DNA of 64,000 bases from Alphaproteobacteria bacterium (GTDB lineage: Bacteria > Pseudomonadota > Alphaproteobacteria > Bin95): positions 1 to 64,000 of the forward strand of contig OZ219785.1 in NCBI GenBank assembly GCA_964291285.2, in the 5' to 3' direction. The notes under the pieces were generated by a model. The model was not told the DNA's origin and searched no databases. It saw only the letters and a list, made by a program, of their open reading frames with translations. Shown one piece after another: positions 1-64,000 of the stretch (positions within the stretch are counted from its first letter, which is position 1; every line of letters starts with the position of its first letter). The position numbers were made by a program, and so were the translations under genes.

Positions 1-695
1 GCGAGGCCGACCAGCACATTCGCCTCCCCGACCTTGTTGGCGAGGCCGGCGAAGAGCCGCCGGGCGTCGAGATAGCGCCGTTCCGCGCGCACGAAATCCC
101 TGCGGGCGAGCGCCATGTCGCCGAGCCCGTGCAGCGCATCCGCCTCCCGCCTTGCATCGCCCAGCATCGCAAAGGCGTCGCGGGCCTGCCCGTAGGCGCG
201 CTCGGCATCTTCCGCCCGTCCCGCGCTCCGGGCGGCGAGCGCGCCGCCGAACGCGGCTTCGGCTTCCGCAGCGGAGACGGCCGGGCGCATCTCCGCCTTC
301 GGTCCTTCCTCCGCCGGATCCTGTTCGGCACCGACCTCTTCGGCCGGCGGCGCGGCGGCGCCCTTCGTAATGTTCGCCGCGTTCGGCGCGGCGGCGCCAA
401 CGCCGCTCTTCGTTACGTTCGCCGCGTTCGGCGCGGCGGCGATGGCCGGAGCGGTATCGGGACGGCCGGAGAGGCCGCGATGCGCCACCACCTGCATCAG
501 CGCCGCGCCGAGCAGCAGCACCAGGGCCGCGGTGAAGGACCGCCTGCCCGCCCACCGGCTCCAGCCGCGCTCCCGCCTGGCGAGCAGCCCGGCATAGACC
601 AGCAGCAGGTGGATGCAGCCGAGCGCGAGCAGGCAGAGGCCGCCCGCAACCGCCAGCCATGCGGCGTGCTGGAGCGTTTCAGCGGCTTCGAACAC
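1..695 (-). CDS. Membrane-anchored TPR-repeat protein (runs off window edge; start uncertain)
   Basis: Manual minus-strand translation, absent from the ORF track: two hydrophobic segments, an Ala/Pro linker, then TPR-like helices (EADALHGLGDMALARRDFVRAERRYLDARRLF...EANVLVGLA). Confidence 0.7.
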   Translation of the reverse strand, partial: MFEAAETLQHAAWLAVAGGLCLLALGCIHLLLVYAGLLARRERGWSRWAGRRSFTAALVLLLGAALMQVVAHRGLSGRPDTAPAIAAAPNAANVTKSGVGAAAPNAANITKGAAAPPAEEVGAEQDPAEEGPKAEMRPAVSAAEAEAAFGGALAARSAGRAEDAERAYGQARDAFAMLGDARREADALHGLGDMALARRDFVRAERRYLDARRLFAGLANKVGEANVLVGL

Positions 696-888
696 CGCGC
701 GGCGCGCTTTCTGTTTCAGCCATGGGGCAGAAGGGCCTGTTTCCGCACAGGAGGCGGTGATTATGCCGCCCCGGCCCGGCCCGCTGCAACCGGACCCAAA
801 TGCAGGGCGCCCGGAACCGCGCGTTCCGCCCTTGCGCCCCGTCCCGCCCCGGACGAACATCGATGCCGGAAAGAGGGAGGGCCGGGCC

Positions 889-1884
889 ATGCCGCGCATC
901 GGAATCGCATTCTCGGGCGGGCTGACCGCGACGGAGGTCGCCGACTGCGCCGAGCGGGCCGAGGCGCTGGGATACGAGTCGGTCTGGGTCGCGGAGGGGC
1001 ATGGCGGCGACCAGTTCGCCATTCTCGCGGCCTGCGCGCTGCGCACGAAGCGCGCGCGCCTCGGCACCGCCATCACCAGCGTGTATGTGCGCACCGCGCC
1101 CACGATCGCGATGGCGGCCGCGGCCGTGGACGAGCTTTCCGGCGGCCGGTTCGTGCTGGGCCTCGGGTCGAGCCACAGGGTCCAGGTGGGGCCCGAACAC
1201 GGGGTGGAATATTCCCGGCCTCTCGGCCGCGTGCGGGACACCGCGGCAGTGGTTCGCGCGCTGCTCCGCGACGGCGAGGTCAGCCATGCGGGAGAGACGG
1301 TCCGGATCGAGCGCTTCGATCTCTGGTTCCGTCCTTTCCGCGACGATCTCCCGATCTACCTCTCCGCGCTCTTCCCCAAGATGCTGGAGCTTTGCGGCGA
1401 GGTGGCGGACGGCCCGATCCTCACCCGCGGCACGCTGGAGACGGCGGCGCGGGCGCGCGGGCACATCGCCGCCGGGGCCGCCCGCGCCGGGCGCGACCCG
1501 GCCGCGGTCGAGATTTCGTCGCTCCTGCCCGCGAGCGTTTCCGCCGATCGCAGCGAAGCCTTCGCCGCCGCCCGGCCCGGCCTCGCCTTCTATGCGGGCT
1601 TCTTCCCCCGATACAACCGGCTGATCGCCGAAAGCGGTTTCCCCGAGGAGACGGCAGCCATTGCGCGGGCATGGGCCGGCGGCGACCGGGCGGCTGCCGA
1701 ACGGGCCGTCACCGACGAGATGATCGCCGCGACCGGCATCGCCGGCGAACCCGCCGAGTGCCGGGAGCGGCTCGATGCCTATCGCGCCTCGGGCCTCGAC
1801 CTGCCGATCATCAGCCCCTTCGCCCGCGGTCCCGGCGCGAAGGAAAAGTTCCTCGCCGCCATCGAGGCCTGCGCGCCCCGGTAG
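889..1884 (+). CDS. LLM-class (luciferase-like) flavin/F420-dependent oxidoreductase
   Basis: AEALGYESVWVAE, RLGTAI, DELSGGRFVLGLG, PIYLSA motifs; GGAGG RBS before ATG 889. Confidence 0.9.
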   Translation: MPRIGIAFSGGLTATEVADCAERAEALGYESVWVAEGHGGDQFAILAACALRTKRARLGTAITSVYVRTAPTIAMAAAAVDELSGGRFVLGLGSSHRVQVGPEHGVEYSRPLGRVRDTAAVVRALLRDGEVSHAGETVRIERFDLWFRPFRDDLPIYLSALFPKMLELCGEVADGPILTRGTLETAARARGHIAAGAARAGRDPAAVEISSLLPASVSADRSEAFAAARPGLAFYAGFFPRYNRLIAESGFPEETAAIARAWAGGDRAAAERAVTDEMIAATGIAGEPAECRERLDAYRASGLDLPIISPFARGPGAKEKFLAAIEACAPR

Positions 1885-1968
1885 CGCGGCAGGCGCCCGC
1901 ATGGCGGTCCGTCCGGCGCCGCGGCCTGCGGTATCGTCCCTGCCGCCCTTGCGCGCTACTCTCGCGCC

Positions 1969-2895
1969 ATGGCAGGTGAAAAGATCGTCCTTTACGAGAA
2001 TCTGCGCGCGTGCAGCTACGCGCCGTTCTATCTGGCGCAGCTGGCCGGACTGTTCGAGGCAGAGGGGCTGGAGGTGGAGCTCAGGCTCTCGCCCGCGCCG
2101 CCGGAGACCGCCGAGGGCCTGATCGAGGGGCGCGCGGATGTCTCATTCGGCGGGCCGATGCGGGTGATGATGCACCATGACGCCGCCCGGGCGCGGGGCG
2201 GGGCGAGCCCGCTGGTCTGTTTCGCGCAGGTCGTCGCCCGCGACCCGTTCCTCCTGGTCGGGCGCGAGCCCAATCCGCGGTTCCGGTTCGAGGACCTGGT
2301 CGGCCCGCGCCTCGGCATCGCGACCGACGTGCCCACGCCCTGGATGCTGCTTTACGACGACCTCGACCGCGCCGGCATCGACCCCGCCGCGCTCACCCGC
2401 GCCCCCGATGCCTCGATGGCGGAGAACGCGGAGGCCCTGAAGCGCGGCGAAGTCGATGTCGTGCAGCTGTTCGAGCCGCATGCCGAGCGGCTCGTCTCCG
2501 GCGGGCACGGGCATCTCTGGCACCGCTTCTCGGTGCGCGGCGACATCGCCTTCACCAGCTTCTACACGACCCGGCGCTTCGCTGCCGAACGCCGCGGCGC
2601 CTGCATGGCGCTTGCCCGCGCCGTTCAGGCGGCGTTGACGCGCATCCACGAGACGAAGCCGGAGGAGACCGCGGCCCTGGTCGGCCCGGCGTTCTTTCCC
2701 GACCTGCCGCCGGCGGCTTTCGCGCGCATCGTGGCCGGCTACCGCGACGCCCGCGTCTGGCCGCGCGGCACCGCGCTGCCGGCCGCGGCCTATGCCCGCC
2801 TCAAGGCGGCCCTGCTCGCGGGCGGGCTGATCGCCCATGACGTGCCCTATGGCGACGCGGTCGATGCCGCGCTTTCGGACCCGGGAGCGGGGTGA
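1969..2895 (+). CDS. ABC transporter substrate-binding protein, NMT1/THI5/SsuA-like
   Basis: YAPFYLA..GLFEAEGLEVEL and GRADVSFGGP motifs; no obvious signal peptide. Confidence 0.8.
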   Translation: MAGEKIVLYENLRACSYAPFYLAQLAGLFEAEGLEVELRLSPAPPETAEGLIEGRADVSFGGPMRVMMHHDAARARGGASPLVCFAQVVARDPFLLVGREPNPRFRFEDLVGPRLGIATDVPTPWMLLYDDLDRAGIDPAALTRAPDASMAENAEALKRGEVDVVQLFEPHAERLVSGGHGHLWHRFSVRGDIAFTSFYTTRRFAAERRGACMALARAVQAALTRIHETKPEETAALVGPAFFPDLPPAAFARIVAGYRDARVWPRGTALPAAAYARLKAALLAGGLIAHDVPYGDAVDAALSDPGAG

Positions 2896-2902
2896 CGGAC
2901 GG

Positions 2903-5900
2903 TCAGTCCGACTGGCGCAGCGTCCTGATCTCGCCCATCGCCACGGAGAGCATGGTGAAGTCCGTCCGGCCGGCATTCATCAGGTCGGCGGTGATCTGCC
3001 GGCAGCGGGCCGCGGGGATGCGGTTGCGCCGGAGCCAGACATCCACGCGCCCGGCCGGGTCCGCCCCGCCGCCGTCGAGCCTGAGCGCGTCCAGGGTCAG
3101 GGCGCTCAACTGCGCATAGAGGTCGTCGCGCAGCGCCGCGCGCGAGAGCGCCTGCCAGCGATTGTCCCTCGGCAGCGCCGCGATCCGGTCCCGGAGCCAG
3201 TGGAGGTCGAGCTTCTCGCCGAGCTCGAAATAGACGGAGGCCGCGGTCTCGACCGGGACCGCCGCGCCCGCCGCAACCTCCACCACGGCCAGCGCCGAGA
3301 GCAGGTCCTCGCAGACCGCCACCTCCCGCGCGAGGTCTTCGGGAACCCCCTGCCCGGCCAGCCGGCTCGCGGTCTCGTCCATGGCGCTCCGGCTCGAAGC
3401 GGCGACGACGTCGCCGAGGCTCTCGCGCAGCGCCGCCACGCCGGCCGCGAAATGCTCCGTGTCGCGCCCGATATCGAGAGGCCGCGGCCGGTTCCGGAGC
3501 AGCCAGCGCGCGGCCCGCTCCACCAGCTTGCGCGTCTCCTGCAGCATCGAAATCTGGACATCCGCGCCCACCCGGCCGTCCAGCGCCTCGATCGCCGCCC
3601 AGGTCCCGCGCATGCCGTAAACCTCGCGCGCGACCAGATAGGCCCGCGCGATATCCGCATCGTCCGCCCCGGTTTCCTCTCCCAGGCGGAACGCGAAGGT
3701 GATCCCGCAGCGGTTCACCATCTCGTTCGCGACCTGCGTGCTGACGATTTCGCGCGCGAGGCGGTGGGACGGCATGAGCGGGCCGAAGCGCGCGCCGAGC
3801 GCGGCCGGGAAATAGGCCCGGAGTTCGTTCGCCGCAAACGGCTCGTCCGGCAGTTCCGATGCCAGCAGGCGCTGGAACAGGCCGATCTTCACATAGGCGA
3901 TCAGCACGGCGAGCTCCGGGGTGAACAGCCGCCCCTTTGCCTCGATACGCTCGGCCAGCTCCTCGGCTCCGGGCAGGAACTCGATCTCGCGGTCGAGCTC
4001 GCCGTCCCGCTCCAGCCGGCGGATGAGCCGGGCGTGGACCTCCAGCATGGAGGGCGCGTGGGCCGCCGCCACGCTGAGCGCCTGGGTCTGCAGGTAGTTG
4101 CTGCGCAGCACCAGCGCGCCCACCTCGCCGGTCATCTCCTCCAGCAGGCGGTTGCGCTGCTTGCCGGTCATGTCGCCGGCCGCCACCGCCTCGTTCAGCA
4201 GCACCTTGATGTTGACCTCGTGGTCCGAACAGTCCACCCCGCCCGAATTGTCGATGGCGTCGGTGTTCACCCGCCCGCCCTTTGCCGCATATTCGATGCG
4301 CCCGAGCTGGGTGAAGCCGAGATTGCCGCCCTCCCCGACGATCCGGCACCTCAGGTCTTCGCCATTGATGCGCACGGCGTCATTGGCCCGGTCGCCGACA
4401 TCGCCGTGGGTTTCGCGCCGCGACTTGACATAGGTGCCGATGCCGCCGTTCCAGAGCAGGTCGACCGGCGCCTTGAGGATGAGGGCGATCAGCTCGGTCG
4501 GCGTCGGGGCCTCGGCGCCGGTGCCGAGCGCCTCGCGCGCCTCCGGGCTGAGCGGGACGGACTTGGCGCTCCTCGGATAGATGCCGCCGCCGGCGGACAG
4601 GATGGAGCGGTCGAAATCGTCCCATGTGGACCGGGGCAGGGCGAAGAGCCGCCGGCGCTCCGCGAAGGCGGCTTCGGCGTCCGGGTCAGGGTCGATGAAG
4701 ATGTGCATGTGGTTGAAGGCGGCCACGAGCCGGATATGCGGGGACAGCAGCATCGCGTTGCCGAACACGTCGCCGCCCATGTCGCCGATGCCGACCGCGG
4801 TGAAGCCGGTCGCCTGGCAGTCCACGCCGAGTTCCCTGAAATGGCGCTTGACCGACTCCCACCCGCCGCGCGCGGTGATGCCCATGCCCTTGTGGTCGTA
4901 GCCCTGTGAGCCGCCGGAGGCGAAGGCGTCGCCGAGCCAGAAGCCGTATTCCCCGGCCACCCCGTTGGCGATGTCGGAAAAGGTCGCCGTGCCCTTGTCG
5001 GCCGCCACCACCAGGTAGGGGTCGTCGCCGTCATGGCGCACGACATGCGCCGGCGGGACCACCCGGCCGCCGACGAGGTTGTCGGTGATGTCCAGCATGC
5101 CGCGCACGAAGGTCCGGTAGCAGGCGACCCCTTCTTCCTGGACGGCCTCGCGGCCTGCGGAAACCGGCAGCTTCTTCGGAAAGAAGCCTCCCTTGGAGCC
5201 GACCGGGACGATCACCGCGTTCTTCACCATCTGGGCCTTGGCGAGGCCCAGCACCTCGGTGCGGAAATCCTCGCGCCGGTCCGACCAGCGTATGCCGCCG
5301 CGCGCCACCGCGCCGCCGCGCAGATGCACGGCCTCGACGCGCGGCGAATAGACGAAGATCTCGTATTGCGGCCGCGGCTCGGGCAGTTCCGGAATCCGCT
5401 GCGGGTCGAGCTTGAAGGAGAGGTAGGGCTTCGGCGCCCCGTCCGGGCCCGGCTGGAAGTAGTTGGTGCGCAGCGTGGCGCCGATGACGCCCAGATAGCT
5501 GCGCAGGATCCGGTCCTCGTCCAGATTCGCCACCTGTTCGAGCGCGGCCTCGATCCGGGCCTGGACCTCGAGCGCGGCATCGAGCCGGGCCACCGCCCCG
5601 TTCCTGCCCTCCGGGGAACCCTCCTGCCGGGCGGGGTCGAGGCGCACCTCGAACAGCTCGACCAGCATGCCGGCGATCTCCGGGTTGGCGGCGAGCGCGT
5701 CCTGGATATAGGCCTCGCTGAAGGCGGTCCCGGCCTGGCGCAGATATTTGCAATAGGCGCGCAGGATGACGATTTCGCGCCAGCCGATCCGGGCCCGCAG
5801 CACGAGCCGGTTGAAGCCGTCATTCTCGACCTCGCCCGTCCAGACCCGGGCGAAGGCCTCGCGGAACAGCGCCTCGATGCGGTCCGGTTCGAAATCGGGG

Positions 5901-7759
5901 CCTTCCCCGTGCAGCATGCCGAAGTCGTGCAGCCACACTCTCGGCGCGTCGGTCCGCTTGATCTTGCTGGGATGCTCGTCCTCGACCTTGAGGCCCATGT
6001 TCTCCAGCATCGGCAGCGCGTCGGAGAGCGCGACGGGCCTCCGCCCGAGCTGGAAGAGCTTGAAGCGCAGCCGCCCTTCCTCGGCCTCGAGCGGGCGGTA
6101 GAGGCTCATCTCGATGCCGTTCTCCCGGATGCGCTCCATCTTCTCGACATCCGGCACGGCGACCCGTGCGGAGTAGGCCTCGCGATAGTCCGCGCGGAAG
6201 GCCTCTCCGTAGCGCCGGAACAGGCTCGTGCCCGCCTCCTCGCCGAAACGGTCGAGGAGCGCGTCGTGCAGGTCGTCGGCCCAGGTGCGGCTTACGACGC
6301 GCAGCCGCCGTTCGAGGTCCGCAAGGTCGTATTGCGGCGCATGCCCGGCATCGACGCGCATGACGAAAAAGATTCTTGCCAGCACCGATTCCGACAGGCG
6401 CACCGTGAACTCGGTGTCCGTCGCGCCGAGCGCCTCTTCCAGAATCCCCTGGATGACCTGCCGGCTCCTCGTGTTGTAGCGGTCCCTCGGCACGAACACG
6501 ATGCAGGAATAGAAGCGCCCGAACCGGTCCGGATGGATGAACAGGCGGATGCGCTGCCGTTCCTGGAGGTGCAGGATTCCGGTCGCCGTCTCGAACAGCT
6601 CCCCGGCCGGGATCTGGAACAGCAGCTCCCGCGGGAAGGTATCGACGATGTTCTGCAGCGCCTTGGCGGCGTGGCTGCCCGGCGGATAGCCGGCGCGGCG
6701 CTGCAATGCGTCCGCCTTCTGCCGCAACAGGGGAATATCGCGCGGCGCCCGGTTGAAGGCCTCGGAGGTGTAGAGGCCGAGGAAGCGGTGCTCGCCCGCG
6801 ACATTGCCGTCGGCGTCGAACCGCCGGAGGGCGATGCAGTCCAGATGGCTCGGCCGGTGGACCCGGGAGCGCCGGTCGGCGCGCGTGATCGCCAGCAGTT
6901 CGGCCGCGTCCGCGCCGCCCGGGCCGGGCAGGTCCGGAACCGGCGGCGGCCCCTCCTGGCTGCGCAGGAGGCCGAGCCCGCTGTCCGGTTCGGGCGCGAA
7001 CCGGCCCGCGCCGCAGGCCCGCTCCACGCGGCTTTCGCAGTAGCCGAGGAAGGTGAAATGGTTGTCCTCGATCCATTCGAGGAACGCCTTCACCTCCTCC
7101 CGTTCCTCGCCGCCGACGGACGGCGGCAGCGCGTCGAGCTCCTCGATGGCAAGGCGCATCCGCTCGCGCATGCCGCCCCAGTCCTCCACCGCGACCTGCA
7201 CGTCGCCGAGAGCGGCAAGCATCTCGGCCGCGATCGCATCGAGCACGCCCCGTTCCGTCTGCCGGTCGGTCTCGATGTGGATGACCGCCTCGACGTCCGT
7301 GCCTTCGCCGCCGGCCTCCTCGACCGGGAGCACCGCCTCGATGCGTCCCCCGGCCTCCCGGCGGACGCGCAGGACCGGGTGGATGACGAGGTGGCTGGTA
7401 TAGCCGCGCGCATTGAGGACCATGCGCACGGAATCGACCAGGAACGGCAGGTCGTCGGTGACGATCTCGACGATGGTGTGGGTGGACTGCCAGCCGTGCT
7501 GCTCGATTTCGGGGTTGTAAACGCGGACCTTCGCTTCGCCGGGCGCGCGCCGGCGGGCGAGGTTGAGATGCGCCACCGCCGCGCCGTAGAGGTCGTCCGG
7601 CCGGCGCTCGGCCAGGTCTTCCCGGGAGACGCCCGCGTAATAGAGGGCGATGAAGGAGAGCGCGGCCTCCAGCTCCCCGCCGCCCAGCCGTTCCCTTGCG
7701 AGCGCGGCGATTTCCTCGAACAGTTCGGTCTGCTGCGTATCGGGCGCCATGGGAGACAT
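2903..7759 (-). CDS. gdhB: Large NAD-specific glutamate dehydrogenase
   Basis: 1618 aa; ARGGIRWSDRREDFRTEVLGL, DPYLVVAADKGTATFSD, GDMGGDVFGN, NTDAIDNSGGVDCSDHEVNIK. Confidence 0.97.
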   Translation of the reverse strand: MSPMAPDTQQTELFEEIAALARERLGGGELEAALSFIALYYAGVSREDLAERRPDDLYGAAVAHLNLARRRAPGEAKVRVYNPEIEQHGWQSTHTIVEIVTDDLPFLVDSVRMVLNARGYTSHLVIHPVLRVRREAGGRIEAVLPVEEAGGEGTDVEAVIHIETDRQTERGVLDAIAAEMLAALGDVQVAVEDWGGMRERMRLAIEELDALPPSVGGEEREEVKAFLEWIEDNHFTFLGYCESRVERACGAGRFAPEPDSGLGLLRSQEGPPPVPDLPGPGGADAAELLAITRADRRSRVHRPSHLDCIALRRFDADGNVAGEHRFLGLYTSEAFNRAPRDIPLLRQKADALQRRAGYPPGSHAAKALQNIVDTFPRELLFQIPAGELFETATGILHLQERQRIRLFIHPDRFGRFYSCIVFVPRDRYNTRSRQVIQGILEEALGATDTEFTVRLSESVLARIFFVMRVDAGHAPQYDLADLERRLRVVSRTWADDLHDALLDRFGEEAGTSLFRRYGEAFRADYREAYSARVAVPDVEKMERIRENGIEMSLYRPLEAEEGRLRFKLFQLGRRPVALSDALPMLENMGLKVEDEHPSKIKRTDAPRVWLHDFGMLHGEGPDFEPDRIEALFREAFARVWTGEVENDGFNRLVLRARIGWREIVILRAYCKYLRQAGTAFSEAYIQDALAANPEIAGMLVELFEVRLDPARQEGSPEGRNGAVARLDAALEVQARIEAALEQVANLDEDRILRSYLGVIGATLRTNYFQPGPDGAPKPYLSFKLDPQRIPELPEPRPQYEIFVYSPRVEAVHLRGGAVARGGIRWSDRREDFRTEVLGLAKAQMVKNAVIVPVGSKGGFFPKKLPVSAGREAVQEEGVACYRTFVRGMLDITDNLVGGRVVPPAHVVRHDGDDPYLVVAADKGTATFSDIANGVAGEYGFWLGDAFASGGSQGYDHKGMGITARGGWESVKRHFRELGVDCQATGFTAVGIGDMGGDVFGNAMLLSPHIRLVAAFNHMHIFIDPDPDAEAAFAERRRLFALPRSTWDDFDRSILSAGGGIYPRSAKSVPLSPEAREALGTGAEAPTPTELIALILKAPVDLLWNGGIGTYVKSRRETHGDVGDRANDAVRINGEDLRCRIVGEGGNLGFTQLGRIEYAAKGGRVNTDAIDNSGGVDCSDHEVNIKVLLNEAVAAGDMTGKQRNRLLEEMTGEVGALVLRSNYLQTQALSVAAAHAPSMLEVHARLIRRLERDGELDREIEFLPGAEELAERIEAKGRLFTPELAVLIAYVKIGLFQRLLASELPDEPFAANELRAYFPAALGARFGPLMPSHRLAREIVSTQVANEMVNRCGITFAFRLGEETGADDADIARAYLVAREVYGMRGTWAAIEALDGRVGADVQISMLQETRKLVERAARWLLRNRPRPLDIGRDTEHFAAGVAALRESLGDVVAASSRSAMDETASRLAGQGVPEDLAREVAVCEDLLSALAVVEVAAGAAVPVETAASVYFELGEKLDLHWLRDRIAALPRDNRWQALSRAALRDDLYAQLSALTLDALRLDGGGADPAGRVDVWLRRNRIPAARCRQITADLMNAGRTDFTMLSVAMGEIRTLRQSD

Positions 7760-8026
7760 CCTTTCGCGTCGTCCGGGCCTGCTGCCGCGCAGCGCGCCGG
7801 GGCGCTGCCGCAGGCTGTCTCCCGTGGTCCCGGCCGCGGACCGGGCCGCGGGAGCTCCCGCGGTGCGGCGGCTCCATGCAATATAGGCATTGCCGCCATG
7901 TTTCGGGACTCCGATTCGCGAACAGCGGACGGGGAGCCATGCTCCTTCCCGGTCCTCAAAACCCCGGGAGCATCGGTCTTCCGTCCGTCTCCGCCCCTGC
8001 AGAGCCGGCGCGCGAGGCCCGGGCGC

Positions 8027-8530
8027 TCAGTCGCCCGGCAATGCGCGCCAGTCCTCGAAGGAGATGGCGCGGCCGGGATAGGCGGGGCTGGCGAAGGGCC
8101 AGGTGTCGGCGATCCAGGCGCGAACCGTCCGGTAGAGCTCCTCGTCGAGCCCGCTCGCGAGCGCGTCGGCGCGCACCCACATCATGACCTTGCAGTCATG
8201 GCCGCGCTTGCGGGTGGGCTTGATGTAAACGCAGCCGAGGCAGCGGCCTTCATCGGGCGCCATCACGGTGTAGGCGAAGGAGGAGCGGTGCCTGAATTCG
8301 TGCTGGTGCCAGCCGAGATCGACGAGGTCGTCCTCGATGGTGAGCCCCTCGGGCCATGAGCCGCCGCTTTCCGGGCTGTAGGTCGCGCGCAGGTGCTCGA
8401 CGCTCGACATCACGGCATCGTAGTCCTTGACGAGATCGTTGACCGTCAACATCCGCAGGCGGAACCGCGGATGTTCGAGGACATCGGGAACGTCGAAACC
8501 GTCAGGGACGAGGCGGCGGCGGTCGTGCAT
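8027..8530 (-). CDS. GNAT-family N-acetyltransferase
   Basis: VKDYDAVMSS...DLGWHQHEF...SFAYTV...LGCVYI pattern; ATG at 8530. Confidence 0.75.
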   Translation of the reverse strand: MHDRRRLVPDGFDVPDVLEHPRFRLRMLTVNDLVKDYDAVMSSVEHLRATYSPESGGSWPEGLTIEDDLVDLGWHQHEFRHRSSFAYTVMAPDEGRCLGCVYIKPTRKRGHDCKVMMWVRADALASGLDEELYRTVRAWIADTWPFASPAYPGRAISFEDWRALPGD

Positions 8531-8590
8531 GGGCGCGCTCCGGCATGGCGTTGTCGCGGGCGGCCATTCTACCGGCATCGGCGCCGTGTC

Positions 8591-8674
8591 TGTCGAATGG
8601 CGGCGTCGGCGCCGCGCGTGTCGAATGGCGGCGTGGGCGCCGCGCGTGTTGAAAGGCGGCGTCGGCGCCGCCGG
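8591..8674. repeat. Three tandem 28-bp repeats (TGTCGAATGGCGGCGTCGGCGCCGCGCG)
   Basis: Units 8591-8618, 8619-8646 and 8647-8674, plus a partial copy upstream, in a divergent intergenic region. Confidence 0.9.
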
Positions 8675-8741
8675 GGCCGTAGCGCGCCGATTGCCGCCGG
8701 TTCCGCGAGGCCCTACGGTCGCCAGCGGCCCGTTTCCGGGA

Positions 8742-9758
8742 GTGCGCCCCTTGCCCGTCTTCCCCTTCCACGAACTGCGCCGCGCCGCCTGGAACCTGGC
8801 GAGCGGCAATGTGCGGCCCGGCGAGGACGTTCTGGTGGTCGCGAGCTCGGACCAGGAGCCGGCGCTGGTCGATGCGCTGGTGGCGGCGGCCGACGCGGCG
8901 GGCGCGGGCACGGCGACGGCCGCCATCGTCGCCTGCCCCGCCGACATGGCCGACTACCGCCATCCGGCCCCGGTCATCGCCGCAGCGGAACGCGCCGGCC
9001 TTACCATCGTGGCGACCTCGATCCGCTTCCCGCGCGCCTATGACGACCTCAGCCGCGCGCTGTTCGCCGCCGGGCGCCGGCAGGTGCTCATCAACAATGC
9101 GCCGCTGGAGGATTTCGTGCGCGGCGCGGCGCTCGCCGACCCGGGGGCGCTGCTGGAACGCACGCGCAGGCTTGCCGGCGCGGTCTCGGGCGGGCGCGCC
9201 GTCCGGGTCGTCTCGCCGAACGGCACCGACCTCACCGTCCGCGTCTGCCGGCCCTGCCTGCCGCTCACCGGCTTCGCGGAGGAAGACACCGGCTTCGGCT
9301 CCTTCCCGAGCGGCGAGGCCATGCTGTCGCCGGAGGAGGGCAGCGCGGAGGGCGTGTTCGTGGCCGACGCCTTCGGGCAGGTGGTCTATCTGGCGGATGC
9401 CGGCCCGCAGCTCGGCCTGCTGGAGGACCCCGTCCGGCTGGAATTCGCCGGCGGCCGGCTGGCCGGCCTCTCCGGCGGCAGCGCCGCAAGGCGGCTGGAG
9501 GCGGTGCTGGACGCGGCCGACGGCAATGCAAGGCTGCTCGCCGAGCTCGGCCTCGGCACCAACGGCCACGCGCGCGCCCTCGGCCATGTGGAGAACAAGT
9601 TCCGCCTCGGCACCGCCCACATCGCGCTCGGCGACAACCACCTGATCGGCTGGCGCGCGGCGGACAGATATGGCGGCACGATCACAAGCAACCGCCACAT
9701 CGACCTCGTCGCCGACAATATCCGCATCGAGATCGACGGCGAGCCGGTGACGCCCTGA
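8742..9758 (+). CDS. M29 / leucyl aminopeptidase-like metalloprotein (start uncertain)
   Basis: SPNGTDLT, FPSGEA, AELGLGTN, GTAHIALGDN and HIDLV motifs. Confidence 0.75.
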   Translation: MRPLPVFPFHELRRAAWNLASGNVRPGEDVLVVASSDQEPALVDALVAAADAAGAGTATAAIVACPADMADYRHPAPVIAAAERAGLTIVATSIRFPRAYDDLSRALFAAGRRQVLINNAPLEDFVRGAALADPGALLERTRRLAGAVSGGRAVRVVSPNGTDLTVRVCRPCLPLTGFAEEDTGFGSFPSGEAMLSPEEGSAEGVFVADAFGQVVYLADAGPQLGLLEDPVRLEFAGGRLAGLSGGSAARRLEAVLDAADGNARLLAELGLGTNGHARALGHVENKFRLGTAHIALGDNHLIGWRAADRYGGTITSNRHIDLVADNIRIEIDGEPVTP

Positions 9759-9945
9759 GCGCGGCGCTGACATTGCGGCGCTTGAACTCGACCGAGGCGT
9801 CCGAGCGGCTCCGGAGGCGGGGCATCAGCGCGCGCCGGTGCCCGGTCTTGCTGTAGTCCCGCCCGGCAAGGTCGTCGGCCAGCATCGCGAAATAGTCCGC
9901 AACGACCAGGTCGTTCTCCTCGTCCGTCCAGGGCCCGCTCGGCAT
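9756..9945 (-). pseudogene. N-terminal remnant of HNH/DUF3883-type endonuclease
   Basis: WTDEENDLVVADYFAML...SVEFKRRNVSAAL resembles the N-terminus of such nucleases; similarity stops at the neighbouring gene end. Confidence 0.6.
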
Positions 9946-10062
9946 CACCCGAAGTTATAGGCATGAGCTTCTATTGTCATTGCGGGCCGCGCCGACGGAT
10001 GGCGCAGGATCGAAGGTCGAATTCTGTTCTGAAAATCTTAGAAATAATTCTCTCAATTAGAC

Positions 10063-10089
10063 TTGACATCTGGCGGATTGTGTTACAAT
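10063..10089 (+). promoter_or_regulatory. Sigma70-like promoter TTGACA-N15-TACAAT with extended TG
   Basis: Near-consensus hexamers in an AT-rich patch; spacer is short. Confidence 0.55.
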
Positions 10090-10480
10090 GGCGGGGAGGA
10101 AGCAGGCGGCATCCGCGCGGGGCCGCCTCGCCTCCTGCTTCGCGTCGGCGCCGGCGCGAAAAAATAGCTGAGGAACGCACAGGAGAGGTGCGCCCTGCGT
10201 TCTCGCGCGGGCAATCAGGCGCGCGAACCGCGCCGGCGCAATGGCGCGCCCGCGCCGGCACGGGCGCGCGCGGGATACGCGCGAATCAGGGTCCCGCCGC
10301 ATGGAGGGGCGGGCGATGGAGAGGAGGAACGAAACGGGATGGAGGAACGACATGCAGGAATGTGAAAACGGGCCCCGGAAGACGCCCGTCACGCCGAGAG
10401 GGCCCCCTGCCGGCCTCCCCCGCAAGCGGCTACCGGATGCACACATTTCCGTGTGGTGGCGCGGCACCACATGCCCCGAT

Positions 10481-10612
10481 CCGTCGCCCCGGACCCCGAT
10501 CCGGGGCCCAGCCTCGGTTCCGGCGGCAGCCCCGGCGGTCCGCCCTGCTCTGCACCGGCTGCGGCGGCACCCGGAGTCAGGGATGGGTCTCCGCCTTCGC
10601 GGGGACGACGGA
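10481..10612. repeat. REP/RIME-like palindromic element
   Basis: CCGTCGCCCCGGACCCCGATCCGGGGCCCA ... TGGGTCTCCGCCTTCGCGGGGACGACGG; each arm is a hairpin and the outer ends are complementary. Confidence 0.55.
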
Positions 10613-10898
10613 GGGGGCAAAGGCCCGCGCAGCAAGGCCGTCGGGCGCATCGGATGCACGCCCACACGAAATCCGTGCATGCGGCAGGCAAGCGAAGGAG
10701 GGAGACAGGCACGGCCCTATGACCGAACAGGCAACAGGATATGCGCCCGCGGCATGCTGATCATGACATTCCATGACATATCGCAAGGGGAGCCCGCCCG
10801 CCCGCATGACAAAACATGACATCTCATGACATCCCATGACATGCAGCGCCCCTGCCCCGCTCCGCTGCCGGCGCATGCCGGGCCGCGGCGGGCGGGCG

Positions 10899-12449
10899 TC
10901 ACCTGCCGGTGGCGCGGGCGAGCGCCCAGGCGGGCAGCAGGGCGAGCACGAACAGGGACGCCATCACTAGGAAGCCGTCCTGGAACGAGAAGGCGGTGGC
11001 CTGCGCGAACACGGCCTGGCCCAGCCAGTCGAGCGCCGCCCGCCGGGTCTCCGCTTCCGGCAGGCCGGCCGGGCCCAGCAGCATGCCGAGCGCCGCCAGC
11101 AGGTCGCGCGAGGCGGCATTGTCGGGGGTCTGCGTCACCGCCAGCGCCTCGGAATAGACCAGCATGCGCGATTCCAGCACCAGCACGATCACGCCGGTGC
11201 CGGTGCCGCCGCCGAGCTGGCGGAAGAAGTTGATCGCGCCGCCCGCCTGGTTGAGCCGGTCCTGCGGCAGGGCCGAAAGCGCCGCCGTCATCAGCGCCGG
11301 ATTGATCCAGGCCATGCCGAAGCGGCTGATGCCGGCGAAGAAGACGAGCGACCAGTAGGGCGTGTTCGCGTCCGCGACCGAGAGCAGCGCGGTGCCGGCG
11401 GCGAAGAGGAGCAGCCCGCCCATGACCGGGATCCAGGTCGGCATGATGTCCGAGGCGCGGCCCGTCAGCGGCAGCATCGCCATGACGAGCAGGCTCGCCG
11501 GCAGCAGCAGCAGGCCGGCTTCGGTCGCCGTCTGGTTCTGCACCAGCTGGCCGAACACCGGGATGGCGTAGCTGGTGGCGAAATTGCCGGCGCCGAACAC
11601 CACGGCGATGCAGACCGCCGAGGCGAACGCCCTGTTGCGCAGGAGCGAGAGGTCCAGCAGCGAGGCGCCCGGGCGCATCTGCGAGGCCAGGAAGAGCGCG
11701 CCGGTGACGATGCCGAGCGCCGACTGGAACAGGATCGCGTCCGAGGTCCAGCCGAGCCGGAGCCCGGTCGAGAGCACGGACATGAGGCAGAAGAGGGCCG
11801 TGCAGAGCAGCGCGTAGCCCGACCAGTCGAAGCGCGGGAAGGGCCGGCGCGGCCGGGCCTGCGGCATGAACACCAGGCCGAGGAAGAAGGAGATCGCGAC
11901 GAAGGGCAGGGTGACGATGAAGATGTGGCGCCAGGACAGCAGGTCTATGGTGACGCCGCCGACCACCGGCCCGATGCCGAGCGCCAGCGCCAGCGCCATC
12001 GTGTAGATGCCCATCGCCATGCCGCGCCGGTCCGCCGGGAAGACCTGGAAGACGGTCACCATCACCAGCGGCTGCACCACGCCCGAGGCGAAGCCCTGGA
12101 TCACCCGCCCGGCGATGATGAAGTCGAGCGTCGGGCCGAACGCCGCCATCAGCCCGCCCAGGAAGAAGAGCGCGATGACGATGAGGAAGGTGTGCCGCTG
12201 GCCGAAGCGCGCGACGAACCAGGCGTTGAGGAGCTGGCTCGCCGTCATGGAGACGATGAAGCCCGTGGTCAGCAACTGCGCCCGGTCCTGCCCGACCCCG
12301 TAGGCGCCCATGACGTCGGGCACGGCCACCGCCACCACCGTGCCGGTCAGCACCATGGTGAAGGAGGCCGTCATGCCGGTGAAGGTCGCGAGCCATCGAT
12401 AGGCCGGGCCGAACCGGGCGTAGAGGGCCTCGACGGTCTCTTCGGTCAA
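10899..12449 (-). CDS. DHA2 (EmrB/QacA) MFS transporter
   Basis: Many TM segments; GRVIQGFASG, GPVVGG, WRHIFIV, NFFRQLGG. Confidence 0.9.
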   Translation of the reverse strand: MTEETVEALYARFGPAYRWLATFTGMTASFTMVLTGTVVAVAVPDVMGAYGVGQDRAQLLTTGFIVSMTASQLLNAWFVARFGQRHTFLIVIALFFLGGLMAAFGPTLDFIIAGRVIQGFASGVVQPLVMVTVFQVFPADRRGMAMGIYTMALALALGIGPVVGGVTIDLLSWRHIFIVTLPFVAISFFLGLVFMPQARPRRPFPRFDWSGYALLCTALFCLMSVLSTGLRLGWTSDAILFQSALGIVTGALFLASQMRPGASLLDLSLLRNRAFASAVCIAVVFGAGNFATSYAIPVFGQLVQNQTATEAGLLLLPASLLVMAMLPLTGRASDIMPTWIPVMGGLLLFAAGTALLSVADANTPYWSLVFFAGISRFGMAWINPALMTAALSALPQDRLNQAGGAINFFRQLGGGTGTGVIVLVLESRMLVYSEALAVTQTPDNAASRDLLAALGMLLGPAGLPEAETRRAALDWLGQAVFAQATAFSFQDGFLVMASLFVLALLPAWALARATGR

Positions 12450-12489
12450 CCGCGCATGTCCGGGCCGCGCAGGCGGCGGGCCCGGCCCT

Positions 12490-13518
12490 TCACCCGCGCG
12501 CCCCGGCGAATCCTCCGAGGAAGGCGGACAGGTTGGCCCCGAGCGCCTCCAGGTTGTAGCCGCCCTCCTGCACCAGCACGCTCGGCAGGCCGAGCGCGCC
12601 GATCCGCCGGCCGACCTCGCCGAAGCCGGGCGTGGTCACGCGCAGGACGCCGATGGGGTCGGCCTCGAAGGCGTCGAAACCGGTGGAGACCAGCAGCGCA
12701 TCCGGCGCGAAATGGCGGACCGCCTCCAGCCCCTCGTCCAGCGCCGCGAGGAACGCCGCATCGTCCGCGCCGGGCGCGAGCGGCAGGTTGAGGTTGTAGC
12801 CGCGCCCGTCGCCCTCGCCGATCTCGTTCTCGTAGCCGGCGAAGAAGGGGAAATAGTCGGCCGGGTCGCCGTGCAGCGAGACGAACAGCACGTCCCGCCG
12901 GCGCCAGAAGATGCCCTGGGTGCCGTTGCCGTGGTGGACGTCGAAATCGAGGATCGCGACCCGGCTGCGCTCGCGGCGCATATATTCGGCGGCGATGGCG
13001 ATGTTGTTCAGGTAGCAGAAGCCGCCGGCGAGGTCGGAGAAGGCGTGGTGGCCGGGCGGGCGGCAGAGCGCATAGACGGCGTCCTCGCCGTCGAGCACGA
13101 GGCGCGCGGCATGGGTCGCGACGTGGGCGGCCGCGCTTGCCGCCTCCCAGCTGCCCTCGACAATGGGAGAACTGCCGGTCGCCATGTAGTAGCCCGCCTG
13201 GCCCTCGATGCCGCTCGGGCGCCCGTGCATGTGGCGGCCGGGATGGGCGTAGGGCTGCACCGCCGGCGTCGGGTCGGGGAGCTTCCGCCAGCGTATCCAC
13301 GCGTTCTCCAGGAAGGCGAGATAGGCGGGGTCGTGGACCGCGGCCCTCGGCGCGCGCCCGTAGTCGGGCGGCTCGACGACCTCGTGCCCGTCCCGCCGCA
13401 CGGCGGCGAGCAGCTCCTCCGCCCGCTCCGCCACCTCCCAGTGCGGCACTTCCACGCCGCGCGTCAGGATGGTCGGCGGCCGGTGGCGCTCATGCGCCGC
13501 TGTGTAGACGGTTTTCAC
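12490..13518 (-). CDS. Histone deacetylase family / acetylpolyamine amidohydrolase
   Basis: RPPGHHA, GGFCYLNN, DFDVHHGNGTQ, QEGGY. Confidence 0.93.
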   Translation of the reverse strand: MKTVYTAAHERHRPPTILTRGVEVPHWEVAERAEELLAAVRRDGHEVVEPPDYGRAPRAAVHDPAYLAFLENAWIRWRKLPDPTPAVQPYAHPGRHMHGRPSGIEGQAGYYMATGSSPIVEGSWEAASAAAHVATHAARLVLDGEDAVYALCRPPGHHAFSDLAGGFCYLNNIAIAAEYMRRERSRVAILDFDVHHGNGTQGIFWRRRDVLFVSLHGDPADYFPFFAGYENEIGEGDGRGYNLNLPLAPGADDAAFLAALDEGLEAVRHFAPDALLVSTGFDAFEADPIGVLRVTTPGFGEVGRRIGALGLPSVLVQEGGYNLEALGANLSAFLGGFAGARG

Positions 13519-13602
13519 GGCAGGCCCTCCCCGCCCGCCAGCCTAGCAGCCCGGCCGGGGTGCGAGGAAGAGCCGCCCGAGCCGGTGCGCCGGACCGGCC
13601 CC

Positions 13603-14613
13603 CTACTCCGCCACCTTCACGCACATCTTGCCGAAATTGTCGCCGTGGAAGAGGCCGATGAAGGCGCCGGGGGCGGCCTCCAGGCCCTCCACCACCGTCT
13701 CGCGCCAGCGGAGCCTGCCGTCGCGGATCCAGCCGCCGACATCGGTAAGGAAATCGTCGGTGCGCTCGCGGTGGTCGGAGACGATGAAGCCCTGCATGCG
13801 GATGCGCCGGCCGACCACAAGGAACAGATTGTTCGGGCCCGGCCTCGGCGCGCTGTCGTTGTAGCCCGCGATCATGCCGCAGGCGACGATCCGGCCGAAG
13901 AAGTTCATCTGCGAGAGCGCGGCCTGGAGGTGCTCGCCGCCCACATTCTCGAAATAGACGTCGATGCCGTCCGGGCAGGCGGCGGCGAGCGCGGCCTCAA
14001 GGTCCCCGCAGGTCCTGTAATTGATCGCGGCGTCCACCCCGGCCTCGTCTCTGAGCCAGGCGCATTTCTCGTCCGAGCCGGCGGAGCCGACCACGCGGCA
14101 GCCCTTCAGCTTCGCGATCTGGCAGACGACCGCACCGACCGCGCCCGAGGCCGCCGAGACGAACACCGTCTCGCCCTCCTTCGGCCGGCCGATGTCGAGC
14201 AGGCCGACATAGGCCGTCTGGCCCGGCATGCCGAGCACGCCGATATTGGCCTGGAGCGGCGCGATGTCCGGGTCGACGGCCCGGAGCGCCTTGCCGTCGG
14301 CGGCGTGGTAGTCGCGCCAGCCGCCGCCGGTGCCGAACACATGCGCGCCGACGGGGAAGCGCCCGCCCTTCGACTCCTCGACGCGCCCGACGAAATAGCC
14401 GTCCAGCGGCTCGCCGATCTGGAACGGCGGCGCATAGCTCTTCCGGTCGCTGATGCGGCCGCGGATATAGGGATCGACCGACATCCAGAGCGTGCGGACC
14501 AGCATCTCGCCCTCGCCGGCGACCGGCATGGGCGTGGTCTCCATGGCGAAATTCTCCGGCGCCGGCAGGCCGACAGGCCGGCTCTTCAGAACGATCTGGC
14601 GATTCTCGGTCAT
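13603..14613 (-). CDS. NADP-dependent oxidoreductase (CurA/PTGR-like, MDR)
   Basis: SVDPYIRG, LGMPGQTAY, VSAASGAVG, GIDVYFENVGG, GDNFGK. Confidence 0.92.
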   Translation of the reverse strand: MTENRQIVLKSRPVGLPAPENFAMETTPMPVAGEGEMLVRTLWMSVDPYIRGRISDRKSYAPPFQIGEPLDGYFVGRVEESKGGRFPVGAHVFGTGGGWRDYHAADGKALRAVDPDIAPLQANIGVLGMPGQTAYVGLLDIGRPKEGETVFVSAASGAVGAVVCQIAKLKGCRVVGSAGSDEKCAWLRDEAGVDAAINYRTCGDLEAALAAACPDGIDVYFENVGGEHLQAALSQMNFFGRIVACGMIAGYNDSAPRPGPNNLFLVVGRRIRMQGFIVSDHRERTDDFLTDVGGWIRDGRLRWRETVVEGLEAAPGAFIGLFHGDNFGKMCVKVAE

Positions 14614-14748
14614 CGGGCATCCCTCCTCTCGGGCGGCGGGAAACATGCCTTCGCAACGCAACGAAGGCAAGAATGAAGCCTTGGCTTTATTTTTCTGCCT
14701 TGCATGCAGTTTTATGTCGGAACGGGAGATTGCCGTCAGGGCTTATCC

Positions 14749-15660
14749 ATGCCATTTTTCTCCGTCATGCGCAGGCTCACGGCATTGCTCCTCGCCCTGC
14801 CGGCCCTCGCCGCGCCGCCCGTCTCGGCGGCGATAGACCGGGGGCCGGTCGCCACGATCGCCATGATCGCCGAGCCGCTCGGCATCGACGGCCTGATGGG
14901 GCCGGGCGTGGACCCGCACCTCTACAAGATGACGCGGGCCGACATCGCCCGGCTGATCGAGGCCCCGCACCTCCTCTATTGCGGCCTCGGCCTGGAGGGC
15001 AAGATGCTGGACGCCTTCGCGCGCCTGGCCGCGTCCGGCAAGCCGGTAATCGCCGTCTGCGAGACGGTGCCCGAGGCAAAGCGCCTGCAGGCTGCCGCCG
15101 GCTATGCGGGCGCGGCAGACCCGCATCTGTGGATGGACCCCGCGCTCTGGGCCGAGGCGCTGGCAGCCGCCGCCGACCGGCTCGGCGTCCCGGCCCCGGA
15201 CGGTTTCGCGCGCCTCGACGCCTATGCCCGCGCCAGCATCGCCAGCATCCCGCCGGAAGCGCGCGTGCTCGTCACCGCCCATGACGCGTTTGCCTATTTC
15301 GGCCGCCGCTACGGGCTGGAGGTGGTCGGCATCCAGGGCGTCAACACCGAGTCCGAAGCGGGGCTCCGCGCCATTGAGGAGGCGGTCGAGACCGTCGTCG
15401 CGCGCCGGCTTCCCGCGGTCTTCGTTGAATCGACGGTCTCCGACCGCAATGTGGGCGCCATCGTCGAGGGCGCGGCGGCGCGCGGGCACCGGGTCGCGGT
15501 CGGCGGGCGGCTGTTCTCGGACGCAATGGGGCCGGAGGGCACCTATGAGGGGACCTATATCGGCATGATCGACCACAATGTCACCACCATCGCGCGCGCG
15601 CTCGGCGGCCAGGCGCCGGAGCGCGGGATGCAGGGAAAGCTCGGGGTCCATGACCGCTGA
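14749..15660 (+). CDS. Mn/Zn ABC transporter substrate-binding protein (TroA-like)
   Basis: GPGVDPHLY, DPHLWMDP, TAHDAFAYFG, LFSDAMG; signal peptide. Confidence 0.92.
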   Translation: MPFFSVMRRLTALLLALPALAAPPVSAAIDRGPVATIAMIAEPLGIDGLMGPGVDPHLYKMTRADIARLIEAPHLLYCGLGLEGKMLDAFARLAASGKPVIAVCETVPEAKRLQAAAGYAGAADPHLWMDPALWAEALAAAADRLGVPAPDGFARLDAYARASIASIPPEARVLVTAHDAFAYFGRRYGLEVVGIQGVNTESEAGLRAIEEAVETVVARRLPAVFVESTVSDRNVGAIVEGAAARGHRVAVGGRLFSDAMGPEGTYEGTYIGMIDHNVTTIARALGGQAPERGMQGKLGVHDR

Positions 15661-16405
15661 CACGCAGTCCGCTTCTCCCTTCGAGGCAAACGGGCTCACG
15701 GTCGCGCTCGGCGGCCGGCCCGTGCTCTGGAACGTCGATGTCCGGCTGCCGGTGCGCGGCATGTCGGCCGTCGTCGGGCCCAACGGCGCCGGCAAGTCCA
15801 CCCTCTTCAAGGCGGCGCTCGGTCTGGCCCCGGTGCTCACCGGCCAGGTGCGCCTGCTTGGCGAGCCGGTCGCGCGGGTCCGCCGCCGCATCGCCTACAT
15901 GCCGCAGCGCAACAGCGTCGACTGGGACTTCCCGGTCTGCGCCCGCGACGTGGCGGCCATGGGCCTCTACGGCCGGGTCGGCTGGTTCCGGCGCCTCGCG
16001 AAGCGTCATCTGGAGGCCGCGGACGCCGCGCTGGAGCGGGTGGGCCTCGCCGACTTCCGCAATCGCCAGATCGGGCAGCTCTCGGGCGGCCAGCAACAGC
16101 GCGTCTTCCTCGCCCGCGCACTGGCCCAGGAAGCCGAGCTTCTGCTGCTGGACGAGCCCTTCTCCGGCATCGATACCGCCTCCGAAGCAGCGATACTGGA
16201 CGTGCTGGCCGGCCTCGAAGGCGAGGGACGGCATATCGTGTGCATCCACCACGACCTGCGCACGGTCGCCGCTTATTTCGACCATGTGACGGTGCTGAAC
16301 GCCGTCGCCATAGCGAGCGGCCCTCCGGCCGAAGCTCTCGGCGAGGAGACTCTCCGGCGCGCCTATGATGCCTCCGGCCTGAGGCCGCGCGCGCTGGCGG
16401 CCTGA
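15650..16405 (+). CDS. Metal ABC transporter ATPase (TroB-like)
   Basis: GPNGAGKST, LSGGQQQR, LLDEPF, HHDL. Confidence 0.93.
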   Translation: MTADTQSASPFEANGLTVALGGRPVLWNVDVRLPVRGMSAVVGPNGAGKSTLFKAALGLAPVLTGQVRLLGEPVARVRRRIAYMPQRNSVDWDFPVCARDVAAMGLYGRVGWFRRLAKRHLEAADAALERVGLADFRNRQIGQLSGGQQQRVFLARALAQEAELLLLDEPFSGIDTASEAAILDVLAGLEGEGRHIVCIHHDLRTVAAYFDHVTVLNAVAIASGPPAEALGEETLRRAYDASGLRPRALAA

Positions 16406-17553
16406 TGATCGGAGCCGGCGACGGCCTGCTGGAGGCGCTGACCTTCCGGGCCGGCTACAACACCGGCGTGGTCATGGCGGGCGCGGCGGCGCTGGGGGCC
16501 GCCGCCGGCGGCGTCGGGGCCTTCCTCCTGCTGCGGGCGCGGGCGATGGCGGCCGATGCGGTCGGCCACGCGACGCTGCCGGGCATCGTGCTCGCCTTCA
16601 TCGCCGCGGGCGCGCTGGGGGCCGAGGGCCGCGCCCTGCCGGCGCTGCTCGCCGGGGCGGCGCTGACCGGCATTCTCGGCATGGCCGCCGCCGAGGCCCT
16701 GACGCGCCGCACCCGCCTCGCCCCGGACGCCGCCATCGCGATTGCGCTCAGCGTCTTCTATGCCGTCGGCATCGTGCTGCTCTCCTGGGTGCAGACCCTG
16801 CCGACGGGCAGCCAGGGCGGGCTCGAAAGCTTCATCCTGGGCCAGGCTGCGGCGCTGTCCGCGGCCGAAGCTGCCGGGCTGGCCGTGGCCGCGCTGCTGG
16901 CGCTCGGCCTGCTGCTGGCGCTGTTCCGCCCGCTCGGCCTGCTCTGCTTCGACGAGAACCATGCGCGTGCGCGCGGCTGGCCCGTAGCCGGGCTGGATGC
17001 GGCGCTGCTCGGCCTCGGCGTGCTGGTCACGGTGCTCGGCCTCCAGTCGGTCGGGCTGGTGCTGGTGGTCGCCCTGCTCATCCTGCCGGCGGTGGCGGCG
17101 CGGTTCTGGTCCGAGCGGCTCGCGGGCATCTTCTGGCTCTCGGTCGGCTTCGGCGCCGGCGGCGCGTTTCTGGGCGCGGCCGCCTCATCCGTCTGGTTGC
17201 GCGCGCCCACCGGCGCTTCCATCGTGCTGGCGCTCGGACTCGTCTTCGCCGCGAGCCGGCTGGCGGCGCCCCGGCGCGGCATCGTCGCGGAAGCCTTTCG
17301 GCGCGGCGCGGCCGGCTGGCGGCTGCGCGCCGCACGGGCATTGCAGGCCGGACGCGGCTATCCGGGCGCCGGCCTGTTCGGCTGGCGGCGCGGCGGAAGG
17401 CCCACGGCGCGGGGCGCGGCGGCGGTCGCCCGGCTCGAACTCTGGGACCGCTGCCTCGCGGAAGCGCCGGAGGCGCTGCCGGCCGGCCTCGCCTGGGGCA
17501 TCGATCCGCTGCCGCCGGAAGCGCTGGCGCAGTTGGGCGAGACGGGACGGTGA
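16405..17553 (+). CDS. Metal ABC permease (TroC-like)
   Basis: DAVGHATLPG motif, hydrophobic, in operon. Confidence 0.9.
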   Translation: MIGAGDGLLEALTFRAGYNTGVVMAGAAALGAAAGGVGAFLLLRARAMAADAVGHATLPGIVLAFIAAGALGAEGRALPALLAGAALTGILGMAAAEALTRRTRLAPDAAIAIALSVFYAVGIVLLSWVQTLPTGSQGGLESFILGQAAALSAAEAAGLAVAALLALGLLLALFRPLGLLCFDENHARARGWPVAGLDAALLGLGVLVTVLGLQSVGLVLVVALLILPAVAARFWSERLAGIFWLSVGFGAGGAFLGAAASSVWLRAPTGASIVLALGLVFAASRLAAPRRGIVAEAFRRGAAGWRLRAARALQAGRGYPGAGLFGWRRGGRPTARGAAAVARLELWDRCLAEAPEALPAGLAWGIDPLPPEALAQLGETGR

Positions 17554-18458
17554 GCCTTTTCTGGCAGGTCGATTTCCCGGCGCTCATGGCGGCCGGCCTC
17601 GCCTCCGGGCTCTGCGCGCTGCTTGGCAACTTCCTCGTGCTGCGGCGCGAGAGCCTGCTGGGCGACGCCATCGCCCATGCGGTGCTGCCCGGCATCGTCG
17701 GCGGCTTCCTGCTGGCGGGCGCGCTGGCGGCATCCGCCATGCTCGCAGGCGCCCTTGCCGCCGCGCTGGTCGCGGCGGGCGCAATCCATATCGTGCGCCG
17801 CCTGGGCCGCATCGAGCCGGGCGCGGCAATGGGCGCGGTCTTCACGGTCATGTTCGCAGCCGGCGTGTTCATGCTGGAGCAGGCGGCCGGGCGGAACCTG
17901 CACATCGACGCCGATTGCGTGCTCTACGGCCAGCTTGAGGACATCCTCTGGCTCGACGCGCCGGACATAAGCGCGCTGCCGCGCGAGGTCTGGACGCTCC
18001 TGGGCGTCTTTGCCGCGGCGGCCGCGGCGGTCCTCCTGCTGGCGAAGGAGATCAGGCTCGCCGTCTTCGACCCCGCCTTCGCCGCCGCGTTGGGGCTCCG
18101 TCCCGGGCTCGTCCATCTGGGCCTTGTGCTGTTCGTGGCGGCGGCCTCGATCGCCTCGTTCGAGGCTGTCGGCTCGATCCTTGTGATCGCCATGCTGATC
18201 TGCCCGCCGGCTGCCGCGCGCCTCATGACCGACACCTACCGCACGCAGATCCTGTTGAGTGTGGCGCTCGGCGTGGGCGCGGCCTTCGCCGGCTACGGCC
18301 TCGCCGGCTTCGCGCCGGCGCTGTTCGGCGCCGACTGGTCGCTCAACGCCGCCGGCTGCATCGCCGCCGTCTCCGGCCTCGCCGTGGCCGCCGCCGCCCT
18401 CTTCGGCCCCCGGCGCCATTCGGTCGCCGCGGGCGCGGCAAGCCTCGGTGGAGGGTAG
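17550..18458 (+). CDS. Metal ABC permease (TroD-like)
   Basis: GDAIAHAVLPG, FDPAFA, AVGSILVIAMLI; GTGA overlap. Confidence 0.9.
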   Translation: MSLFWQVDFPALMAAGLASGLCALLGNFLVLRRESLLGDAIAHAVLPGIVGGFLLAGALAASAMLAGALAAALVAAGAIHIVRRLGRIEPGAAMGAVFTVMFAAGVFMLEQAAGRNLHIDADCVLYGQLEDILWLDAPDISALPREVWTLLGVFAAAAAAVLLLAKEIRLAVFDPAFAAALGLRPGLVHLGLVLFVAAASIASFEAVGSILVIAMLICPPAAARLMTDTYRTQILLSVALGVGAAFAGYGLAGFAPALFGADWSLNAAGCIAAVSGLAVAAAALFGPRRHSVAAGAASLGGG

Positions 18459-18461
18459 GCG

Positions 18462-19061
18462 GTGAGCGTTCGCGGCGGCCTGCGCTTCGCCACCCTCGGG
18501 CCGGCGGGAACCAACCACGATCTCGTCGCCCGGCGGTATCTGGCGTTCCACGGGCTCGACGATGCGGAGGTCCTGCTCATCGACGACTTCTTCGAGGGCC
18601 TGGCGATGATGGCCGGCGGGCGGGCCGATTTCATGGTCCAGGTCGCGGTCCATCCCGACTGCGCCGATACCGTGTCGAAGGCGCATTTCGACTACGGCAT
18701 CCGCATTATCGACACCTTCATCTCGCCGAGCAGGGAACTCGGCATCCTCACGCGGGCGGAGGTGGACGAGCCGAGGACGCTCGCGCTGCAGCCCGCCACG
18801 CGGGGCTATGCGGACATCTCTGCCTGGCCGGACCATGTGCCCGTAAGCTCGATCATGCGGATTGCCGAGGGCCTGCTGGAGGGGCGGTACGACAGCGGCC
18901 TCACGACCCTGGAGTTCGCCGAGCGCCATCCGGGGCGGTTCCGCGTCGATGCCGTCATCGGCACGGTGGACGATCCCTGGCTTGTCTACGGGCGAAAGCG
19001 CGTTGCAGACGGCGGCCTCATCGCCTGGCCCGAAAGCCCCGGGAGCCGGCAATTCCGCTGA
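18462..19061 (+). CDS. Hypothetical protein with prephenate-dehydratase-like (PBP2) N-terminus
   Basis: FATLGPAGTNH resembles the PheA-type LGPxGT motif; GGAGG RBS. Confidence 0.55.
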   Translation: MSVRGGLRFATLGPAGTNHDLVARRYLAFHGLDDAEVLLIDDFFEGLAMMAGGRADFMVQVAVHPDCADTVSKAHFDYGIRIIDTFISPSRELGILTRAEVDEPRTLALQPATRGYADISAWPDHVPVSSIMRIAEGLLEGRYDSGLTTLEFAERHPGRFRVDAVIGTVDDPWLVYGRKRVADGGLIAWPESPGSRQFR

Positions 19062-19099
19062 CGGCCCGGAACCGTTTGCAGGCGCGCGGTCAAGAAATC

Positions 19100-20041
19100 T
19101 CAAACATCCGCGAAACGGTGGTCGGGATGCACCGGGTGGTGCGGGGCGTGGAACAGGAAACGGCGCAGCAGCGTCGGGTAGCCCGCATAGACATGGCCGC
19201 CGGCCTCGGCCGTGTAGTGCCCGCGCCGGGCGGCGAACGCCGCCGGGATGGCGTGCCAGGGCAGATCCGGGCGGCTGTGATGCACGACATGGAGATTGTT
19301 GTTGAGATAGAGGAGCCGGCCGAGCGGTCCGCCAAGAACGATGGCGGTCCGCCGGTCCCTCTCTGCTGCCGGATGGTGCTCGGCGTAAGACCGCAGCAGG
19401 GTGAGCGACAGCCCCGGATAGGCGAACAGGACGACATAGGCGCCGACGGACAGGTCGGAGGCGAACAGGACCCAGCCGAGAACGAGAGCGACCCCGAGAC
19501 TGTGGCGCAGCCAGACGCCGCCATTTGCAAGACCGCCGGAACGGGCCCGCCGGAACTCCGACTGCAACAATGCGAAGGCCGCCAGCGCGGGCCCCAGCGT
19601 CAGGCGGCCGAAGAGCGTCCGGTTGACCCGCAGCAGCAGCCGGCGCGGCCGGCCCATGCGGTTCCAGTCGGCCTGCCGGACGAAACAGGATTCGGTGTCC
19701 TCGAGCGGGTCGGTCAGGGCCGGGCAGGCATGGTGGCGCAAGTGGGTGTCGCGGTAGATCTCGTAGGGTGTCAACAAGCCGAGCGGCAGCCAGGCGAGCG
19801 CCGTGTTGAAGCGCGCCGAGCGCGTGGGATGTCCGTGCACGGTTTCGTGCTGGAGCGAGCCGTGCCAGCAGACGATGAAGGCCCCGGCCGGCAGCAGCAG
19901 CCACCAGGGCAGTGCCCCCGCATGGAAGGTGAGCAGGAGCCATCCGCCGTAGATTGCGCCGGCGACAAGCCAGGTCGGCCATTCCGCGCCGCGCGCCCGC
20001 GGCAAAGCCCGGTTCCGATATGCGCGTTCCTTGCAAGCCAT
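19100..20041 (-). CDS. Membrane fatty acid desaturase family protein
   Basis: His boxes HETVH, HLRHH, HVVHH; TM segments. Confidence 0.85.
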   Translation of the reverse strand: MACKERAYRNRALPRARGAEWPTWLVAGAIYGGWLLLTFHAGALPWWLLLPAGAFIVCWHGSLQHETVHGHPTRSARFNTALAWLPLGLLTPYEIYRDTHLRHHACPALTDPLEDTESCFVRQADWNRMGRPRRLLLRVNRTLFGRLTLGPALAAFALLQSEFRRARSGGLANGGVWLRHSLGVALVLGWVLFASDLSVGAYVVLFAYPGLSLTLLRSYAEHHPAAERDRRTAIVLGGPLGRLLYLNNNLHVVHHSRPDLPWHAIPAAFAARRGHYTAEAGGHVYAGYPTLLRRFLFHAPHHPVHPDHRFADV

Positions 20042-20164
20042 CGAAATCGGAGCTCCTTGCCGCCGGGTCCTCGGGCACCCATTGCGAACAGCCGGAAGCC
20101 GGACCGGCAACGAGGGAATTGCAACGCAATGTCACAAAGAGCCGTAAATTCAAAAATATGTTGA

Positions 20165-20184
20165 GAATATTCTGCAGAATGTTC
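20165..20184. promoter_or_regulatory. Palindromic candidate operator GAATATTCTG|CAGAATGTTC
   Basis: 20-bp inverted repeat with one mismatch between the divergent desaturase and XRE regulator. Confidence 0.5.
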
Positions 20185-20215
20185 ATAAAAACTACAGATT
20201 CGGCGGCAGCGGCTC

Positions 20216-21073
20216 ATGGACAGAAGGGAAGTCTCGCGCCTGTTCCGCCTGCGTCTGGCGGAGACGCTGGCGCGGTCCGGACTGTCCCGTTCGGCGCTCG
20301 CCCGCCGGGCGGGCATAGACCGGTCCACACTCTCCCAGCTGCTCTCGGGCGACATGGACCGGCTGCCGCGCGCCGACACGGTTGCCGCCATCGCGACCGA
20401 GCTGCGCGTCAGCCTCGACTGGCTGCTCGGCCTCAGCCATGTGGAGAGGCTGGGTGCCGACATTCTCCACGAATCGCTCCAGATCGCCGAGAGCGCGCAG
20501 ACGCCCGTGGACGAGATGCTGGTGCGCTGGTTCGAGGAGGCGGCCGGTTACAAGGTGCGCAACGTGCCCACCACGGTCCCGGACATCGCCAAGACCGAGG
20601 AGGTGCTCCGCCACGAATACCGCCATTTCCGCTCCCGGGGCCCGGACCGCGCCATCAGCGCGTCGCGCAACAGGCTGGAGCATTTCCGGCTTCCGGAGGC
20701 CGACATGGAGATCTGCCTGTCCCGGCAGGCACTGGAGACGCTGGCCGCCGGCGGCGGCATATGGCGGACCCTGGACGCCGCCGCGCGGCGGAATCAGCTT
20801 GACCGGCTCGCCGGGATCGTGGACGAGCTCTATCCGCGCCTGCGCATGTATCTCTTCGACGGCCTGACGCATTATTCGGCGCCCTACACGATCTTCGGGC
20901 GCCAGCGGGCCGCGCTCTATGTCGGCCAGGTGTACATGGTGTTCAACACCACGGAGCATATCGCGGTGCTGAACCGGCATTTCGACGACCTCATCCGCGC
21001 CGCCGTCGTTCAGCCGACGGAGCTTGCATCCTTCCTTGCACGATTGCGCGAGGGCGCAGGCAGCGCCGGATGA
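20216..21073 (+). CDS. XRE-family HTH transcriptional regulator
   Basis: LSRSALARRAGIDRSTLSQLL...VSLDWLLG. Confidence 0.88.
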   Translation: MDRREVSRLFRLRLAETLARSGLSRSALARRAGIDRSTLSQLLSGDMDRLPRADTVAAIATELRVSLDWLLGLSHVERLGADILHESLQIAESAQTPVDEMLVRWFEEAAGYKVRNVPTTVPDIAKTEEVLRHEYRHFRSRGPDRAISASRNRLEHFRLPEADMEICLSRQALETLAAGGGIWRTLDAAARRNQLDRLAGIVDELYPRLRMYLFDGLTHYSAPYTIFGRQRAALYVGQVYMVFNTTEHIAVLNRHFDDLIRAAVVQPTELASFLARLREGAGSAG

Positions 21074-21867
21074 CGGCCTCCCCGCGTCACGCCGGCCTGC
21101 CGATGTATGGCGAGGTCGAGTTCCGGCCGGCCGTGCAGCGCTGGTGGTCGGGCCTGGCGGGGCATCTGAGGTCATGCGGCGTTTCGGACGTTCCCGGCCT
21201 GCTGGCCTGGCCGGAGGACCGCTACCGTCAATGGCGCGACCCCGGCCTTCTGCTCGGCCAGACATGCGGCCATCCCCTGGTGCACCATCTGGCGCGGGAC
21301 GTGAGGCTTGTCGCGACGCCCCACTACAGCGCGCCCGGCTGCGACGGCCCCCGCTATGCAGCGCATGTCGTCGTCCGCGAGCCCGACCCGGCGCGCGGCG
21401 TCCACGACCTGCGCGGCGCCCGGCTGGCCGTGAACGGCGGGGATTCCTACTCCGGCTACCATGTCTGGCGGCACCTGCTGCCCGCGGGCGAGGATATGCG
21501 GTCCTTCTTCGGCGACATCGCCGCGACAGGGTCCCACCGCGCCAGCATCCGAAGCGTGGCGGCAGGAGAGGCGGATGTCTGCGCGGTCGATTGCGTCACC
21601 CATGCGCTGTTGTCCGACCGGCTCGGCGGCGAGTTGCGCGGCACCCGCATCCTGGCGACCTCGCCGCCGGCGCCGGGCCTGCCCTATGTGACCGCCGCCG
21701 CGGCCTCCGACGGCGAAGTCCGGAAGCTTCGGGACGGCCTCTTCGCCGCCCTGGCGGACCCGGCGCTCCGGCGCGTGCGCGAAGCGCTGCGACTCTCCGG
21801 CGCGAGCGTTCTCGAACCCGAAGAGTATCGAAGAGCCTTCCAGGCACGCGCTGAAGCCGGCGATTGA
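21070..21867 (+). CDS. PhnD/phosphonate-binding-like substrate-binding protein
   Basis: QTCGHP, AVNGGDSYSG, TGSHRASI..V..GEADVCAVD. Confidence 0.8.
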   Translation: MTASPRHAGLPMYGEVEFRPAVQRWWSGLAGHLRSCGVSDVPGLLAWPEDRYRQWRDPGLLLGQTCGHPLVHHLARDVRLVATPHYSAPGCDGPRYAAHVVVREPDPARGVHDLRGARLAVNGGDSYSGYHVWRHLLPAGEDMRSFFGDIAATGSHRASIRSVAAGEADVCAVDCVTHALLSDRLGGELRGTRILATSPPAPGLPYVTAAAASDGEVRKLRDGLFAALADPALRRVREALRLSGASVLEPEEYRRAFQARAEAGD

Positions 21868-21925
21868 CAAGCCCGCCCGGCAAGGCGACTGCTGCGCCGG
21901 ACCGTTCAACGGAGAAGAGGCCCCC

Positions 21926-22786
21926 ATGCCCGAACGAAGCCCCCGCCCTCGCCGGTCGTTCATCTTCACGCCGGGCCTGCGCCCCGAGATGTATCCGAAG
22001 GCGCTCGCTACCGGCGCGGATATCGTCTGCGTCGAGCTTGAGGACGGGATCGCGCCGAAGGACAAGGCGGCCGCGCGCGCCAACGCGATGAAGCTCTTCG
22101 AGAGCCCGCAGGCCGATGACGGGGTCGAGCGGGTCGTGCGCATCAACTCGCTCCGGGAGGGCTTCGGCATGGCGGACGTGCAGGCCGTGCTGGCAGCCGA
22201 CACGCCGCCGCCCGCGCTGATGCTGCCCAAGGTGCGCTCGCCGGACGAGGTGGCGCTGCTCGACGGCCTGCTGACCGAGCGCGGCCACGACACCCGCCTG
22301 CATGTCATCATCGAGACCAATGCCGGGCTGGAGGCGGCCTGGGACATCGCGCATGCGAGCCAGCGCATCGACGCGCTGTTCTTCGGCGGCGTGGACATGG
22401 CGGCCGAGCTCGGCTGCGAGAACGCGTGGGAGCCGCTGCTATACGCCCGCTCGCGCGTGGTCCATGCCGCCGCCGGCGCGGGGCTGGACGCCATCGACGT
22501 GCCCTGGCTCGACCTGGAGGACCCGGACGGCATGGAGCGCGCCGCCGTCCAGGCGCGGGAGCTGGGCTTCTCCGGCAAGGGCGCGGTGCATCCCCGGCAG
22601 ATCGCGGCGCTCAACGCGGTGTTCACGCCCTCGCCGGAACGGATCGCCCGGGCGCGGCGCATCATCGCCGGGTTCGAGGCCGCCGACACGGGCCTCGTGG
22701 TGATCGACGGCAAGCTCATCGAGAAGCCGGTCCTGCGCGAGATGCACCGCATCGTCGCCATCGCGGAGCGGACTGGCGCCGGATAG
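21926..22786 (+). CDS. CitE / HpcH-HpaI family CoA ester lyase
   Basis: RRSFIFTPG, ELEDGI, VRIN, IET, GFSGKGAVHPRQI. Confidence 0.9.
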   Translation: MPERSPRPRRSFIFTPGLRPEMYPKALATGADIVCVELEDGIAPKDKAAARANAMKLFESPQADDGVERVVRINSLREGFGMADVQAVLAADTPPPALMLPKVRSPDEVALLDGLLTERGHDTRLHVIIETNAGLEAAWDIAHASQRIDALFFGGVDMAAELGCENAWEPLLYARSRVVHAAAGAGLDAIDVPWLDLEDPDGMERAAVQARELGFSGKGAVHPRQIAALNAVFTPSPERIARARRIIAGFEAADTGLVVIDGKLIEKPVLREMHRIVAIAERTGAG

Positions 22787-22936
22787 CGGAATCAGGAGTA
22801 GATCAGCCAAAGCAGAATCCATCCCGATCGGACCGAAATCCGAGCCGAGCCCGTAACCGCCGCCTCTGCGAAGGCGGGGGCCGGGGCGGCGATTGGGAAG
22901 CCATGCCGGGCAGCAGGAACGATCTCCTGGCAACGT

Positions 22937-23520
22937 GTCATGGAATGTCATGTTTTGTCATGGTCGGGGGTGAAATCGGCGCCGTCGGGCTCGTCCGGCG
23001 CCTTGAAGGGTCCGGCCCTCTGGAGCCAGTCGAGGCTGTCCCGGCGGCGCTGTTCGATGTTCTCGACGATCCAGGGCCGCTCCAGGAGCGCGCATCCTGT
23101 CTGCCTTGCGGAGCGTTCGGCGTATCCGGCGCGTGCGGCATTGCCCGACGCCGTGTAGTGGCGGCAGAAGGCTTGCTGGCGGGTGGAGAGGGCGACGGCG
23201 GGGTCGATGATGGGCATGGAGTGCGGGTCCTTTCGTTCCGCTGGCGTTCGACAGGCAGGCCCGGCGGGGAGCGACCCTGTTTCGCGCGTATCGGGCGCGC
23301 GCCTGCGCCGGCGGGGGCGGGCGTATCGCGGCGGCGCGGCTCGCGCGCCTGATTGCGCGCGCGAGGCAAGCGCAGGACACACTTCGCCTGTCGGCTGAAT
23401 CGGGGTCGTTCCGCACCGGGCCGGCGCGGGCGGGAAGCGGTCCGCGCGGACTTCGCCCCCCTCGGACCCATCATACCACTGTTTCTGAGAATGCAAGCCC
23501 CAAACAGAGAAATATTACCT
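22937..23520 (-). repeat. Dispersed element copy B (inverted relative to copy A)
   Basis: GTCATG at 22937, 22947, 22957; conserved motif 23272-23392; TTGCAT-N15-TATGAT promoter-like sequence on the minus strand near 23470-23496. Confidence 0.75.
22948..23217 (-). CDS. Phage terminase small subunit-like protein (short, possibly degenerate)
   Basis: LSTRQQAFCRHY..SGNAARAGYAERSARQTGCALLERPWI resembles the Terminase_2 N-terminal HTH; AAAGGA RBS. Confidence 0.65.
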   Translation of the reverse strand: MPIIDPAVALSTRQQAFCRHYTASGNAARAGYAERSARQTGCALLERPWIVENIEQRRRDSLDWLQRAGPFKAPDEPDGADFTPDHDKT

Positions 23521-23944
23521 GAATTTCAGGAACTATTTGCCGTCAACACCAGCCAGATGCCGGATTCCGCGCTCGGGGGCGACAACAGGCGGGGGCCGGG
23601 ACGGCAGTCCCTGCACGTCCTTCGTCACGATCCAACAGGACGCGTTTCAGCCGAGACCGACAAATAGTTCAAATCCCGGTCTGATCTCTTTCAAGCCACT
23701 GACTCCTAACAAGGGTTTGTCGCGCCGGAATCGTGCCGCGCCGAATGCAGGTCATTCTCAAGGATCCGAGGGATCAGCGGTCTTCTAGGCATTGGTGCAT
23801 TTTATGCCACTGGGCTCGTGCGGGAGGCGGCGAGCGGCGCGAAGCGCATGCGGGAGACCGGCTCGCGGAAGGGCGGCATCCTGGGGCTTTGGGTCGGGAC
23901 GGCGGTGTTGCTCGGCGCGACGGCTGTAGGCGGTAACCTGCTTC

Positions 23945-24090
23945 TTGTCGATGCCGCGGAGAAGACTCTCGGCCCGATCCGCGCTTTCGCCGGCGGCACG
24001 GCCAACCGGAGTCCGGGATTATTTCATCGCCCGCATGGTGCGCGAGCGAAAGCGATACGCCACCATCGGCCGCGCAGACGCCATGATCCG
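23945..24090 (+). pseudogene. Integrase arm-binding-domain remnant
   Basis: PTGVRDYFIARMVRERKRYATIGR resembles PSGVRSWIVQTRVRGRMRKITLGR of the integrase at 53456. Confidence 0.45.
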
Positions 24091-24188
24091 ACAACGGAAT
24101 GCGGGAAACGACAAACGAGGAACTGCAACGAACGAACAGGATTGGGGTGTCAGGCGAGCAGGAGGAACGAAAACCGCATGAACGACCT

Positions 24189-24977
24189 CTACAGCGCATC
24201 ATCGAAATAGCGCACGGCAAAATCGACCAGACTACGCATCGGAAACAACATGGATGCGGCATCGCCAATCTTGCCTTGTCGTACTCCTTCTTCAGCGACG
24301 TACTGTTGTCCGACAACGGGAAAATGGGCGCCGTTGTCGTCCGCAACATTCGACACTTCCGCCCACACGCGCTGTCCGTTGTCCAACACCGGAAACCGCA
24401 GAGTCTTGACCCTTCGCCTGTCGACCAGCGACTCGGCGAAGTGCAATGCCGTGCACCGATTGAACCCCACTCCGAGAAGCAATACCTGGCAATTCAGGTT
24501 GTAAAGCTTCTCGAACGGTCCGCCGGGACCTTCGGAAAATGCCAGGGGATGTTCGCCGACAATTGCGGACGCGGCGACGCCGCGTGCACAGACGGACTCC
24601 ACCGGGTGATCGCTCCGCAGGGTGTCTGGCCAAGTGCGGAAGCTTTCGCATATGGTGCCCATGGCGGTAGGGGTCGTCCGAGCATCGAAGACCGGGAGAT
24701 GTTCCCGTACGTCCGCCAGCCAGGCCTCCGGCAGTCGGGGACTCGACCACGTCGAAGGGTCCGTGCCATGCGGCGTCGCGGCCGGCATGACCAACGTACC
24801 GCTTTCTCCGAGTACGGACAGGAGTGCGCGCACCACGGTGGGAGCGCCACCGACAACCCAGCCGATGGAACTCAACGAGGAGTGGACCAGCAAGGTCATC
24901 CCGTGTGCGACGCCGATCGTCGCGAGATCCTTTTGGAGACCGGCTTCCGTCCTGGGGTGCCCTTCGAAGGACTTCAT
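24189..24977 (-). CDS. AAC(3)/YokD-family N-acetyltransferase
   Basis: LLVHSSLSSIGWVVGG, GTLVMP, RSDHP..S, LLLGVGFNRCTALHFAE. Confidence 0.9.
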   Translation of the reverse strand: MKSFEGHPRTEAGLQKDLATIGVAHGMTLLVHSSLSSIGWVVGGAPTVVRALLSVLGESGTLVMPAATPHGTDPSTWSSPRLPEAWLADVREHLPVFDARTTPTAMGTICESFRTWPDTLRSDHPVESVCARGVAASAIVGEHPLAFSEGPGGPFEKLYNLNCQVLLLGVGFNRCTALHFAESLVDRRRVKTLRFPVLDNGQRVWAEVSNVADDNGAHFPVVGQQYVAEEGVRQGKIGDAASMLFPMRSLVDFAVRYFDDAL

Positions 24978-25245
24978 CGTCGTCACCTCAATGGCTCTTG
25001 CGAGGCGCCTCCGCGCCTCTGTCGCCGGCGAGTACGTCGAGATCTGCGCCGGTCTCCGCCTGCATGACGTGATCCACGCAAATGGCCCAAACGTGCATTT
25101 GCAAAGTAAGTCCTCGAAAGACCGCAGGGTATCCCGGGCTGAGATTGGTGGCTCGGTGATGCTGGCGGTGAAGTTCCGGGCGGGATCCGGCCTCCGCCTT
25201 CGCGGGGCAGGCTCCACGCGGCGCGATCGAGCTTCCGCTCGGGGA

Positions 25246-25490
25246 CCCAGTTCCAAGGGAGGAGTTCGTGGAACCGGGTCTGCGGCGTATCCTCGATGCG
25301 GCCGAGGATGTCGGCGAGCCAGGCCTGCGGGTCGACGTCGTTGAGCCAGACGGTGCCGATGAGCGTGTACATCACCGCCGCGCGCACGCCGCCACGGTCG
25401 GAACCGGCGGACAACCAGCTGCGTCTTCCGGGGGCGATACCGCGCAGGGCCCCCTCGACTGCGTTGTTGGTCAGGCAGATGGCGCCGATC
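25246..25490 (-). pseudogene. IS66 transposase (TnpC) C-terminal fragment
   Basis: LTNNAVEGALRGIAPGRRSWLSAGSDRGG..AAVMYTLIGT..LNDVDPQAWL...ELLPWNW. Confidence 0.85.
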
Positions 25491-25639
25491 GCGATCACGT
25501 TTGTCGACGCATTCGGGGCCGCTGACGGCGCGAGCCAAGAGCATGTGACGGGGGTGGTGTTCACCTCTCGCTCAATTGCCGGCGCGGCCACCGTTCAGCA
25601 CGTGTTGCTTCTCGGATGATCCGAGGACCGGATGCCATG

Positions 25640-27295
25640 CTAAACCCGGCCCCGGTAACCGTTGACGATGGGGTAGCGGCGGTCGCGGCCGAAGGCGCGG
25701 CGGGTGAGCTTGACGCCGGGCGGGGCCTGGCGGCGCTTGTATTCCGCGACATCGAGCATCCGCCAGACGCGCTCCACCGTCTCGACGGCGTGGCCGCGCG
25801 CGGCGATCTCGGCCACCGACAGCTCGTCCTCGATCAGGCATTCCAGGATGTCGTCGAGCGCGTCGTAGGGCGGCAGGCTGTCCTGGTCGGTCTGGTCGGG
25901 GCGAAGCTCGGCCGAGGGCGGCTTGTCGATGATGTTCTGCGGCACCACCCGCCCCGCCGGCCCGAGCGCGCCCTCCGGCCGGTTGCGGTTGCGCCACTCC
26001 GAGAGCGCGAAGACGGTCGTCTTGTACACGTCCTTCAGCACGTTGTAGCCGCCGCACATGTCCCCGTAGAGGGTCGCGTAGCCGACCGACATTTCCGACT
26101 TGTTGCCGGTCGAGAGCACCATGTGGCCGAACTTGTTGGAGAGCGCCATCAGGGTGAGGCCGCGCGCGCGGGCCTGGATGTTCTCCTCCGTCGTGTCCTC
26201 GCCGCGGTTGCCGAAGGCGCCGGCCAGCATCTGCCCGAAGGCGCCCATCGCGGGCTCGATGGAGATCGTCTCATAGGAGGCGCCGAGCGCCGTGACGGCC
26301 TCCAGCGCATCGTCAAGCGAGGCCTGCGAGGTGTAAGGCGAGGGCATCATCACGCAGCGCACGCGGTCCGCGCCGAGCGCATCCACCGCCACCGCCGCCG
26401 AGAGCGCCGAGTCGATGCCGCCGGAGAGGCCCAGCACCACGCCCGGAAAGCGGTTCTTGTTCACATAGTCGCGCAGCCCCAGCATCATCGCGGCGTAGAT
26501 GTCGGCGAGGTCGCCGCCGCCCTCCGCCATCGGGCCGCCGACACATTCCATGCCTTCGGCGGTGCGCTCCCAGCGGGTCAGCGCCACGCTCTCGACCCAT
26601 GACGGCAGTTGCGCCCTGAGCGCCCGGTCGCGCCCGAGCACGAAGGAGGCGCCGTCGAACACCAGCTCGTCCTGCCCGCCCACCTGGTTGACATAGGCGA
26701 GTGCAAGACCGCTCTCCACCACCCGCTCGACGGCGATGTTCAGCCGTACGTCGTCCTTGGTCGTCTCGAAGGGCGAGCCGTTGGGCACCAGCAGCATCTC
26801 GGCGCCGTTCTCCTCCAGGCACTCGACCACGGCGGGCTGCCAGATGTCCTCGCAGATCGGCACCCCGATGCGCACGTCGCGGAAGGAGATCGGCCCCGGC
26901 ATCTCGCCCGCATCGAACACGCGCTTCTCGTCGAACACGCCGTAATTGGGCAGCAGCACCTTGTGGCGAAGCGCCGCCACCCCGCCGCCGTCGAGCAGCG
27001 CGACCGCATTGTAGAGCCGTCCGTCCTCCCGCCAGGGCAGGCCGACCAGCAGCGCCGGACCGCCGTCGGCCGTCTCCTTCGCCAGCGCCTCGCAGGCCTC
27101 CCGGCAGCCGTCCTGGAAGGCGGGCTTCAGCACCAGGTCCTCCGGCGGGTAGCCGGAGAGCACCAGCTCCGGGAAGACGACGAGATCGGCGCCGCCGGCC
27201 TCGATGCGCGCGCGCCGGATACGGTCCGCATTGCCGGCGACATCGCCCACGGTCGGATCGACCTGGGCGATGGCGATGGAGAGCCGGTCGGTCAT
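25640..27295 (-). CDS. nadE: Glutamine-dependent NAD+ synthetase
   Basis: Nitrilase domain (FPEL, ICEDIW) plus GLSGGIDS, ENIQARARG, PPSAEL. Confidence 0.96.
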   Translation of the reverse strand: MTDRLSIAIAQVDPTVGDVAGNADRIRRARIEAGGADLVVFPELVLSGYPPEDLVLKPAFQDGCREACEALAKETADGGPALLVGLPWREDGRLYNAVALLDGGGVAALRHKVLLPNYGVFDEKRVFDAGEMPGPISFRDVRIGVPICEDIWQPAVVECLEENGAEMLLVPNGSPFETTKDDVRLNIAVERVVESGLALAYVNQVGGQDELVFDGASFVLGRDRALRAQLPSWVESVALTRWERTAEGMECVGGPMAEGGGDLADIYAAMMLGLRDYVNKNRFPGVVLGLSGGIDSALSAAVAVDALGADRVRCVMMPSPYTSQASLDDALEAVTALGASYETISIEPAMGAFGQMLAGAFGNRGEDTTEENIQARARGLTLMALSNKFGHMVLSTGNKSEMSVGYATLYGDMCGGYNVLKDVYKTTVFALSEWRNRNRPEGALGPAGRVVPQNIIDKPPSAELRPDQTDQDSLPPYDALDDILECLIEDELSVAEIAARGHAVETVERVWRMLDVAEYKRRQAPPGVKLTRRAFGRDRRYPIVNGYRGRV

Positions 27296-28428
27296 CTCCG
27301 CCTCAGCAGGAACTCGCGCCCGACCTTGACGCTCGGCTTGCCGTCATATTCGACGATGTCGGCGGTCGCATAGGTCTCCGACCACTGGTCGGGCAGGTAT
27401 GAGCCCGTGCCGATGGTATCGACCGGGGCCTGGGCGAGCGCCATGACGCGGCACTTGCCGGCGGTGAAGCCCGACGATGCGGTGATCTTCGCCTCAGGGA
27501 AGCCGGCGGCGTCCAGCGTCTCGCGCAGGTGCCATATGGCGGCGGCCGTGACCCCCGTGCCGACCAGGTGGCGCAACTCGCCCTCGGTGCGGTAGTCGCG
27601 GATCGCGCGGGGCGCGTTGCGGTCCAGCACCTCGTAGGATTTTTGCAGGTCCAGCCCCTCGGCGTAGCGCCCGCCATGGGTGTCGAGGCGGATGGCGACC
27701 CGCCCCGCCGCGGCCCGCTCCGGGAAGCGCCGGCAGACGGCGACCGCATCCGACATTTCCGCCCCGTAATAGTCGGTGACGACGGTGAGCGGCTCGTCGG
27801 GGAAGGTCTCGACGAACATCTCCGCCGCGCGCAGGGTGGAGCCGGCATAGCCGATCAGCCCGTGCGGCATGGTGCCGAGGCCCCGGTCCGCACCGAAGAA
27901 ATGCGCCGTCGCGTCCGTCGCATTGCCGATGAAGCCGACCGCGCCGGCCTCGCGCTTCGCAGCCGCCGAGCCGACGCTTGCGGCATAGGCCATGATCTCG
28001 GCCATGTCGGTGCCGGCGCAGTGGCGGGCGTCCATGGCGAGGAAGCCCGTATCCGGCAGCGCCATGCACATCGCGCGGGCATTGTAGGCGGCGACGCAGG
28101 CGGAGCCGAGCTTCTGGAGGTAGAGCGTCTCCAGGTCGATCAGGTGGTGCAGCGGCCCGGAGATGTAGAGCAGCGGGTCGCCCGCGCCGACCGAAACGCC
28201 CTCTTCGTAGCGCTCGTCGATGTCGAAGGCCGTGGCCCGCGCCTGCGCGACCGCATTCAGCCACTCGACCGTCAGCCGGGCGGCGGAGACGACCGGGCGG
28301 CGCATGAACACCGCATAGGTGACGCGCACGTCGCCGAAGCGCTCCACGACCGCCTTGCTCTTGGAGAAATAGGCGTCCGTGTAGTGCGGGACGTCGGCGG
28401 CGTCCGGATGCGGGAGCGCGCCGTCCAT
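27292..28428 (-). CDS. pncB: Nicotinate phosphoribosyltransferase
   Basis: TDAYF, MDARH, GTMPH, IRLDT, ASSGF; overlaps nadE. Confidence 0.8.
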   Translation of the reverse strand: MDGALPHPDAADVPHYTDAYFSKSKAVVERFGDVRVTYAVFMRRPVVSAARLTVEWLNAVAQARATAFDIDERYEEGVSVGAGDPLLYISGPLHHLIDLETLYLQKLGSACVAAYNARAMCMALPDTGFLAMDARHCAGTDMAEIMAYAASVGSAAAKREAGAVGFIGNATDATAHFFGADRGLGTMPHGLIGYAGSTLRAAEMFVETFPDEPLTVVTDYYGAEMSDAVAVCRRFPERAAAGRVAIRLDTHGGRYAEGLDLQKSYEVLDRNAPRAIRDYRTEGELRHLVGTGVTAAAIWHLRETLDAAGFPEAKITASSGFTAGKCRVMALAQAPVDTIGTGSYLPDQWSETYATADIVEYDGKPSVKVGREFLLRRR

Positions 28429-28431
28429 TGC

Positions 28432-29811
28432 CTACTCCGCGGCGATCGCAGGCGCGGCGCGGCCGTTGCGCTCTTCTTTCAGCTGTTCGGCGATCAGGAA
28501 GGCGAGTTCGAGCGCCTGGCTGGCATTCAGCCGCGGGTCGCAATGGGTGTGGTAGCGGTCCTGCAGCCCGGCCTCGGTCACCGCGCTCGCGCCGCCGGTG
28601 CATTCCGTCACGTCCTGCCCGGTCATCTCGAAATGCACGCCGCCGGCCCAGGTGCCGTGCTCGCGGTGGACGGCGAAGAACTCCTGCACCTCCGAGAGGA
28701 TGGCGCCGAAGGGGCGTGTCTTGAGCCCGCCCGCGGCCTTGACCGTGTTGCCGTGCATCGGGTCGCACGACCAGACCACCTCGGCGCCCTCGGCCTGCAC
28801 CGTCTCGATCAGCTGCGGCAGGTGGTCCGCCACATTGCCCACGCCCACCCGGCAGATGAGCGTGAGCCGTCCGGGCTCGTTCTCGGGATTGAGCTGCCAG
28901 AGCAGGCGCTTCAGGTGGTCGGTCGTCAGCGTGGGGCCGCATTTCAGCCCGAGCGGATTGCCGACGCCGCGCAGGAACTCGACATGCGCCTCGTCCGGGT
29001 CACGCGTGCGGTCGCCGATCCAGAGCATGTGCGCCGAGCAGTCGTACCATGCGCCCGTCAGGCTGTCGACGCGGGTCAGCGCCTCCTCCCAGGGCAGCAG
29101 CAGCGCCTCGTGGGAGGTGTAGAAGGACGTCTCGCGAAGCTGCGGCGTCGTCTCGGAGGTGAGGCCGCAGGCGGCGATGAATTCCAGCGCTTCGGAAAGC
29201 CGGTCCGCCATGTCCCGGTATCGCTCGCCCAACTCCTCGCGCACGAAGTCGAGGTTCCAGCGATGGACCTGGTGGAGGTCGGCGAAGCCGCCCATGGCGA
29301 AGGCGCGCAAGAGGTTCAGGGTCGCCGAGGACTGGGTGTAGGCCCGGAGCATCCGCTGGGGGTCCGGCTCGCGCGAGGGCGCGTCGAAGCCCATGGCGTT
29401 GATGATGTCGCCCCGGTAGCTCGGCAGCTCCACCCCGTCCACGGTCTCGGTCGGCGCCGAGCGCGGCTTGGCGAACTGGCCGGCCATGCGCCCGACCTTC
29501 ACGACCGGGCAGGACGCGCCGAAGGTCAGCACCACGGCCATCTGCAGCAGTACCTTGAAGGTGTCGCGGATATTGTTGGCGTGGAACTCGGCGAAGCTTT
29601 CGGCGCAGTCGCCGCCCTGGAGCAGGAAGGCTTCGCCGCGGGCGACGCGGGCGAGGTCGGCCTTGAGGTTGCGGGCTTCGCCGGCGAACACGAGCGGCGG
29701 CCAGGTGGCGAGGCTCTTCTCGGCGGCGTCGAGCGCGGCCCCGTCGGCATAGACCGGCATCTGCCGCGCCGGCTTGCCGCGCCAGGTCCGGGGCGTCCAA
29801 GTCTCGCCCAT
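28432..29811 (-). CDS. Class II DAHP synthase
   Basis: [42 protein letters not shown]. Confidence 0.96.
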
Positions 29812-29852
29812 GAGCCTTCTCCCTACGTTATGCGTCTTTTGGAAGACGCGCG

Positions 29853-29881
29853 GCTATACGCCGAAACGCCCCGGATTTCAA
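29853..29881 (-). promoter_or_regulatory. Promoter TTGAAA-N17-TATAGC for the DAHP synthase-pncB-nadE operon
   Basis: 17-bp spacing, 42 bp upstream of the ATG. Confidence 0.55.
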
Positions 29882-29907
29882 ACGCTGCCGGCCAGTCCCG
29901 CAACTAC

Positions 29908-31921
29908 CCCGACTTCCGCAACTCGGGGGTCATGAGGATGCTAACTCATTGAATAGCCTTGATCGTCTCCCCGAGGGTCGGCACTACAAGGCGGCGAACG
30001 GAGAGGCGGCGCCGTGTGCCGTCAGGCGGAGATCCGGGGTGCGGGTTGCTGCGGCCAGGTCATGCCGAGCTGTTGCAGCAGTAGCTCGTGCTCCTTGTTC
30101 GGCCGGGTGTGGCGCGGCAGGACGAGGTGCCGGCCGTCGGTGGTTGGCAGATGGACGTCCACCATCTGGATGGTGGCGAAGGCCTCAAGGATGGCGCGTG
30201 GGGTGAGGCCCGGGGCGCGCGGCCGGGCGAGGTTCTTCAGGGTCACCAGCAGGCAGTAGGCGATGAACGAGACGAAGATATGCGCCTCGATGCGCTCTTG
30301 GCGCTGATGGAAGATGGGGCGGATCGCGAGGTCGTGCTTGAGTTCCTTGAACGCCTGCTCGATCTCGACGAGCTGCATGTACAGATGCCACAGCGTGGCG
30401 GGGTCTTCGGCGACCATGTTGGATCGCAGCAGGTAACGGCCCTCGCGGCGGCGGACCTGGCGCAGCCGGTCGCGCTGCAGGCGGAATGAGAAGCCGTTGG
30501 CGGCGAGTTCGCTGTCGGTCCCGGGCACGGTGATGTCGACCAGGCTCCAGGCCCGGCCGGCCTCCTTCCTGGCGGCGCCGAGCTTGAGCAACAACTGATC
30601 CCGGCTGTTCGACTGCCCTTGCAACTCGGCCAATCGACGCCACAGCCTCTTCAGCCGGCGCCGGCGCATGCCGCGTTCCTTCACCTGCCGCCCCTCGCTG
30701 CGCACCAGGACGTAGAGCTCGCCATCCTCGACCAGAAGCTTGACAGTCACGGACTGGCGCACCTCCTGCCAGGGCAGGCCCAGGAACACCTTCTCGAGCC
30801 GCGTCAGCCGGCCCTTGGGCGTGCCCACCAGGTAGCGCACCGGCGCCTCGCCCTCGCGCATCGCGGCCAGCGTCTCCTCGGTGGGGATGCCGCGGTCCAT
30901 GATCCACACCCGCTCGGAGCGGCCATACTGATCCTCGATCTTCTTGAGGAACGCCGCCAGCGTGGTGTCGTCGGAGGTGTTGCCCGGCATCACCTCATAG
31001 GCCAGCGGAAAGCCCTGCGGCGTAACGATCAGGGCGATCACCACCTGCACGCAGTCGGGCCGCTTGTCCCGGCTGTAGCCGAAGCGGCGCTTGTCATCGA
31101 ACGGCGGATCGCTCTCGAAGTAGGTCGAGGTCAGGTCGTAGAGCAGCACGTCGAAGCGCGCCTCGAACAGCGTCGCCCAGCGGTCGCGCAGAAACGAGAA
31201 GAAGCCCTGCTTGTGCGCCAGCAGCTTGTCGAGACAGCGATAGAGTGTGTCGTCGGCGATCGCCCGCTCGCCACCCAGAAGATCGCGAAGCGCGCTGTGC
31301 TCATACCAGTGACGGTGAAGGCGCCACTCGCTGCCCGGGTCGATCAGCCGGTAGCAGACCTGGATCTTCAGGATGTCCAGCCACCGCGTGCCTTGCCGGC
31401 TCGCCGGCAGCCGCTCTTCCCAGAAGCGGTCCAGGTCCAGGCGGTCCCACAAGGACAGCGCCAGCCAGCACGCCCCCCACTGGCGCGGGTCGTGAAGCGC
31501 CACCTGCGAGAGGTCGATCTTCACCACTTCGCAAGTCAGCGCCGGCGCCTCCCGGTCCTCGGGAAACAGCGCCATCTGCCGTGATCGCGACTTGCCCTCC
31601 ACCACCTCGATCGAGCGGCACCACGCCGCTCGCTGGCTGTCGTTGATCTCCCCGAGATAGAGCACCTGACGCTGAACAACCCGACCGCCGTGGACCCGGA
31701 CGTTCTCCACAACGCTCCAGTAGCGGTGCTCCTTGCCGTCCTTGAAGCGTCTCTTGCAGCGCACGAACATCAGCGCAGCGTCCGGATCTTCGCCAGCCCG
31801 ATCAAGGGGGTAGGTCGGCACTACAAGCCGGTCCCGAGAGGTACTGCACCGAAATCCGACACTTCTCGCGCCGGAAAACCGTCAAATCAGTCGATTCTCA
31901 AGCCGAGTTGCGGAAGTCGGG
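29908..31921 (-). mobile_element. IS1634-family insertion sequence, apparently complete
   Basis: 19-bp TIR CCCGACTTCCGCAACTCGG at 29908-29926 and 31903-31921; CTAC duplicated at both flanks. Confidence 0.92.
30022..31770 (-). CDS. IS1634 transposase
   Basis: LYDLTSTYFE, GYSRDKRPDCVQ, MDRG, IEQAFKELK, IEAHIFVSF. Confidence 0.95.
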   Translation of the reverse strand: MFVRCKRRFKDGKEHRYWSVVENVRVHGGRVVQRQVLYLGEINDSQRAAWCRSIEVVEGKSRSRQMALFPEDREAPALTCEVVKIDLSQVALHDPRQWGACWLALSLWDRLDLDRFWEERLPASRQGTRWLDILKIQVCYRLIDPGSEWRLHRHWYEHSALRDLLGGERAIADDTLYRCLDKLLAHKQGFFSFLRDRWATLFEARFDVLLYDLTSTYFESDPPFDDKRRFGYSRDKRPDCVQVVIALIVTPQGFPLAYEVMPGNTSDDTTLAAFLKKIEDQYGRSERVWIMDRGIPTEETLAAMREGEAPVRYLVGTPKGRLTRLEKVFLGLPWQEVRQSVTVKLLVEDGELYVLVRSEGRQVKERGMRRRRLKRLWRRLAELQGQSNSRDQLLLKLGAARKEAGRAWSLVDITVPGTDSELAANGFSFRLQRDRLRQVRRREGRYLLRSNMVAEDPATLWHLYMQLVEIEQAFKELKHDLAIRPIFHQRQERIEAHIFVSFIAYCLLVTLKNLARPRAPGLTPRAILEAFATIQMVDVHLPTTDGRHLVLPRHTRPNKEHELLLQQLGMTWPQQPAPRISA

Positions 31922-31951
31922 CTACGGTTCCGCGCGCGCTCCCCGGAATCC

Positions 31952-33178
31952 CTATTCACCCTCCGGCGGGGGAGAGAAACGGTCCCGGAGGCGGTTCATG
32001 GCCCTTTCGTTCACCGCGAAGGCCATGAGCAGGCCGCTCGCCAGCACGGCGCCGGCCAGCAGAAAGGAGAGCGCGCCATAGCCGAAATGGGCAATCAGCG
32101 CGCCTCCGATCGCCGCGCCTGCGGCAGTGCCGCCCCAATTGCTGCTGGATATGACGCCTGCGAACGCGCCGCGGGAATCGCCCCCGTTCTCGGTGATCAG
32201 AATCGAGAGAACGGTGGTGACGGGAACGACCAGCAACATGAAGAGGCCTGCCGCCGACCCCGAGAATTAGGTTCCCCAGCCCAGGAGGAATATGCCCAGC
32301 GCCGGCGCGGCGGCGGCGAGCAGCAGGGCGGCCGTAATGCCGAGCCGCCTGCGCATGCGCCCTATCCTTCCGGCCAGCAGCGGCGCCACGGCCATCCAGA
32401 GGGCCACTGCCGCCATGGGCAGCCCGACCTCCGCAGTTCTGAGGCCGTAGGTCAGGATCAGATAGGGCGGCAGGAAGGTGAGAACCGCCCCCCAGGCGCC
32501 GCGGGCCAGCACATTCGTGCCGGCCATGCACCAGGTGACCCGGAATGCGGCGACCCTCATCATCCGTCCGGCCAGGTTCGCGCGGCTTGCCGGCGGCCGG
32601 CGGTGCGGCACGAGCAGGAGGAGCAGCAGCGCAGACAGGAGCAACACCAGCCCCAGCGCCAGGAAGGGAACGCGCCAGCCGGCGAAGTCGCCGACCACGG
32701 CAGCCAGAGGGACCCCCAGCAGGATGCTCATTCCGGGCTGCATGGTCAGGGTCGCGATGGACCGGGGCTGGCGGCTGTGCCCGATCAGATCTCCGACCAG
32801 CGCAATGCATGTCGGGGGCACCATGCCGCCGCCGACCCCGACCAGCAGGCTGAAGCCCAATGCCGCGGCGAATGTCGGGGCGAACGCGATGCCGAGCGAC
32901 CCGGCCGCCAGCAGGCAGAGCCCGACAAGCAGCACCGGCTTGCGTCCGTATGCGTCGGAGACGGGCCCTGCCACCAGGGCCGTCACCGCCCAGACCGCGG
33001 CGGCCGCCGTGACGAGCTGGCCCGCAAGGGGAACCGTGACGCCAAGCGCCCCGGCCATGTCCACGAGCAGCGGCCCCAGCATCGCCACCGCCGTGACTAC
33101 CAGGAACACGGCAAGCGCCATGCTGCCCATCAGCAGCGGGTAGGCTTTTTCGTCACCGGAATCGCGTAACGCAGACAT
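31952..33178 (-). pseudogene. MFS transporter (DHA1-like) split by an in-frame TAA
   Basis: ORFs 32267-33178 and 31952-32239 share a frame; TM sequence continues across TAA at 32267-32269 (GWGT*FSGSAAGLFML). Confidence 0.8.
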
Positions 33179-33268
33179 TGGTTCCGTATGAGCCGCGGGG
33201 CCTTGGCGCCTGGGCCTGTCCGGCCCCGCTCGTTCCCCGGGACGGACCCCGGATTATGGCACAGCGAT

Positions 33269-34273
33269 TCAGGCGCCTCCGCCCAGTCCCGCCAGCAGGG
33301 TTTCGCGGGGCAGGCCGCGGGTGATGAAGACGAGGCGCGAGCGGCGGTCCTCGTCCGGCCATGCGTCCATGCGCGTCGGCGACTGGAAGATGTGCTGCAC
33401 GCCGTGGACGACCACCGGTCCGTCCTCGCCCTCCAGGTTCAGGATTCCCTTGACCCGCAGCAGCTGCCTGCCATGGCGGTTGCGCAGGTCGGCCAGCCAG
33501 CGCGAAAACGCCAGCCAGTCGACGGGCTCTTCGAAGACCAGCGACACCGTGTCGATGTCGCTGAGGTCGTGGCCGTGCTCATGGTCGTGCCCGTGCGCGT
33601 CCTCCTCTTCGCCCGCGAGGCCGAGCCAGCTTGCGTCGGCCGTGTCGAGGCCGAAGAGGAAATCGGGCGGCACCGCGCCCATCGCCGCCTCGCGCCGCTC
33701 TGCGCCGGGGGCGAGGCGGTCCAGCAGTTCGACCAGCGCTTCCGGCGCGGCATCCTCGCGGTCGCATTTGGTCACCACGATGCGGTCGGCAAGCGCCACC
33801 TGTTTCACGGCCTCCGGCTGGTCGCGGAGATGGCCCGGCCCGAGCACGCCGTCCACCGTCGCCGCGACGCCGTCCAGCCGGTAGAAATTCGAGACCAGCG
33901 GATTGTTCAGCAGCGTCTGTGCGATGGGTGCGGGGTCCGCAAGGCCTGTCGTCTCCACCGCCACCCGCTCGAAAGGCGGCACCTCGCCGTCCCGCCGGCG
34001 GGCCAGCAGGTCGCGCAGCGTCTCCTCCAGGTCGGAGCGCAGCTGGCAGCACACGCAGCCGCCGTTCACCACCATGGTCTCGCCGTCCACCGCCTCCACC
34101 AGCAGGTGGTCGAGCGCGATATCGCCGAACTCGTTCACGATCACCGCCGTGCCGGCCATGGCGGGGTCGCGCAGGAGCGCGTTCAGCAGGGTGGTCTTGC
34201 CGCTGCCGAGGAAACCGGTCAGCACGGTGACCGGGATGCGCGCCTCCGGCGCGTGGGCTTCGAAAAGACTCAT
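33269..34273 (-). CDS. COG0523/CobW-family metallochaperone GTPase
   Basis: [26 protein letters not shown], His-rich [15 protein letters not shown]. Confidence 0.93.
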
Positions 34274-34702
34274 CGGCTGTGCTTTTTCTCGTTTGCCTCT
34301 CTTGACCTGCCGGCGAACCGGGGCACAGGATACAGTCCTACAATTACCGGAACCGCCGCAAGGGGAGTGAATCACATGATCTTCAGCAAGTTCGAGTCGC
34401 TGCCGGCGACGGCCGATATCGAGTCGCCGGACCGTCGGAGTTTCATGCGGACTGCGGCCGTCGGCGCGGGCGCCGTGGCGGCTGCCGGCGCGGCGATGAC
34501 CGGCGGCGGCGTCCAGGAAGCCAGGGCGGACAGCCACATGACGCCCATCGGCGAGAAGTGGTGGCCGTCGCGCTGGGGCGAGGGCGACCAGGCGGGCGCC
34601 TCCAACTGGATGACGCCGGAGAAGACGCTCGACGCGGTGAAGTGGATCAAGAACGGCAAGATCACCCGCATCGGGCGCGACTACGAGCCGAGCATTCCCT
34701 TT

Positions 34703-35729
34703 CCTGCTTATTCTCAAGGATCATCCTGCAATGAGTAGTTGATATGGGATGGGTTGTGTTCTGACGGCGCTGTGAAGGAAGCGTGGGATCATGGAGTTGA
34801 GTTGGTATCGTCGGTTGTATCGCCATGCGAAGCTGGCGAGGTAGCGTTCGGCATGGTCGGGACCGAGCTTTCGGTAGGTTCCGGCGATGGCGCTCTTGAT
34901 GTTGCCGAGGGTCGTGTTGACCCATTTGAAGGGGGCCATGCGGGCTGCCCGGCGGCCTGAGCCGGTACGGATGGCGCTGTGGCTTGCGGCGATGCCGTCG
35001 AGGGCGTTCCAGCAGTGCAGGGCATCGGTGACGACCTCCGTCCCCGGGGCCAGCCAGCGTTTGGCGCCGCGCGCGATCTCGCGCTTGCGGAAGCCCCTGA
35101 CCGGGACGAGCTTGACCTTGCGCGGAGCCCCTTCGGCGCTGGTCGAGACCGCCGCCACGAAGGGCGTCTTGCCCGGCGCGCCCCGGCCGCGCTTGCCGCC
35201 GGAGCGCGACCCGCCGAGATAGGCGTCGTCCATCTCGACCCGTCCTTCGAGCCGCGTGTCGGCTTCGCGCCGGGCCATCACCGCCATGATCTTCTGCTTC
35301 ATGCTCCAGGCGGTCGGCTGCCTGACCCCGAGGCGGCGACCGAGTTCCACCGACGAAATGCCGTTCTTCGCCGTCACCACAAGGTGGATCGCCGCAAACC
35401 ACAACGTCAGGGGCAGCTTGGTCGAGTGGAAGATCGTCCCCGACGTCACCGAAACCTGCTTCTTGCAGCGGTTGCACTGGTAAAGCCTGCGCCCGGCAAG
35501 AATGCAGTGCCCCCGATGCCCGCAGGAGCCGCACTCGAAACCGTTCGGCCAGCGCAATCGGGCTAGCACCGCCCGGCACTGATCCTCCGTGCCGAACGAC
35601 GCTCGGAACGCATCGTCGCTCAAGCCACGAACACGCGATGCAACCTTGAATGCCATATCCATGACCTCCCGATAACAGAAACCCTTCCAAACCTACAATC
35701 TCACAAGATGACTCTCAAGAATAAGCAGG
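34703..35729 (-). mobile_element. IS1595-family insertion sequence (1027 bp)
   Basis: TIR CCTGCTTATTCT / AGAATAAGCAGG; 8-bp TSD TTCCCTTT at 34695-34702 and 35730-35737. Confidence 0.95.
34721..35662 (-). CDS. IS1595 transposase
   Basis: Zn ribbon CGSC..CNRC, VEMDDAYLGG, VVTD, F.WRYNRR. Confidence 0.93.
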   Translation of the reverse strand: MDMAFKVASRVRGLSDDAFRASFGTEDQCRAVLARLRWPNGFECGSCGHRGHCILAGRRLYQCNRCKKQVSVTSGTIFHSTKLPLTLWFAAIHLVVTAKNGISSVELGRRLGVRQPTAWSMKQKIMAVMARREADTRLEGRVEMDDAYLGGSRSGGKRGRGAPGKTPFVAAVSTSAEGAPRKVKLVPVRGFRKREIARGAKRWLAPGTEVVTDALHCWNALDGIAASHSAIRTGSGRRAARMAPFKWVNTTLGNIKSAIAGTYRKLGPDHAERYLASFAWRYNRRYQLNSMIPRFLHSAVRTQPIPYQLLIAG

Positions 35730-36495
35730 TTCCCTTTTTCGGCCCGCGCGGCTTCGCGCTCCGCATCCCCGGCGGCCCGACCGGCGGCCCGTTCGGCGAG
35801 AACATGCTCGTCTATAACGACGAGTATCTCGCGACCGAAATCGGCCAGGTGGGCACGCAGTTCGACGGACTCGGCCATATCGGCGCAATTGTCGGCTCGA
35901 CGACCGACAAGGCCGACCACCGCTACTATAACGGCTTCACCGGGGCCGAGGTCGAGGGCGCCTACGGGCTCCAGAAGATCGGCATGGAGCATGTCAAGCC
36001 GTTCTTCACCCGCGGCCACCTGATCGATGTGAAGCCGCAGCAGGCGTGGGACGTCGGCAACGAGATCACCCCGGCGCATGTCGATACCGCGCTCGCCGCC
36101 CAGGGCATGTCGCTCGACGACATCAAGGAAGGCGACGCCGTGTTCTTCAACACCGGCTGGGGCGACCTCTGGATGAAGAACAACGACCGCTTCAACTCCG
36201 GCTGCCCCGGCATCGGCATGGATGTCGCGAAGATCCTGGTGGACAAGGGCATCTGCGTCGCCGGCGCGGACACCTGGCCGGTCGAGGTGGTGCCGAACCC
36301 GGACCCGAAGAAGGCGTTCGTGGTGCACAACGAGCTCATCACCCGCAACGGCATCTACATCCACGAGAACCTGATCTTCGACGAGCTGATCGCCGACGGC
36401 GCGTACCAGTTCGTCTATGTGTTCGCGCCGCTGCCGATCAAGGGCGGCACCGGCTCGATCGGCAATCCGGTCGCGATCACCTGATCCGGCGTCTT

Positions 36496-36530
36496 TCCCG
36501 CGGGCGCGTCGCCGCCCGCGGGGACTTTTC
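36496..36530. terminator. Hairpin terminator between the convergent cyclase and fumA genes
   Basis: CCCGCGGGCG stem followed by a T-run. Confidence 0.6.
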
Positions 36531-36538
36531 CCTTCCGC

Positions 36539-38149
36539 TCAGATCCCGGCGAAGAAGTCGTTGCCCTTGTCGTCGATGACGATGAAGGCGGGGAAGTCCT
36601 CGACCTCGATACGCCAGATCGCCTCCATGCCGAGCTCGGGATATTCCACGACCTCCACCCTGCGGATATGGTCCTGGGCAAGCCGCGCCGCCGAGCCGCC
36701 GACCGAGCCCAGATAGAAACCGCCATGCGCCTTGCAGGCCGCCGTCACCTGCGCGGAGCGGTTGCCCTTGGCGAGCATGACATGGCTGCCGCCGGCGGCC
36801 TGGAAGGCGTCCACGAAGGCGTCCATGCGCCCGGCCGTGGTCGGCCCGAACGAGCCGGACGCCATGCCCTCCGGCGTCTTGGCGGGGCCGGCATAGTAGA
36901 TCGGATGGTCGCGGAAATAGTCCGGCATGGCTTCGCCCGCCACCAGCCGCGCCTCGATCTTCTGGTGCGCGAGGTCGCGGGCCACCGTGATCGGGCCGGT
37001 CAGCGCAAGCCGGGTGCGGATCGGGTGGCGCGAGAGTTCGGCCCGGATCTCGTCCATCGGCCGGTTGAGGTCGAGCGCCACCTCCTCGCCGCCGAGCATG
37101 TCCGCGTCCGTCTCCGGCAGAAAGCGCGCCGGGTCGCGTTCCAGCGCCTCCAGGAAGACGCCGTCGCGGGTGATCCTGGCCAGCGCCTGGCGATCGGCCG
37201 AGCAGGACACGCCAATGCCGATCGGCAATGAGGCGCCGTGGCGCGGCAGCCGTACGACGCGCACGTCGTGGCAGAAATACTTGCCGCCGAACTGCGCCCC
37301 GATGCCCATGGCGCGCGTCGCCTCGAGGATTTGCTCTTCCATGCCCCGGTCGCGGTAGGCGAACCCATGCGGCCCGCCCTCCGTCGGCAGGCCGTCGAGA
37401 TAGCCGGTGCTGGCGAGCTTCACAGTCTTCAGGTTGAGCTCCGCCGACGTGCCGCCGATGGTGACCGCCAGGTGGTATGGCGGACAGGCGGCGGTGCCGA
37501 GCGTGCGGATCTTCTCGTCGATGAAGGCGAGCAGCCGGTCCGGATGCAGGGTCGCCGGCGTCGCCTGGTAGAGGAAGGACTTGTTGGCCGACCCGCCGCC
37601 CTTGGCGATGAACAGCAGCTCGTATTCCTCGCCCGGCGCCGCATAGAGGTCGAACTGGGCCGGCAGGTTGGAGCCGGTGTTGCGCTCCTCGAACATGGAG
37701 ACGGGCGAGAGCTGCGAATAGCGCAGATTGTCCTCCGTGTAGGCGCGGAAGATGCCGCGCGAGAGCGCCTCCTCGTCGCCGCCGCCGGTCAGCACCCGCT
37801 CGCCCTTCTTGCCCATGACGATGGCGGTGCCCGTGTCCTGGCACATGGGCAGCACGCCGCCAGCGGCGATGTTCGCGTTCTTGAGCAGGTCGAGCGCGAC
37901 GAAGCGGTCGTTGGGCGAGGCCTCGGGGTCGTCGAGGATCGAGGCGAGCTGCGCCAGATGGCCGGGCCGCAGCAGGTGCGAGATATCGTGGAACGCCTCG
38001 CGCGCAAGCAGGGTCAGCGCTTCCGGATCGACCGAGACGAAGTCCCTGTCCCGGAGCCGCTCGACGGAGACGAAATCCCCCTCAAGCCGGCGCCACGGGG
38101 TGGCGCCCTTGGCGAGCGGGAACATCTCGTGGAAGGCGAATTCGGGCAT
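36539..38149 (-). CDS. fumA: Class I fumarate hydratase
   Basis: [41 protein letters not shown]. Confidence 0.95.
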
Positions 38150-38160
38150 GTGCGCGCCCC

Positions 38161-38649
38161 TTATTTCTTGCGGAACCGGTCCAGCGAGACGACATTGCCG
38201 TCACCACCGCCTTCATCCCCCTCGGCGCCGGCGGCGGGCTCCGCGGCACCTTCGGCGGCTTCCTCTTCTGCGGCCGACAGCACGGGCTCGACGCCCTGCC
38301 GGGAGAAGCGCAGGCCGAAATCCACCGACGGGTCGTGGAACACGGTCACCGCCTCCCAGGGAATGTGCAGGCGCTCCTGCACGCGGTTGAAGGACAGTGT
38401 GACCTCGAAATGGGTCGAATGGACATCCAGCCCGTAATACTGGTGCTGGAGCACGATGGTCATCGTTTCGGGATATTGGGAGACGAGGCGCGGCGGCACG
38501 GCCACGGCCGGATGGCGGGTGAGGAAGGTGATGTAGAAATGGTGGTTGCCGGGCAGGCCCTTCTCGGCCACCTCGGTGAGCGCGCGCCGGACCACGCTGC
38601 GCATCGCGTCCTCGACGAGCCGGTCGTAATCAAGAAAGTCCTCGGCCAT
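38161..38649 (-). CDS. sspB: ClpXP adaptor SspB (alphaproteobacterial type)
   Basis: [21 protein letters not shown]-terminal [11 protein letters not shown]; adjacent to ssrA. Confidence 0.93.
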
Positions 38650-38676
38650 TGTTCCCCCGTCGCGCCCAGCGGTGCG

Positions 38677-38935
38677 GATGGAGGGCTTCTGTTGCCCGGT
38701 GCCCTCCAAACCGCGCTTGCCGAATCAGCGATCAGGCAGCGAGTGCGACCTCATTGTCGTTCGCACTTGAGTTGCGGCCCGATAACGGTGGTACCATGCC
38801 GAGCGAAGACCATGCCTTTACCGCGCACGTCGATCCTGGTTCGCCCCCGCATATGGTGGAGGCGCCGGGTACTGCCCCCGGGTCCGCAACGCTTATTCCG
38901 CATGGCGTTTATCGCCATAGCCGGGCATGCCCAGC
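38677..38935 (-). ncRNA. ssrA: tmRNA, circularly permuted two-piece form; tag ANDNEVALAA
   Basis: Acceptor end CCCGGCGCCTCCACCA (to 38854) followed by GGGGGCGAACCAGGATCGAC (from 38848); tag frame 38764-38732; outer ends approximate. Confidence 0.93.
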
Positions 38936-39036
38936 GCTCCCAATATAGGACGGAAGGCCCCGCCGGGCAATCGCGAACGGACTTCCCTCTGAGCACAATC
39001 CGGTATAGCGAAGGGCGGGGAATGCGGAGGTCGGAG

Positions 39037-39843
39037 ATGGGTTCCAAAGGCGGCGGAGGACACATTGCCGGGCTCGCATTGCTGCTGGCCGCCGTTGCGG
39101 CCGAAGCGGCGGCCGGCGGAATTGCGCCGCACCGGGCGCTCTATGAGGTCGGGCTGGTCAGCGCCGACCCGTCTTCCGGCATCGACGCGCTGTCGGGGGC
39201 GGCCGTCTATGAATGGTCGTCCGGCTGCGACAGGATCGTCGTGAACCGCGAGACCCGGCTGTCGGTCCGGCCGCCGGACGGGGCGCCGGTCTCCGTCCGG
39301 GTCGAATTCTCCGCCTGGGAGCAGTTGGACGGCCTGGCCTACGGCTTCGCCGGCAGGACCGTCAGGAACGGCCTCGAGACCGAGGCGCGCAGCGGCACGG
39401 CGCGCCTCGCGGCGGCGGGCGGCGGCGGCGAGGCCGAATACAGCCGGCCGCGCGGACGCCGCCTCCCCCTGGAGCCGGGCACGATGTTTCCCGCTGCCTG
39501 GGTCCGGAGCGTCCTCGACCATGCCAGGGCCGGCAAGGGCCTGCTGACAGGCAGCGTGTTCTTCGGCGAGGACGATGACGCCCTGTTGACGGCAAGCGTG
39601 CTGGTGCTGCCGGAGCACGCGGCAGGCGACGCCCCGGAGGCACCGGAGGCGTTGCACGGCCTCGCCCGCTGGCGCGCGCAGTTCGCCTTCTTCGACGCGG
39701 ACGAAGAAACGCTGCCCGCCTTCGAGTCGACCGAGTGGTTCTATGAAAACGGCGTCGGCGGCGATGCCGTTCTCGCCTTTCCCGAATTCACGATCCGTTA
39801 CCGCCTGAGAGGTGTAAAACTCCACGATCCGCCGGACTGCTAA
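39037..39843 (+). CDS. eipB: EipB/DUF1849 cell-envelope integrity protein
   Basis: Signal peptide, PHRALYEV.L, conserved Cys pair, C-terminal PPDC, YENGV. Confidence 0.75.
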   Translation: MGSKGGGGHIAGLALLLAAVAAEAAAGGIAPHRALYEVGLVSADPSSGIDALSGAAVYEWSSGCDRIVVNRETRLSVRPPDGAPVSVRVEFSAWEQLDGLAYGFAGRTVRNGLETEARSGTARLAAAGGGGEAEYSRPRGRRLPLEPGTMFPAAWVRSVLDHARAGKGLLTGSVFFGEDDDALLTASVLVLPEHAAGDAPEAPEALHGLARWRAQFAFFDADEETLPAFESTEWFYENGVGGDAVLAFPEFTIRYRLRGVKLHDPPDC

Positions 39844-40014
39844 TGCGGCATTCGTTCGGATCGGGCGGGATACATTGTGCCCATCCCGCGCATCGTATAG
39901 GCTTCGGCCTGGCCCTTTTCGGGAACGTCCTCTTGATTTGGATTCTGTGGGCACGAAGCGCGCGGTCCGGGTTGTATTCCCGCCAGGGCATGTGCGGTTA
40001 GCGGCGCCGGTCCC

Positions 40015-42354
40015 GTGGACAAGCACGACATCGCAGGAGAGCCCTTCGCAGCACGGTTTGCCAGGCGGGTGCTCGCGGCCCGCTGGCCGGTCATCCTCGC
40101 CACACTGGTCATCGTTGCCACCGCTTCCGGCGGCATTGCGCTGCTCGAATTCTCTGCGAATTACCGCATCTTTTTCGATGACGACAATCCACAACTTCTG
40201 GCCTTGGAGAAGCTGGAAAACACGTACGGGAAGAACGAAAATGTCGTGTTCCTGGTCGTTCCGGACAACGGTGACGCTACATCTGAAAAGGCTCTCTCGG
40301 CTGCTGTCTGGCTCACAAAGGCTGCATGGAACACGCCATATTCGCGGCGCGTAGATTCGCTTGCCAATTTTCAATACACGACCGCAGAGGGCGATGAGTT
40401 ATATGTGCGGGATCTTATCGATCCGCAGAAAATATCCGAAGCCGAAACGCGCTCGCAAATCCGCGACACCGCCTTGTCCGACCCGCGTATCGCAGGCAGC
40501 ATTCTGGCCCTGAACGGCGATGTCAGCGTTGTAAATGTCACCGTCGAACTGCCCGAGGACGGTCTTCTGGAGGCCGTGGCCGACGTCGCCGAATTCGCCA
40601 GGTCGGCGGCCGTGGAGGCTGAAGAACGGTTCCCCGGCATAGACCTGCGCATCGTCGGCACGGTCATGATCAACCAGACCTTCGTCGAAGCCTCGATCAG
40701 CAGCCAGATGATCTTCCTGCCCGCAAGCCTTCTGCTCATGGCCCTGGTCCTCGGTATCCTGACCCGGGGCTGGGCGGGGGTGGTGGCGACCGGACTGGTC
40801 ATCGTCTTCTCCATTCTGGCGTCTCTGGGGCTTGGCGCGTGGATCGGCCTGCCCTTCTCCCCGCCTATTTCGCCGGCGCCTACCATCGTGCTGATGATCG
40901 TCGTGGCGAACTGCGTGCATCTGCTTGTGGCCTTGCAGCAACGTCTGCGCGCCGGGGATTCCAGGCACGACGCCATTGTCGAATCCATCGCGCTCAACCT
41001 GCATCCGGTGTTCCTGGCAAGCCTGACGACGGCGCTCGGGTTCCTCAGCATGAACTTTTCCGAAGTGCCGCCCTACCGCCATCTCGGCAACTTCGTCGCC
41101 CTGGGCATCTTCACCTCCTTCATTCTCTCCGTCACATTCATGCCGGCAGTGCTTTCGCTTCTCCCCGTCCGCGCGCCCAGGGAACGCCGGCTCCGGGGAC
41201 CCGCAATGAGCCGCATCGCGGATTCCGTGCTGCGCCGCCGGAAGGCGATCTTCTGGGCATGGGTGGTGATCGTGCCCGCCATGGCTCTGGCCATTCCGCG
41301 CAACGAACTCAACGATGTTCTGGTTCATTTCTTCGACAGGAGCGTCGAGTTTCGCCAGGACACCGACTTCATGGACGAGCGTTTGAGCGGCAATACCGGG
41401 CTCGAATACTCGCTCGAAGCTACCGTCGAGGGCGGTGTCACCGCCCCCCTCTTCCTCGCCGAGGTTTCACAGTTCGCCAGTTGGCTCCGCGAGCAACCCT
41501 CCGTGCGCCACGTGGCGGTCATCACCGACACCTTCCGGCAACTCAACAAGAGCATGCACGGCGACGACCCGGCCGCCTACCGGCTTCCGGAAAGCAAGGA
41601 GCTGGCGGCGCAATACCTGCTGCTCTATGAGCTCTCGCTTCCTGAGGGGCTGAACCTGAACAACCAGATCGACAGATCCAGATCGGCCACGCGGGTGACG
41701 ATATCGGCAAAGACGCTCTACTCGCAGGACGTGCTTGACCTGAACGCGCGCGCCGAAGCCTGGCTGAAGGAAAACGCGCCCCATATAGCCAGCGTCAACA
41801 GCACCGGCCCCTCCGCCCTGTTCGCCTATATCGGGCAGCGCAACATCCGCGCCATGCTGGTCGGCACGCTGGTCGTGCTCCTGGCCATATCCGCGATTCT
41901 CCTCTTCGCCCTCAGGTCGCTCAGGCTCGGACTGATAAGCATCGTTCCCAATCTGGTTCCCGCTATACTGGGCTTCGGCGTCTGGGGTTTGACGGTCGGA
42001 CAGGTGGGCCTCTCCCTGTCGGTCGTGGTGGCCATGACCATAGGCATCGTCGTGGACGACACGGTGCATTTCCTCGCCAAATACCGCCGGGCGCGGCGCG
42101 AATACGGCCATGGCCCCGAAGAAGCGGTGCATTACGCCTTCGACACGGCTGGCCGGGCCCTGTTCACGACGACGGTCGTGCTGGTTGCCGGCTTCCTGTT
42201 ACTCCTGTTCTCTCCGTTCGTTCCCACCGCGCAGGTCGGCATCCTGACCGCAATGATTATCGGCTTCGCGCTCATCGCCGACCTGACGCTCCTGCCGGCG
42301 CTGCTGACGGCACTGGACCGGCGGCCGGGGGAACAGGGCGCGCGTTCGTCCTGA
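40015..42354 (+). CDS. MMPL/RND-family transporter
   Basis: Two repeats of periplasmic domain plus TM bundle; LTTALGF, GIVVDDTVHF. Confidence 0.9.
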   Translation: MDKHDIAGEPFAARFARRVLAARWPVILATLVIVATASGGIALLEFSANYRIFFDDDNPQLLALEKLENTYGKNENVVFLVVPDNGDATSEKALSAAVWLTKAAWNTPYSRRVDSLANFQYTTAEGDELYVRDLIDPQKISEAETRSQIRDTALSDPRIAGSILALNGDVSVVNVTVELPEDGLLEAVADVAEFARSAAVEAEERFPGIDLRIVGTVMINQTFVEASISSQMIFLPASLLLMALVLGILTRGWAGVVATGLVIVFSILASLGLGAWIGLPFSPPISPAPTIVLMIVVANCVHLLVALQQRLRAGDSRHDAIVESIALNLHPVFLASLTTALGFLSMNFSEVPPYRHLGNFVALGIFTSFILSVTFMPAVLSLLPVRAPRERRLRGPAMSRIADSVLRRRKAIFWAWVVIVPAMALAIPRNELNDVLVHFFDRSVEFRQDTDFMDERLSGNTGLEYSLEATVEGGVTAPLFLAEVSQFASWLREQPSVRHVAVITDTFRQLNKSMHGDDPAAYRLPESKELAAQYLLLYELSLPEGLNLNNQIDRSRSATRVTISAKTLYSQDVLDLNARAEAWLKENAPHIASVNSTGPSALFAYIGQRNIRAMLVGTLVVLLAISAILLFALRSLRLGLISIVPNLVPAILGFGVWGLTVGQVGLSLSVVVAMTIGIVVDDTVHFLAKYRRARREYGHGPEEAVHYAFDTAGRALFTTTVVLVAGFLLLLFSPFVPTAQVGILTAMIIGFALIADLTLLPALLTALDRRPGEQGARSS

Positions 42355-42441
42355 TTCGCTTCATGGCACCCGCCACCGGGAGCACTCAGCCGAATCTATA
42401 AGCGCAAAACCACCGGCGTTTTGAAACGGATATTCAAAATT

Positions 42442-42470
42442 TTGACTTTTCAAAAACCTTGTGTTATAGG
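42442..42470 (+). promoter_or_regulatory. Promoter TTGACT-N17-TATAGG for the RiPP precursor
   Basis: 17-bp spacing with extended TG in an AT-rich patch; AAGGAG RBS downstream. Confidence 0.55.
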
Positions 42471-42530
42471 TGTTTATCCAACATTGGGGTGGGTTGGTGT
42501 TGTTCGTCACGTGGAGCGAAGGAGATTGCC

Positions 42531-42782
42531 ATGAGAAGTGGCGATGAAATGCTTCAACAGATCGTTGAGAAGTCCGCCCTGGATACGGATTTCAGGCGGC
42601 AGCTTCTCGCGGATCCGAAGACTGCCATCAGCCAGGAATTGGGCATCACGATTCCCGATTCGATGACCATCAAGGTCCATGAGAGCGACATGCAGACGGT
42701 GCATCTCGCGCTGCCGCCGGACCCCAACATTACCGAGGAGCAGCTCGAAGCCATCTCGGCCGGCCTCTGCTGCTGCTGGTAA
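42531..42782 (+). CDS. NHLP (proteusin) RiPP precursor, core LCCCW (SrpE-like)
   Basis: DTDFRRQLLADPKTAI...HLALPP...ITEEQLEAISAG leader followed by LCCCW and stop. Confidence 0.93.
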   Translation: MRSGDEMLQQIVEKSALDTDFRRQLLADPKTAISQELGITIPDSMTIKVHESDMQTVHLALPPDPNITEEQLEAISAGLCCCW

Positions 42783-42827
42783 GCTTGAAGGCCGGCAACC
42801 GGCCGGCTGAAGAGAGAGCTTGAACCT

Positions 42828-42865
42828 TCCCCGTCCCCCGGTCCTCCAGCCGGGGGCGGGTTCTG
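42828..42865. terminator. Hairpin between the precursor and the convergent operon
   Basis: CCCG.CCCCCGG / CCGGGGGCGGG stem. Confidence 0.55.
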
Positions 42866-42884
42866 TCATGCCTGTTTGAATCCG

Positions 42885-44006
42885 TTATCGCGGGGATGCT
42901 GCCGCGGAAAGCACCATGAACACATAGGCCTTGGCCTGTTCAAGCCGATTTCCGGATATGACCAGCTTTATGTGGTGAATGCCGCGCAACAGCACATAAC
43001 GGCCCGATTTCGCAAAAAGCATTGTCGGCCTGGAAACCCAGTCGGCAAGCGCTGCAAGTTTCCCGGAAACTACAATGTCCTCCTGGCTCAGGGCCTTCAA
43101 AAACGGATCCCAGTCGGTCAGGCCGTCGAGCCAGTAGCGGGAGTCCTTCGTGTATCTCTGCTTGACAATGAGCGTAAGGCCGAGCGTCGGACCGAGACCG
43201 TCTTCGCGCACATCGACATTCACTCCTGTCCTGACAATATTCGCGCGTTCCCGGAAGCGGGCAATCACGGAGCCGACAGCGGAGACCTCGCCCGGCCAAC
43301 CGGTGATTTCAAGATAGGAACACAGGTCCTGCCGCGACTTGAAGCCCATGACCGCCAGGCGGATCGAACGGGAGCGGGACGGGAATACGCCGAATGAATC
43401 CATGCGCGTATCTTCGGGCTGCGCCAGGTACGCCCGTTCGACGGTCTTCCGCTCATTGTCCGTCATCTCCCAGCCAATGCTGGAAAGGAGCGCGTCAACC
43501 ACCATGGCGACGTCACCCGCCTGGCCTGAGGCGCCGACGATCGGGCGTTCGCCGGGCCGCAGGAACATCGCCGGAAGCGGCGTCTCGCCATCCCGCGCCG
43601 GGGCGATGTCATATTCCAGCATCAGCTTGCGGCCGACGATTTCGCGCAAGGGCGAGTCTTCCGCATCCATCTGTCCGAACAGTTGCATGACCGCTCTTGC
43701 GGTCCTGTCCGTCTCGTCGGTCCGTGCGCGCTCCAGGAAAAATGCCGCCGGGCCGGTTCCGCTCGCCAGGGAGACGCCGAAATCCGCCTTCGGCCTCGGT
43801 TCGTGGAGCGGCAGTTCGAAGCCGAACGGAAGGGCGCCCATCGTGACGGGAAGCTTCCGGGCGCATTCGAGTACGAGCTCCCATTCCGGACCTCCGACAA
43901 GCACCGGCGAAACCCTGTTTCGAAAATGCCCGAGCAGGTCGCCCATCGAGCCGCCCTCTTCGGCGAGACGGTCCTGGGTAAGCGTGACGGCTTCGTCGAT
44001 ATCCAT
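42885..44006 (-). CDS. Hypothetical RiPP-cluster protein (possible PT-barrel prenyltransferase-like)
   Basis: 373 aa, GGAGG RBS, directly after YcaO; FGFE, LEYD, HHIKL...AKAY motifs; fold unverified. Confidence 0.6.
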   Translation of the reverse strand: MDIDEAVTLTQDRLAEEGGSMGDLLGHFRNRVSPVLVGGPEWELVLECARKLPVTMGALPFGFELPLHEPRPKADFGVSLASGTGPAAFFLERARTDETDRTARAVMQLFGQMDAEDSPLREIVGRKLMLEYDIAPARDGETPLPAMFLRPGERPIVGASGQAGDVAMVVDALLSSIGWEMTDNERKTVERAYLAQPEDTRMDSFGVFPSRSRSIRLAVMGFKSRQDLCSYLEITGWPGEVSAVGSVIARFRERANIVRTGVNVDVREDGLGPTLGLTLIVKQRYTKDSRYWLDGLTDWDPFLKALSQEDIVVSGKLAALADWVSRPTMLFAKSGRYVLLRGIHHIKLVISGNRLEQAKAYVFMVLSAAASPR

Positions 44007-44015
44007 CTTGCCTCC

Positions 44016-46334
44016 TCACAAGATGACAGGGGCGGGATTCAGATCGGCTTCGGCCAGAGGATATGTGCGGCGGCCCATTCCGACAGGCGCGTCATACAGG
44101 CGCCCCGGCGCGAACCTTGCCCAGAAATGGCGCATGCCCGGCACGACGACCCGCACAACGGGCATGCCGATATCGGGCCGGGTCTGATCCAGCACCAGGA
44201 ATTCCATGCCGCTCGCTTCGACGAGCGCACGGCAATGCTCGACATCTTCGCGCGTGTCCGCCGCTTCGACCGCCGGATACTGCGAAGCCTTGCGGAGCGG
44301 CTCGTCCGCCGCCGGCGCCAGCCAGGAGCACTCGGCGAGTCGAGCGGTCCTCCACCACCGGAGCGCCAGCGGATCGTCGATCATGGGCCGGCCGTCGCTC
44401 CTCCCCGGACGCGGCAGCCAGGTAAGGCACTGGTTCAATTCGCAAATCGCGCGCAAGGCCGCCACGCGCGGGTCGGCATGGGCGCCGGCGCTGTAGATGA
44501 TGTCCTCCGTCGGGGCGTCCGGCCTGCGCGAGAGCGCAACGAAGGCGGGAATGCCGAGATCGGAAGTCACGTCGAGCATCCACAGCTCGCGCTCATAGCC
44601 GGCGTAGCGGCCCGCGGCCGATGCGAGATAGTCGTCGTCGAAGCTGGAAAGATCGACCGCCGGCACCCGCAGACGGTTGTACCACCAGATGGCGAAGGCG
44701 TCCCGCTCCGCCAGTTCGTAGAAGCCCTGCAGGATCGCCTCTTCCAGGGTGTTGCCGGCGGCGCAGCCGTTGGAGTCGGCGATCGGGTCCACCGGGCCGC
44801 GCAGTTCGGGCGGCATGCTGTAGAGCATCGATGTCGGCAGATAGCGGTGGCGCTGCTGCGTCAGCGACCACACCGGAGTCCAGTCGATTTCGGCTTCGGG
44901 GTCGAGGCGCGGCGGCACGATATTGTAGGGATGTCCTTTCGCGTTAATGCTTCCCGCGTTGTCCAGTTGACTGTCGCTGAACAGCTGCACCGCGTTCGGA
45001 TGGACTGCCTCGTCTTCCATGGCGAAGTCGATGAAGCGCCTGCGGCGGCGGATCTCATCTCCGGCCCAGGCGCCCGAATGGCGTTCGATCGCTTCGCAGA
45101 GGGCGCTGACCTCGGACTGCTCTCTTGTGCTGCCCTTGCCGGCGCTCTTGCTGCGCAGGCTGCGCCTGAGCGAACTCAGGCTCCGGCTTCTCATGCCGTG
45201 GTTGCTGCCGGCCCAATAGACATGCAGCCAGGGGTCGGTCTCATCGGTCGTGCGCTTGAGCCAGGTCACGACGCCGCTCACCGGGCTGACAAGGTGGCGG
45301 TATTTCGCCAGGGTCGCTTCCGGCGCTGCACTGCGCGCGCCGCCGCTGTTGCGATGGGTTTTGGGACTTGCCTTCAGAGACAGCGGAACCGGTGGCCGAT
45401 CCGGGCGATGCAACGCTTCCTCACCGCAGGCAAGGCATTGCGGCCGGCGCATGACCCGGTGCTGCGAGCTTGCGAATGTGCCGGTATTCATCGCGACTGC
45501 GTGGTCGTGAATCGGGGCCGCCTCGTCCAGAACCAGCCATTTGACGATCTCGGCCGCGATCAGCCCGTACAGCCCTTCCAGAACTGCGGGCTCGGCCGCG
45601 AACGGCTTGAACGCAGCCTCTTCGCCCGCAAAGTTGCGCAGGAAACTGTGGACCTCCTTGTGGCCGCGCAGGCGCTGCGCCAGACAGGCCCAGCAGGGTC
45701 CCTGCCTGTCCGCGCGAAAGACGGGGCCGAACAGCGCCTCCATGCCTCGAGGCCGCAGCAGCGTCCACGCCGCTCCCGCCTCGAGCCGGCGTCGATTCAC
45801 GTCTTCAAGGCGCGCTTCGAGATAGTCGTCGCAGACGATGACGGTGAGTTCGGGCCCGTCAGCCCCGACACCGGCGCCGGCCTCTTCCAGACGCCGGATC
45901 AGCCGGCCGTCGTCTCCTTCCACCGCGATGCGCGACGCCGCCAGCCGTTGCTCCGCCCAGCGGGGCGAGGCGCCGAGCGACGACCAGTAGGCCGCCCGGT
46001 ATCGGTCCATGCCATGATCGCCGGAGACGACATAACCCCTGGCGGAAAGCGAGCCGACCGCCGCGACAATATCGGCGGCGGTGTGGACGCCCTCAAGGGC
46101 GGCGGCGATCTCGTCCTGCGGGCGCCGGCCGTCGAGCAGCGGCAGCAGATCGCAATAAAGCCTGCCGTGCAACAGGGTATTGAACGACTCGGAAACCAGA
46201 AGCGCCTGTTGTTCGCCGATTTCGTGGAACTGCAGGTGCGGGGCAAGCGCGGGAAGCCTGACGGCGCCCCGGTCCGCAGGAGTCGTTCTGGTCAATATCC
46301 CCTGCCGGGGATTCCTGCCTGTCTGCGCTGGCAT
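44016..46334 (-). CDS. Fused RRE / E1-like / YcaO cyclodehydratase (TOMM, SrpC-like)
   Basis: GPCWACL, RRPQCLAC, SAGKG, CEAIER, SNGCAAGNTLEEAILQGFYELAERD, Pro-rich C-terminus NPAPVIL. Confidence 0.95.
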   Translation of the reverse strand: MPAQTGRNPRQGILTRTTPADRGAVRLPALAPHLQFHEIGEQQALLVSESFNTLLHGRLYCDLLPLLDGRRPQDEIAAALEGVHTAADIVAAVGSLSARGYVVSGDHGMDRYRAAYWSSLGASPRWAEQRLAASRIAVEGDDGRLIRRLEEAGAGVGADGPELTVIVCDDYLEARLEDVNRRRLEAGAAWTLLRPRGMEALFGPVFRADRQGPCWACLAQRLRGHKEVHSFLRNFAGEEAAFKPFAAEPAVLEGLYGLIAAEIVKWLVLDEAAPIHDHAVAMNTGTFASSQHRVMRRPQCLACGEEALHRPDRPPVPLSLKASPKTHRNSGGARSAAPEATLAKYRHLVSPVSGVVTWLKRTTDETDPWLHVYWAGSNHGMRSRSLSSLRRSLRSKSAGKGSTREQSEVSALCEAIERHSGAWAGDEIRRRRRFIDFAMEDEAVHPNAVQLFSDSQLDNAGSINAKGHPYNIVPPRLDPEAEIDWTPVWSLTQQRHRYLPTSMLYSMPPELRGPVDPIADSNGCAAGNTLEEAILQGFYELAERDAFAIWWYNRLRVPAVDLSSFDDDYLASAAGRYAGYERELWMLDVTSDLGIPAFVALSRRPDAPTEDIIYSAGAHADPRVAALRAICELNQCLTWLPRPGRSDGRPMIDDPLALRWWRTARLAECSWLAPAADEPLRKASQYPAVEAADTREDVEHCRALVEASGMEFLVLDQTRPDIGMPVVRVVVPGMRHFWARFAPGRLYDAPVGMGRRTYPLAEADLNPAPVIL

Positions 46335-46366
46335 CCAGGATTTCCGCTCCCGACCGGTCGGCGCCT

Positions 46367-48763
46367 TCATGCACCCGAATGGAGCGTATCGATCCCGGCG
46401 GCAGCGCGGGAGGCGGTTTCGGCCGCCGCCGCGGCCAGCGTATCGAAATCCTCGTGCCCGCAAGCACCGGCAACGAGGGACCTGACCTTCTGCCCCGCCG
46501 CGGCTGCGTCAAATCCGTCCTCGCCGACAAGGCATGTGATGCCCTGCAAATCCCGCCACATGGCCGCGGCCTGCGCCAGCGGCTCGGCGCCGGCGGCATC
46601 GAGCACCGCTGCAGCACTCGGGGCCGGATCGTCGAGGCTTGGTGCGGCCTGCGTCAGCTGCAGGACCCGCGCGGCCCTCTCGACGTCCTCCAGCCCGCCG
46701 CGCATCCGGGCATATGCGGACAGGCCCGTTTCGTCGGGACGCCCCACCGGCTCGCGCAATCCGGCGATCAGAGATTCGTTCGAGCCGCATTCGGCCAGCA
46801 GCCGGCGCTGCGCCTCGGCGAAGCGGCGGCCGATTTCGGCATCGCCGCACTCGAAGATGCAGCGCGCCCTGGTGAGGACGGGAATTTCGCCGACGGCAGG
46901 ACTCCCGTAGCGCTCCGCCAGATCGGAAAGCGGCAGCGCATGAAGGGAGTCGAAGCCGGGCGGAATCGGCGAGAACAACAGGCTGTCCTTCGCCAGCTCG
47001 GTCACGGCCTTCCGGAAACCCCGGCACAGACGTTCGTTTTCTCCGAACTTCCAGCTGTCATTGACAAACAGCATGTCGACCGCAACGCCGGGATAAACGT
47101 CCCGGCTGGCGAGATCGCCCAGAAAAACGGCAGCGACGCCGCCCGCGCGCAACGGTCCGGACCGGTCGACAAAATCCGCGACCACGGCTGCAAGCACGGT
47201 TGAAATCGACGCTTCGGCAAGATTGGACAGCGCCGTTCTCGCCTCGCTTGGAGACAGATTCCCGCGCACGACATGCATGCCGATCTGGAACGCCTTGTCG
47301 TTCGACCAGTTCCGCACGATCTCCGCCGACTCCCCTGCATCGGCCGCCGGCAATTCGGCGATCAGCTCCTTCATTTCCTGGACGCCCATTTCGCGCGTCC
47401 AGTAGAGCCTCGTGAGCCCGCGCCGCGCGACCGCCTCATATCGCTCGTCGGGCCCGAACCCTTTCGGCAGGTCGAGATCGGTGAACTCCCGGTCCTGCAG
47501 GTTGTCGAGGAGCTCCGAATGGCGTTCGATCCATGCGGCGAGCCGCGGGGCGGCGCCGAAGATTTCGACTATCGCATCGAAGGCGTCCGGCCGCGCCGCG
47601 GAAACCGCGCTGTCATAGGCGCTCCAGTCATCGATATCGGGATAGAAATGCCTGCGCCATTCATCCACCAGCGGGTCCATCTTGGCAAACCAGCGCTTCG
47701 GCCGCAGCACCATGTTCATCATGTCGCCATAGGTTCCCGGCAATTCCGGCGATTCATCAGAACCGCGAACCTGCAACAGCGGATAGTGCCGCGCGGCCAT
47801 GGCGTGATGATCCGCGTGGCGCTGCATGTTGAAGAACATCCAGTTGCTGAACTTCCAGTCGGCGCTCCAGGAGTGGCGCGGCATCGCCTTTTCCCAACGG
47901 CCGTTCGGCAGCCGGACCCGGCGCAGACCGTAGTGCTGGAAGTAGTTGCTGATCTTCATGGAGAAGACGCAACACAGGCCGAGAAAGGCGAAAACCGGCA
48001 CTGCCCAGATTCCGCCCATCCAGAACACGATTCCATACCAGAACCCGACAGTTATGCCATAGCGCCAGAACGGGTTGCTGTAATGCCAAATGGAAAGTTG
48101 GCGTCGGGCCAGCCGTTCGCCCACAACTTTCCAGGAATTGGCGAGGTTGCTCACAACTTCCTTCGGGAAATACTTCCAGAAACTTTCGCCCTTCGGCGCG
48201 GACCCCACATCATGCGGCGTGCCCACCATGGCATGGTGTACATATACATGCTCCGTCGCATATTGCGGGTAGGACGCCGAGGAAAGCAGAAATTCTCCAA
48301 GCCGGCGTTCCCAGACAGCGCGCCGGTGAACAAGTTCGTGTCCGACCACAAATACCGCTTGTGCCTCCATGGTCAAAATGATCGCCAGCAACACGCATTC
48401 CCAGATTGCCAATTGATCTGCGACAAGGATTTGCCACATGCCGAAAATGAGAACCGGCGGCCAGAGAACCGCCCAGATCCAGACCGGGAGATTATGCCAT
48501 AGCAGATGGCGTTCCGATGTTTTTGACGGATCCATACTGCGTCCGTCGCGACCCAGAGCCCGATCGAGCGGTCCTGCAACGCTCATGAAAAGAAATGCGG
48601 GCAACAACCACCAGCCGCCATAGACCGCAGCCAAAATAATCAACGGGAAAATACCCAATGGCAGGTAATGCGGAAGGGCGTTGAGGATCGACGGTTCGAT
48701 CTGTCGCGCCAAGGCGGCCCCGCCGGGGCCCGAGCTCACATCTGCGGAGGCATCCTGCGGCAT
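46367..48763 (-). CDS. AlkB-type membrane diiron monooxygenase fused to a GlnE-like nucleotidyltransferase-fold domain
   Basis: HELVH, EHVYVHH, NYFQHYG, QRHADHH, PELPGTY; C-terminal LSNLAEA..., LGDLASRDVYPGVAVDMLFV, RGGLEDVE. Confidence 0.8.
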   Translation of the reverse strand: MPQDASADVSSGPGGAALARQIEPSILNALPHYLPLGIFPLIILAAVYGGWWLLPAFLFMSVAGPLDRALGRDGRSMDPSKTSERHLLWHNLPVWIWAVLWPPVLIFGMWQILVADQLAIWECVLLAIILTMEAQAVFVVGHELVHRRAVWERRLGEFLLSSASYPQYATEHVYVHHAMVGTPHDVGSAPKGESFWKYFPKEVVSNLANSWKVVGERLARRQLSIWHYSNPFWRYGITVGFWYGIVFWMGGIWAVPVFAFLGLCCVFSMKISNYFQHYGLRRVRLPNGRWEKAMPRHSWSADWKFSNWMFFNMQRHADHHAMAARHYPLLQVRGSDESPELPGTYGDMMNMVLRPKRWFAKMDPLVDEWRRHFYPDIDDWSAYDSAVSAARPDAFDAIVEIFGAAPRLAAWIERHSELLDNLQDREFTDLDLPKGFGPDERYEAVARRGLTRLYWTREMGVQEMKELIAELPAADAGESAEIVRNWSNDKAFQIGMHVVRGNLSPSEARTALSNLAEASISTVLAAVVADFVDRSGPLRAGGVAAVFLGDLASRDVYPGVAVDMLFVNDSWKFGENERLCRGFRKAVTELAKDSLLFSPIPPGFDSLHALPLSDLAERYGSPAVGEIPVLTRARCIFECGDAEIGRRFAEAQRRLLAECGSNESLIAGLREPVGRPDETGLSAYARMRGGLEDVERAARVLQLTQAAPSLDDPAPSAAAVLDAAGAEPLAQAAAMWRDLQGITCLVGEDGFDAAAAGQKVRSLVAGACGHEDFDTLAAAAAETASRAAAGIDTLHSGA

Positions 48764-48839
48764 GGCGGCTTCCCTAGCGAACCAAGGCTCCCTTGCATAC
48801 CGGTTTATATACCATCGGGCAGGACAAACCGCAAATGCC

Positions 48840-50141
48840 TCAGGCGTTCAAGACCTTGAGGAGGCATTCCAGAGCCTCGATGCAAAACGCAGAGGTCACG
48901 GCTTCGGAGCCGTGTCCTATCTGCCCTACGGTCCCCCACTTCAGCGACTGGTCTCCGAACGCCAGGAGTTCCTGCCAGCTACCGTCATCCCGTTGCGAAT
49001 TTGCGAATCTTTCCAACTGGCGTTTTCCGTCGATACGTTCAAGGCTTCCAATATTGTAAAGCGCCGACACTGCCTGCGCCGCCTGAAGAATATTGACAAA
49101 CTCTCCTTTATCGTCGCGCAAACCCAGAATGCGTTCAGCAAGAATCGGGCGTAATTTGTTGAGGGCAGGCCGCGTGCGAGCCACCGCACGCGCGGTTGCA
49201 TAGTAGATCGCCACTTCGTCGGGATACCATTTGGACGAATCCTCGACCCGGCCTTCGGTAATCAATGTTTCCAGCCATCGTTGAGCGTCCCTTGTTTCAG
49301 GGCGGTCACCCAGATAGGCAATGACATTCGCATTGACGACAGGATCGGCTTCGAGGCGGAAACGCGACACAACGTCAGGTTCGTCGCCGGCCAGAACCCA
49401 AGTCATGAAACGACCGTGCTCGTCTCGGTTTTCCAATATCCCGGGCACGTTTCTTTCCAGAAGAATCCAGGGATGATCTTCGATGACAAGCGAACAGAGT
49501 GTCGTGCTGTCCAGATCCTGGGGCAGATGGCGGTAGTAGCGCCACAATCCGGGATATTCGATGGTGTCGCCGATATAGGCCTTGGCGGCATTGTACAGGG
49601 CCCTGGCCCGCGCATCGCCGCAACGCGCCAGGGCAAGCGCGTAGAAAGCCGAAACGAAGGGAGGTCTCTCGAAATGCCGCGGAATATCCGGGTTGGCCGT
49701 GTTGAACCGGATGCAGTGCCAGGCCCCGTTTTCGTCGATAGCGGATTCCAGGAAGGCGAGACCGCGGCGGATGCTTTCTCTGCCCGCGGCGGCCAGCGCC
49801 TCGGGGCCGGCGGCGCCTGTTCCGGCCCGCGCCCCTTCGGGCAGGGGGGGACGGCGCGGCGGCGCGGGGTCGTGAAGCGTCCTGCGAAGAAAAGCGAGCG
49901 AAGTCGCGCCGGTTCTCGCTTCCTCCCGCTCGGCCGCGGTGAATTTGCCGCGCGGCGGCAGGACGAGATGCGTCGCCGCGTAGGTTTCCTCATGCACATG
50001 AATTTCATGGCCCTCGGCCGGCGTCACGCCGAGTTCTTCTTCGATGGTCTTTCTGGGGTCAGCGAGAAGGCGGGCGCGCAAACCGTGGTCGTCGCCGGCC
50101 CGCGACATGAGGTGTTCCACCGCGTCAACGGGCTTCTTCAT
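48840..50141 (-). CDS. NHLP-leader domain fused to a monodomain class II terpene cyclase / prenyltransferase-like alpha-barrel
   Basis: N-terminus collinear with the precursor leader (LRARLLADPRKTIEEELG...HLVLPP); PQDLDST, DPVVNANVIAYLG, QW motif SQRDDGSW. Confidence 0.75.
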   Translation of the reverse strand: MKKPVDAVEHLMSRAGDDHGLRARLLADPRKTIEEELGVTPAEGHEIHVHEETYAATHLVLPPRGKFTAAEREEARTGATSLAFLRRTLHDPAPPRRPPLPEGARAGTGAAGPEALAAAGRESIRRGLAFLESAIDENGAWHCIRFNTANPDIPRHFERPPFVSAFYALALARCGDARARALYNAAKAYIGDTIEYPGLWRYYRHLPQDLDSTTLCSLVIEDHPWILLERNVPGILENRDEHGRFMTWVLAGDEPDVVSRFRLEADPVVNANVIAYLGDRPETRDAQRWLETLITEGRVEDSSKWYPDEVAIYYATARAVARTRPALNKLRPILAERILGLRDDKGEFVNILQAAQAVSALYNIGSLERIDGKRQLERFANSQRDDGSWQELLAFGDQSLKWGTVGQIGHGSEAVTSAFCIEALECLLKVLNA

Positions 50142-50181
50142 CGATGCATTCCATGCTTGCCGACCCTGCAATCTTCCCCTG

Positions 50182-52134
50182 TCAGGCGATTTGCCGCCTG
50201 ACCAGCTCCCTGAATACCCCGTCGACCTCCATGAGCTCGTTGAAGGAGCCGCTTTGCACGATCTTCCCGGCCTGCAGCACATAGATGCGGTCGGCCTGCT
50301 CCAGGGTCGATAGGCGGTGGGCGATGACAATCCGGGTGGAGGTAAGCGCGGTGAGGTTTTGCATCACCCGGGCCTGGCTTTCGTTGTCCAGCCAGTTGGT
50401 GGCCTCGTCGAACAGCATTACCCGCGGGCTGCCGATAACCGAACGGGCGATCGTGATGCGCTGCCCCTCGCCGCCTGACAGGACGGTCCCGCTGGTGCCA
50501 ACCATGGTCATCATGCCCATGGGCATGCCCCTGATCTGGTCCTCCACTTCGGCGACCCGGACCGCTGACCACACTTCGTCGTTCGTCACGTCCTCGCGAT
50601 GGCTGACCAGGTTGTCCCAGAGGTCATGGGGGTGGAGGCCGACCGATTGCGGCACGGCGCCGATTTTCCGGCGCAGTTGCTTCAGGTTCAGATGCCTGAG
50701 ATCGCGTCCGTCGTAATACACCGCACCGGCGGTCGGCCTGTCGACTCCAAGGGCAAGCCGGAACAGGGTGCTCTTGCCCGAGCCGGACTCGCCGGCAATC
50801 GCGATGAAATCGCCGGCACGGGCATGGATCGTGACATCGTCGAGAACCAGCGGGCCGTCCGGGTCGTAGCGGAAGGAAATGCGATCGAACAGGACGTCGC
50901 CGCCCAGATATTCGACCGGCTCCCCTTCCACCTCCGTATCGGGAATTGCGGCCAGCAGGGGGCGCATCTGATCGAACGCCGGGAGCATGGCGGCCATGGC
51001 GCTGAAAGACTCCCCGAGCCGGCCGACCGCGGACTGGAAGGCGATGAAGACGGTGTAAACGACGAGAAAATCGCCGATCGGAAGGGTCCGGTCACCCACC
51101 GTGGCCACAGCGAAGAGCAATACCCCGCCGGCAAGAAAGGGGAGCGCGGCGCCGAACGCCCGCGAATGCGCCTCAAGCGCATCCAGCTCGATCTCCGCGC
51201 GTTTCTGCACGCGATAGTCCCGCGCCCAGATAGCGAAGGCCGACCCTTCCGCGTTTTCCACGCGCAGCTTGGCGATACCGCCCACGATCTGGAACAGCCG
51301 CCCGGATACGCGACGCGCTGCGTCGATCATCCGCCCGTAAGGCGAGACCTGGCGCAACCCAAGGACTGTCGCGACCAGCAGCGAAGCCAGGCTGAAGACG
51401 AGGGCGATGATGCCGAGTGCGGCATCGTAGAAGAAGATGACAGCAAAGACCGGCAGCAGAAAAACGATCGACAACAGGCTGTCGGCCACGACTCCCTGTA
51501 CGCCGTCCCGGAGATTCTGGAACGTCATGCCCGACATGGCCAGATCGCCGGCCGGACGGCGGTGCAGCACGCCTGGCGGGAGGCGCATGAGGCGGTCCCA
51601 GAAAGCAGCTTCGACCCGCGACGCCGAGCGTCCCTCAAGGCGCATCATTGCCGAGCTTTGAAGCAGGTGCAGCAACGCGCCGAGCAAGCCGAACCCCGCG
51701 ACCGCCAGGGCCACGATGTAGAGCACTGCGGCGCTTCCGCCCGCCGCTATGTGATTCGCGGCGAAACCGAGCGCAATTGCCGGCAGCAGCTTGATCAGGC
51801 CGCCCGGAAGCCCGGCAGCCACCAGCCGCGCCAGATCCCCGGCCGATCCATGCAGGGCGATTTTCAGCAGGTCTGCCGGTTTCACGTTCCCCGACGGCAA
51901 CGGCCGGTAGAACATCCAGGCTTCCTCGGCCAGCGCGCCGGCGCGCTCCGCCGTCATCCGGACACTGCGCTTGCTGACCGGGTCCACTTCCCGGTAGCGC
52001 CCGAACATTCCCGGCAGCAGCGCTACGGGCTGGCCGTCCTCGGCGCGGAAGCCCAGCATCGCGTTGCTGTCGCCCCGCCACCAGTCTCCCTCGCCCTTGA
52101 ACCGCACGCGCCGGGCGCGCACACCCGACGCATC
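50182..52134 (-). pseudogene. NHLM bacteriocin-system ABC transporter (permease + ATPase), 5'-truncated
   Basis: DASGVRARRV, WDRLMRLP, GESGSGKST, LSGGEGQR, FDEAT; no start or RBS, and similarity is lost upstream of about 52135. Confidence 0.8.
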
Positions 52135-52322
52135 CTTGATGCAAAGAGCGAGGCCCGGCCGGCCTGCATCGGTCGGCAGTTTTCCGTTGCGTGACAGACG
52201 GTTGGGCCTGACCCGGCCTCTGACCGCGGTTTCGCGCGCGGGTCGCGTTGTCCGTTCAAGAGCGCCGTTCCGTTCCCCCGGGACGGACGGCGCCCGAGGG
52301 AACAGACAACGGAGACACGCCC

Positions 52323-53459
52323 ATGCGCATCCATGCCCCCGTCAACGAGCGGACGGTCCGCCGCACCTTCAGGGAGAAGAAACCCGGACGATACGGCCTG
52401 ACCGTCATCGACAGGGACCTGCCCGCCTTCGGCTTCACCGTCGCCGGGAACGGAACGAAGACCTTCTTCGTCCGGACCTCACGCCAGTTCGGCGCGCCCA
52501 GGGCGATCCTCGGCACGACCGACGACATGACCGCCGCCGAGGCGAGGGAGAAGGCCATTGCCGCCATCGCCGAAGCCAAAGCCGACCGCGAGACCGGGCC
52601 GCTGTTCGCCGACTTCGCGGCCGACTTCATGCGCCGCCAGGGGCGGCGCTGGAAACCCTCCACGAGGAAGGCCAACGCCCATCTGGTCGAGCGCGGCCTC
52701 GTGCCCTTCTTCGGCGCGATGCCCGTCGCGAAGATCGACCGCGCCGATGTGCGGCGCTGGTTCGATTCCCTCAGCGGCGCCCCCGGCAGCGCCAACCGGA
52801 CCCTGCCGGTGCTCTCGGTGATGATGCGGCAGGCGGAGCTATGGGACCTTCGCCCGCAGGGCTCCAACCCCTGCCGCAACATGCGGCGCTACAGGACGGC
52901 GCCGCGCGAGCGGTTCCTGTCCCTGGACGAGTTGAAGCGCCTCGGCTTCGTCCTCGACCATGCCGAGGACCGGCAGGCCGCCGCCGCCATCCGCCTGCTG
53001 CTGTTCACCGGCGCCCGGTCGTCCGAGATCGCCAGCCTGCAATGGGACTGGATACGGGACACCCGCGCGGTGTTGCCGGACTCCAAGACCGGACCGAAGG
53101 CGCTCCAGCTTCCCCCGCCCGCGCGGGCCGTCCTGAATGGCCTGCCGCGCGAGGGACGCTTCGTCTTCCCGAACGGGAAGGGCGACGGCCCGATGACCGA
53201 CCTCGGCCTGCGCTGGCAGAAGCTGCGCGGTCTCGCCGGGCTGGACGATGTGCGCATCCACGACTGCCGGCATACCTTCGCCTCCCATGCCGTGATGAGC
53301 GGCCTCGACCTCTACACCGTCGGCCGCCTGCTCGGCCATGCCGATACCGCCTCCACCGAACGCTACGCCCATCTCGCCGACGAGCATGTCCGCGAGGCGG
53401 CCGGGCGCATCTCCGGCATCGTCCACGGCGCCATGACCGGGAAGGAAAGCGGGCGATGA
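52323..53459 (+). CDS. Tyrosine recombinase/integrase 1
   Basis: Arm-like N-terminus; TGARSSE, DSKTG, IHDCRH, LLGH, ERYAH. Confidence 0.92.
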   Translation: MRIHAPVNERTVRRTFREKKPGRYGLTVIDRDLPAFGFTVAGNGTKTFFVRTSRQFGAPRAILGTTDDMTAAEAREKAIAAIAEAKADRETGPLFADFAADFMRRQGRRWKPSTRKANAHLVERGLVPFFGAMPVAKIDRADVRRWFDSLSGAPGSANRTLPVLSVMMRQAELWDLRPQGSNPCRNMRRYRTAPRERFLSLDELKRLGFVLDHAEDRQAAAAIRLLLFTGARSSEIASLQWDWIRDTRAVLPDSKTGPKALQLPPPARAVLNGLPREGRFVFPNGKGDGPMTDLGLRWQKLRGLAGLDDVRIHDCRHTFASHAVMSGLDLYTVGRLLGHADTASTERYAHLADEHVREAAGRISGIVHGAMTGKESGR

Positions 53460-54805
53460 GCGGCGGCAGGCATCGTGTCCGGCTCACCGTGAAGGCCGTC
53501 GCCGCCGCCAAGCCGGCGGAACGGGAATACACCCTGTGGGACAATCTGCTGGCGCATTTCGGGGTCAGGGTGCAGCCCTCCGGCGTCCGGTCCTGGATCG
53601 TCCAGACCCGCGTCCGGGGACGCATGCGCAAGATCACCCTCGGGCGCTTCCCCGAACTGCCTCTCGACGCGGCGCGCCGGGAAGGCGCAGCCGTGCTCGC
53701 CCGCCTGTGGGGCGGCGAGGACGTGACGCCGCCGCGCAAGGAGAAGGCGCCGCTGTTCCGGGACTTCGCCGCCCGTTACCGCTCGCGGCGGAAACACCGC
53801 TGGAAGCCGTCCTCGCTCAAGACCTTCGATAGCTACATGAAGAACCGCCTGATGCCGCATTTCGGCAGGCTCCGGCTCGACGCCATCGACCATGCGCGGG
53901 TCTCGGCATGGTTCGACGCCGCCAGCGCGGACAGGCCCGGCGCCGCCAACCGCGCCTTCGAGATACTCCGCGCCATGCTCGGGACGGCCCGGCAGTGGGG
54001 CGACATCGGCGAGCATGTCCCCGATGCCTGCGCCAACATCGTGAAGAACCCCCGCAAGCCTGTCGCGCGTTACCTCAGCCGCGAAGAGCTGGAGCGTCTC
54101 GGCGCGGTGCTCGACCGCCACCGGAAGGAACACCCCTGGCCGGTGGCGGCCATCCGGCTGCTGACGCTCACCGGGGCGCGGCTCTCCGAAGTCATCAACC
54201 TCAGGTGGGACGAGATCGGAGAGTTGACCGGAGACGGCGCGAGCGCGCGCATCGAAGACTCCAAGACCGGGCCGCGCACCATCTGGCTCGGACCCGAAGC
54301 GGCAAGGCTGGTCGAGGCGCTGCCGCGACCGGATGGCCGGGAGCGGGTGTTCCCCGAGACCCTCACACCGGCAAGGCTCTACACCTTCTGGTGCGGTATC
54401 CGCGACGAGGCGGGGCTTCCGGGCCTTCGCATCCACGACTGCCGCCACACCTGGGCCTCGCAGGGCGTCATGAACGGCGTCGGGCTCACCACCGTCGGAC
54501 GGCTGCTCGGACACCGCAAGCGGGAGACCACCGCGATCTACGCCCATCTCGACGATGGCGCGCTGCGGGTCGCCGCCGCCCAGGCCGCCGCCGTCATCGC
54601 GCGAGCGATGGGGTACAGGGCGGAGGCGCCTCCGCTGCCGGACGAGGCGGCGCACGGCGATGCATCGGCCGACATACCTGTGCCGTCCAGGCCCGGTGCG
54701 TCGGCATCACCGGAGGGAGGGCGATCCTCCCTCCGGGTCAGGACCGGGGATCCGGAGCGATCGGATGCAAGCATCCGCCGTAGACCGCAGGGTATCGGGA
54801 TCTGA
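53456..54805 (+). CDS. Tyrosine recombinase/integrase 2
   Basis: ATGA overlap with integrase 1; arm domain; TGARLSE, DSKTG, IHDCRH, LLGH, IYAH. Confidence 0.92.
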   Translation: MSGGRHRVRLTVKAVAAAKPAEREYTLWDNLLAHFGVRVQPSGVRSWIVQTRVRGRMRKITLGRFPELPLDAARREGAAVLARLWGGEDVTPPRKEKAPLFRDFAARYRSRRKHRWKPSSLKTFDSYMKNRLMPHFGRLRLDAIDHARVSAWFDAASADRPGAANRAFEILRAMLGTARQWGDIGEHVPDACANIVKNPRKPVARYLSREELERLGAVLDRHRKEHPWPVAAIRLLTLTGARLSEVINLRWDEIGELTGDGASARIEDSKTGPRTIWLGPEAARLVEALPRPDGRERVFPETLTPARLYTFWCGIRDEAGLPGLRIHDCRHTWASQGVMNGVGLTTVGRLLGHRKRETTAIYAHLDDGALRVAAAQAAAVIARAMGYRAEAPPLPDEAAHGDASADIPVPSRPGASASPEGGRSSLRVRTGDPERSDASIRRRPQGIGI

Positions 54806-54959
54806 GTTTGCGGCGGGCATGGAGCCGATCGGGGACCCTCAGGCGGGGTCTTTGCCGTGAAAATGGTTGGGGATCGGGCACACAAAAACCCCTCCCCGCC
54901 AAAGCACTGCTTCCGAGGCGTCCGATACTCGCCATCTGCGGCGCCCGTCTTGCGGATCG

Positions 54960-55704
54960 TGAATCGAAGCCGCTGGACCGCATCGGCGAGGCCGCCATCC
55001 GGCGCTGGTTCGAGCGATACAGCCGCACCGCGCCGGGCAACGCCAATCCCTGCCTTGCCCGTCTGCGGCAGATACTCAACTTCGCCCTCGCCTGCGGCCA
55101 CATCGAGGTCAATCCCGTCGGGCGCATCGCCCCGAACCGCCGCACGGCGCTCACGCGGTTCCTGTCCCGGGAGGAACTCGCACGCCTCCATGCCGCCCTG
55201 GACGCGCAGACCCGGAAGAGCGCGCGGCAGCAGGCCGACATCGTCCGCCTCCTGCTGCTGACCGGCTGCCGCAGAAGCGAGATCACGGGCCTGCGATGGT
55301 CCGAGGTCCGCGACGACGGGTTGGCGCTCACCGATGCCAAGACGAGGCCGAGGACGGTCCCGCTCGGCAGCCGGGCCCGGGCCATTCTCGACCGGCAGCC
55401 GCGCGCGGGCAGCCCGTTCGTGTTTCCCTCGCCGTGCGACCCCGCCCGCCCGCGCAGCCCGGACCTGCCGCTCTGGTACCGCGTCAGACGCGAAGCCGGC
55501 ATCGGGGATGTCCGCCTTCATGATCTCCGGCATACCATGGCGAGCCATGCCGTCATGAACGGCGTGCCCGTCCCGGTGGTCTCCCGCCTGCTCGGGCATT
55601 CCAATGTGAGGATGACGCTGCGCTATGCCCATCTCGCCGACCGCGAGATCGAGGCCGCCGCGGAACGCGTCGGGCAGGCCATGAGCGCCGTGCTGGAGGC
55701 TTGA
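54960..55704 (+). CDS. Tyrosine recombinase 3, lacking the N-terminal arm domain (possibly truncated; start uncertain)
   Basis: TGCRRSE, DAKT, LHDLRH, LLGH, LRYAH; similarity to integrases 1 and 2 begins at about KPLDRI. Confidence 0.75.
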
Positions 55705-55745
55705 TGCACGACCCGGCCCGATGCTGCCGCTATCGGCGTGTCCGG

Positions 55746-56996
55746 TCAGAACTGTCGCACGAAGGAGAGTTCGGCGCGGTTGCGGTCGTAGTCGAGGGCC
55801 TGGGCGTTGGTATCGCGCTCCTCGCGGATGAGCGAGAGGCGGGGGCTGAAGCCGAGCACGGTGACGGCGCGGTTGTGCACGGAGAACGAGAGGGTGCGCG
55901 TCTCGTCCCGGCGCGGCCTGCGGTCGATGGTGTTGTGGGCGAAGCCCTGTCCCTGGTATGCGGCGCGCTGCAGGGAGGCGCGCAGGCCGAGGGTGAAGCC
56001 GGCCGGCAGCGCGAGCGTCGCGCCGAGGCCGGCCCGGGGTCCGCGGTTGCGCCAGTGTCCGGCATTGGCGCGGGTCCAGTTGTATCCGGCATGGCCGCCG
56101 AGGCGCAGGATCGGCAGGGCGGCCCAGCTTGCGCCGAGCGTCGCATCGCCCGCCGGGCCGTCGAGCCAGTTGCAGCCGCGGCAGTTGCGCCGGGTGGCGC
56201 TGGCGTGGGCGAACAGGGCGAGGCGCGGCGTCAGGCGGTGCGCGCCTTCCAGCCGGACGCCGAAGCGGTCGGTCTCGGGCCGCCCGGCGGTCCATTGCCG
56301 GTCCACCACCGCCAGCAGGCTCGCCTCCGTGTTCTCGTCGATCAGCCGGCGCGGGCCGATATGGGCCGAGAGCGAATGGCGGTCGAACGCCCCGCCCTTG
56401 TATTCCCGCGCGCTGGCGTCCGCCCCGGCGCGCAGCCGCAGGGCCGGCGAAAGCGGAACCTGGTATTCGCCGCCGCCCCACAGCGAGACGCCGATGCCCG
56501 ACTTGCGCGACACGTCGCCGTCGAGGGTGAAGGGCAGGCGCCCGAACGGCGTGTCGAGGAAGACCGTGCGCTCCCCCGATGCGGCGTTGAGGTTGCTGTC
56601 GGGCGCCACCGCCAGGCCGAAATGCGCCTCCCAGCGCCGCCGCGCGCGCATGATGTCGAGGAAGCGCCGGATGTTGGCGGCCACCGCCGGCGGCGGCGTC
56701 CCCGCCAGAACCTGTTCGAAATGCCGCCGCGCCAGGCTGTCCTCTTCCTTCAGGAAGAAGGCGTGCGCGAGTTCGAGGCGCACCCGCACCAGGTCCGGGC
56801 GGTCCACCAGGATGGCCCGGAACGCCGCAATCGCCTCGTCGAGCTTCCCGTCGCGGGCGTCCCGGTCCGGGGCGGCCTGCGCGGCGGCAAGCGCCTCCAT
56901 GCCCGCCCGGAACCGCTCGCCGGTCGCGTCCTGGCCGTGGGCGGCGGCCGCGAACAGGCACAGCCCGGCGGCAATGACGAGAGCGGGTATGCGCAT
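55746..56996 (-). CDS. Slam / DUF560 outer-membrane translocon (type XI secretion)
   Basis: Signal peptide, TPR (RVRLELAHAFF), APDSNLN, beta-barrel, C-terminal Phe. Confidence 0.85.
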   Translation of the reverse strand: MRIPALVIAAGLCLFAAAAHGQDATGERFRAGMEALAAAQAAPDRDARDGKLDEAIAAFRAILVDRPDLVRVRLELAHAFFLKEEDSLARRHFEQVLAGTPPPAVAANIRRFLDIMRARRRWEAHFGLAVAPDSNLNAASGERTVFLDTPFGRLPFTLDGDVSRKSGIGVSLWGGGEYQVPLSPALRLRAGADASAREYKGGAFDRHSLSAHIGPRRLIDENTEASLLAVVDRQWTAGRPETDRFGVRLEGAHRLTPRLALFAHASATRRNCRGCNWLDGPAGDATLGASWAALPILRLGGHAGYNWTRANAGHWRNRGPRAGLGATLALPAGFTLGLRASLQRAAYQGQGFAHNTIDRRPRRDETRTLSFSVHNRAVTVLGFSPRLSLIREERDTNAQALDYDRNRAELSFVRQF

Positions 56997-57049
56997 GGGA
57001 ACCCCTGTCCGTGCAAAGGGAACCTCCGGCCGCCCGGAGAGCGCCGGAG

Positions 57050-57086
57050 GAAAGAAGGCCCCGGCCGCCTGAAGCAGCCGGGGCCT
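57050..57086 (-). terminator. Intrinsic terminator between the lipoprotein and Slam genes
   Basis: AGGCCCCGGC / GCCGGGGCCT stem then TCTTT on the minus strand. Confidence 0.65.
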
Positions 57087-57109
57087 GAACCGGAGGCTAC
57101 GGGAGCCGG

Positions 57110-58822
57110 CTACTCTGCCGGCGCCTGTATCCTCGTCGAGAAGGCGCCGATAGCGTGCCCGTTCGAGAAGTGGGCGTTGAAGACACCCAGGATGCCGGCC
57201 GGGCGCCCGATGCCGTCCTTGTTGAAGGGCCCGGAGTCCCAAAGGCCAGTCTTGTCGTGGGCGGAAGCGCCTCTGGAACCCGTGGTAACGCCGCGGTAGA
57301 CGGTCAAGTCGTCCTGCGCGGTCTCCGCGAGCTCGACGCTCCAGTCCTCGTCGACGGCATTCCCCATGAAGTTGTCGATCGTGCCTCCCAGTTTACGCTC
57401 GCCTGCATCCCCGAACTTGGCGTTGAGCGTCACATCCGCCGTGAACTGTGCGGACTTCTGCCCCGTGTGCTCGCCGGCGGTGAAGGTCTTCAGCACCGAC
57501 AGGCCCAGGGCGTTGCCCTTGTAGGTGGCGGTGGCGGGCAGAGCGGCGTTCTTGGTGAGGTCCCCGCGATAGCCGGCAGGGCTGTTTGCGAGGACCGTGA
57601 CCCCGGTGGTGGAGCCGGTCTCATACAGCCAGTACCCGTAGCGGGCATAGGCATGGTACGTCGTGTAGTGGGAGTTCCTCGGCGTCATCCAGTAGTAGCG
57701 ATAGTTGCCCGCGTAGCCATCGTCGAATTCGTCGGCCGCCTTGAAGAACAGCTTGCCGGTCAGCTTGTCGCCAGGGGCAGAGCAGGTGCCCTGGCAATAC
57801 AGCGTCCCCTTGACCCCCTTGTAATATTGGTCCTCGGAGAGGTCGGTGGGATATGCATCCAGGGCCTTTCCGCTCGAGTTGGTGAGTGCGGACAGGGGCA
57901 TCCCGGCAAGGGGCAGGACATCGACATCCATGTTGTCGGCGCCGAAGGCCTTCTTCACGAGCATCCCATCCTTGGCGGCGATCTGCTCCCAGGTCATGAC
58001 GCCGGCCGGAAGTTCGCCGTCGTCATACCTGTGATAGAACATGGAGCGCCCGGTGTTGTCGGTGTGGTCCTGATCGGAAGTGGAGGGGAGGACAACCTTC
58101 GTCGGCGGCGGAGCAGCGGTCGGGGTTTCAGTGTACATGGCCGAGACCCTGGCATCGTAATTGCCGCCCGCACGAGCTGTGTCCGCAGGCTCCAAGGCAT
58201 GGAGCATCCGCCTCGCGGGCCTTGTCGAAGTCTTGAGGCCGCCAGCGGGGGTTTCGCCGGCGCGGTTCTTGATTTTCGCCTCTGTATCGACCGGCGAGAG
58301 AAGGCCCGCGAACGTCTGGGGTCCGCCGGTCAGGGTCTTCTCGATGGCCTTGATCTCCGCTTTCACTGTTTCGATCTGACCCGTGACCACCTTCTTCTGC
58401 GCCGCAAGGCCGGTCGTGCCGGCCGGCAGGGCGTTCAAATCCGTCAGCGCCTTCTCGGCCGCCGTCAGCGCCGCCTTGGCGTCCGCCAGCGCCTTGTCGG
58501 CCGCCGCCTTCGCGTCCATGATGACCTTGGCGTTGGCCCTGACCATCGAACTGTCGCCTCCGACGCTGTAGATGTCATACACGCCTTTCTTCTTGGCCTC
58601 GGCCAGCTGAGCTTCCGCTGTCTTCCTGGCATCCATCGCCGCCTTCTCGGCTGTCCCGGCGGCGTCATAGGCCGCCTGCGCCTTCTGGGCGTCCGTCATC
58701 TCCATCTGCTGGTCGCCGTCCATCGGCGCGGCCGCCTTCTTCCCGCCACCGCCTCCGCAGCCCGCGAGCGCCAGGCCCGCAGCGGCCATCGCCGCCAGAG
58801 CCACATGTCTCATGGTTCTCAT
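57110..58822 (-). CDS. Surface lipoprotein with C-terminal TbpB/fHbp-like barrel (probable Slam cargo)
   Basis: Lipobox LALAGC-GGGGG, Ala/Lys helical stalk, ATYKGNA..FTADVTLNAKF..GTIDNF..GAF. Confidence 0.8.
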   Translation of the reverse strand: MRTMRHVALAAMAAAGLALAGCGGGGGKKAAAPMDGDQQMEMTDAQKAQAAYDAAGTAEKAAMDARKTAEAQLAEAKKKGVYDIYSVGGDSSMVRANAKVIMDAKAAADKALADAKAALTAAEKALTDLNALPAGTTGLAAQKKVVTGQIETVKAEIKAIEKTLTGGPQTFAGLLSPVDTEAKIKNRAGETPAGGLKTSTRPARRMLHALEPADTARAGGNYDARVSAMYTETPTAAPPPTKVVLPSTSDQDHTDNTGRSMFYHRYDDGELPAGVMTWEQIAAKDGMLVKKAFGADNMDVDVLPLAGMPLSALTNSSGKALDAYPTDLSEDQYYKGVKGTLYCQGTCSAPGDKLTGKLFFKAADEFDDGYAGNYRYYWMTPRNSHYTTYHAYARYGYWLYETGSTTGVTVLANSPAGYRGDLTKNAALPATATYKGNALGLSVLKTFTAGEHTGQKSAQFTADVTLNAKFGDAGERKLGGTIDNFMGNAVDEDWSVELAETAQDDLTVYRGVTTGSRGASAHDKTGLWDSGPFNKDGIGRPAGILGVFNAHFSNGHAIGAFSTRIQAPAE

Positions 58823-58899
58823 CGAACCCTTCTCCTTCTCTCGGCCCGGACAAACCGGGCAAACCGTTTGAACCGTTCCTTCGCCGCGCGAAACGCAGG

Positions 58900-60081
58900 T
58901 CAGAAGCTCAGCGTGATGCCGGTCACGAACCCGGCGCCCTCGACATTGCTGCCGGCGGCATTGCTGCCGGTGCTGGGCGCAGGCTTGCCTCTTTGCGCCG
59001 ACGGCACGCCGAAATCGTACTTGCCGGGCATCGTGCCGCGGTCCTTCTCGGCCATGAACAGCGAGCTTCTCCAGGCAATGCCCGGCGCCAGCATGTAGCT
59101 CGCCGAAAACAGGCCGCCCGACTGCTCCGTGCCGTCGTCGGCCTCGGTCATCGTGCCGCTCAGGCTCACCGCCAGCGCGCCTTCCGAATACATCACCCCG
59201 GCGGCCACGACCTCGACATCGTCCGAGGAGTCCGTCTTCATGCCGTCGTCCGCCGTGGCATAGGCGACATCGAAGCTGAACGCCCCCATGCCCACCCGCA
59301 GGCCGGCATTCGAGAAGGTGTAGTCGTCGGCGTCCATCTGGCTCTTCTGGTAGTGGCCCGCAGAGAACGCCAGGTTCATGTTGCCGAAATCGCCCTTGTA
59401 GTTGCCGGCGACCGACCAGGCGTCCTCGTCATTGTTCTTCACATTGCCGCCACGGCCTTCCTGCCCGGTGTTCGGGATGTAGCTCACGGCCATCTGCGCG
59501 CCGTTCACCCGCGGCGTGAAGTAGCTCACCAGGTTCTTGTCGCCGAGGCCGTGGCCCGCGGTCCCCAGGCCGGAGGGCCCGCACTCGTTGATGCCGTTGA
59601 TCCATCTGCCCATGTCGCCGCAGAGCATGCCGAAACCGGCATCCCGCACGCCCATGTGGGTGAGAACCACCGCGCTGTCCTCGGCTCCCAGCGTGATCTG
59701 ACCGAACTCGCCGCCAACCGTCAGCTGCGACTCGTCGATCATCGAACCCGAACTGTTGCCCTCGAGCTCCACCTTCACCGAGAAGGTCATGCCGTTGTCG
59801 GCGTCCAGCTTGCCCTTGAAGAAGATCTCGCTGTCCGACTGCTGGGCAACGCCGCCCTCTTTCATCGCGTCCGCCTCGTCGTCCACATCGACCATCCCGA
59901 ACCACTGCTGCATGTAGCCGCCGACGCCCACGCTCAGCATGTCCGCCGCAGACGCGGGACCCGCCGCAAGCGCAAGACCCGAGGCCGCAAGAAGAACCTT
60001 GCCCGTGAAACCCCGCGCTCGGCATCCGCCATGCTGCCTGCCGTCCCCCGGCCATGCCGGGCCATGTCCTGCTGTCGTCAT
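58900..60081 (-). CDS. Gram-negative porin
   Basis: Signal peptide, DSEIFFKG..DNG, FGQITLG, SYFTPRVNG, C-terminal ITLSF; GAAGGAG RBS. Confidence 0.88.
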   Translation of the reverse strand: MTTAGHGPAWPGDGRQHGGCRARGFTGKVLLAASGLALAAGPASAADMLSVGVGGYMQQWFGMVDVDDEADAMKEGGVAQQSDSEIFFKGKLDADNGMTFSVKVELEGNSSGSMIDESQLTVGGEFGQITLGAEDSAVVLTHMGVRDAGFGMLCGDMGRWINGINECGPSGLGTAGHGLGDKNLVSYFTPRVNGAQMAVSYIPNTGQEGRGGNVKNNDEDAWSVAGNYKGDFGNMNLAFSAGHYQKSQMDADDYTFSNAGLRVGMGAFSFDVAYATADDGMKTDSSDDVEVVAAGVMYSEGALAVSLSGTMTEADDGTEQSGGLFSASYMLAPGIAWRSSLFMAEKDRGTMPGKYDFGVPSAQRGKPAPSTGSNAAGSNVEGAGFVTGITLSF

Positions 60082-60422
60082 CGTCTCGTCTCCTTCAGGT
60101 GAAAGCCCGTCCGCAGCGCCCGTCGACCGCCGCACGCCGGAGAAGGCGCACGACGGGGCGGCAGGTCACCGGGGACGGGAGGTGAAGCCGCGGCCCCGGA
60201 AAGGCCGCGGCAGAAAGCGTGCCGGGGAAGGCCGGGCCGCCCGCAAGGCGGTCATGCCGCAAGCGCGGCGGGCGCGCTCCCCGGCAACGTATCCATCTGC
60301 ACGCGCCCGGCGCTCCTCCGCAGAGGACGCACGGGCGGGAAAGACAACAATCAGGCGGGAGCCGCTCTCCCGATGGCGAACCGGCAGACCGGCGCCAGAA
60401 GACGGCATATGAAAGACATGAA

Positions 60423-60540
60423 GAGGCGCGAGGCGCGAGGCGCGAGGCGCGAGGCGCGAGGCGCGAGGCGCGAGGCGCGAGGCGCGAGGCGCGAGGCGCG
60501 AGGCGCGAGGCGCGAGGCGCGAGGCGCGAGGCGCGAGGCG
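60423..60540. repeat. Perfect heptamer tandem repeat (GAGGCGC) x16 plus GAGGCG
   Basis: 118 bp uninterrupted. Confidence 0.98.
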
Positions 60541-61494
60541 TATTCTACACCGTGTTCGAGCCGCTGAAGTCAAGTCCGGATACACCCGCCGCTGAGATGG
60601 CCCGGAACCTCTAACCCGGCCGCACGACACCGCACAACCTCCCGGACCAACCCGAACGCCGATTTTACCGACCTGTTGCATCCATGCCACAGTCAGCCGC
60701 CGACGGGCCCCCGCAAACCGGGCCCGCGGCGCCCATCGACGACCGGCAGGCGCGGCTTTCTCCACCGGCGTGCAATGGAACGCAATGGAGCGTCCGCTGC
60801 CGCGTCTTCCCCACTCCAGGCCCGCCGCCGCCAGCGGCGCATCGACAAATGCGCCGCCCTCCCCCGGGTCTCGTCCCCGCTCTCCCGGTTCGCCATCCGC
60901 CGCCGCTCGATCCGCGACAGGACCGCCGCCTCCCGCAGCACCCGGAGCAGAAGGTTCGTTGACGGACCCGCCGCCCCGGCGCCTCCACCGGGCCGGCGAG
61001 CCGGTGCGCGATGTAGCGGAAGACCATCATGCCGGACCGCCTGCGCGCTCGCCGATGCGCGCCCGTTTCCCGCCGGGCGCCATCACCGCGCGCTGCGCCG
61101 CCCGGCGGCCGGCTCATGACGACGCTCCCGCAACCGCCGCAGCCGTCACCATTCCGATTTCCATCGGCCAACATGCTTGCGTTTCTCCTGTATCAATTAT
61201 GGTATTCATCCTCTCAAGAGGTGATTCGGTGCATCACCGCTATGATCCTGACTGTCTTCGCATCAGGAGACTATCCATGCATGGAGCTATCCTCCATGCC
61301 CCCCTGAGCACAACGCATTGTCCTTGTTCACTTCCCCCAGTGCCATTATCGCCTTTACGGCTTCCCCGTAGGTCAATCCGGTTTCCTGCCATTGCCTCTT
61401 GTCATGCCCGGAAATATCCAGTATTCAGGCCCCCTCATGGGAGGAATGCGACCTTTCGTCAGATAGTGCCCTAACGTGAAAAATCTCATTTGAG

Positions 61495-62409
61495 ATTTAC
61501 ACGCTCGAGACCGTCGGACAGTCCGCAACCGCGACCGTCTGCGAACACGCCGCCCTCTACGGCGCCACCCCCGAGCGCGACGAACTCGACCCCCGCGAGG
61601 TCTGGGATGAGGACGATGCGCTGACCGCAATCGGCGAGGCCTTCCGCATCCTCGCCGAAGGCGCCTGCCCCGACGGCACCCAGCTCGCCGACGAACGCGA
61701 GAGCCTGCTGTGGGGCTTCGTCAACATGCTCCACGCCCAGAGCCGCCGCCTCGACCGCAGCGTCGACCGGCTCAGCCCGGACCTGCGCGACCTCCAGCGC
61801 GAGCAGGACGGCTCCGAGATCAAGTCCCGCGACCTGGAGCTCGTCACCGACCGCGCGCAGAACCTCGGAGACCGGCGCGACGCCTTCGAGAAGATGCGCA
61901 ACACCGCCGCGCACGCCTACCGCGAAGAGACCGGCGACATGTGGCGGCCCCGGCACGGCAGCCACGCCAGCCAAACCGGCACGCTCACCAGCGCCGCCAT
62001 CGACGCCCGCGACTTCGTCCGTGCCCGCAAGGACCGCGCGACCATGGCGCACCTGCCGCAGGGCACCCTCGTCGCCATCGCCGGCGGCAAGGACGTCGCC
62101 GCCCCGGCCGCGGTGATCGCCAGGCTCGACCAGGCCCGCGCCAAGTATGCCGACCTCGTGCTCGTGCATGGCGGCGGCCCCGGCGTCGAGAAGATCGCCG
62201 CAAGCTGGGCCGAGCGCAACGGCGTCCACCAGGTCGTCTGCAAGCCCGACTGGGACCGCCACGGTCGCGCCGCACCCTTCCGCCGCAACGACGAACTGCT
62301 CAACCTCCTGCCCAGGGGCGTCATCGCCTTCCCCGGCTCCGGCATCACCGAGAACCTCGTCGACAAGGCCCGCAGCCTCGGCATCCCGGTCATGCGCTGC
62401 CCCGCCTGA
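61495..62409 (+). CDS. DUF2493 / YspA-SLOG domain protein (plasmid/ICE type); no canonical start
   Basis: LLWGFVNM, WRPRHGS, TSAAIDARDF, LVHGG, AAPFRRND, FPGSGITENL; frame open back to a TGA at 61477. Confidence 0.75.
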   Translation: MYTLETVGQSATATVCEHAALYGATPERDELDPREVWDEDDALTAIGEAFRILAEGACPDGTQLADERESLLWGFVNMLHAQSRRLDRSVDRLSPDLRDLQREQDGSEIKSRDLELVTDRAQNLGDRRDAFEKMRNTAAHAYREETGDMWRPRHGSHASQTGTLTSAAIDARDFVRARKDRATMAHLPQGTLVAIAGGKDVAAPAAVIARLDQARAKYADLVLVHGGGPGVEKIAASWAERNGVHQVVCKPDWDRHGRAAPFRRNDELLNLLPRGVIAFPGSGITENLVDKARSLGIPVMRCPA

Positions 62410-63456
62410 CACGCAGCACCCACGGGCCGCGTCGTCTCCGCTCCGGCGGCGGCGCGGTCCGTTTCCGTATGCGCACACCCGTTGCGCTGCGCCGCCGACA
62501 CCTCGCGCGCGCTTCGCGCCGCGCTCATGCGGAGCCTGCCCCGGACGACGATCCGGGGCTGCCGCATCACGCGCCGCTGCACCATGCTTCGCATGGGTGC
62601 ATCGCGGGCTGCGCCGGGCCCGGCGCAGTGCCGCCGGCACTGCTGACCCGCCCACTGCCGGCGCTGCTGCCGGACCGGCACGACACCGTGCTTCGCACCG
62701 CTGCCCGCAGTCCTGCAGGCGCCGCCGTCGGCGCCTCCGATCGCAACGGCTATCGCAACCGTCACCGCACCCGCGCGGCTGACGCCGCGGTAACGGGTGC
62801 GCCATCACCGTCTGCGTCTGCGGTAATGTGTGAGCAGCACGCGATCACCCTGAACAGCCCCGCTTTCGTCCGGCACGCCTGTATCGCGGTAACATGTGCG
62901 CGGCGTCCTTCGGCTCCGCGGAACATGTGCGGCGGCGCCCGTGCCGCCGAGGTAACGCCGCCGGCTCCGGTGCGCCATGTGTGAAGACTGCCCTCCGCCG
63001 TTTGCACGCCGCGCCGCGTTCTGTTACCTCTGCCACCGAACGACAACGCGGAACGCGCTCGAAGATCGCGGACCGGTCGTCTCGCTCAATCGCCGCGACG
63101 GCTCCCGTCCCTTGTGACGCCGGCGTTTCAGGCGATGGTGGTGTGCAGGGCAACCTCGCCCGATCTCGACTCCGTTCGGAGTTTTACCGTCACACCCCAC
63201 GCATCGATGATGCAAAGTGTCCAGGGAGCCCTCAGAGCTGCCCTTTCGGGGGCTCTGGGGGTCACCAGGGGTCTCGGAGTTGTTGGAGCAAGCGCCATGC
63301 GCTCGCCATGCGCGGATCGTCATCGCCCAGACCTCTGGAGGCCCCGCCTGTCCCCGGCGCCATGCGCGCGCCATGCGCGCCCTGTGGCAGCGCCATGCGC
63401 CGAAATTGGCCAAGCGATGCAAGCGGCTCGCCCTTTTGCATGCGCCGTGATGACCT

Positions 63457-63770
63457 TCAGCGACCAGCGTCTACCTCGATCTGCTCTTTCAGATCGGCAC
63501 GTACAGGCGAGGTGCTGACAGTGATCTGCTCGAACCAAAGGACTGCCGCCCCTCCTTCCTTGAGCGTGATCTCGTCCACGCTGCGGCTGTGGCGGATACC
63601 GTTCCGGAGGTCCGCGAGTTGTCCGAAGCGCCTTCCGAGAGTCCCTTTGTTGGCGAGGCGCCCCTCGAAACGCTGCCGGAGCCCCCGCAGTTGAGGCGTC
63701 AAGTCCGGCCGTTTCTTCATCAGAAGATCTTCCATCGCGTCCTGGAGCGTGCGTTGCCGCTCCACGAAAG
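63457..63770 (-). pseudogene. C-terminal remnant of a DUF262/GmrSD-like protein
   Basis: ERQRTLQDAMEDLL...QLADLRNGIRHSRSVDEITLKEG.AAVLWFEQI, recalled as a C-terminal pattern of such proteins; upstream sequence does not fit. Confidence 0.5.
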
Positions 63771-64000
63771 TCCCGTGCCCCCCTTTTCCGCTTCCGGCCC
63801 GGCGCAGAGGAAATTCGCAAGCGAGCATTTGGAGCGGCGCGCGCCCTCGTGAAAGCCGGCCACGGTGAAGGCGACATTGAGCTATCTCGACATCGCCATC
63901 CTGTCTACGTTCGGCGATCTGCAAGTCGGCTCGGTCCTGCACCTGCGCGAACGTGAGAAACAAGTCTGCGTTGCGGCAGTGCGGCTGCTCCTGCAGACGG

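Follow-up and report, generated by a model that had tools for sequence, protein, structure and literature searches.

Organization of the locus

The window, a stretch of 64,000 nucleotides from an alphaproteobacterial genome (positions 1 to 64,000 of contig OZ219785.1), contains a gene in which an AlkB-type membrane diiron monooxygenase domain is followed by a domain resembling one half of the GlnE adenylyltransferase (Table 1). A single open reading frame of 798 aa fills the whole interval. It starts with ATG, with a purine-rich stretch just upstream, and its TGA stop codon overlaps the ATG of the downstream YcaO gene as ATGA. The 120 homologues listed are 784–824 aa long, most of them 798 aa, and are 74–92% identical; together with 16 orthologues free of stop codons, these lengths rule out two genes misread as one by the gene caller. 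The joining of an AlkB-type to a GlnE-like domain, as proposed in the earlier note, is borne out by this single gene, both halves of which are matched by sequence and by fold. Overall, the fusion is one functional gene of the srp operon. RNA-library contigs from two runs of two studies were found to contain pieces 85–95% like both gene halves, including 947 nt over 47840–48774 and 646 nt over 46665–47309; they may give a weak hint that fusion orthologues are expressed, as such contigs cannot show transcription and could stem from DNA carry-over.

Table 1. Positions and supporting evidence of the fusion gene, its parts and its neighbors in the window.
Feature	Positions	Strand	Evidence
AlkB / GlnE-like fusion, whole gene, 798 aa (P0001)	46367..48763	-	ORF, translation, homologues
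AlkB-type membrane diiron monooxygenase domain, residues 1-384	47612..48763	-	PF00487, 8f6t match, VIA Z 40.6
His box 1, HELVH (H142, H146)	48326..48340	-	Aligns to HELGH of 8f6t; invariant in 59 sequences
His box 2, EHVYVHH (E171, H172, H176, H177)	48233..48253	-	8f6t alignment; family conservation
NYFQHYGL motif (H277)	47924..47947	-	8f6t alignment; family conservation
His box 3, RHADHH (H316, H319, H320)	47804..47821	-	8f6t alignment; family conservation
Putative pseudo-nucleotidyltransferase module, like the GlnE adenylyltransferase half, residues 385-798 and stop codon	46367..47611	-	PRK14108, 3k7d profile, VIA, dN/dS
Degenerate nucleotidyltransferase motif LGDLASRDVYPGVAVDMLFV, residues 548-567	47063..47122	-	Aligns to GlnE GKLGGWELGYSSDLDLIF
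MMPL/HAE3-type RND transporter	40015..42354	+	Pfam MMPL E 2.3e-35; TIGR00921; HpnN-like
SrpE-type NHLP precursor, ending AISAG-LCCCW	42531..42782	+	TIGR03793 E 2.6e-19; translation
373-aa ABBA-fold prenyltransferase-like protein (P0124)	42885..44006	-	AF2 pLDDT 89.5; Foldseek
wHTH / E1-like / YcaO cyclodehydratase (SrpC type)	44016..46370	-	Pfam YcaO E 1.9e-94; TIGR03604/TIGR03882; ATGA overlap
433-aa protein (P0122) with NHLP-leader-like N-terminus and putative terpene-cyclase/prenyltransferase-like alpha/alpha toroid	48840..50141	-	TIGR03793, SQHop_cyclase_C, Atlas
NHLM ABC2 exporter gene, 3' two-thirds, 5' end cut off	50182..52182	-	TIGR03797 E 1.3e-192

The locus is the srp cluster of sponge symbionts, with the precursor core LCCCW. 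This cluster and its sponge-derived RiPP proteusins were reportedly described by Nguyen et al. in JACS in 2021. SrpE, SrpC, SrpI and the LCCCW core are described in the accessible portions of PMC10286304 and of a 2023 preprint (bioRxiv 10.1101/2023.06.09.544420); those portions describe only these three gene products and do not give the final natural product, which the preprint terms only azol(in)e-containing. According to the same part of the preprint, sponge-associated bacteria of different phyla transcribe RiPP clusters, probably srp, at high levels. No mention of a desaturase or hydroxylase was found in PMC10858898 or in the accessible portions of PMC12455567 and the preprint, nor any of a desaturase or monooxygenase in the accessible portion of PMC12537861. 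A literature search on AlkB or alkane hydroxylase fused to GlnE adenylyltransferase returned nothing relevant.

The gene order is well conserved. Among the best 80 related loci, YcaO is present in 78 (adjoining the fusion in 77), the 373-aa protein (P373) in 74, the toroid protein in 74 and an SrpE orthologue in 67; 63 of these 67 printed orthologues end in LCCCW, as counted by eye. In the present genome, the cluster is split inside the ABC2 exporter gene over two contigs: residues 320–988 of the exporter orthologue from locus L001 map to the window, and residues 1–346 to contig C3. An SrpI-type halogenase is absent from the 64-kb window, and an 83%-identical orthologue of the halogenase of locus L008 lies on contig C3 with the other part of the split cluster. 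Of the 80 loci, 43 have this halogenase within ±10 kb. Neither the window nor the canonical loci L008 and L012 showed a SagB-type or flavin azoline dehydrogenase. Genes of the MMPL, LolA-like and DUF1302-like types, associated with lipid export, belong to the canonical srp cluster.

Two of the neighbors could act on hydrophobic groups. The 373-aa protein has no Pfam match. Its predicted structure, however, was found by Foldseek to match 70 PDB entries at E≤1e-3, all of them aromatic prenyltransferases among the matches listed; E is about 1e-5, the probability 1.0 and TM 0.4–0.53 at about 10–14% identity, and the ESM Atlas lead is a Trp_DMAT cluster (0.90). The protein shares the ABBA fold with 6-DMATS, IptA, PriB, CymD and LimF at an identity of just 9–17%. 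As judged by fold alone, it is a candidate ABBA aromatic prenyltransferase. Several ABBA prenyltransferases prenylate Trp indoles or RiPP peptides. A comparison with a sulfotransferase of the same length, which lies beside a paralogue of the fusion, showed the two proteins to be unrelated and their equal length of 373 aa to be coincidental. The 433-aa protein scores 33.5 bits with TIGR03793, under the cut-off of that model, and matches SQHop_cyclase_C with E 0.0045; the ESM Atlas lead for its toroid part (SQHop_cyclase_C / AstC-like, 0.94) points the same way, and the toroid assignment is a weak one.

The AlkB-type domain

The N-terminal 384 residues form an intact AlkB-type, membrane-embedded diiron oxygenase. 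Pfam FA_desaturase (PF00487) spans residues 121–330 (E 3.5e-26), and in a phmmer search against PDB sequences residues 52–383 match Fontimonas thermophila AlkB-AlkG (8f6t, E 1.1e-47; 8sbb, E 4.6e-37). In this alignment, HELVHR, EHVYVHH, NYFQHYGL and RHADHH of the fusion correspond to the AlkB His boxes, and the nine histidines involved, the ligands of the diiron site (H142, H146, H172, H176, H177, H277, H316, H319 and H320), do not vary among 59 aligned family members, in agreement with the earlier reading that all His boxes are intact. The signature HExxH, EHxxxHH, NYxxHYG and RHxDHH of the AlkB family is thus present in full, as is the AlkB membrane fold: in the AF2 model of the whole fusion (pLDDT 88.6, pTM 0.84), residues 22–387 superpose on 8f6t with a VIA Z of 40.6 and an rmsd of 2.5 Å over 354 residues (Foldseek E 6.9e-16). 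The pTM value suggests that the two domains are held in a fixed arrangement in the predicted structure.

The fold is shared with Fontimonas AlkB-AlkG (Z 40.6 for 8f6t and 38.8 for 8sbb) at 25–29% identity in the structural alignment, and in both proteins a soluble domain is attached at the same C-terminal point, the 8f6t alignment ending at residue 383 of the fusion, which corresponds to residue 376 of the 471-aa AlkB-AlkG chain. However, the Fontimonas enzyme carries a rubredoxin of about 60 aa at this point and belongs to an alkane-degradation operon, whereas the fusion carries a dead GlnE half of 414 aa and belongs to a RiPP operon.

The GlnE-like module

The similarity of the C-terminal ~400 aa to GlnE, which had been proposed from the letters alone, is confirmed by profile and structure searches. 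The Pfam GlnE model scores 23.6 bits (E 4e-5) against the whole fusion, just below the 24-bit cut-off, and 26.3 bits, above it, against residues 385–798 alone; NCBIfam GlnE (PRK14108) matches with E 2.3e-19. Family profiles run against PDB sequences retrieve the adenylylation domain of Escherichia coli GlnE (3k7d, E 4.1e-32 and 8.1e-24) and the N-terminal domain of GlnE (1v4a, E 3e-18), and residues 376–796 of the model, compared by Foldseek and VIA-align, match 1v4a with Z 29.5 and 3k7d with Z 27.9. A search of representatives matched true GlnE proteins across their residues ~570–1000. True GlnE proteins, of about 950–1000 aa, contain the AR and AT halves in tandem and show two PF03710 stretches, whereas the fusion contains a single half, attached to a membrane enzyme; the module and GlnE are homologous over the helical, nucleotidyltransferase and helical units. 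The present genome retains a normal GlnE of 1005 aa elsewhere. In a quick tree, all fused modules form one group (SH-aLRT 99) nested among GlnE AT halves, closest to the AT half of this genome's own GlnE and with the AR halves outside. This tree, being a quick one, suggests a single origin of the fused modules from a GlnE AT half.

The degeneration of the nucleotidyltransferase motif reported in the earlier note was also found on alignment. The string DLASRDVYPGVAVD, residues 550–563, corresponds in the alignment to GKLGGWE...SSDLDL of GlnE; L-A-S stands in place of the G-G turn and Ala in place of the first Asp of DxD, so that the module reads LGDLAS and AVD. A third change is the loss, through a 4-residue deletion, of the strand that in GlnE carries the third carboxylate (VDARLRP), which is missing in all AlkB and AcrB fusions aligned. 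The GlnE signature, consisting of the GKLGG turn, DxD and the third carboxylate in VDxRLRP, is therefore absent, and owing to these three losses the module is not expected to transfer nucleotides. The second Asp/Glu of DxD and the helical GGLxDVE motif are kept, and nucleotide binding or some residual activity would remain conceivable given these two features. The GlnE-type nucleotidyltransferase fold of Legionella DrrA/SidM (6yx5, 3nku) also matches the module (Z 18.0). DrrA, however, is an active AMPylase of Rab1, whereas the catalytic motifs are lacking in the fusion module.

Conservation and distribution of the module

The two domains differ only slightly in mean column identity (0.83 for the C-terminal and 0.88 for the N-terminal domain, 121 sequences), and at least 98% conservation of GDLASR was seen across the 121 family members. 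The median dN/dS was 0.275 for the C-terminal and 0.115 for the N-terminal domain (136 pairs from 17 orthologues). The value of 0.275 rules out a decaying pseudogene domain; as judged from these codon comparisons, purifying selection acts on the dead module.

The module is not restricted to srp. It is also fused to AcrB-type pumps, and paralogues with the AlkB-module architecture were found directly downstream of a sulfotransferase gene in this genome and in one other. In addition, a 56%-identical orphan fusion keeps LGDLAS in a genome with no match to YcaO or P373. Because of these three settings, the module is not RiPP-specific. The earlier note had placed the fusion inside a RiPP operon, and this placement stands, with YcaO beside the fusion at 78 of the best 80 loci; the architecture is nevertheless also found outside RiPP loci. 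Sulfate-ester genes occur in three non-srp contexts, namely a sulfotransferase with an APS kinase and a PAPS_reduct protein with two sulfotransferases, both beside AlkB paralogues, and a CysQ-like Inositol_P protein with a sulfatase, following an AcrB fusion. Sulfotransferases need a hydroxyl acceptor, and the paralogues beside them fit hydroxylase chemistry in the family. When a 400-genome sample of the phylum was queried with one paralogue (P0125), only plain AlkB matches, up to query residue ~400, were obtained outside this genome. A metagenome scan with an alignment of diverged fusions used His-box patterns, and all 80 loci kept were plain AlkBs of ~400 aa, which makes the scan uninformative on fusion contexts. 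Its additional presence on RND pumps points to a unit for membrane tethering or sensing that descends from an enzyme of nitrogen regulation.

Electron donor

Rubredoxin (AlkG) is the usual electron donor of AlkB. No redox partner is encoded near the fusion, in line with the earlier remark that none is visible, and a search of the entire genome, 100% complete as judged from marker genes, found no rubredoxin (PF00301). Rubredoxin was likewise not found in four of five other srp genomes searched (five of six counting this one). The AlkB domain apparently works without rubredoxin and has a conserved pseudo-nucleotidyltransferase in the place of this donor. Through the fusion, how AlkB is supplied and regulated becomes a directly testable question.

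Proposed function and alternatives

What does the fusion do? The best joint reading, to which we give an even chance, is hydroxylation of a prenyl or lipid group of the peptide by the AlkB domain, with the GlnE relic acting on the cytoplasmic side as an adaptor or sensor that has no catalytic role. The 373-aa protein would place a prenyl chain, the most likely hydrophobic group, on the tris-thiazoline/bromo-Trp pentapeptide derived from the LCCCW core; the AlkB domain would then hydroxylate a terminal or allylic carbon of this group, and the MMPL, LolA-like and DUF1302-like gene products would export the finished product. A prenyl or lipid substrate is plausible from the predicted fold of the 373-aa protein and the lipid-export genes. 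The relic could offer a docking site to an electron donor other than rubredoxin or to a soluble enzyme partner, or could bind a nucleotide or regulator. We infer this adaptor role, which resembles the scaffold or sensor proposed in the earlier note, only from the position and conservation of the module. Its role would be general to the membrane protein and not RiPP-specific, because the same module is found on sulfotransferase-side AlkB paralogues and on AcrB-type pumps. Together with the lipid-type exporters and the ABBA prenyltransferase-like protein, the AlkB-type oxygenase points to a lipidated, oxidized end product; if so, searches assuming a plain brominated azoline peptide could miss it.

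Alternatives concern both the substrate of the diiron domain and the role of the module. The diiron domain might oxidize the peptide itself, by dehydrogenating thiazoline to thiazole or by modifying a Leu or Trp side chain. Desaturases are among the members of the FA_desaturase superfamily, a SagB-type azoline dehydrogenase is missing from the window and from L008 and L012, and the description of the product as only azol(in)e-containing in the accessible part of the preprint (10.1101/2023.06.09.544420) would accommodate this chemistry; the His-box pattern and fold are nevertheless those of AlkB proper, the coupling of paralogues to sulfotransferases fits alcohol formation, and the cluster holds a prenyltransferase-like gene and lipid-type exporters, which together make such peptide oxidation quite unlikely. 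As for the module, a surface that binds the leader is usually required in RiPP tailoring enzymes. The fusion has no RRE, and the srp-type module has its own conserved motif GDLASR, features which would suit a domain that recognizes the NHLP leader of SrpE and delivers the core to the active site of the AlkB domain. According to the accessible portions of two published studies (PMC12455567, PMC12537861), there are several distinct modes of NHLP leader recognition, and this variety would leave room for such a domain. However, the module is also present in loci without RiPP genes, namely the sulfotransferase-side loci, the AcrB pumps and the orphan fusion, and leader recognition is accordingly held to be decidedly unlikely. 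A complex prediction of the full-length fusion with SrpE scored 0.00, below the mark, and thus gives no verdict.

Glutamine and PII regulate the AT domain of GlnE. The module could be a ligand sensor that gates the membrane protein in response to an adenine nucleotide such as PAPS, PAP or ATP, or to glutamine or PII, rather than a docking scaffold, as is suggested by the retained GGLxDVE motif and DxD carboxylate and by sulfate-ester genes in three non-srp contexts. Against this stand the loss of the phosphate-binding G-G turn and the RLRP strand, the small number of three loci and the lack of a sulfation gene at the srp locus, so that sensing of this kind carries a rather small probability. 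An active module that AMPylates the hydroxyl group introduced by the AlkB domain would form a logical pair of hydroxylase and O-nucleotidyltransferase and would make use of the full GlnE-half fold; one carboxylate is retained throughout, and E-x-E or D-x-E persists in some paralogues. This is nevertheless highly improbable, as the srp-type module has Ala for the first Asp and has lost the G-G turn, and every aligned AlkB or AcrB fusion lacks the third-carboxylate strand.

The preferred reading of a non-catalytic adaptor can be extended to the whole set of module-bearing proteins, in a form that we consider unlikely. The GlnE-AT pseudo-enzyme would be a portable adaptor on AlkB hydroxylases and AcrB exporters of sponge symbionts that builds membrane assemblies for hydroxylation, decoration and export, either by recruiting partners such as a prenyltransferase, a sulfotransferase or a non-rubredoxin donor, or by sensing adenine nucleotides or nitrogen. 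If so, srp would yield a so far undescribed lipopeptide, a hydroxylated and prenylated tris-thiazoline bromotryptophan compound, and the fusions would represent a rubredoxin-independent class of AlkB enzymes.

Architecture of the fusion gene and its AlkB domain

The fusion gene (P0001) is a single ORF encoding an AlkB domain (residues 1-384) followed by a GlnE-like module (385-798). Its ATG lies 76 nt past the stop codon of the upstream gene, and its TGA shares ATGA with the ATG of the downstream YcaO cyclodehydratase gene, placing fusion and YcaO in one operon. An earlier note had put the gene inside a RiPP operon, and this holds. G+C is 0.59-0.67 across 38.7-50.2 kb around the fusion, versus about 0.70 in the flanks.

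Features of the srp locus, related loci and mobile elements (positions are those of the window unless a genome, contig or locus is given)
Feature	Location	Strand	Remark
AlkB/GlnE fusion, 798 aa	46367-48763	-	
MMPL/HAE3 RND transporter			neighbour of fusion
NHLP precursor (SrpE), ending AISAG-LCCCW			neighbour of fusion
P0124, 373 aa, without Pfam match			neighbour of fusion
wHTH/E1-like/YcaO cyclodehydratase (SrpC)			neighbour of fusion
433-aa protein, NHLP-leader-like N-terminus and toroid-like body	48840-50141	-	
NHLM exporter ABC2			neighbour of fusion
ABC2, residues 320-988 of orthologue at compared locus L001	50185-52182		
Other part of split srp cluster, on contig C3	G000:C3:369267-376737 (L087)		includes ABC2 residues 1-346 of L001 orthologue
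Tyrosine recombinases of three-integrase element	52248-53459, 53531-54556, 54808-55704		
AlkB/GlnE-like paralogue	G000:C1:1037231-1039726 (L084)		directly downstream of sulfotransferase gene
AlkB/GlnE-like paralogue	G000:C3:1868240-1870735 (L085)		directly downstream of sulfotransferase gene
AcrB-module pump	G402:C57 (L132:8965-13929)		
Second, diverged srp-like locus	G000:C1:268000-287000 (L088)		
Precursor, core WCCCGT	L088:9647-9901	-	
Transposase genes	30022-31821, 34721-35662	-, -	upstream of island
CobW-like GTPase ORF	33269-34717		between transposase genes

Residues 121-330 match Pfam FA_desaturase (E 3.5e-26), and a search of PDB sequences paired residues 52-383 with the AlkB-AlkG fusion of Fontimonas thermophila (8f6t, E 1.1e-47) and with FtAlkB (8sbb, E 4.6e-37). 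In these alignments the AlkB histidine motifs pair with HELVHR, EHVYVHH, NYFQHYGL and RHADHH, and nine histidines (H142, H146, H172, H176, H177, H277, H316, H319 and H320) are invariant in 59 aligned family members, down to 29% identity. Modelled in full by AlphaFold2 (pLDDT 88.6, pTM 0.84), the protein superposes on 8f6t with Z 40.6 and rmsd 2.5 Å over 354 residues. The fusion was thus shown to carry an intact AlkB active-site signature, all His boxes being present as first read from the sequence.

Rubredoxin is the usual electron donor of AlkB enzymes. Rubredoxin (PF00301) was not found in the genome of the window (G000), whose completeness is put at 100% by marker genes, in keeping with the earlier remark that no redox partner is visible; it was likewise not found in four of the five other srp genomes searched. 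The 8f6t alignment stops at fusion residue 383, residue 376 of the 471-aa chain, and therefore the GlnE relic starts about where AlkG follows the AlkB domain in the Fontimonas protein.

A GlnE half without catalytic motifs

The last 414 residues are a complete GlnE half, in which an NTase core sits between two helical units, as judged from family-model, profile and fold matches to GlnE domains. With the Pfam GlnE model the score is 23.6 bits for the full-length protein, narrowly below the cut-off of 24 bits, and rises to 26.3 bits when residues 385-798 are taken by themselves; the NCBIfam GlnE counterpart, PRK14108, reaches E 2.3e-19 over model positions 634-728 of 986, in the AT half. When residues 385-798 were run in a full HMMER scan against 1.84 billion representatives, 419 matches reached E<=1e-3; among them, true GlnE proteins, aligned over their C-terminal halves, rank behind the fusion family. 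Family profiles match 3k7d, the adenylylation domain of E. coli GlnE (E 4.1e-32 for profile A2, 8.1e-24 for A5), and the GlnE N-terminal domain 1v4a (E 3e-18). In the structure model, a check proposed in the earlier note, the C-terminus folds as a GlnE half, aligning with 1v4a at Z 29.5 (residues 376-796), with 3k7d at Z 27.9, and with DrrA, a GlnE-like AMPylase, at Z 18.

The G-G turn, the DxD motif and the third-carboxylate strand are catalytic elements of GlnE-type NTases. In the HMM alignment to 3k7d, GlnE GKLGGWELGYSSDLDLIF stands opposite the family consensus lGdlAsrevapgteldllfV, and a four-residue deletion in the family lies opposite GlnE EVDARLRPSG. In the fusion, where residues 548-567 are LGDLASRDVYPGVAVDMLFV, the G-G turn is lost, the first Asp of DxD is replaced by Ala, and the second (D563) alone remains. 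In an alignment of 24 modules, the first carboxylate differs between sequences, the second is retained as D or E throughout, and the third-carboxylate strand is absent from every AlkB- or AcrB-fused form. Along with the PRK14108 and 3k7d matches, the missing turn and first Asp bear out the initial description of a GlnE-like C-terminus with a lost catalytic motif.

In a comparison of 121 family members, alignment columns of the C-domain have a mean identity of 0.83 and those of the N-domain 0.88, and conservation of GDLASR is at least 98%; median dN/dS, from 136 pairs of 17 gap-free orthologues, is 0.275 for the C-domain versus 0.115 for the N-domain. The GlnE half, its catalytic motifs lost, was shown to remain under selection. 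A decaying module is ruled out by these C-domain values of dN/dS and column identity.

The srp locus and its distribution

The locus is the already known srp cluster of sponge symbionts. PMC10286304 describes SrpE with core LCCCW, the YcaO enzyme SrpC and the brominase SrpI; the identity of the locus was also checked against bioRxiv 10.1101/2023.06.09.544420. The fusion gene itself appears uncharacterised: no mention of it was found in the accessible srp literature, which does not include the original JACS 2021 description, and a literature search for AlkB/GlnE fusions returned only unrelated work.

A word-based homology search returned 793 proteins. The 120 matches listed have lengths of 784-824 aa and identities of 74-92%, and the few named ones among them come from acidobacterial and alpha-, gamma- and deltaproteobacterial MAGs. 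A set of contigs with one genome per species contains 209 stretches coding for a relative. MAGs account for all of the best 80 (63-93% identity), which span at least Alpha- and Gammaproteobacteria, Acidobacteriota, Nitrospinota, Binatia and Thermodesulfobacteriota. Viewed within ±10 kb, or up to where the contig stops, 78 of these 80 loci contain YcaO, directly adjacent to the fusion in 77; in the two without it, the sequence runs out no more than 140 nt from the match. The 373-aa gene and the toroid gene occur in 74 each, ABC2 in 70, SrpE in 67 and MMPL in 36. Counted by eye, 63 of the 67 SrpE orthologues end in LCCCW, the others in LCCSW (twice), LSCCW and LSCCA. Of the sampled words of the fusion gene, 0.46 occur in a sponge metagenome run.

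The first ~75 residues of the toroid protein are NHLP-leader-like and 31% identical to SrpE (tblastn); against TIGR03793 the protein scores 33.5 bits, under that model's cut-off. With this N-terminus fused to a terpene-cyclase-like toroid, the enzyme appears to bring its own 'leader'.

Fusions outside RiPP loci

The two paralogues in G000, each 33% identical to the srp gene, are both divergent from an AcrB-type pump, and an APS-kinase gene lies 5 kb from one. In a sample of 400 Alphaproteobacteria searched with the module HMM, four other genomes hold fusions, ordinary GlnE aside. The fusion of G748 is directly beside YcaO, and that of G768 lies 16 kb from YcaO and the 373-aa gene on the same contig. 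In G658 (locus L244) the order is PAPS_reduct, sulfotransferase, fusion, penicillin amidase, MatE, sulfotransferase. The G470 fusion (56% identical, LGDLAS retained) neighbours CoA-transferase, TRAP, TetR and hydrolase genes, and this 96% complete genome gave no match to YcaO or the 373-aa protein. The fusion is thus not confined to RiPP loci; the survey upheld its association with YcaO in the best loci, not a restriction to such settings.

AcrB, penicillin amidase and MatE genes were observed near the sulfotransferase-coupled paralogues (L084, L085 and L244). The sulfotransferase-fusion-penicillin amidase-MatE set recurs in a genome from another family, which suggests a pathway hydroxylating, then sulfating, a hydrophobic compound.

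AcrB-type RND pumps also bear the module at their C-terminus, both full-length (P0183, 1525 aa; P0186, 1521 aa) and as fragments. One such pump, in the genome of srp locus L007, has CysQ-like Inositol_P, sulfatase and SIS/CBS genes 3' of it, and its flanks carry HlyD-type genes and a second AcrB. In a quick maximum-likelihood module tree, rooted at the midpoint, with SH-aLRT as the only support measure and the careful search unfinished, every fused module falls in one group (SH-aLRT 99), which divides into an AcrB-fused (100) and an AlkB-fused (97) lineage and is nested among GlnE AT halves, beside G000's own GlnE, with AR halves outside. New in the analysis are this wider reuse of a module derived from GlnE and the missing rubredoxin.

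Proposed function

The P0124 model (pLDDT 89.5, pTM 0.89) has 70 PDB matches at E<=1e-3 with TM 0.4-0.53, and all those listed are ABBA aromatic prenyltransferases (EpzP, 6-DMATS, IptA, PriB, CymD and the RiPP enzyme LimF). The toroid protein gives weak terpene-cyclase/prenyltransferase-repeat signals, and canonical srp loci add a LolA-like gene, a DUF1302-like gene and a halogenase. The prenyltransferase-like, toroid, LolA-like and DUF1302-like genes and the MMPL pump fit a lipidated product, and the sulfotransferase-coupled paralogues fit alcohol-forming chemistry in the fusion family. We infer that the AlkB domain would hydroxylate a prenyl or lipid group carried by the modified LCCCW peptide. 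The GlnE relic may serve as a cytoplasmic adaptor or sensor, candidate partners being an electron donor, a soluble enzyme or a small ligand; recognition of the leader is unlikely to be its main role because the module occurs outside RiPP contexts. The original observation on the gene was therefore confirmed, whereas its interpretation, an inactive NTase fold as scaffold or sensor beside a prenyl- or lipid-oxidising domain, was borne out in part only.

Cluster break and mobile elements

The srp cluster is split inside the ABC2 gene, with the 3' two-thirds in the window (from 50182) and the 5' third on contig C3, next to ABC1 (C39), a 190-aa gene, LolA-like and DUF1302-like genes and a Trp halogenase. 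Beyond the break, the window continues with a trio of tyrosine-recombinase genes (52248-55704). At least 12 copies of the first, at 97-100% aa identity, are distributed across all five contigs, each with a second recombinase match after it, and the element looks to be actively spreading. A short-read contig of sequencing run X1 stops at 52157, just before this trio. The second srp-like locus (L088) also contains an ABBA-like gene (49% to P0124) and methyltransferase, MMPL, Mutator transposase, ABC2, ABC1 and HlyD genes, without YcaO or an AlkB fusion. The transposase genes upstream of the island are of the DDE_Tnp_1 and IS1595 types.

Follow-up and report, generated by a model that had tools for sequence, protein, structure and literature searches.

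The 64,000-nucleotide stretch of DNA analysed here (the window) carries a single gene whose protein has an NHLP-like domain at its N-terminus and, fused to it, a barrel of the class II terpene cyclase type, and we lean, by a little, towards reading it as the cyclase of the srp proteusin pathway, in which prenylation would be followed by ring closure and export, with the N-terminal domain as a leader-derived module. The earlier note had proposed the fusion itself, and profile searches, fold prediction and conservation of the gene uphold it: a full-length fused open reading frame with the whole architecture was found at 76 of the 80 genome loci examined, and because it recurs in this way it cannot be attributed to chance. 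More than 1000 homologues of the same length were found, and the fusion is kept at about 70–75% identity over many phyla. M1 is the start common to the relatives; its ATG lies 40 nt past the stop of the upstream ABC gene, and a longer, TTG-started frame (to 50330) overlaps that gene. That homologues might always be two separate genes had been raised as a ground for doubt, but in the srp cluster type the fusion is a single gene; unfused barrel homologues belong to other cluster types, and we rejected them as an argument against the fusion. Public annotation calls members of the family either "hypothetical protein" or "nitrile hydratase subunit alpha", the second of which is wrong.

All the landmarks named in the earlier note, that is, the Pro-rich linker, DLDST, DPVVNANV and the QW motif, are present (residues 91-103, 209-213, 266-273 and 383-389; Table 1). 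The Pro-rich stretch was read directly at residues 91-103, with D91, P92, A93, P94, P95 and R97 invariant or nearly so among the relatives; mean pairwise identity is 0.35 over linker residues 100-118 (77 sequences), and the AlphaFold2 pLDDT is 88 at residues 91-100 and 65 at 101-110. In the 77 sequences mean pairwise identity is 0.78 for the cyclase versus 0.70 for the nucleus and 0.73 for the tail (residues 64-99) of the leader-like domain, which by this measure is almost as conserved as the cyclase.

Table 1. Features of the cyclase gene and its neighbourhood (window positions; residues of the 433-aa protein)
Feature	Position	Strand	Basis or remark
MMPL/HpnN-like RND transporter, upstream of precursor	40015..42354	+	PF03176, TIGR03480
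Precursor SrpE	42531..42782	+	NHLP leader ...NITEEQLEAISAG, core LCCCW; TIGR03793 69.9 bits
ABBA-fold aromatic prenyltransferase (predicted), 373 aa	42885..44006	-	AlphaFold2 and Foldseek
YcaO cyclodehydratase with N-terminal wHTH/leader-binding domains, SrpC-like	44016..46463	-	PF02624, TIGR03604, TIGR03882
Membrane fatty-acid-desaturase/AlkB-type and GlnE-like nucleotidyltransferase fusion, 798 aa	46367..48763	-	
Cyclase fusion gene	48840..50141	-	Open frame, 433 aa, ATG at 50141
NHLP/nitrile-hydratase-alpha-like domain, residues 1-90	49872..50141	-	TIGR03793, BLASTP, PDB matches
Conserved Pro-rich segment (DPAPPxRPP), then variable linker, residues 91-118	49788..49871	-	
Class II terpene cyclase beta-domain (alpha/alpha barrel; predicted), residues 119-433	48843..49787	-	Profile, AlphaFold2, Foldseek
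DLDST, variant of the DXDD general-acid motif, residues 209-213	49503..49517	-	Alignment and conservation
DPVVNANV, residues 266-273	49323..49346	-	Best-conserved block in the cyclase clade as a whole
QW-type motif Q383-x3-G387-x-W389	48975..48995	-	Read from sequence
NHLP-type export ABC subunit (ABC2)	50182..52122	-	TIGR03797 E 1e-192

Residues from about 119 to 433 are predicted to be a class II terpene cyclase domain with the corresponding activity. The barrel, a single-domain class II cyclase that starts near residue 119, scores 16.5 bits with Pfam SQHop_cyclase_C, below the gathering cut-off of 26.1, so that the Pfam assignment anticipated in the earlier note fails as such; a profile of the clade itself, and only that profile, reaches solved cyclases among PDB sequences, namely drimenol synthase (E 6.7e-29), squalene-hopene cyclase (7e-24), AstC (5.5e-20) and MstE (1.5e-4). 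The AlphaFold2 model (pLDDT 84.8, pTM 0.80) has the alpha/alpha-barrel terpenoid cyclase fold, in agreement with the alpha-barrel described in the earlier note. Its best Foldseek matches were drimenol synthase (4e-11), 8pak, 6ij1 and MstE (2e-8), and class II cyclases make up all of the 34 best among the matches listed (E 4e-11 to 2.5e-4), after which come the transaldolase AprG and a polysaccharide hydrolase, with E values of 3e-4 or more. LanC-like and protein-prenyltransferase beta-subunit readings of the barrel were rejected, both being absent among the fold matches listed. The drimenol and drimenyl-diphosphate synthases (AsDMS, AstC) and MstE share with the srp cyclase the single beta-domain fold and a general-acid Asp in a variant motif (DXDT in AsDMS and AstC versus DLDS here); they differ from it in sequence (about 18% identity in fold alignments) and in being HAD-phosphatase-fused or stand-alone enzymes that act on farnesyl diphosphate (FPP) or prenylated benzoate and have no leader-like domain.

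D209, L210, D211 and S212 occur in 77/77 sequences and T213 in 70/77, and in the profile alignment D211 falls opposite the catalytic Asp of drimenol synthase. The middle Asp of DXDD is the general acid, and drimenol synthase is active on an alkene with DXDT (PMC12232559). The Ser of DLDST therefore gives no ground for the earlier suggestion of a weaker acid suited to an epoxide substrate, and we rejected the epoxide idea because the motif variant is not diagnostic: the DXDT enzyme is active, and unfused relatives have DLDDT, DLDST, DLDSL or DTDCT at this place. In an alignment of 70 fused and unfused relatives N272 is invariant, and D266, V268, V269, N270 and A271 of the DPVVNANV block, as well as Q383, G387 and W389 of the QW-type motif, are at least 90% conserved.

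The N-terminal domain is, to judge from its sequence, a leader-derived module: the folded NHLP nucleus is still there, whereas the tail by which the YcaO RRE, the halogenase and the C39 peptidase recognise a leader is gone. Residues 8-63 form its structured nucleus and residues 64-90 a conserved tail of its own kind. BLASTP aligns its residues 1-78 with residues 1-78 of the cluster precursor (E 6e-14, 25 identities in 78 ungapped columns), which confirms the collinear likeness over the first 78 aa described before. The NHLP leader model TIGR03793 also matches, at residues 8-65 with E 2.2e-8, but the score of 33.8 bits is under the curated cut-off of 50.9, the cluster precursor itself scoring 69.9; the domain thus resembles an NHLP leader and falls short of the formal family score. 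Residues 1-100 match nitrile hydratase alpha chains (E 3e-5, PDB sequences) and the solved NHLP leader 8TB1 (E 1.5e-4), and the nitrile-hydratase-alpha-homologous structured nucleus of the NHLP family is present, AlphaFold2 predicting three helices, two strands and another helix. Compared with NHLP leaders (TIGR03793; MprE7, 8TB1), the fused domain appears to share the helical-bundle-plus-hairpin nucleus, whereas it has no L(X)4L, double-Gly or core and continues into a 315-aa enzyme. A search of the ESM Atlas with residues 1-105 gave no usable match.

A pseudo-cleavage box had also been claimed, of which the collinear arrangement and the shared terminal G78 stand, but just 3 of the 17 tail positions are identical to the precursor. 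The hydrophobic positions of the precursor's I-x4-L and I-x-A-G correspond to R72 and A75 in the enzyme, L(X)4L is replaced by [F/L/Y]67-x4-R72 with R72 in 77/77 sequences, and T77-G78, with G78 likewise invariant, stands outside a double-Gly context and leads into the enzyme instead of a core. L(X)4L and helix alpha-1 are published leader recognition elements, and within the fused domain conservation is lowest in helix alpha-1 (77 sequences). The proposal that the domain docks like a leader on the YcaO RRE or the peptidase-exporter thus finds no support in its stated form, given the universal Arg in place of Leu and the poorly kept helix. Complex predictions of residues 1-100 with YcaO residues 1-360, the prenyltransferase and SrpE gave 0.29 and 0.22, where the mark is 0.32, values that speak neither for nor against binding.

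Sister clusters from sponge metagenomes contain a prenyltransferase 30% identical to that of srp, whose gene is translationally coupled to that of a cyclase without the fusion (41% identical); next come NHLP precursors that have GG and short Trp cores. In the srp type, by contrast, the cyclase is fused to the leader-like domain. The fused nucleus is identical to the sister-cluster leaders at 26-29 of 56 positions and to SrpE at 20 of 55. A tree of the leader nuclei (three groups, unrooted) is a star whose topology cannot name sisters, and one divergent fused sequence fell on the SrpE side; from identity and branch lengths alone, the fused domain resembles the Trp-core leaders more closely than SrpE.

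We assign the surrounding cluster to the published sponge-symbiont srp proteusin cluster on account of its LCCCW core, its NITEEQL motif and its YcaO, all of which agree with that cluster. As summarised in PMC10858898, PMC9426513 and PMC12615548, srp (Nguyen et al. 2021) comprises the precursor SrpE, the YcaO enzyme SrpC and the Trp brominase SrpI, and is spread over many sponge-symbiont phyla. An SrpE-type precursor with core LCCCW and a SrpC-type YcaO are both present in the window, the SrpI homologue being on another contig; NxTEEQL together with the same core is shared with published SrpE, and LCCCW was found in 64 of the 65 precursors from the loci. The YcaO gene (PF02624, E 2e-94), whose true start is probably near 46334, is present at 61/80 loci and the 798-aa fusion (PF00487, E 3.5e-26; PF03710, E 4e-5) at 57/80; the MMPL transporter here matches PF03176 with E 2e-35 and TIGR03480 with E 7e-37. 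Most of the 80 loci show the order ABC2, cyclase, desaturase/GlnE fusion, YcaO and prenyltransferase. The srp literature found outside the primary papers treats SrpE, SrpC and SrpI only, and no cyclase or prenyltransferase is mentioned there.

The 373-aa neighbour is a predicted ABBA aromatic prenyltransferase named by fold search only, with no match in Pfam, NCBIfam or PDB sequences. Its AlphaFold2 model (pLDDT 88.5, pTM 0.89) has five alpha-alpha-beta-beta repeats, and Foldseek returned EpzP, NphB, CloQ, 6-DMATS, PriB and PatF (E 5e-6 to 4e-4). It is likely the maker of the cyclase's substrate. The HMM of this prenyltransferase matches the N-terminal halves of two of the 19 long cyclase homologues, P0204 and P0256, which are prenyltransferase-cyclase fusions; other cyclase homologues are fused to UbiA-type or DMATS-like prenyltransferases, and also to P450s. 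According to a review (PMC13290415, citing Hubrich 2024), NctPC is an ABBA prenyltransferase fused to an MstE-like cyclase, which adds a geranylgeranyl group to a Trp of a ribosomal peptide and afterwards cyclises that group. As far as these enzymes are described there, srp resembles NctPC and ChrPC in having an ABBA-type prenyltransferase, an MstE-like monodomain cyclase, an NHLP/proteusin-type precursor and a Trp in the core, but its prenyltransferase and cyclase are separate genes, two genes apart, its cyclase bears the NHLP-like domain instead of a prenyltransferase, and its peptide is additionally heterocyclised and brominated. The pairing of a peptide prenyltransferase with a cyclase is present in srp at the level of the fold only, the prenyltransferase occurring at 63/80 loci.

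By analogy with the published maturases we infer that prenylation would precede cyclisation in srp, and the prenyl acceptor and chain length are put forward in the same spirit. The ABBA prenyltransferase would attach a linear isoprenoid to the peptide, most likely at its C-terminal Trp, after which D211 of the cyclase would protonate the terminal C=C of the isoprenoid and ring closure would follow. The resulting peptide, bearing a cyclised terpenoid tail, would leave the cell by way of the NHLP-type ABC exporter, the MMPL transporter or both. The leader-like domain would be a built-in docking or priming module, which may occupy, in cis, a leader-binding site handed down from an ancestral enzyme with NHLP precursors of its own, or may tether the cyclase to the prenyltransferase or the precursor. 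More tentatively, and with the odds in our view against it, the domain could be the captured leader of the cyclase's ancestral substrate, now in cis and acting on a foreign SrpE, while the leader of SrpE itself would serve YcaO and the halogenase; the product would then be a brominated tri-thiazoline pentapeptide with a polycyclic isoprenoid, and the protein a natural leader-primed RiPP enzyme.

The closest solved relatives of the barrel, drimenyl-diphosphate or drimenol synthases, act on free FPP and not on peptide, which speaks against cyclisation on the peptide, as does a hand mapping of the alignment, which suggests that at two of the four sites where drimenol synthase binds phosphate a basic residue is kept (R262, K304); these would also fit a diphosphate substrate. 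The substrate of the cyclase might accordingly be a free isoprenoid, whether a diphosphate or some other lipid, and the product a separate cyclic terpenoid to be exported by the MMPL transporter or only then joined to the peptide, a reading that the HpnN-like MMPL transporter (25/80 loci) and a LolA-like protein (15/80) would also favour. We regard this as unlikely. Class II cyclisation leaves the diphosphate no longer allylic, so an ABBA transferase would hardly be able to use the product; the published peptide system, as reviewed, prenylates and then cyclises; the position of drimenol synthase R370 is occupied by an invariant Glu, E264; and an enzyme for free lipids has no evident need of a conserved leader-like domain. 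Among the conserved neighbours at the 80 loci none was recognised as an isoprenyl diphosphate synthase, an observation that weighs against the reading we prefer.

If the NHLP domain were a true leader, the peptidase-ABC exporter would carry the entire protein as its cargo, with a cut after T77-G78, and the enzyme would act outside the cytoplasm; this would suit both the NHLP-type exporters of the cluster and the invariance of G78 at the position of the precursor's cleavage Gly. Such a role is quite improbable, however, since the positions read by C39 are lost (R72 for Leu, A75 for Ile, little identity to SrpE in the tail), a folded 350-aa barrel would be an unusual cargo, and the isoprenoid donors and the leader-bearing peptide would be in the cytoplasm. 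We give marginally less credit still to the idea that the barrel lacks catalytic activity and serves for binding or as a scaffold, say of a lipid tail or in immunity, with the leader-like domain keeping it in the maturation complex. Its motif deviates from DXDD, catalysis is a prediction and the domain architecture suggests docking, but the general-acid Asp and its neighbours are invariant (77/77), the QW-type and DPVVNANV blocks are kept in fused and unfused relatives alike, DXDT enzymes are active, and relatives have prenyltransferases and P450s as fusion partners, in the manner of biosynthetic enzymes.

Cyclisation on the prenylated peptide by the srp cyclase would bear on a cluster that the sources found place among the biosynthetic clusters most widely shared in sponge microbiomes; no srp end product is reported in the literature found outside the primary Nguyen 2021 paper. 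The conserved prenyltransferase and cyclase predict a lipid-like, ring-closed terpenoid part and suggest that the srp product carries a ring-closed lipid tail, which changes the mass and polarity to be sought in sponge extracts and the enzymes to be added in reconstitution. Prenyltransferase-cyclase RiPP maturases and the srp cluster were already published, and the cyclase with its fused leader-like domain is a variation on them; the earlier note had missed the srp identity, the adjoining prenyltransferase and the published ribosomal-peptide maturases that combine a prenyltransferase with a cyclase. The literature searched outside Nguyen 2021, Hubrich 2024 and the supplements yielded no enzyme with a fused NHLP domain, and those two primary papers may already name the fusion gene.

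Lanthipeptide synthetases and cyanobactin heterocyclases fused to their own leaders act on leaderless cores. Such engineered fusions, which serve to free RiPP enzymes from leaders, likewise put a leader in cis on a RiPP enzyme, whereas the fusion here is natural, and the leader-like domain on the cyclase would be their natural counterpart. The fused and unfused cluster types together offer a direct test of its role.

In the window ABC2 is about 340 N-terminal residues shorter than in relatives, whose open reading frame has 980-988 aa, and homology to the nearest relative stops at position 52133. The exporter gene is cut there, so the srp pathway may not be intact in this genome. The window contains no Trp halogenase SrpI; contig C3 has a 94%-identical homologue of the halogenase of a neighbour cluster, at a distance of about 3 kb from the remaining half of the exporter, and a halogenase is present at 45/80 loci.

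The start codon of P0001, the enzyme under study, lies 40 nt beyond the stop of the upstream ABC gene, and its N-terminus is collinear with the cluster's own NHLP-leader precursor, as the earlier note had proposed. In BLASTP, residues 1-78 form an ungapped alignment with residues 1-78 of the precursor (25/78 identical, E 6e-14). The NHLP leader model TIGR03793 matches residues 8-65 at E 2.2e-8 with a score of 33.8 bits, which falls short of its curated cut-off (50.9); the precursor itself reaches 69.9 bits. Further matches of the first 100 residues are the alpha chains of nitrile hydratases (E 3e-5) and 8TB1, an NHLP leader of solved structure (E 1.5e-4). The family members P0053, P0031, P0080 and P0096 are publicly labelled 'nitrile hydratase subunit alpha' or 'hypothetical protein', with the cyclase part unannotated. 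All the motifs named earlier were recovered, namely the Pro-rich segment (91-103), DLDST (209-213), DPVVNANV (266-273) and Q-x3-G-x-W (383-389). The supposed pseudo-cleavage box agrees with the precursor in its position and final Gly but in little else, as 3 of 17 tail positions are identical.

A cyclase-type barrel follows this domain. The SQHop_cyclase search suggested in the earlier note gave, with Pfam by itself, no more than a sub-threshold match to SQHop_cyclase_C (16.5 bits). A profile (A1) built from 70 relatives, both fused and unfused (the latter without the NHLP-like domain), and searched against PDB sequences matches drimenol synthase (E 6.7e-29), squalene-hopene cyclase (7e-24), AstC (5.5e-20), the 'prenylcyclase' 6ij1 (3e-14) and MstE (1.5e-4). 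The AlphaFold2 model of P0001 (mean pLDDT 84.8, pTM 0.80) retrieves drimenol synthase first in Foldseek (E 4e-11), followed by the single-domain cyclases 8pak/8paj and 6ij1, MstE (2e-8), drimenyl-diphosphate synthase and squalene-hopene cyclase. In the HMMER alignment, D211 coincides with the general-acid Asp of drimenol synthase; PMC12232559 assigns the role of general acid to the central Asp of an 'occasionally variable DXDD motif' and gives DXDT for drimenol synthase. D209, L210, D211 and S212 are unvarying in 77 fused sequences and T213 is kept in 70 of them, and unfused relatives carry DLDDT, DMDDT, DLDST, DLDSL or DTDCT. Because of the DXDT of drimenol synthase and the varied motifs of the unfused relatives, we regard the Ser in DLDST as a tolerated variant, which does not point to a weaker acid or to an epoxide substrate as the earlier note had suggested. 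Drimenol synthase has four phosphate-binding residues; hand mapping on the HMMER alignment puts the invariant R262 and K304 on two of them and the invariant E264 on a third. This is no more than a lead: the cyclase may retain an anion site, with room for a diphosphate or for the free carboxylate of a C-terminal Trp.

Judged by its sequence, the surrounding gene cluster is the published 'sponge-derived RiPP proteusin' (srp) cluster, and its precursor ends in ...NITEEQLEAISAG-LCCCW. The srp cluster is reportedly that of Nguyen et al. 2021. According to PMC10858898, the precursor SrpE has the core LCCCW and an -NLTEEQL- motif, and others have shown that the YcaO protein SrpC makes three thiazolines on it and that the brominase SrpI acts on its C-terminal Trp. 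A word-based search with P0001 returned 1056 proteins at E <= 0.001 among 7999 candidates scored, and the 120 relatives listed of these have 422-466 aa and are 71-99% identical at 97-100% query coverage. When one genome per species was used, a relative was encoded in 179 stretches, of which 80 were kept (68-89% identical); by record title these come from Nitrospirales, Binatia, Alpha- and Gammaproteobacteria, Acidobacteriota, Gemmatimonadota, Latescibacterota, Nitrospinota and others. The full-length fused frame was recovered from 76 of these 80 loci, and among the remaining four at least one (L058) is cut by a contig end; LCCCW is the core in 64 of the 65 precursors from the loci. Across the cluster (window 40000-52000) G+C is 0.59-0.65, vs about 0.70 on either side, and between phyla the proteins it encodes share 70-80% identity; both observations are consistent with the whole cluster having spread horizontally. 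The frame of the desaturase/GlnE fusion overlaps that of YcaO by 97 nt, and its product could oxidise the isoprenoid or the azolines. The MMPL transporter and a LolA-like protein (L004:2741-3862 in the nearest relative) also accompany the cluster, and their presence would suit a lipid-like product that is carried to the outer membrane.

Features of the cluster and its flank, with positions for those in the window, and occurrence of the cluster genes in the 80 homologous loci (counts by ORF clustering, which are lower bounds as many loci are short)
Feature	Position	Strand	Loci (of 80)	Remarks
MMPL transporter	40015-42354	+	25	HpnN-like
Precursor	42531-42782	+		83 aa
373-aa protein	42885-44006	-	63	
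YcaO	44016-46463	-	61	
Desaturase/GlnE-like fusion	46367-48763	-	57	798 aa; membrane fatty-acid-desaturase/AlkB-type domain and GlnE-like nucleotidyltransferase region
P0001 (cyclase)	48840-50141	-	66	433-aa open frame, ATG at 50141
ABC2	50182-52122	-	58	
Three tandem tyrosine recombinase genes	52248-55704			beyond broken ABC2
Peptidase-ABC1			53	
Trp halogenase			45	
183-aa protein			33	
LolA-like protein			15	

The 373-aa neighbour is predicted, from its modelled fold, to be a PRENYLTRANSFERASE. It has no match in Pfam, NCBIfam or PDB sequences, and its model, built on an alignment of 40 orthologues (pLDDT 88.5, pTM 0.89), consists of five alpha-alpha-beta-beta repeats. With this model Foldseek retrieves aromatic ABBA prenyltransferases only (E 5e-6 to 4e-4), namely EpzP, NphB, CloQ, 6- and 5-dimethylallyl-Trp synthases, PriB, IptA and PatF. 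When 19 long cyclase homologues were searched with an HMM of the protein, two (P0204 and P0256) matched in their N-terminal half, the C-terminal half being the cyclase; in other cyclase homologues the additional part is a UbiA prenyltransferase, a P450 or a sulfotransferase, or gives a weak Trp-DMAT match. A 2026 review (PMC13290415) reports, citing Hubrich et al. 2024, that in NctPC an MstE-like cyclase is joined to an ABBA prenyltransferase, and that NctPC geranylgeranylates a Trp of a ribosomal peptide and then cyclises the added group. Beyond the thiazolines and the bromine, we propose that the ABBA enzyme would prenylate the srp peptide, with Trp as the likeliest acceptor because of this analogy and because the Cys residues are consumed, and that the cyclase would then protonate the distal double bond through D211, closing one or more rings. 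Prenylation should precede cyclisation. A drimenyl-type diphosphate loses its allylic character on cyclisation, so that, by established chemistry, an ABBA enzyme would be expected to use it poorly as a donor.

A sister cluster type bears on the role of the fusion. Metagenomes were scanned with an alignment of 16 unfused barrels (A6), and the 80 loci kept were then scanned with five of our own HMMs. Seventeen were srp-type, with the NHLP domain and the cyclase in a single frame, six were of a second type (L094, L103, L107, L112, L113 and L126), and about 54, many of them very short, showed the cyclase alone among the five models. The second type has a 345-aa homologue of the prenyltransferase (30% identical, E 8e-34), whose stop codon overlaps the gene of a 320-aa cyclase that is unfused (41% identical, E 9e-69) and has the motif DNDDT; the two are translationally coupled. 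Behind the pair, four of the six loci encode two or three NHLP precursors, which have a GG site and a short core containing Trp (for example YGMMWG, FGMMWG or GDIWSEARPG), and L094 additionally carries NHLP-type ABC exporters. The logic is the same as in the published prenyltransferase-cyclase peptide system, and heterocycles and bromine are absent. These loci show that the cyclase clade of P0001 would work with Trp-bearing NHLP precursors. At a further locus (L151:302-1624), an NHLP-like ORF without a GG motif, ending in ...DTRWI, is separated by 10 nt from the unfused cyclase gene that follows it, and such a gene order could yield the fusion by loss of a stop codon.

Among five readings of the leader-like domain, we rank highest that it occupies, in cis, a site for leader binding that the cyclase retained from the unfused system, by which the cyclase would be freed from dependence on its substrate's leader. 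In every case seen, fused cyclases are paired with SrpE-type precursors (76 genome loci and 17 metagenome loci) and unfused ones with their own Trp-core NHLP precursors (6 loci), a pattern that fits cis-filling as a correlation only. In the nucleus (residues 8-63), the enzyme shares 26-29 of 56 positions with Trp-core leaders and 20 of 55 with SrpE, and SrpE shares 22-25 of 55 with Trp-core leaders; BLASTP of the fused domain against Trp-core leaders gives 56% over residues 11-62 (E 2e-17). A maximum-likelihood tree of the three kinds is a three-group star whose topology cannot name sisters, with distances from the fused domains of about 1.25 to Trp-core leaders and about 2.5 to SrpE, and with one divergent fused sequence on the SrpE side. 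Mean pairwise identity among the 77 fused sequences is 0.70 in the nucleus, 0.73 in the tail and 0.78 in the cyclase vs 0.35 in the linker (100-118), and the leader-like domain is therefore strongly constrained and flexibly tethered. The second-ranked reading is that the domain holds the cyclase to the prenyltransferase, an enzyme that is fused to the cyclase in other lineages. Pairing with SrpE's leader comes third.

Docking on YcaO or the exporter is placed fourth and a true secretion leader last. PMC10858898 states that SrpI requires the L(X)4L region only and that C39 peptidases read the same region, and a proteusin YcaO requires L(X)4L together with helix alpha-1 (PMC12455567). The fused domain lacks L(X)4L, and helix alpha-1 (residues 7-17) is its stretch of lowest conservation; the highest in the leader-like part is found in the hairpin 45-63, the tail and the DPAPPxRPP segment. 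Its tail shares only 2-3 of 17 positions with either kind of leader, with [F/L/Y]67-x4-R72 and A75 in place of L(X)4L and the hydrophobic -4 position, and E71, R72, A75, G78 and S81 each occur in 77/77 fused sequences. Thus, the fused domain does not look like a substrate of the leader-reading enzymes.

The srp cluster, NHLP leaders, monodomain class II cyclases and prenyltransferase-cyclase maturation of ribosomal peptides are already known. In the literature searched, with the primary srp and NctPC papers and all supplements standing outside it, we found no description of a leader-like domain fused to a cyclase, no paper that gives the srp cluster a prenyltransferase and a cyclase, and no contrast of fused and unfused cluster types.

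In the assembly of the source genome the cluster is divided. Similarity to the nearest relative L004 (92.6% over 12.2 kb) ends at window 52133, within ABC2, which has 988 aa in L004 vs 646 aa (the C-terminal part) in the window. Contig C3 of the same assembly (369267-376716) holds together the missing ABC2 N-terminus (~340 aa, 93% identical), ABC1 (95%) and the Trp halogenase (94%), and the sequence past its break is window 62150-63204 reversed (about 1 kb, 99.7% identical). Because this copy follows the broken ABC2 N-terminus, a repeat lies at or near both break points. Short-read contigs from three runs of one study give a mixed picture of the junction: in two runs, which support it, contigs reach 10-24 nt past 52133 without mismatch and then end, and in the third one contig departs from the window at exactly 52133 and continues for 4320 unlike letters. 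Since word depth also climbs 10- to 30-fold beyond about 52000, the junction appears to abut a high-copy element, and the split may be genuine, may be polymorphic or may have arisen in the assembly. The genome encodes one cyclase fusion only. An NHLP-like frame with two in-frame TGA adjoins ABC1/ABC2 homologues (63% and 54% identical) at C1:277553-284723, and a further ABC1/ABC2 pair (83% and 74%) lies at C4:448856-452055.
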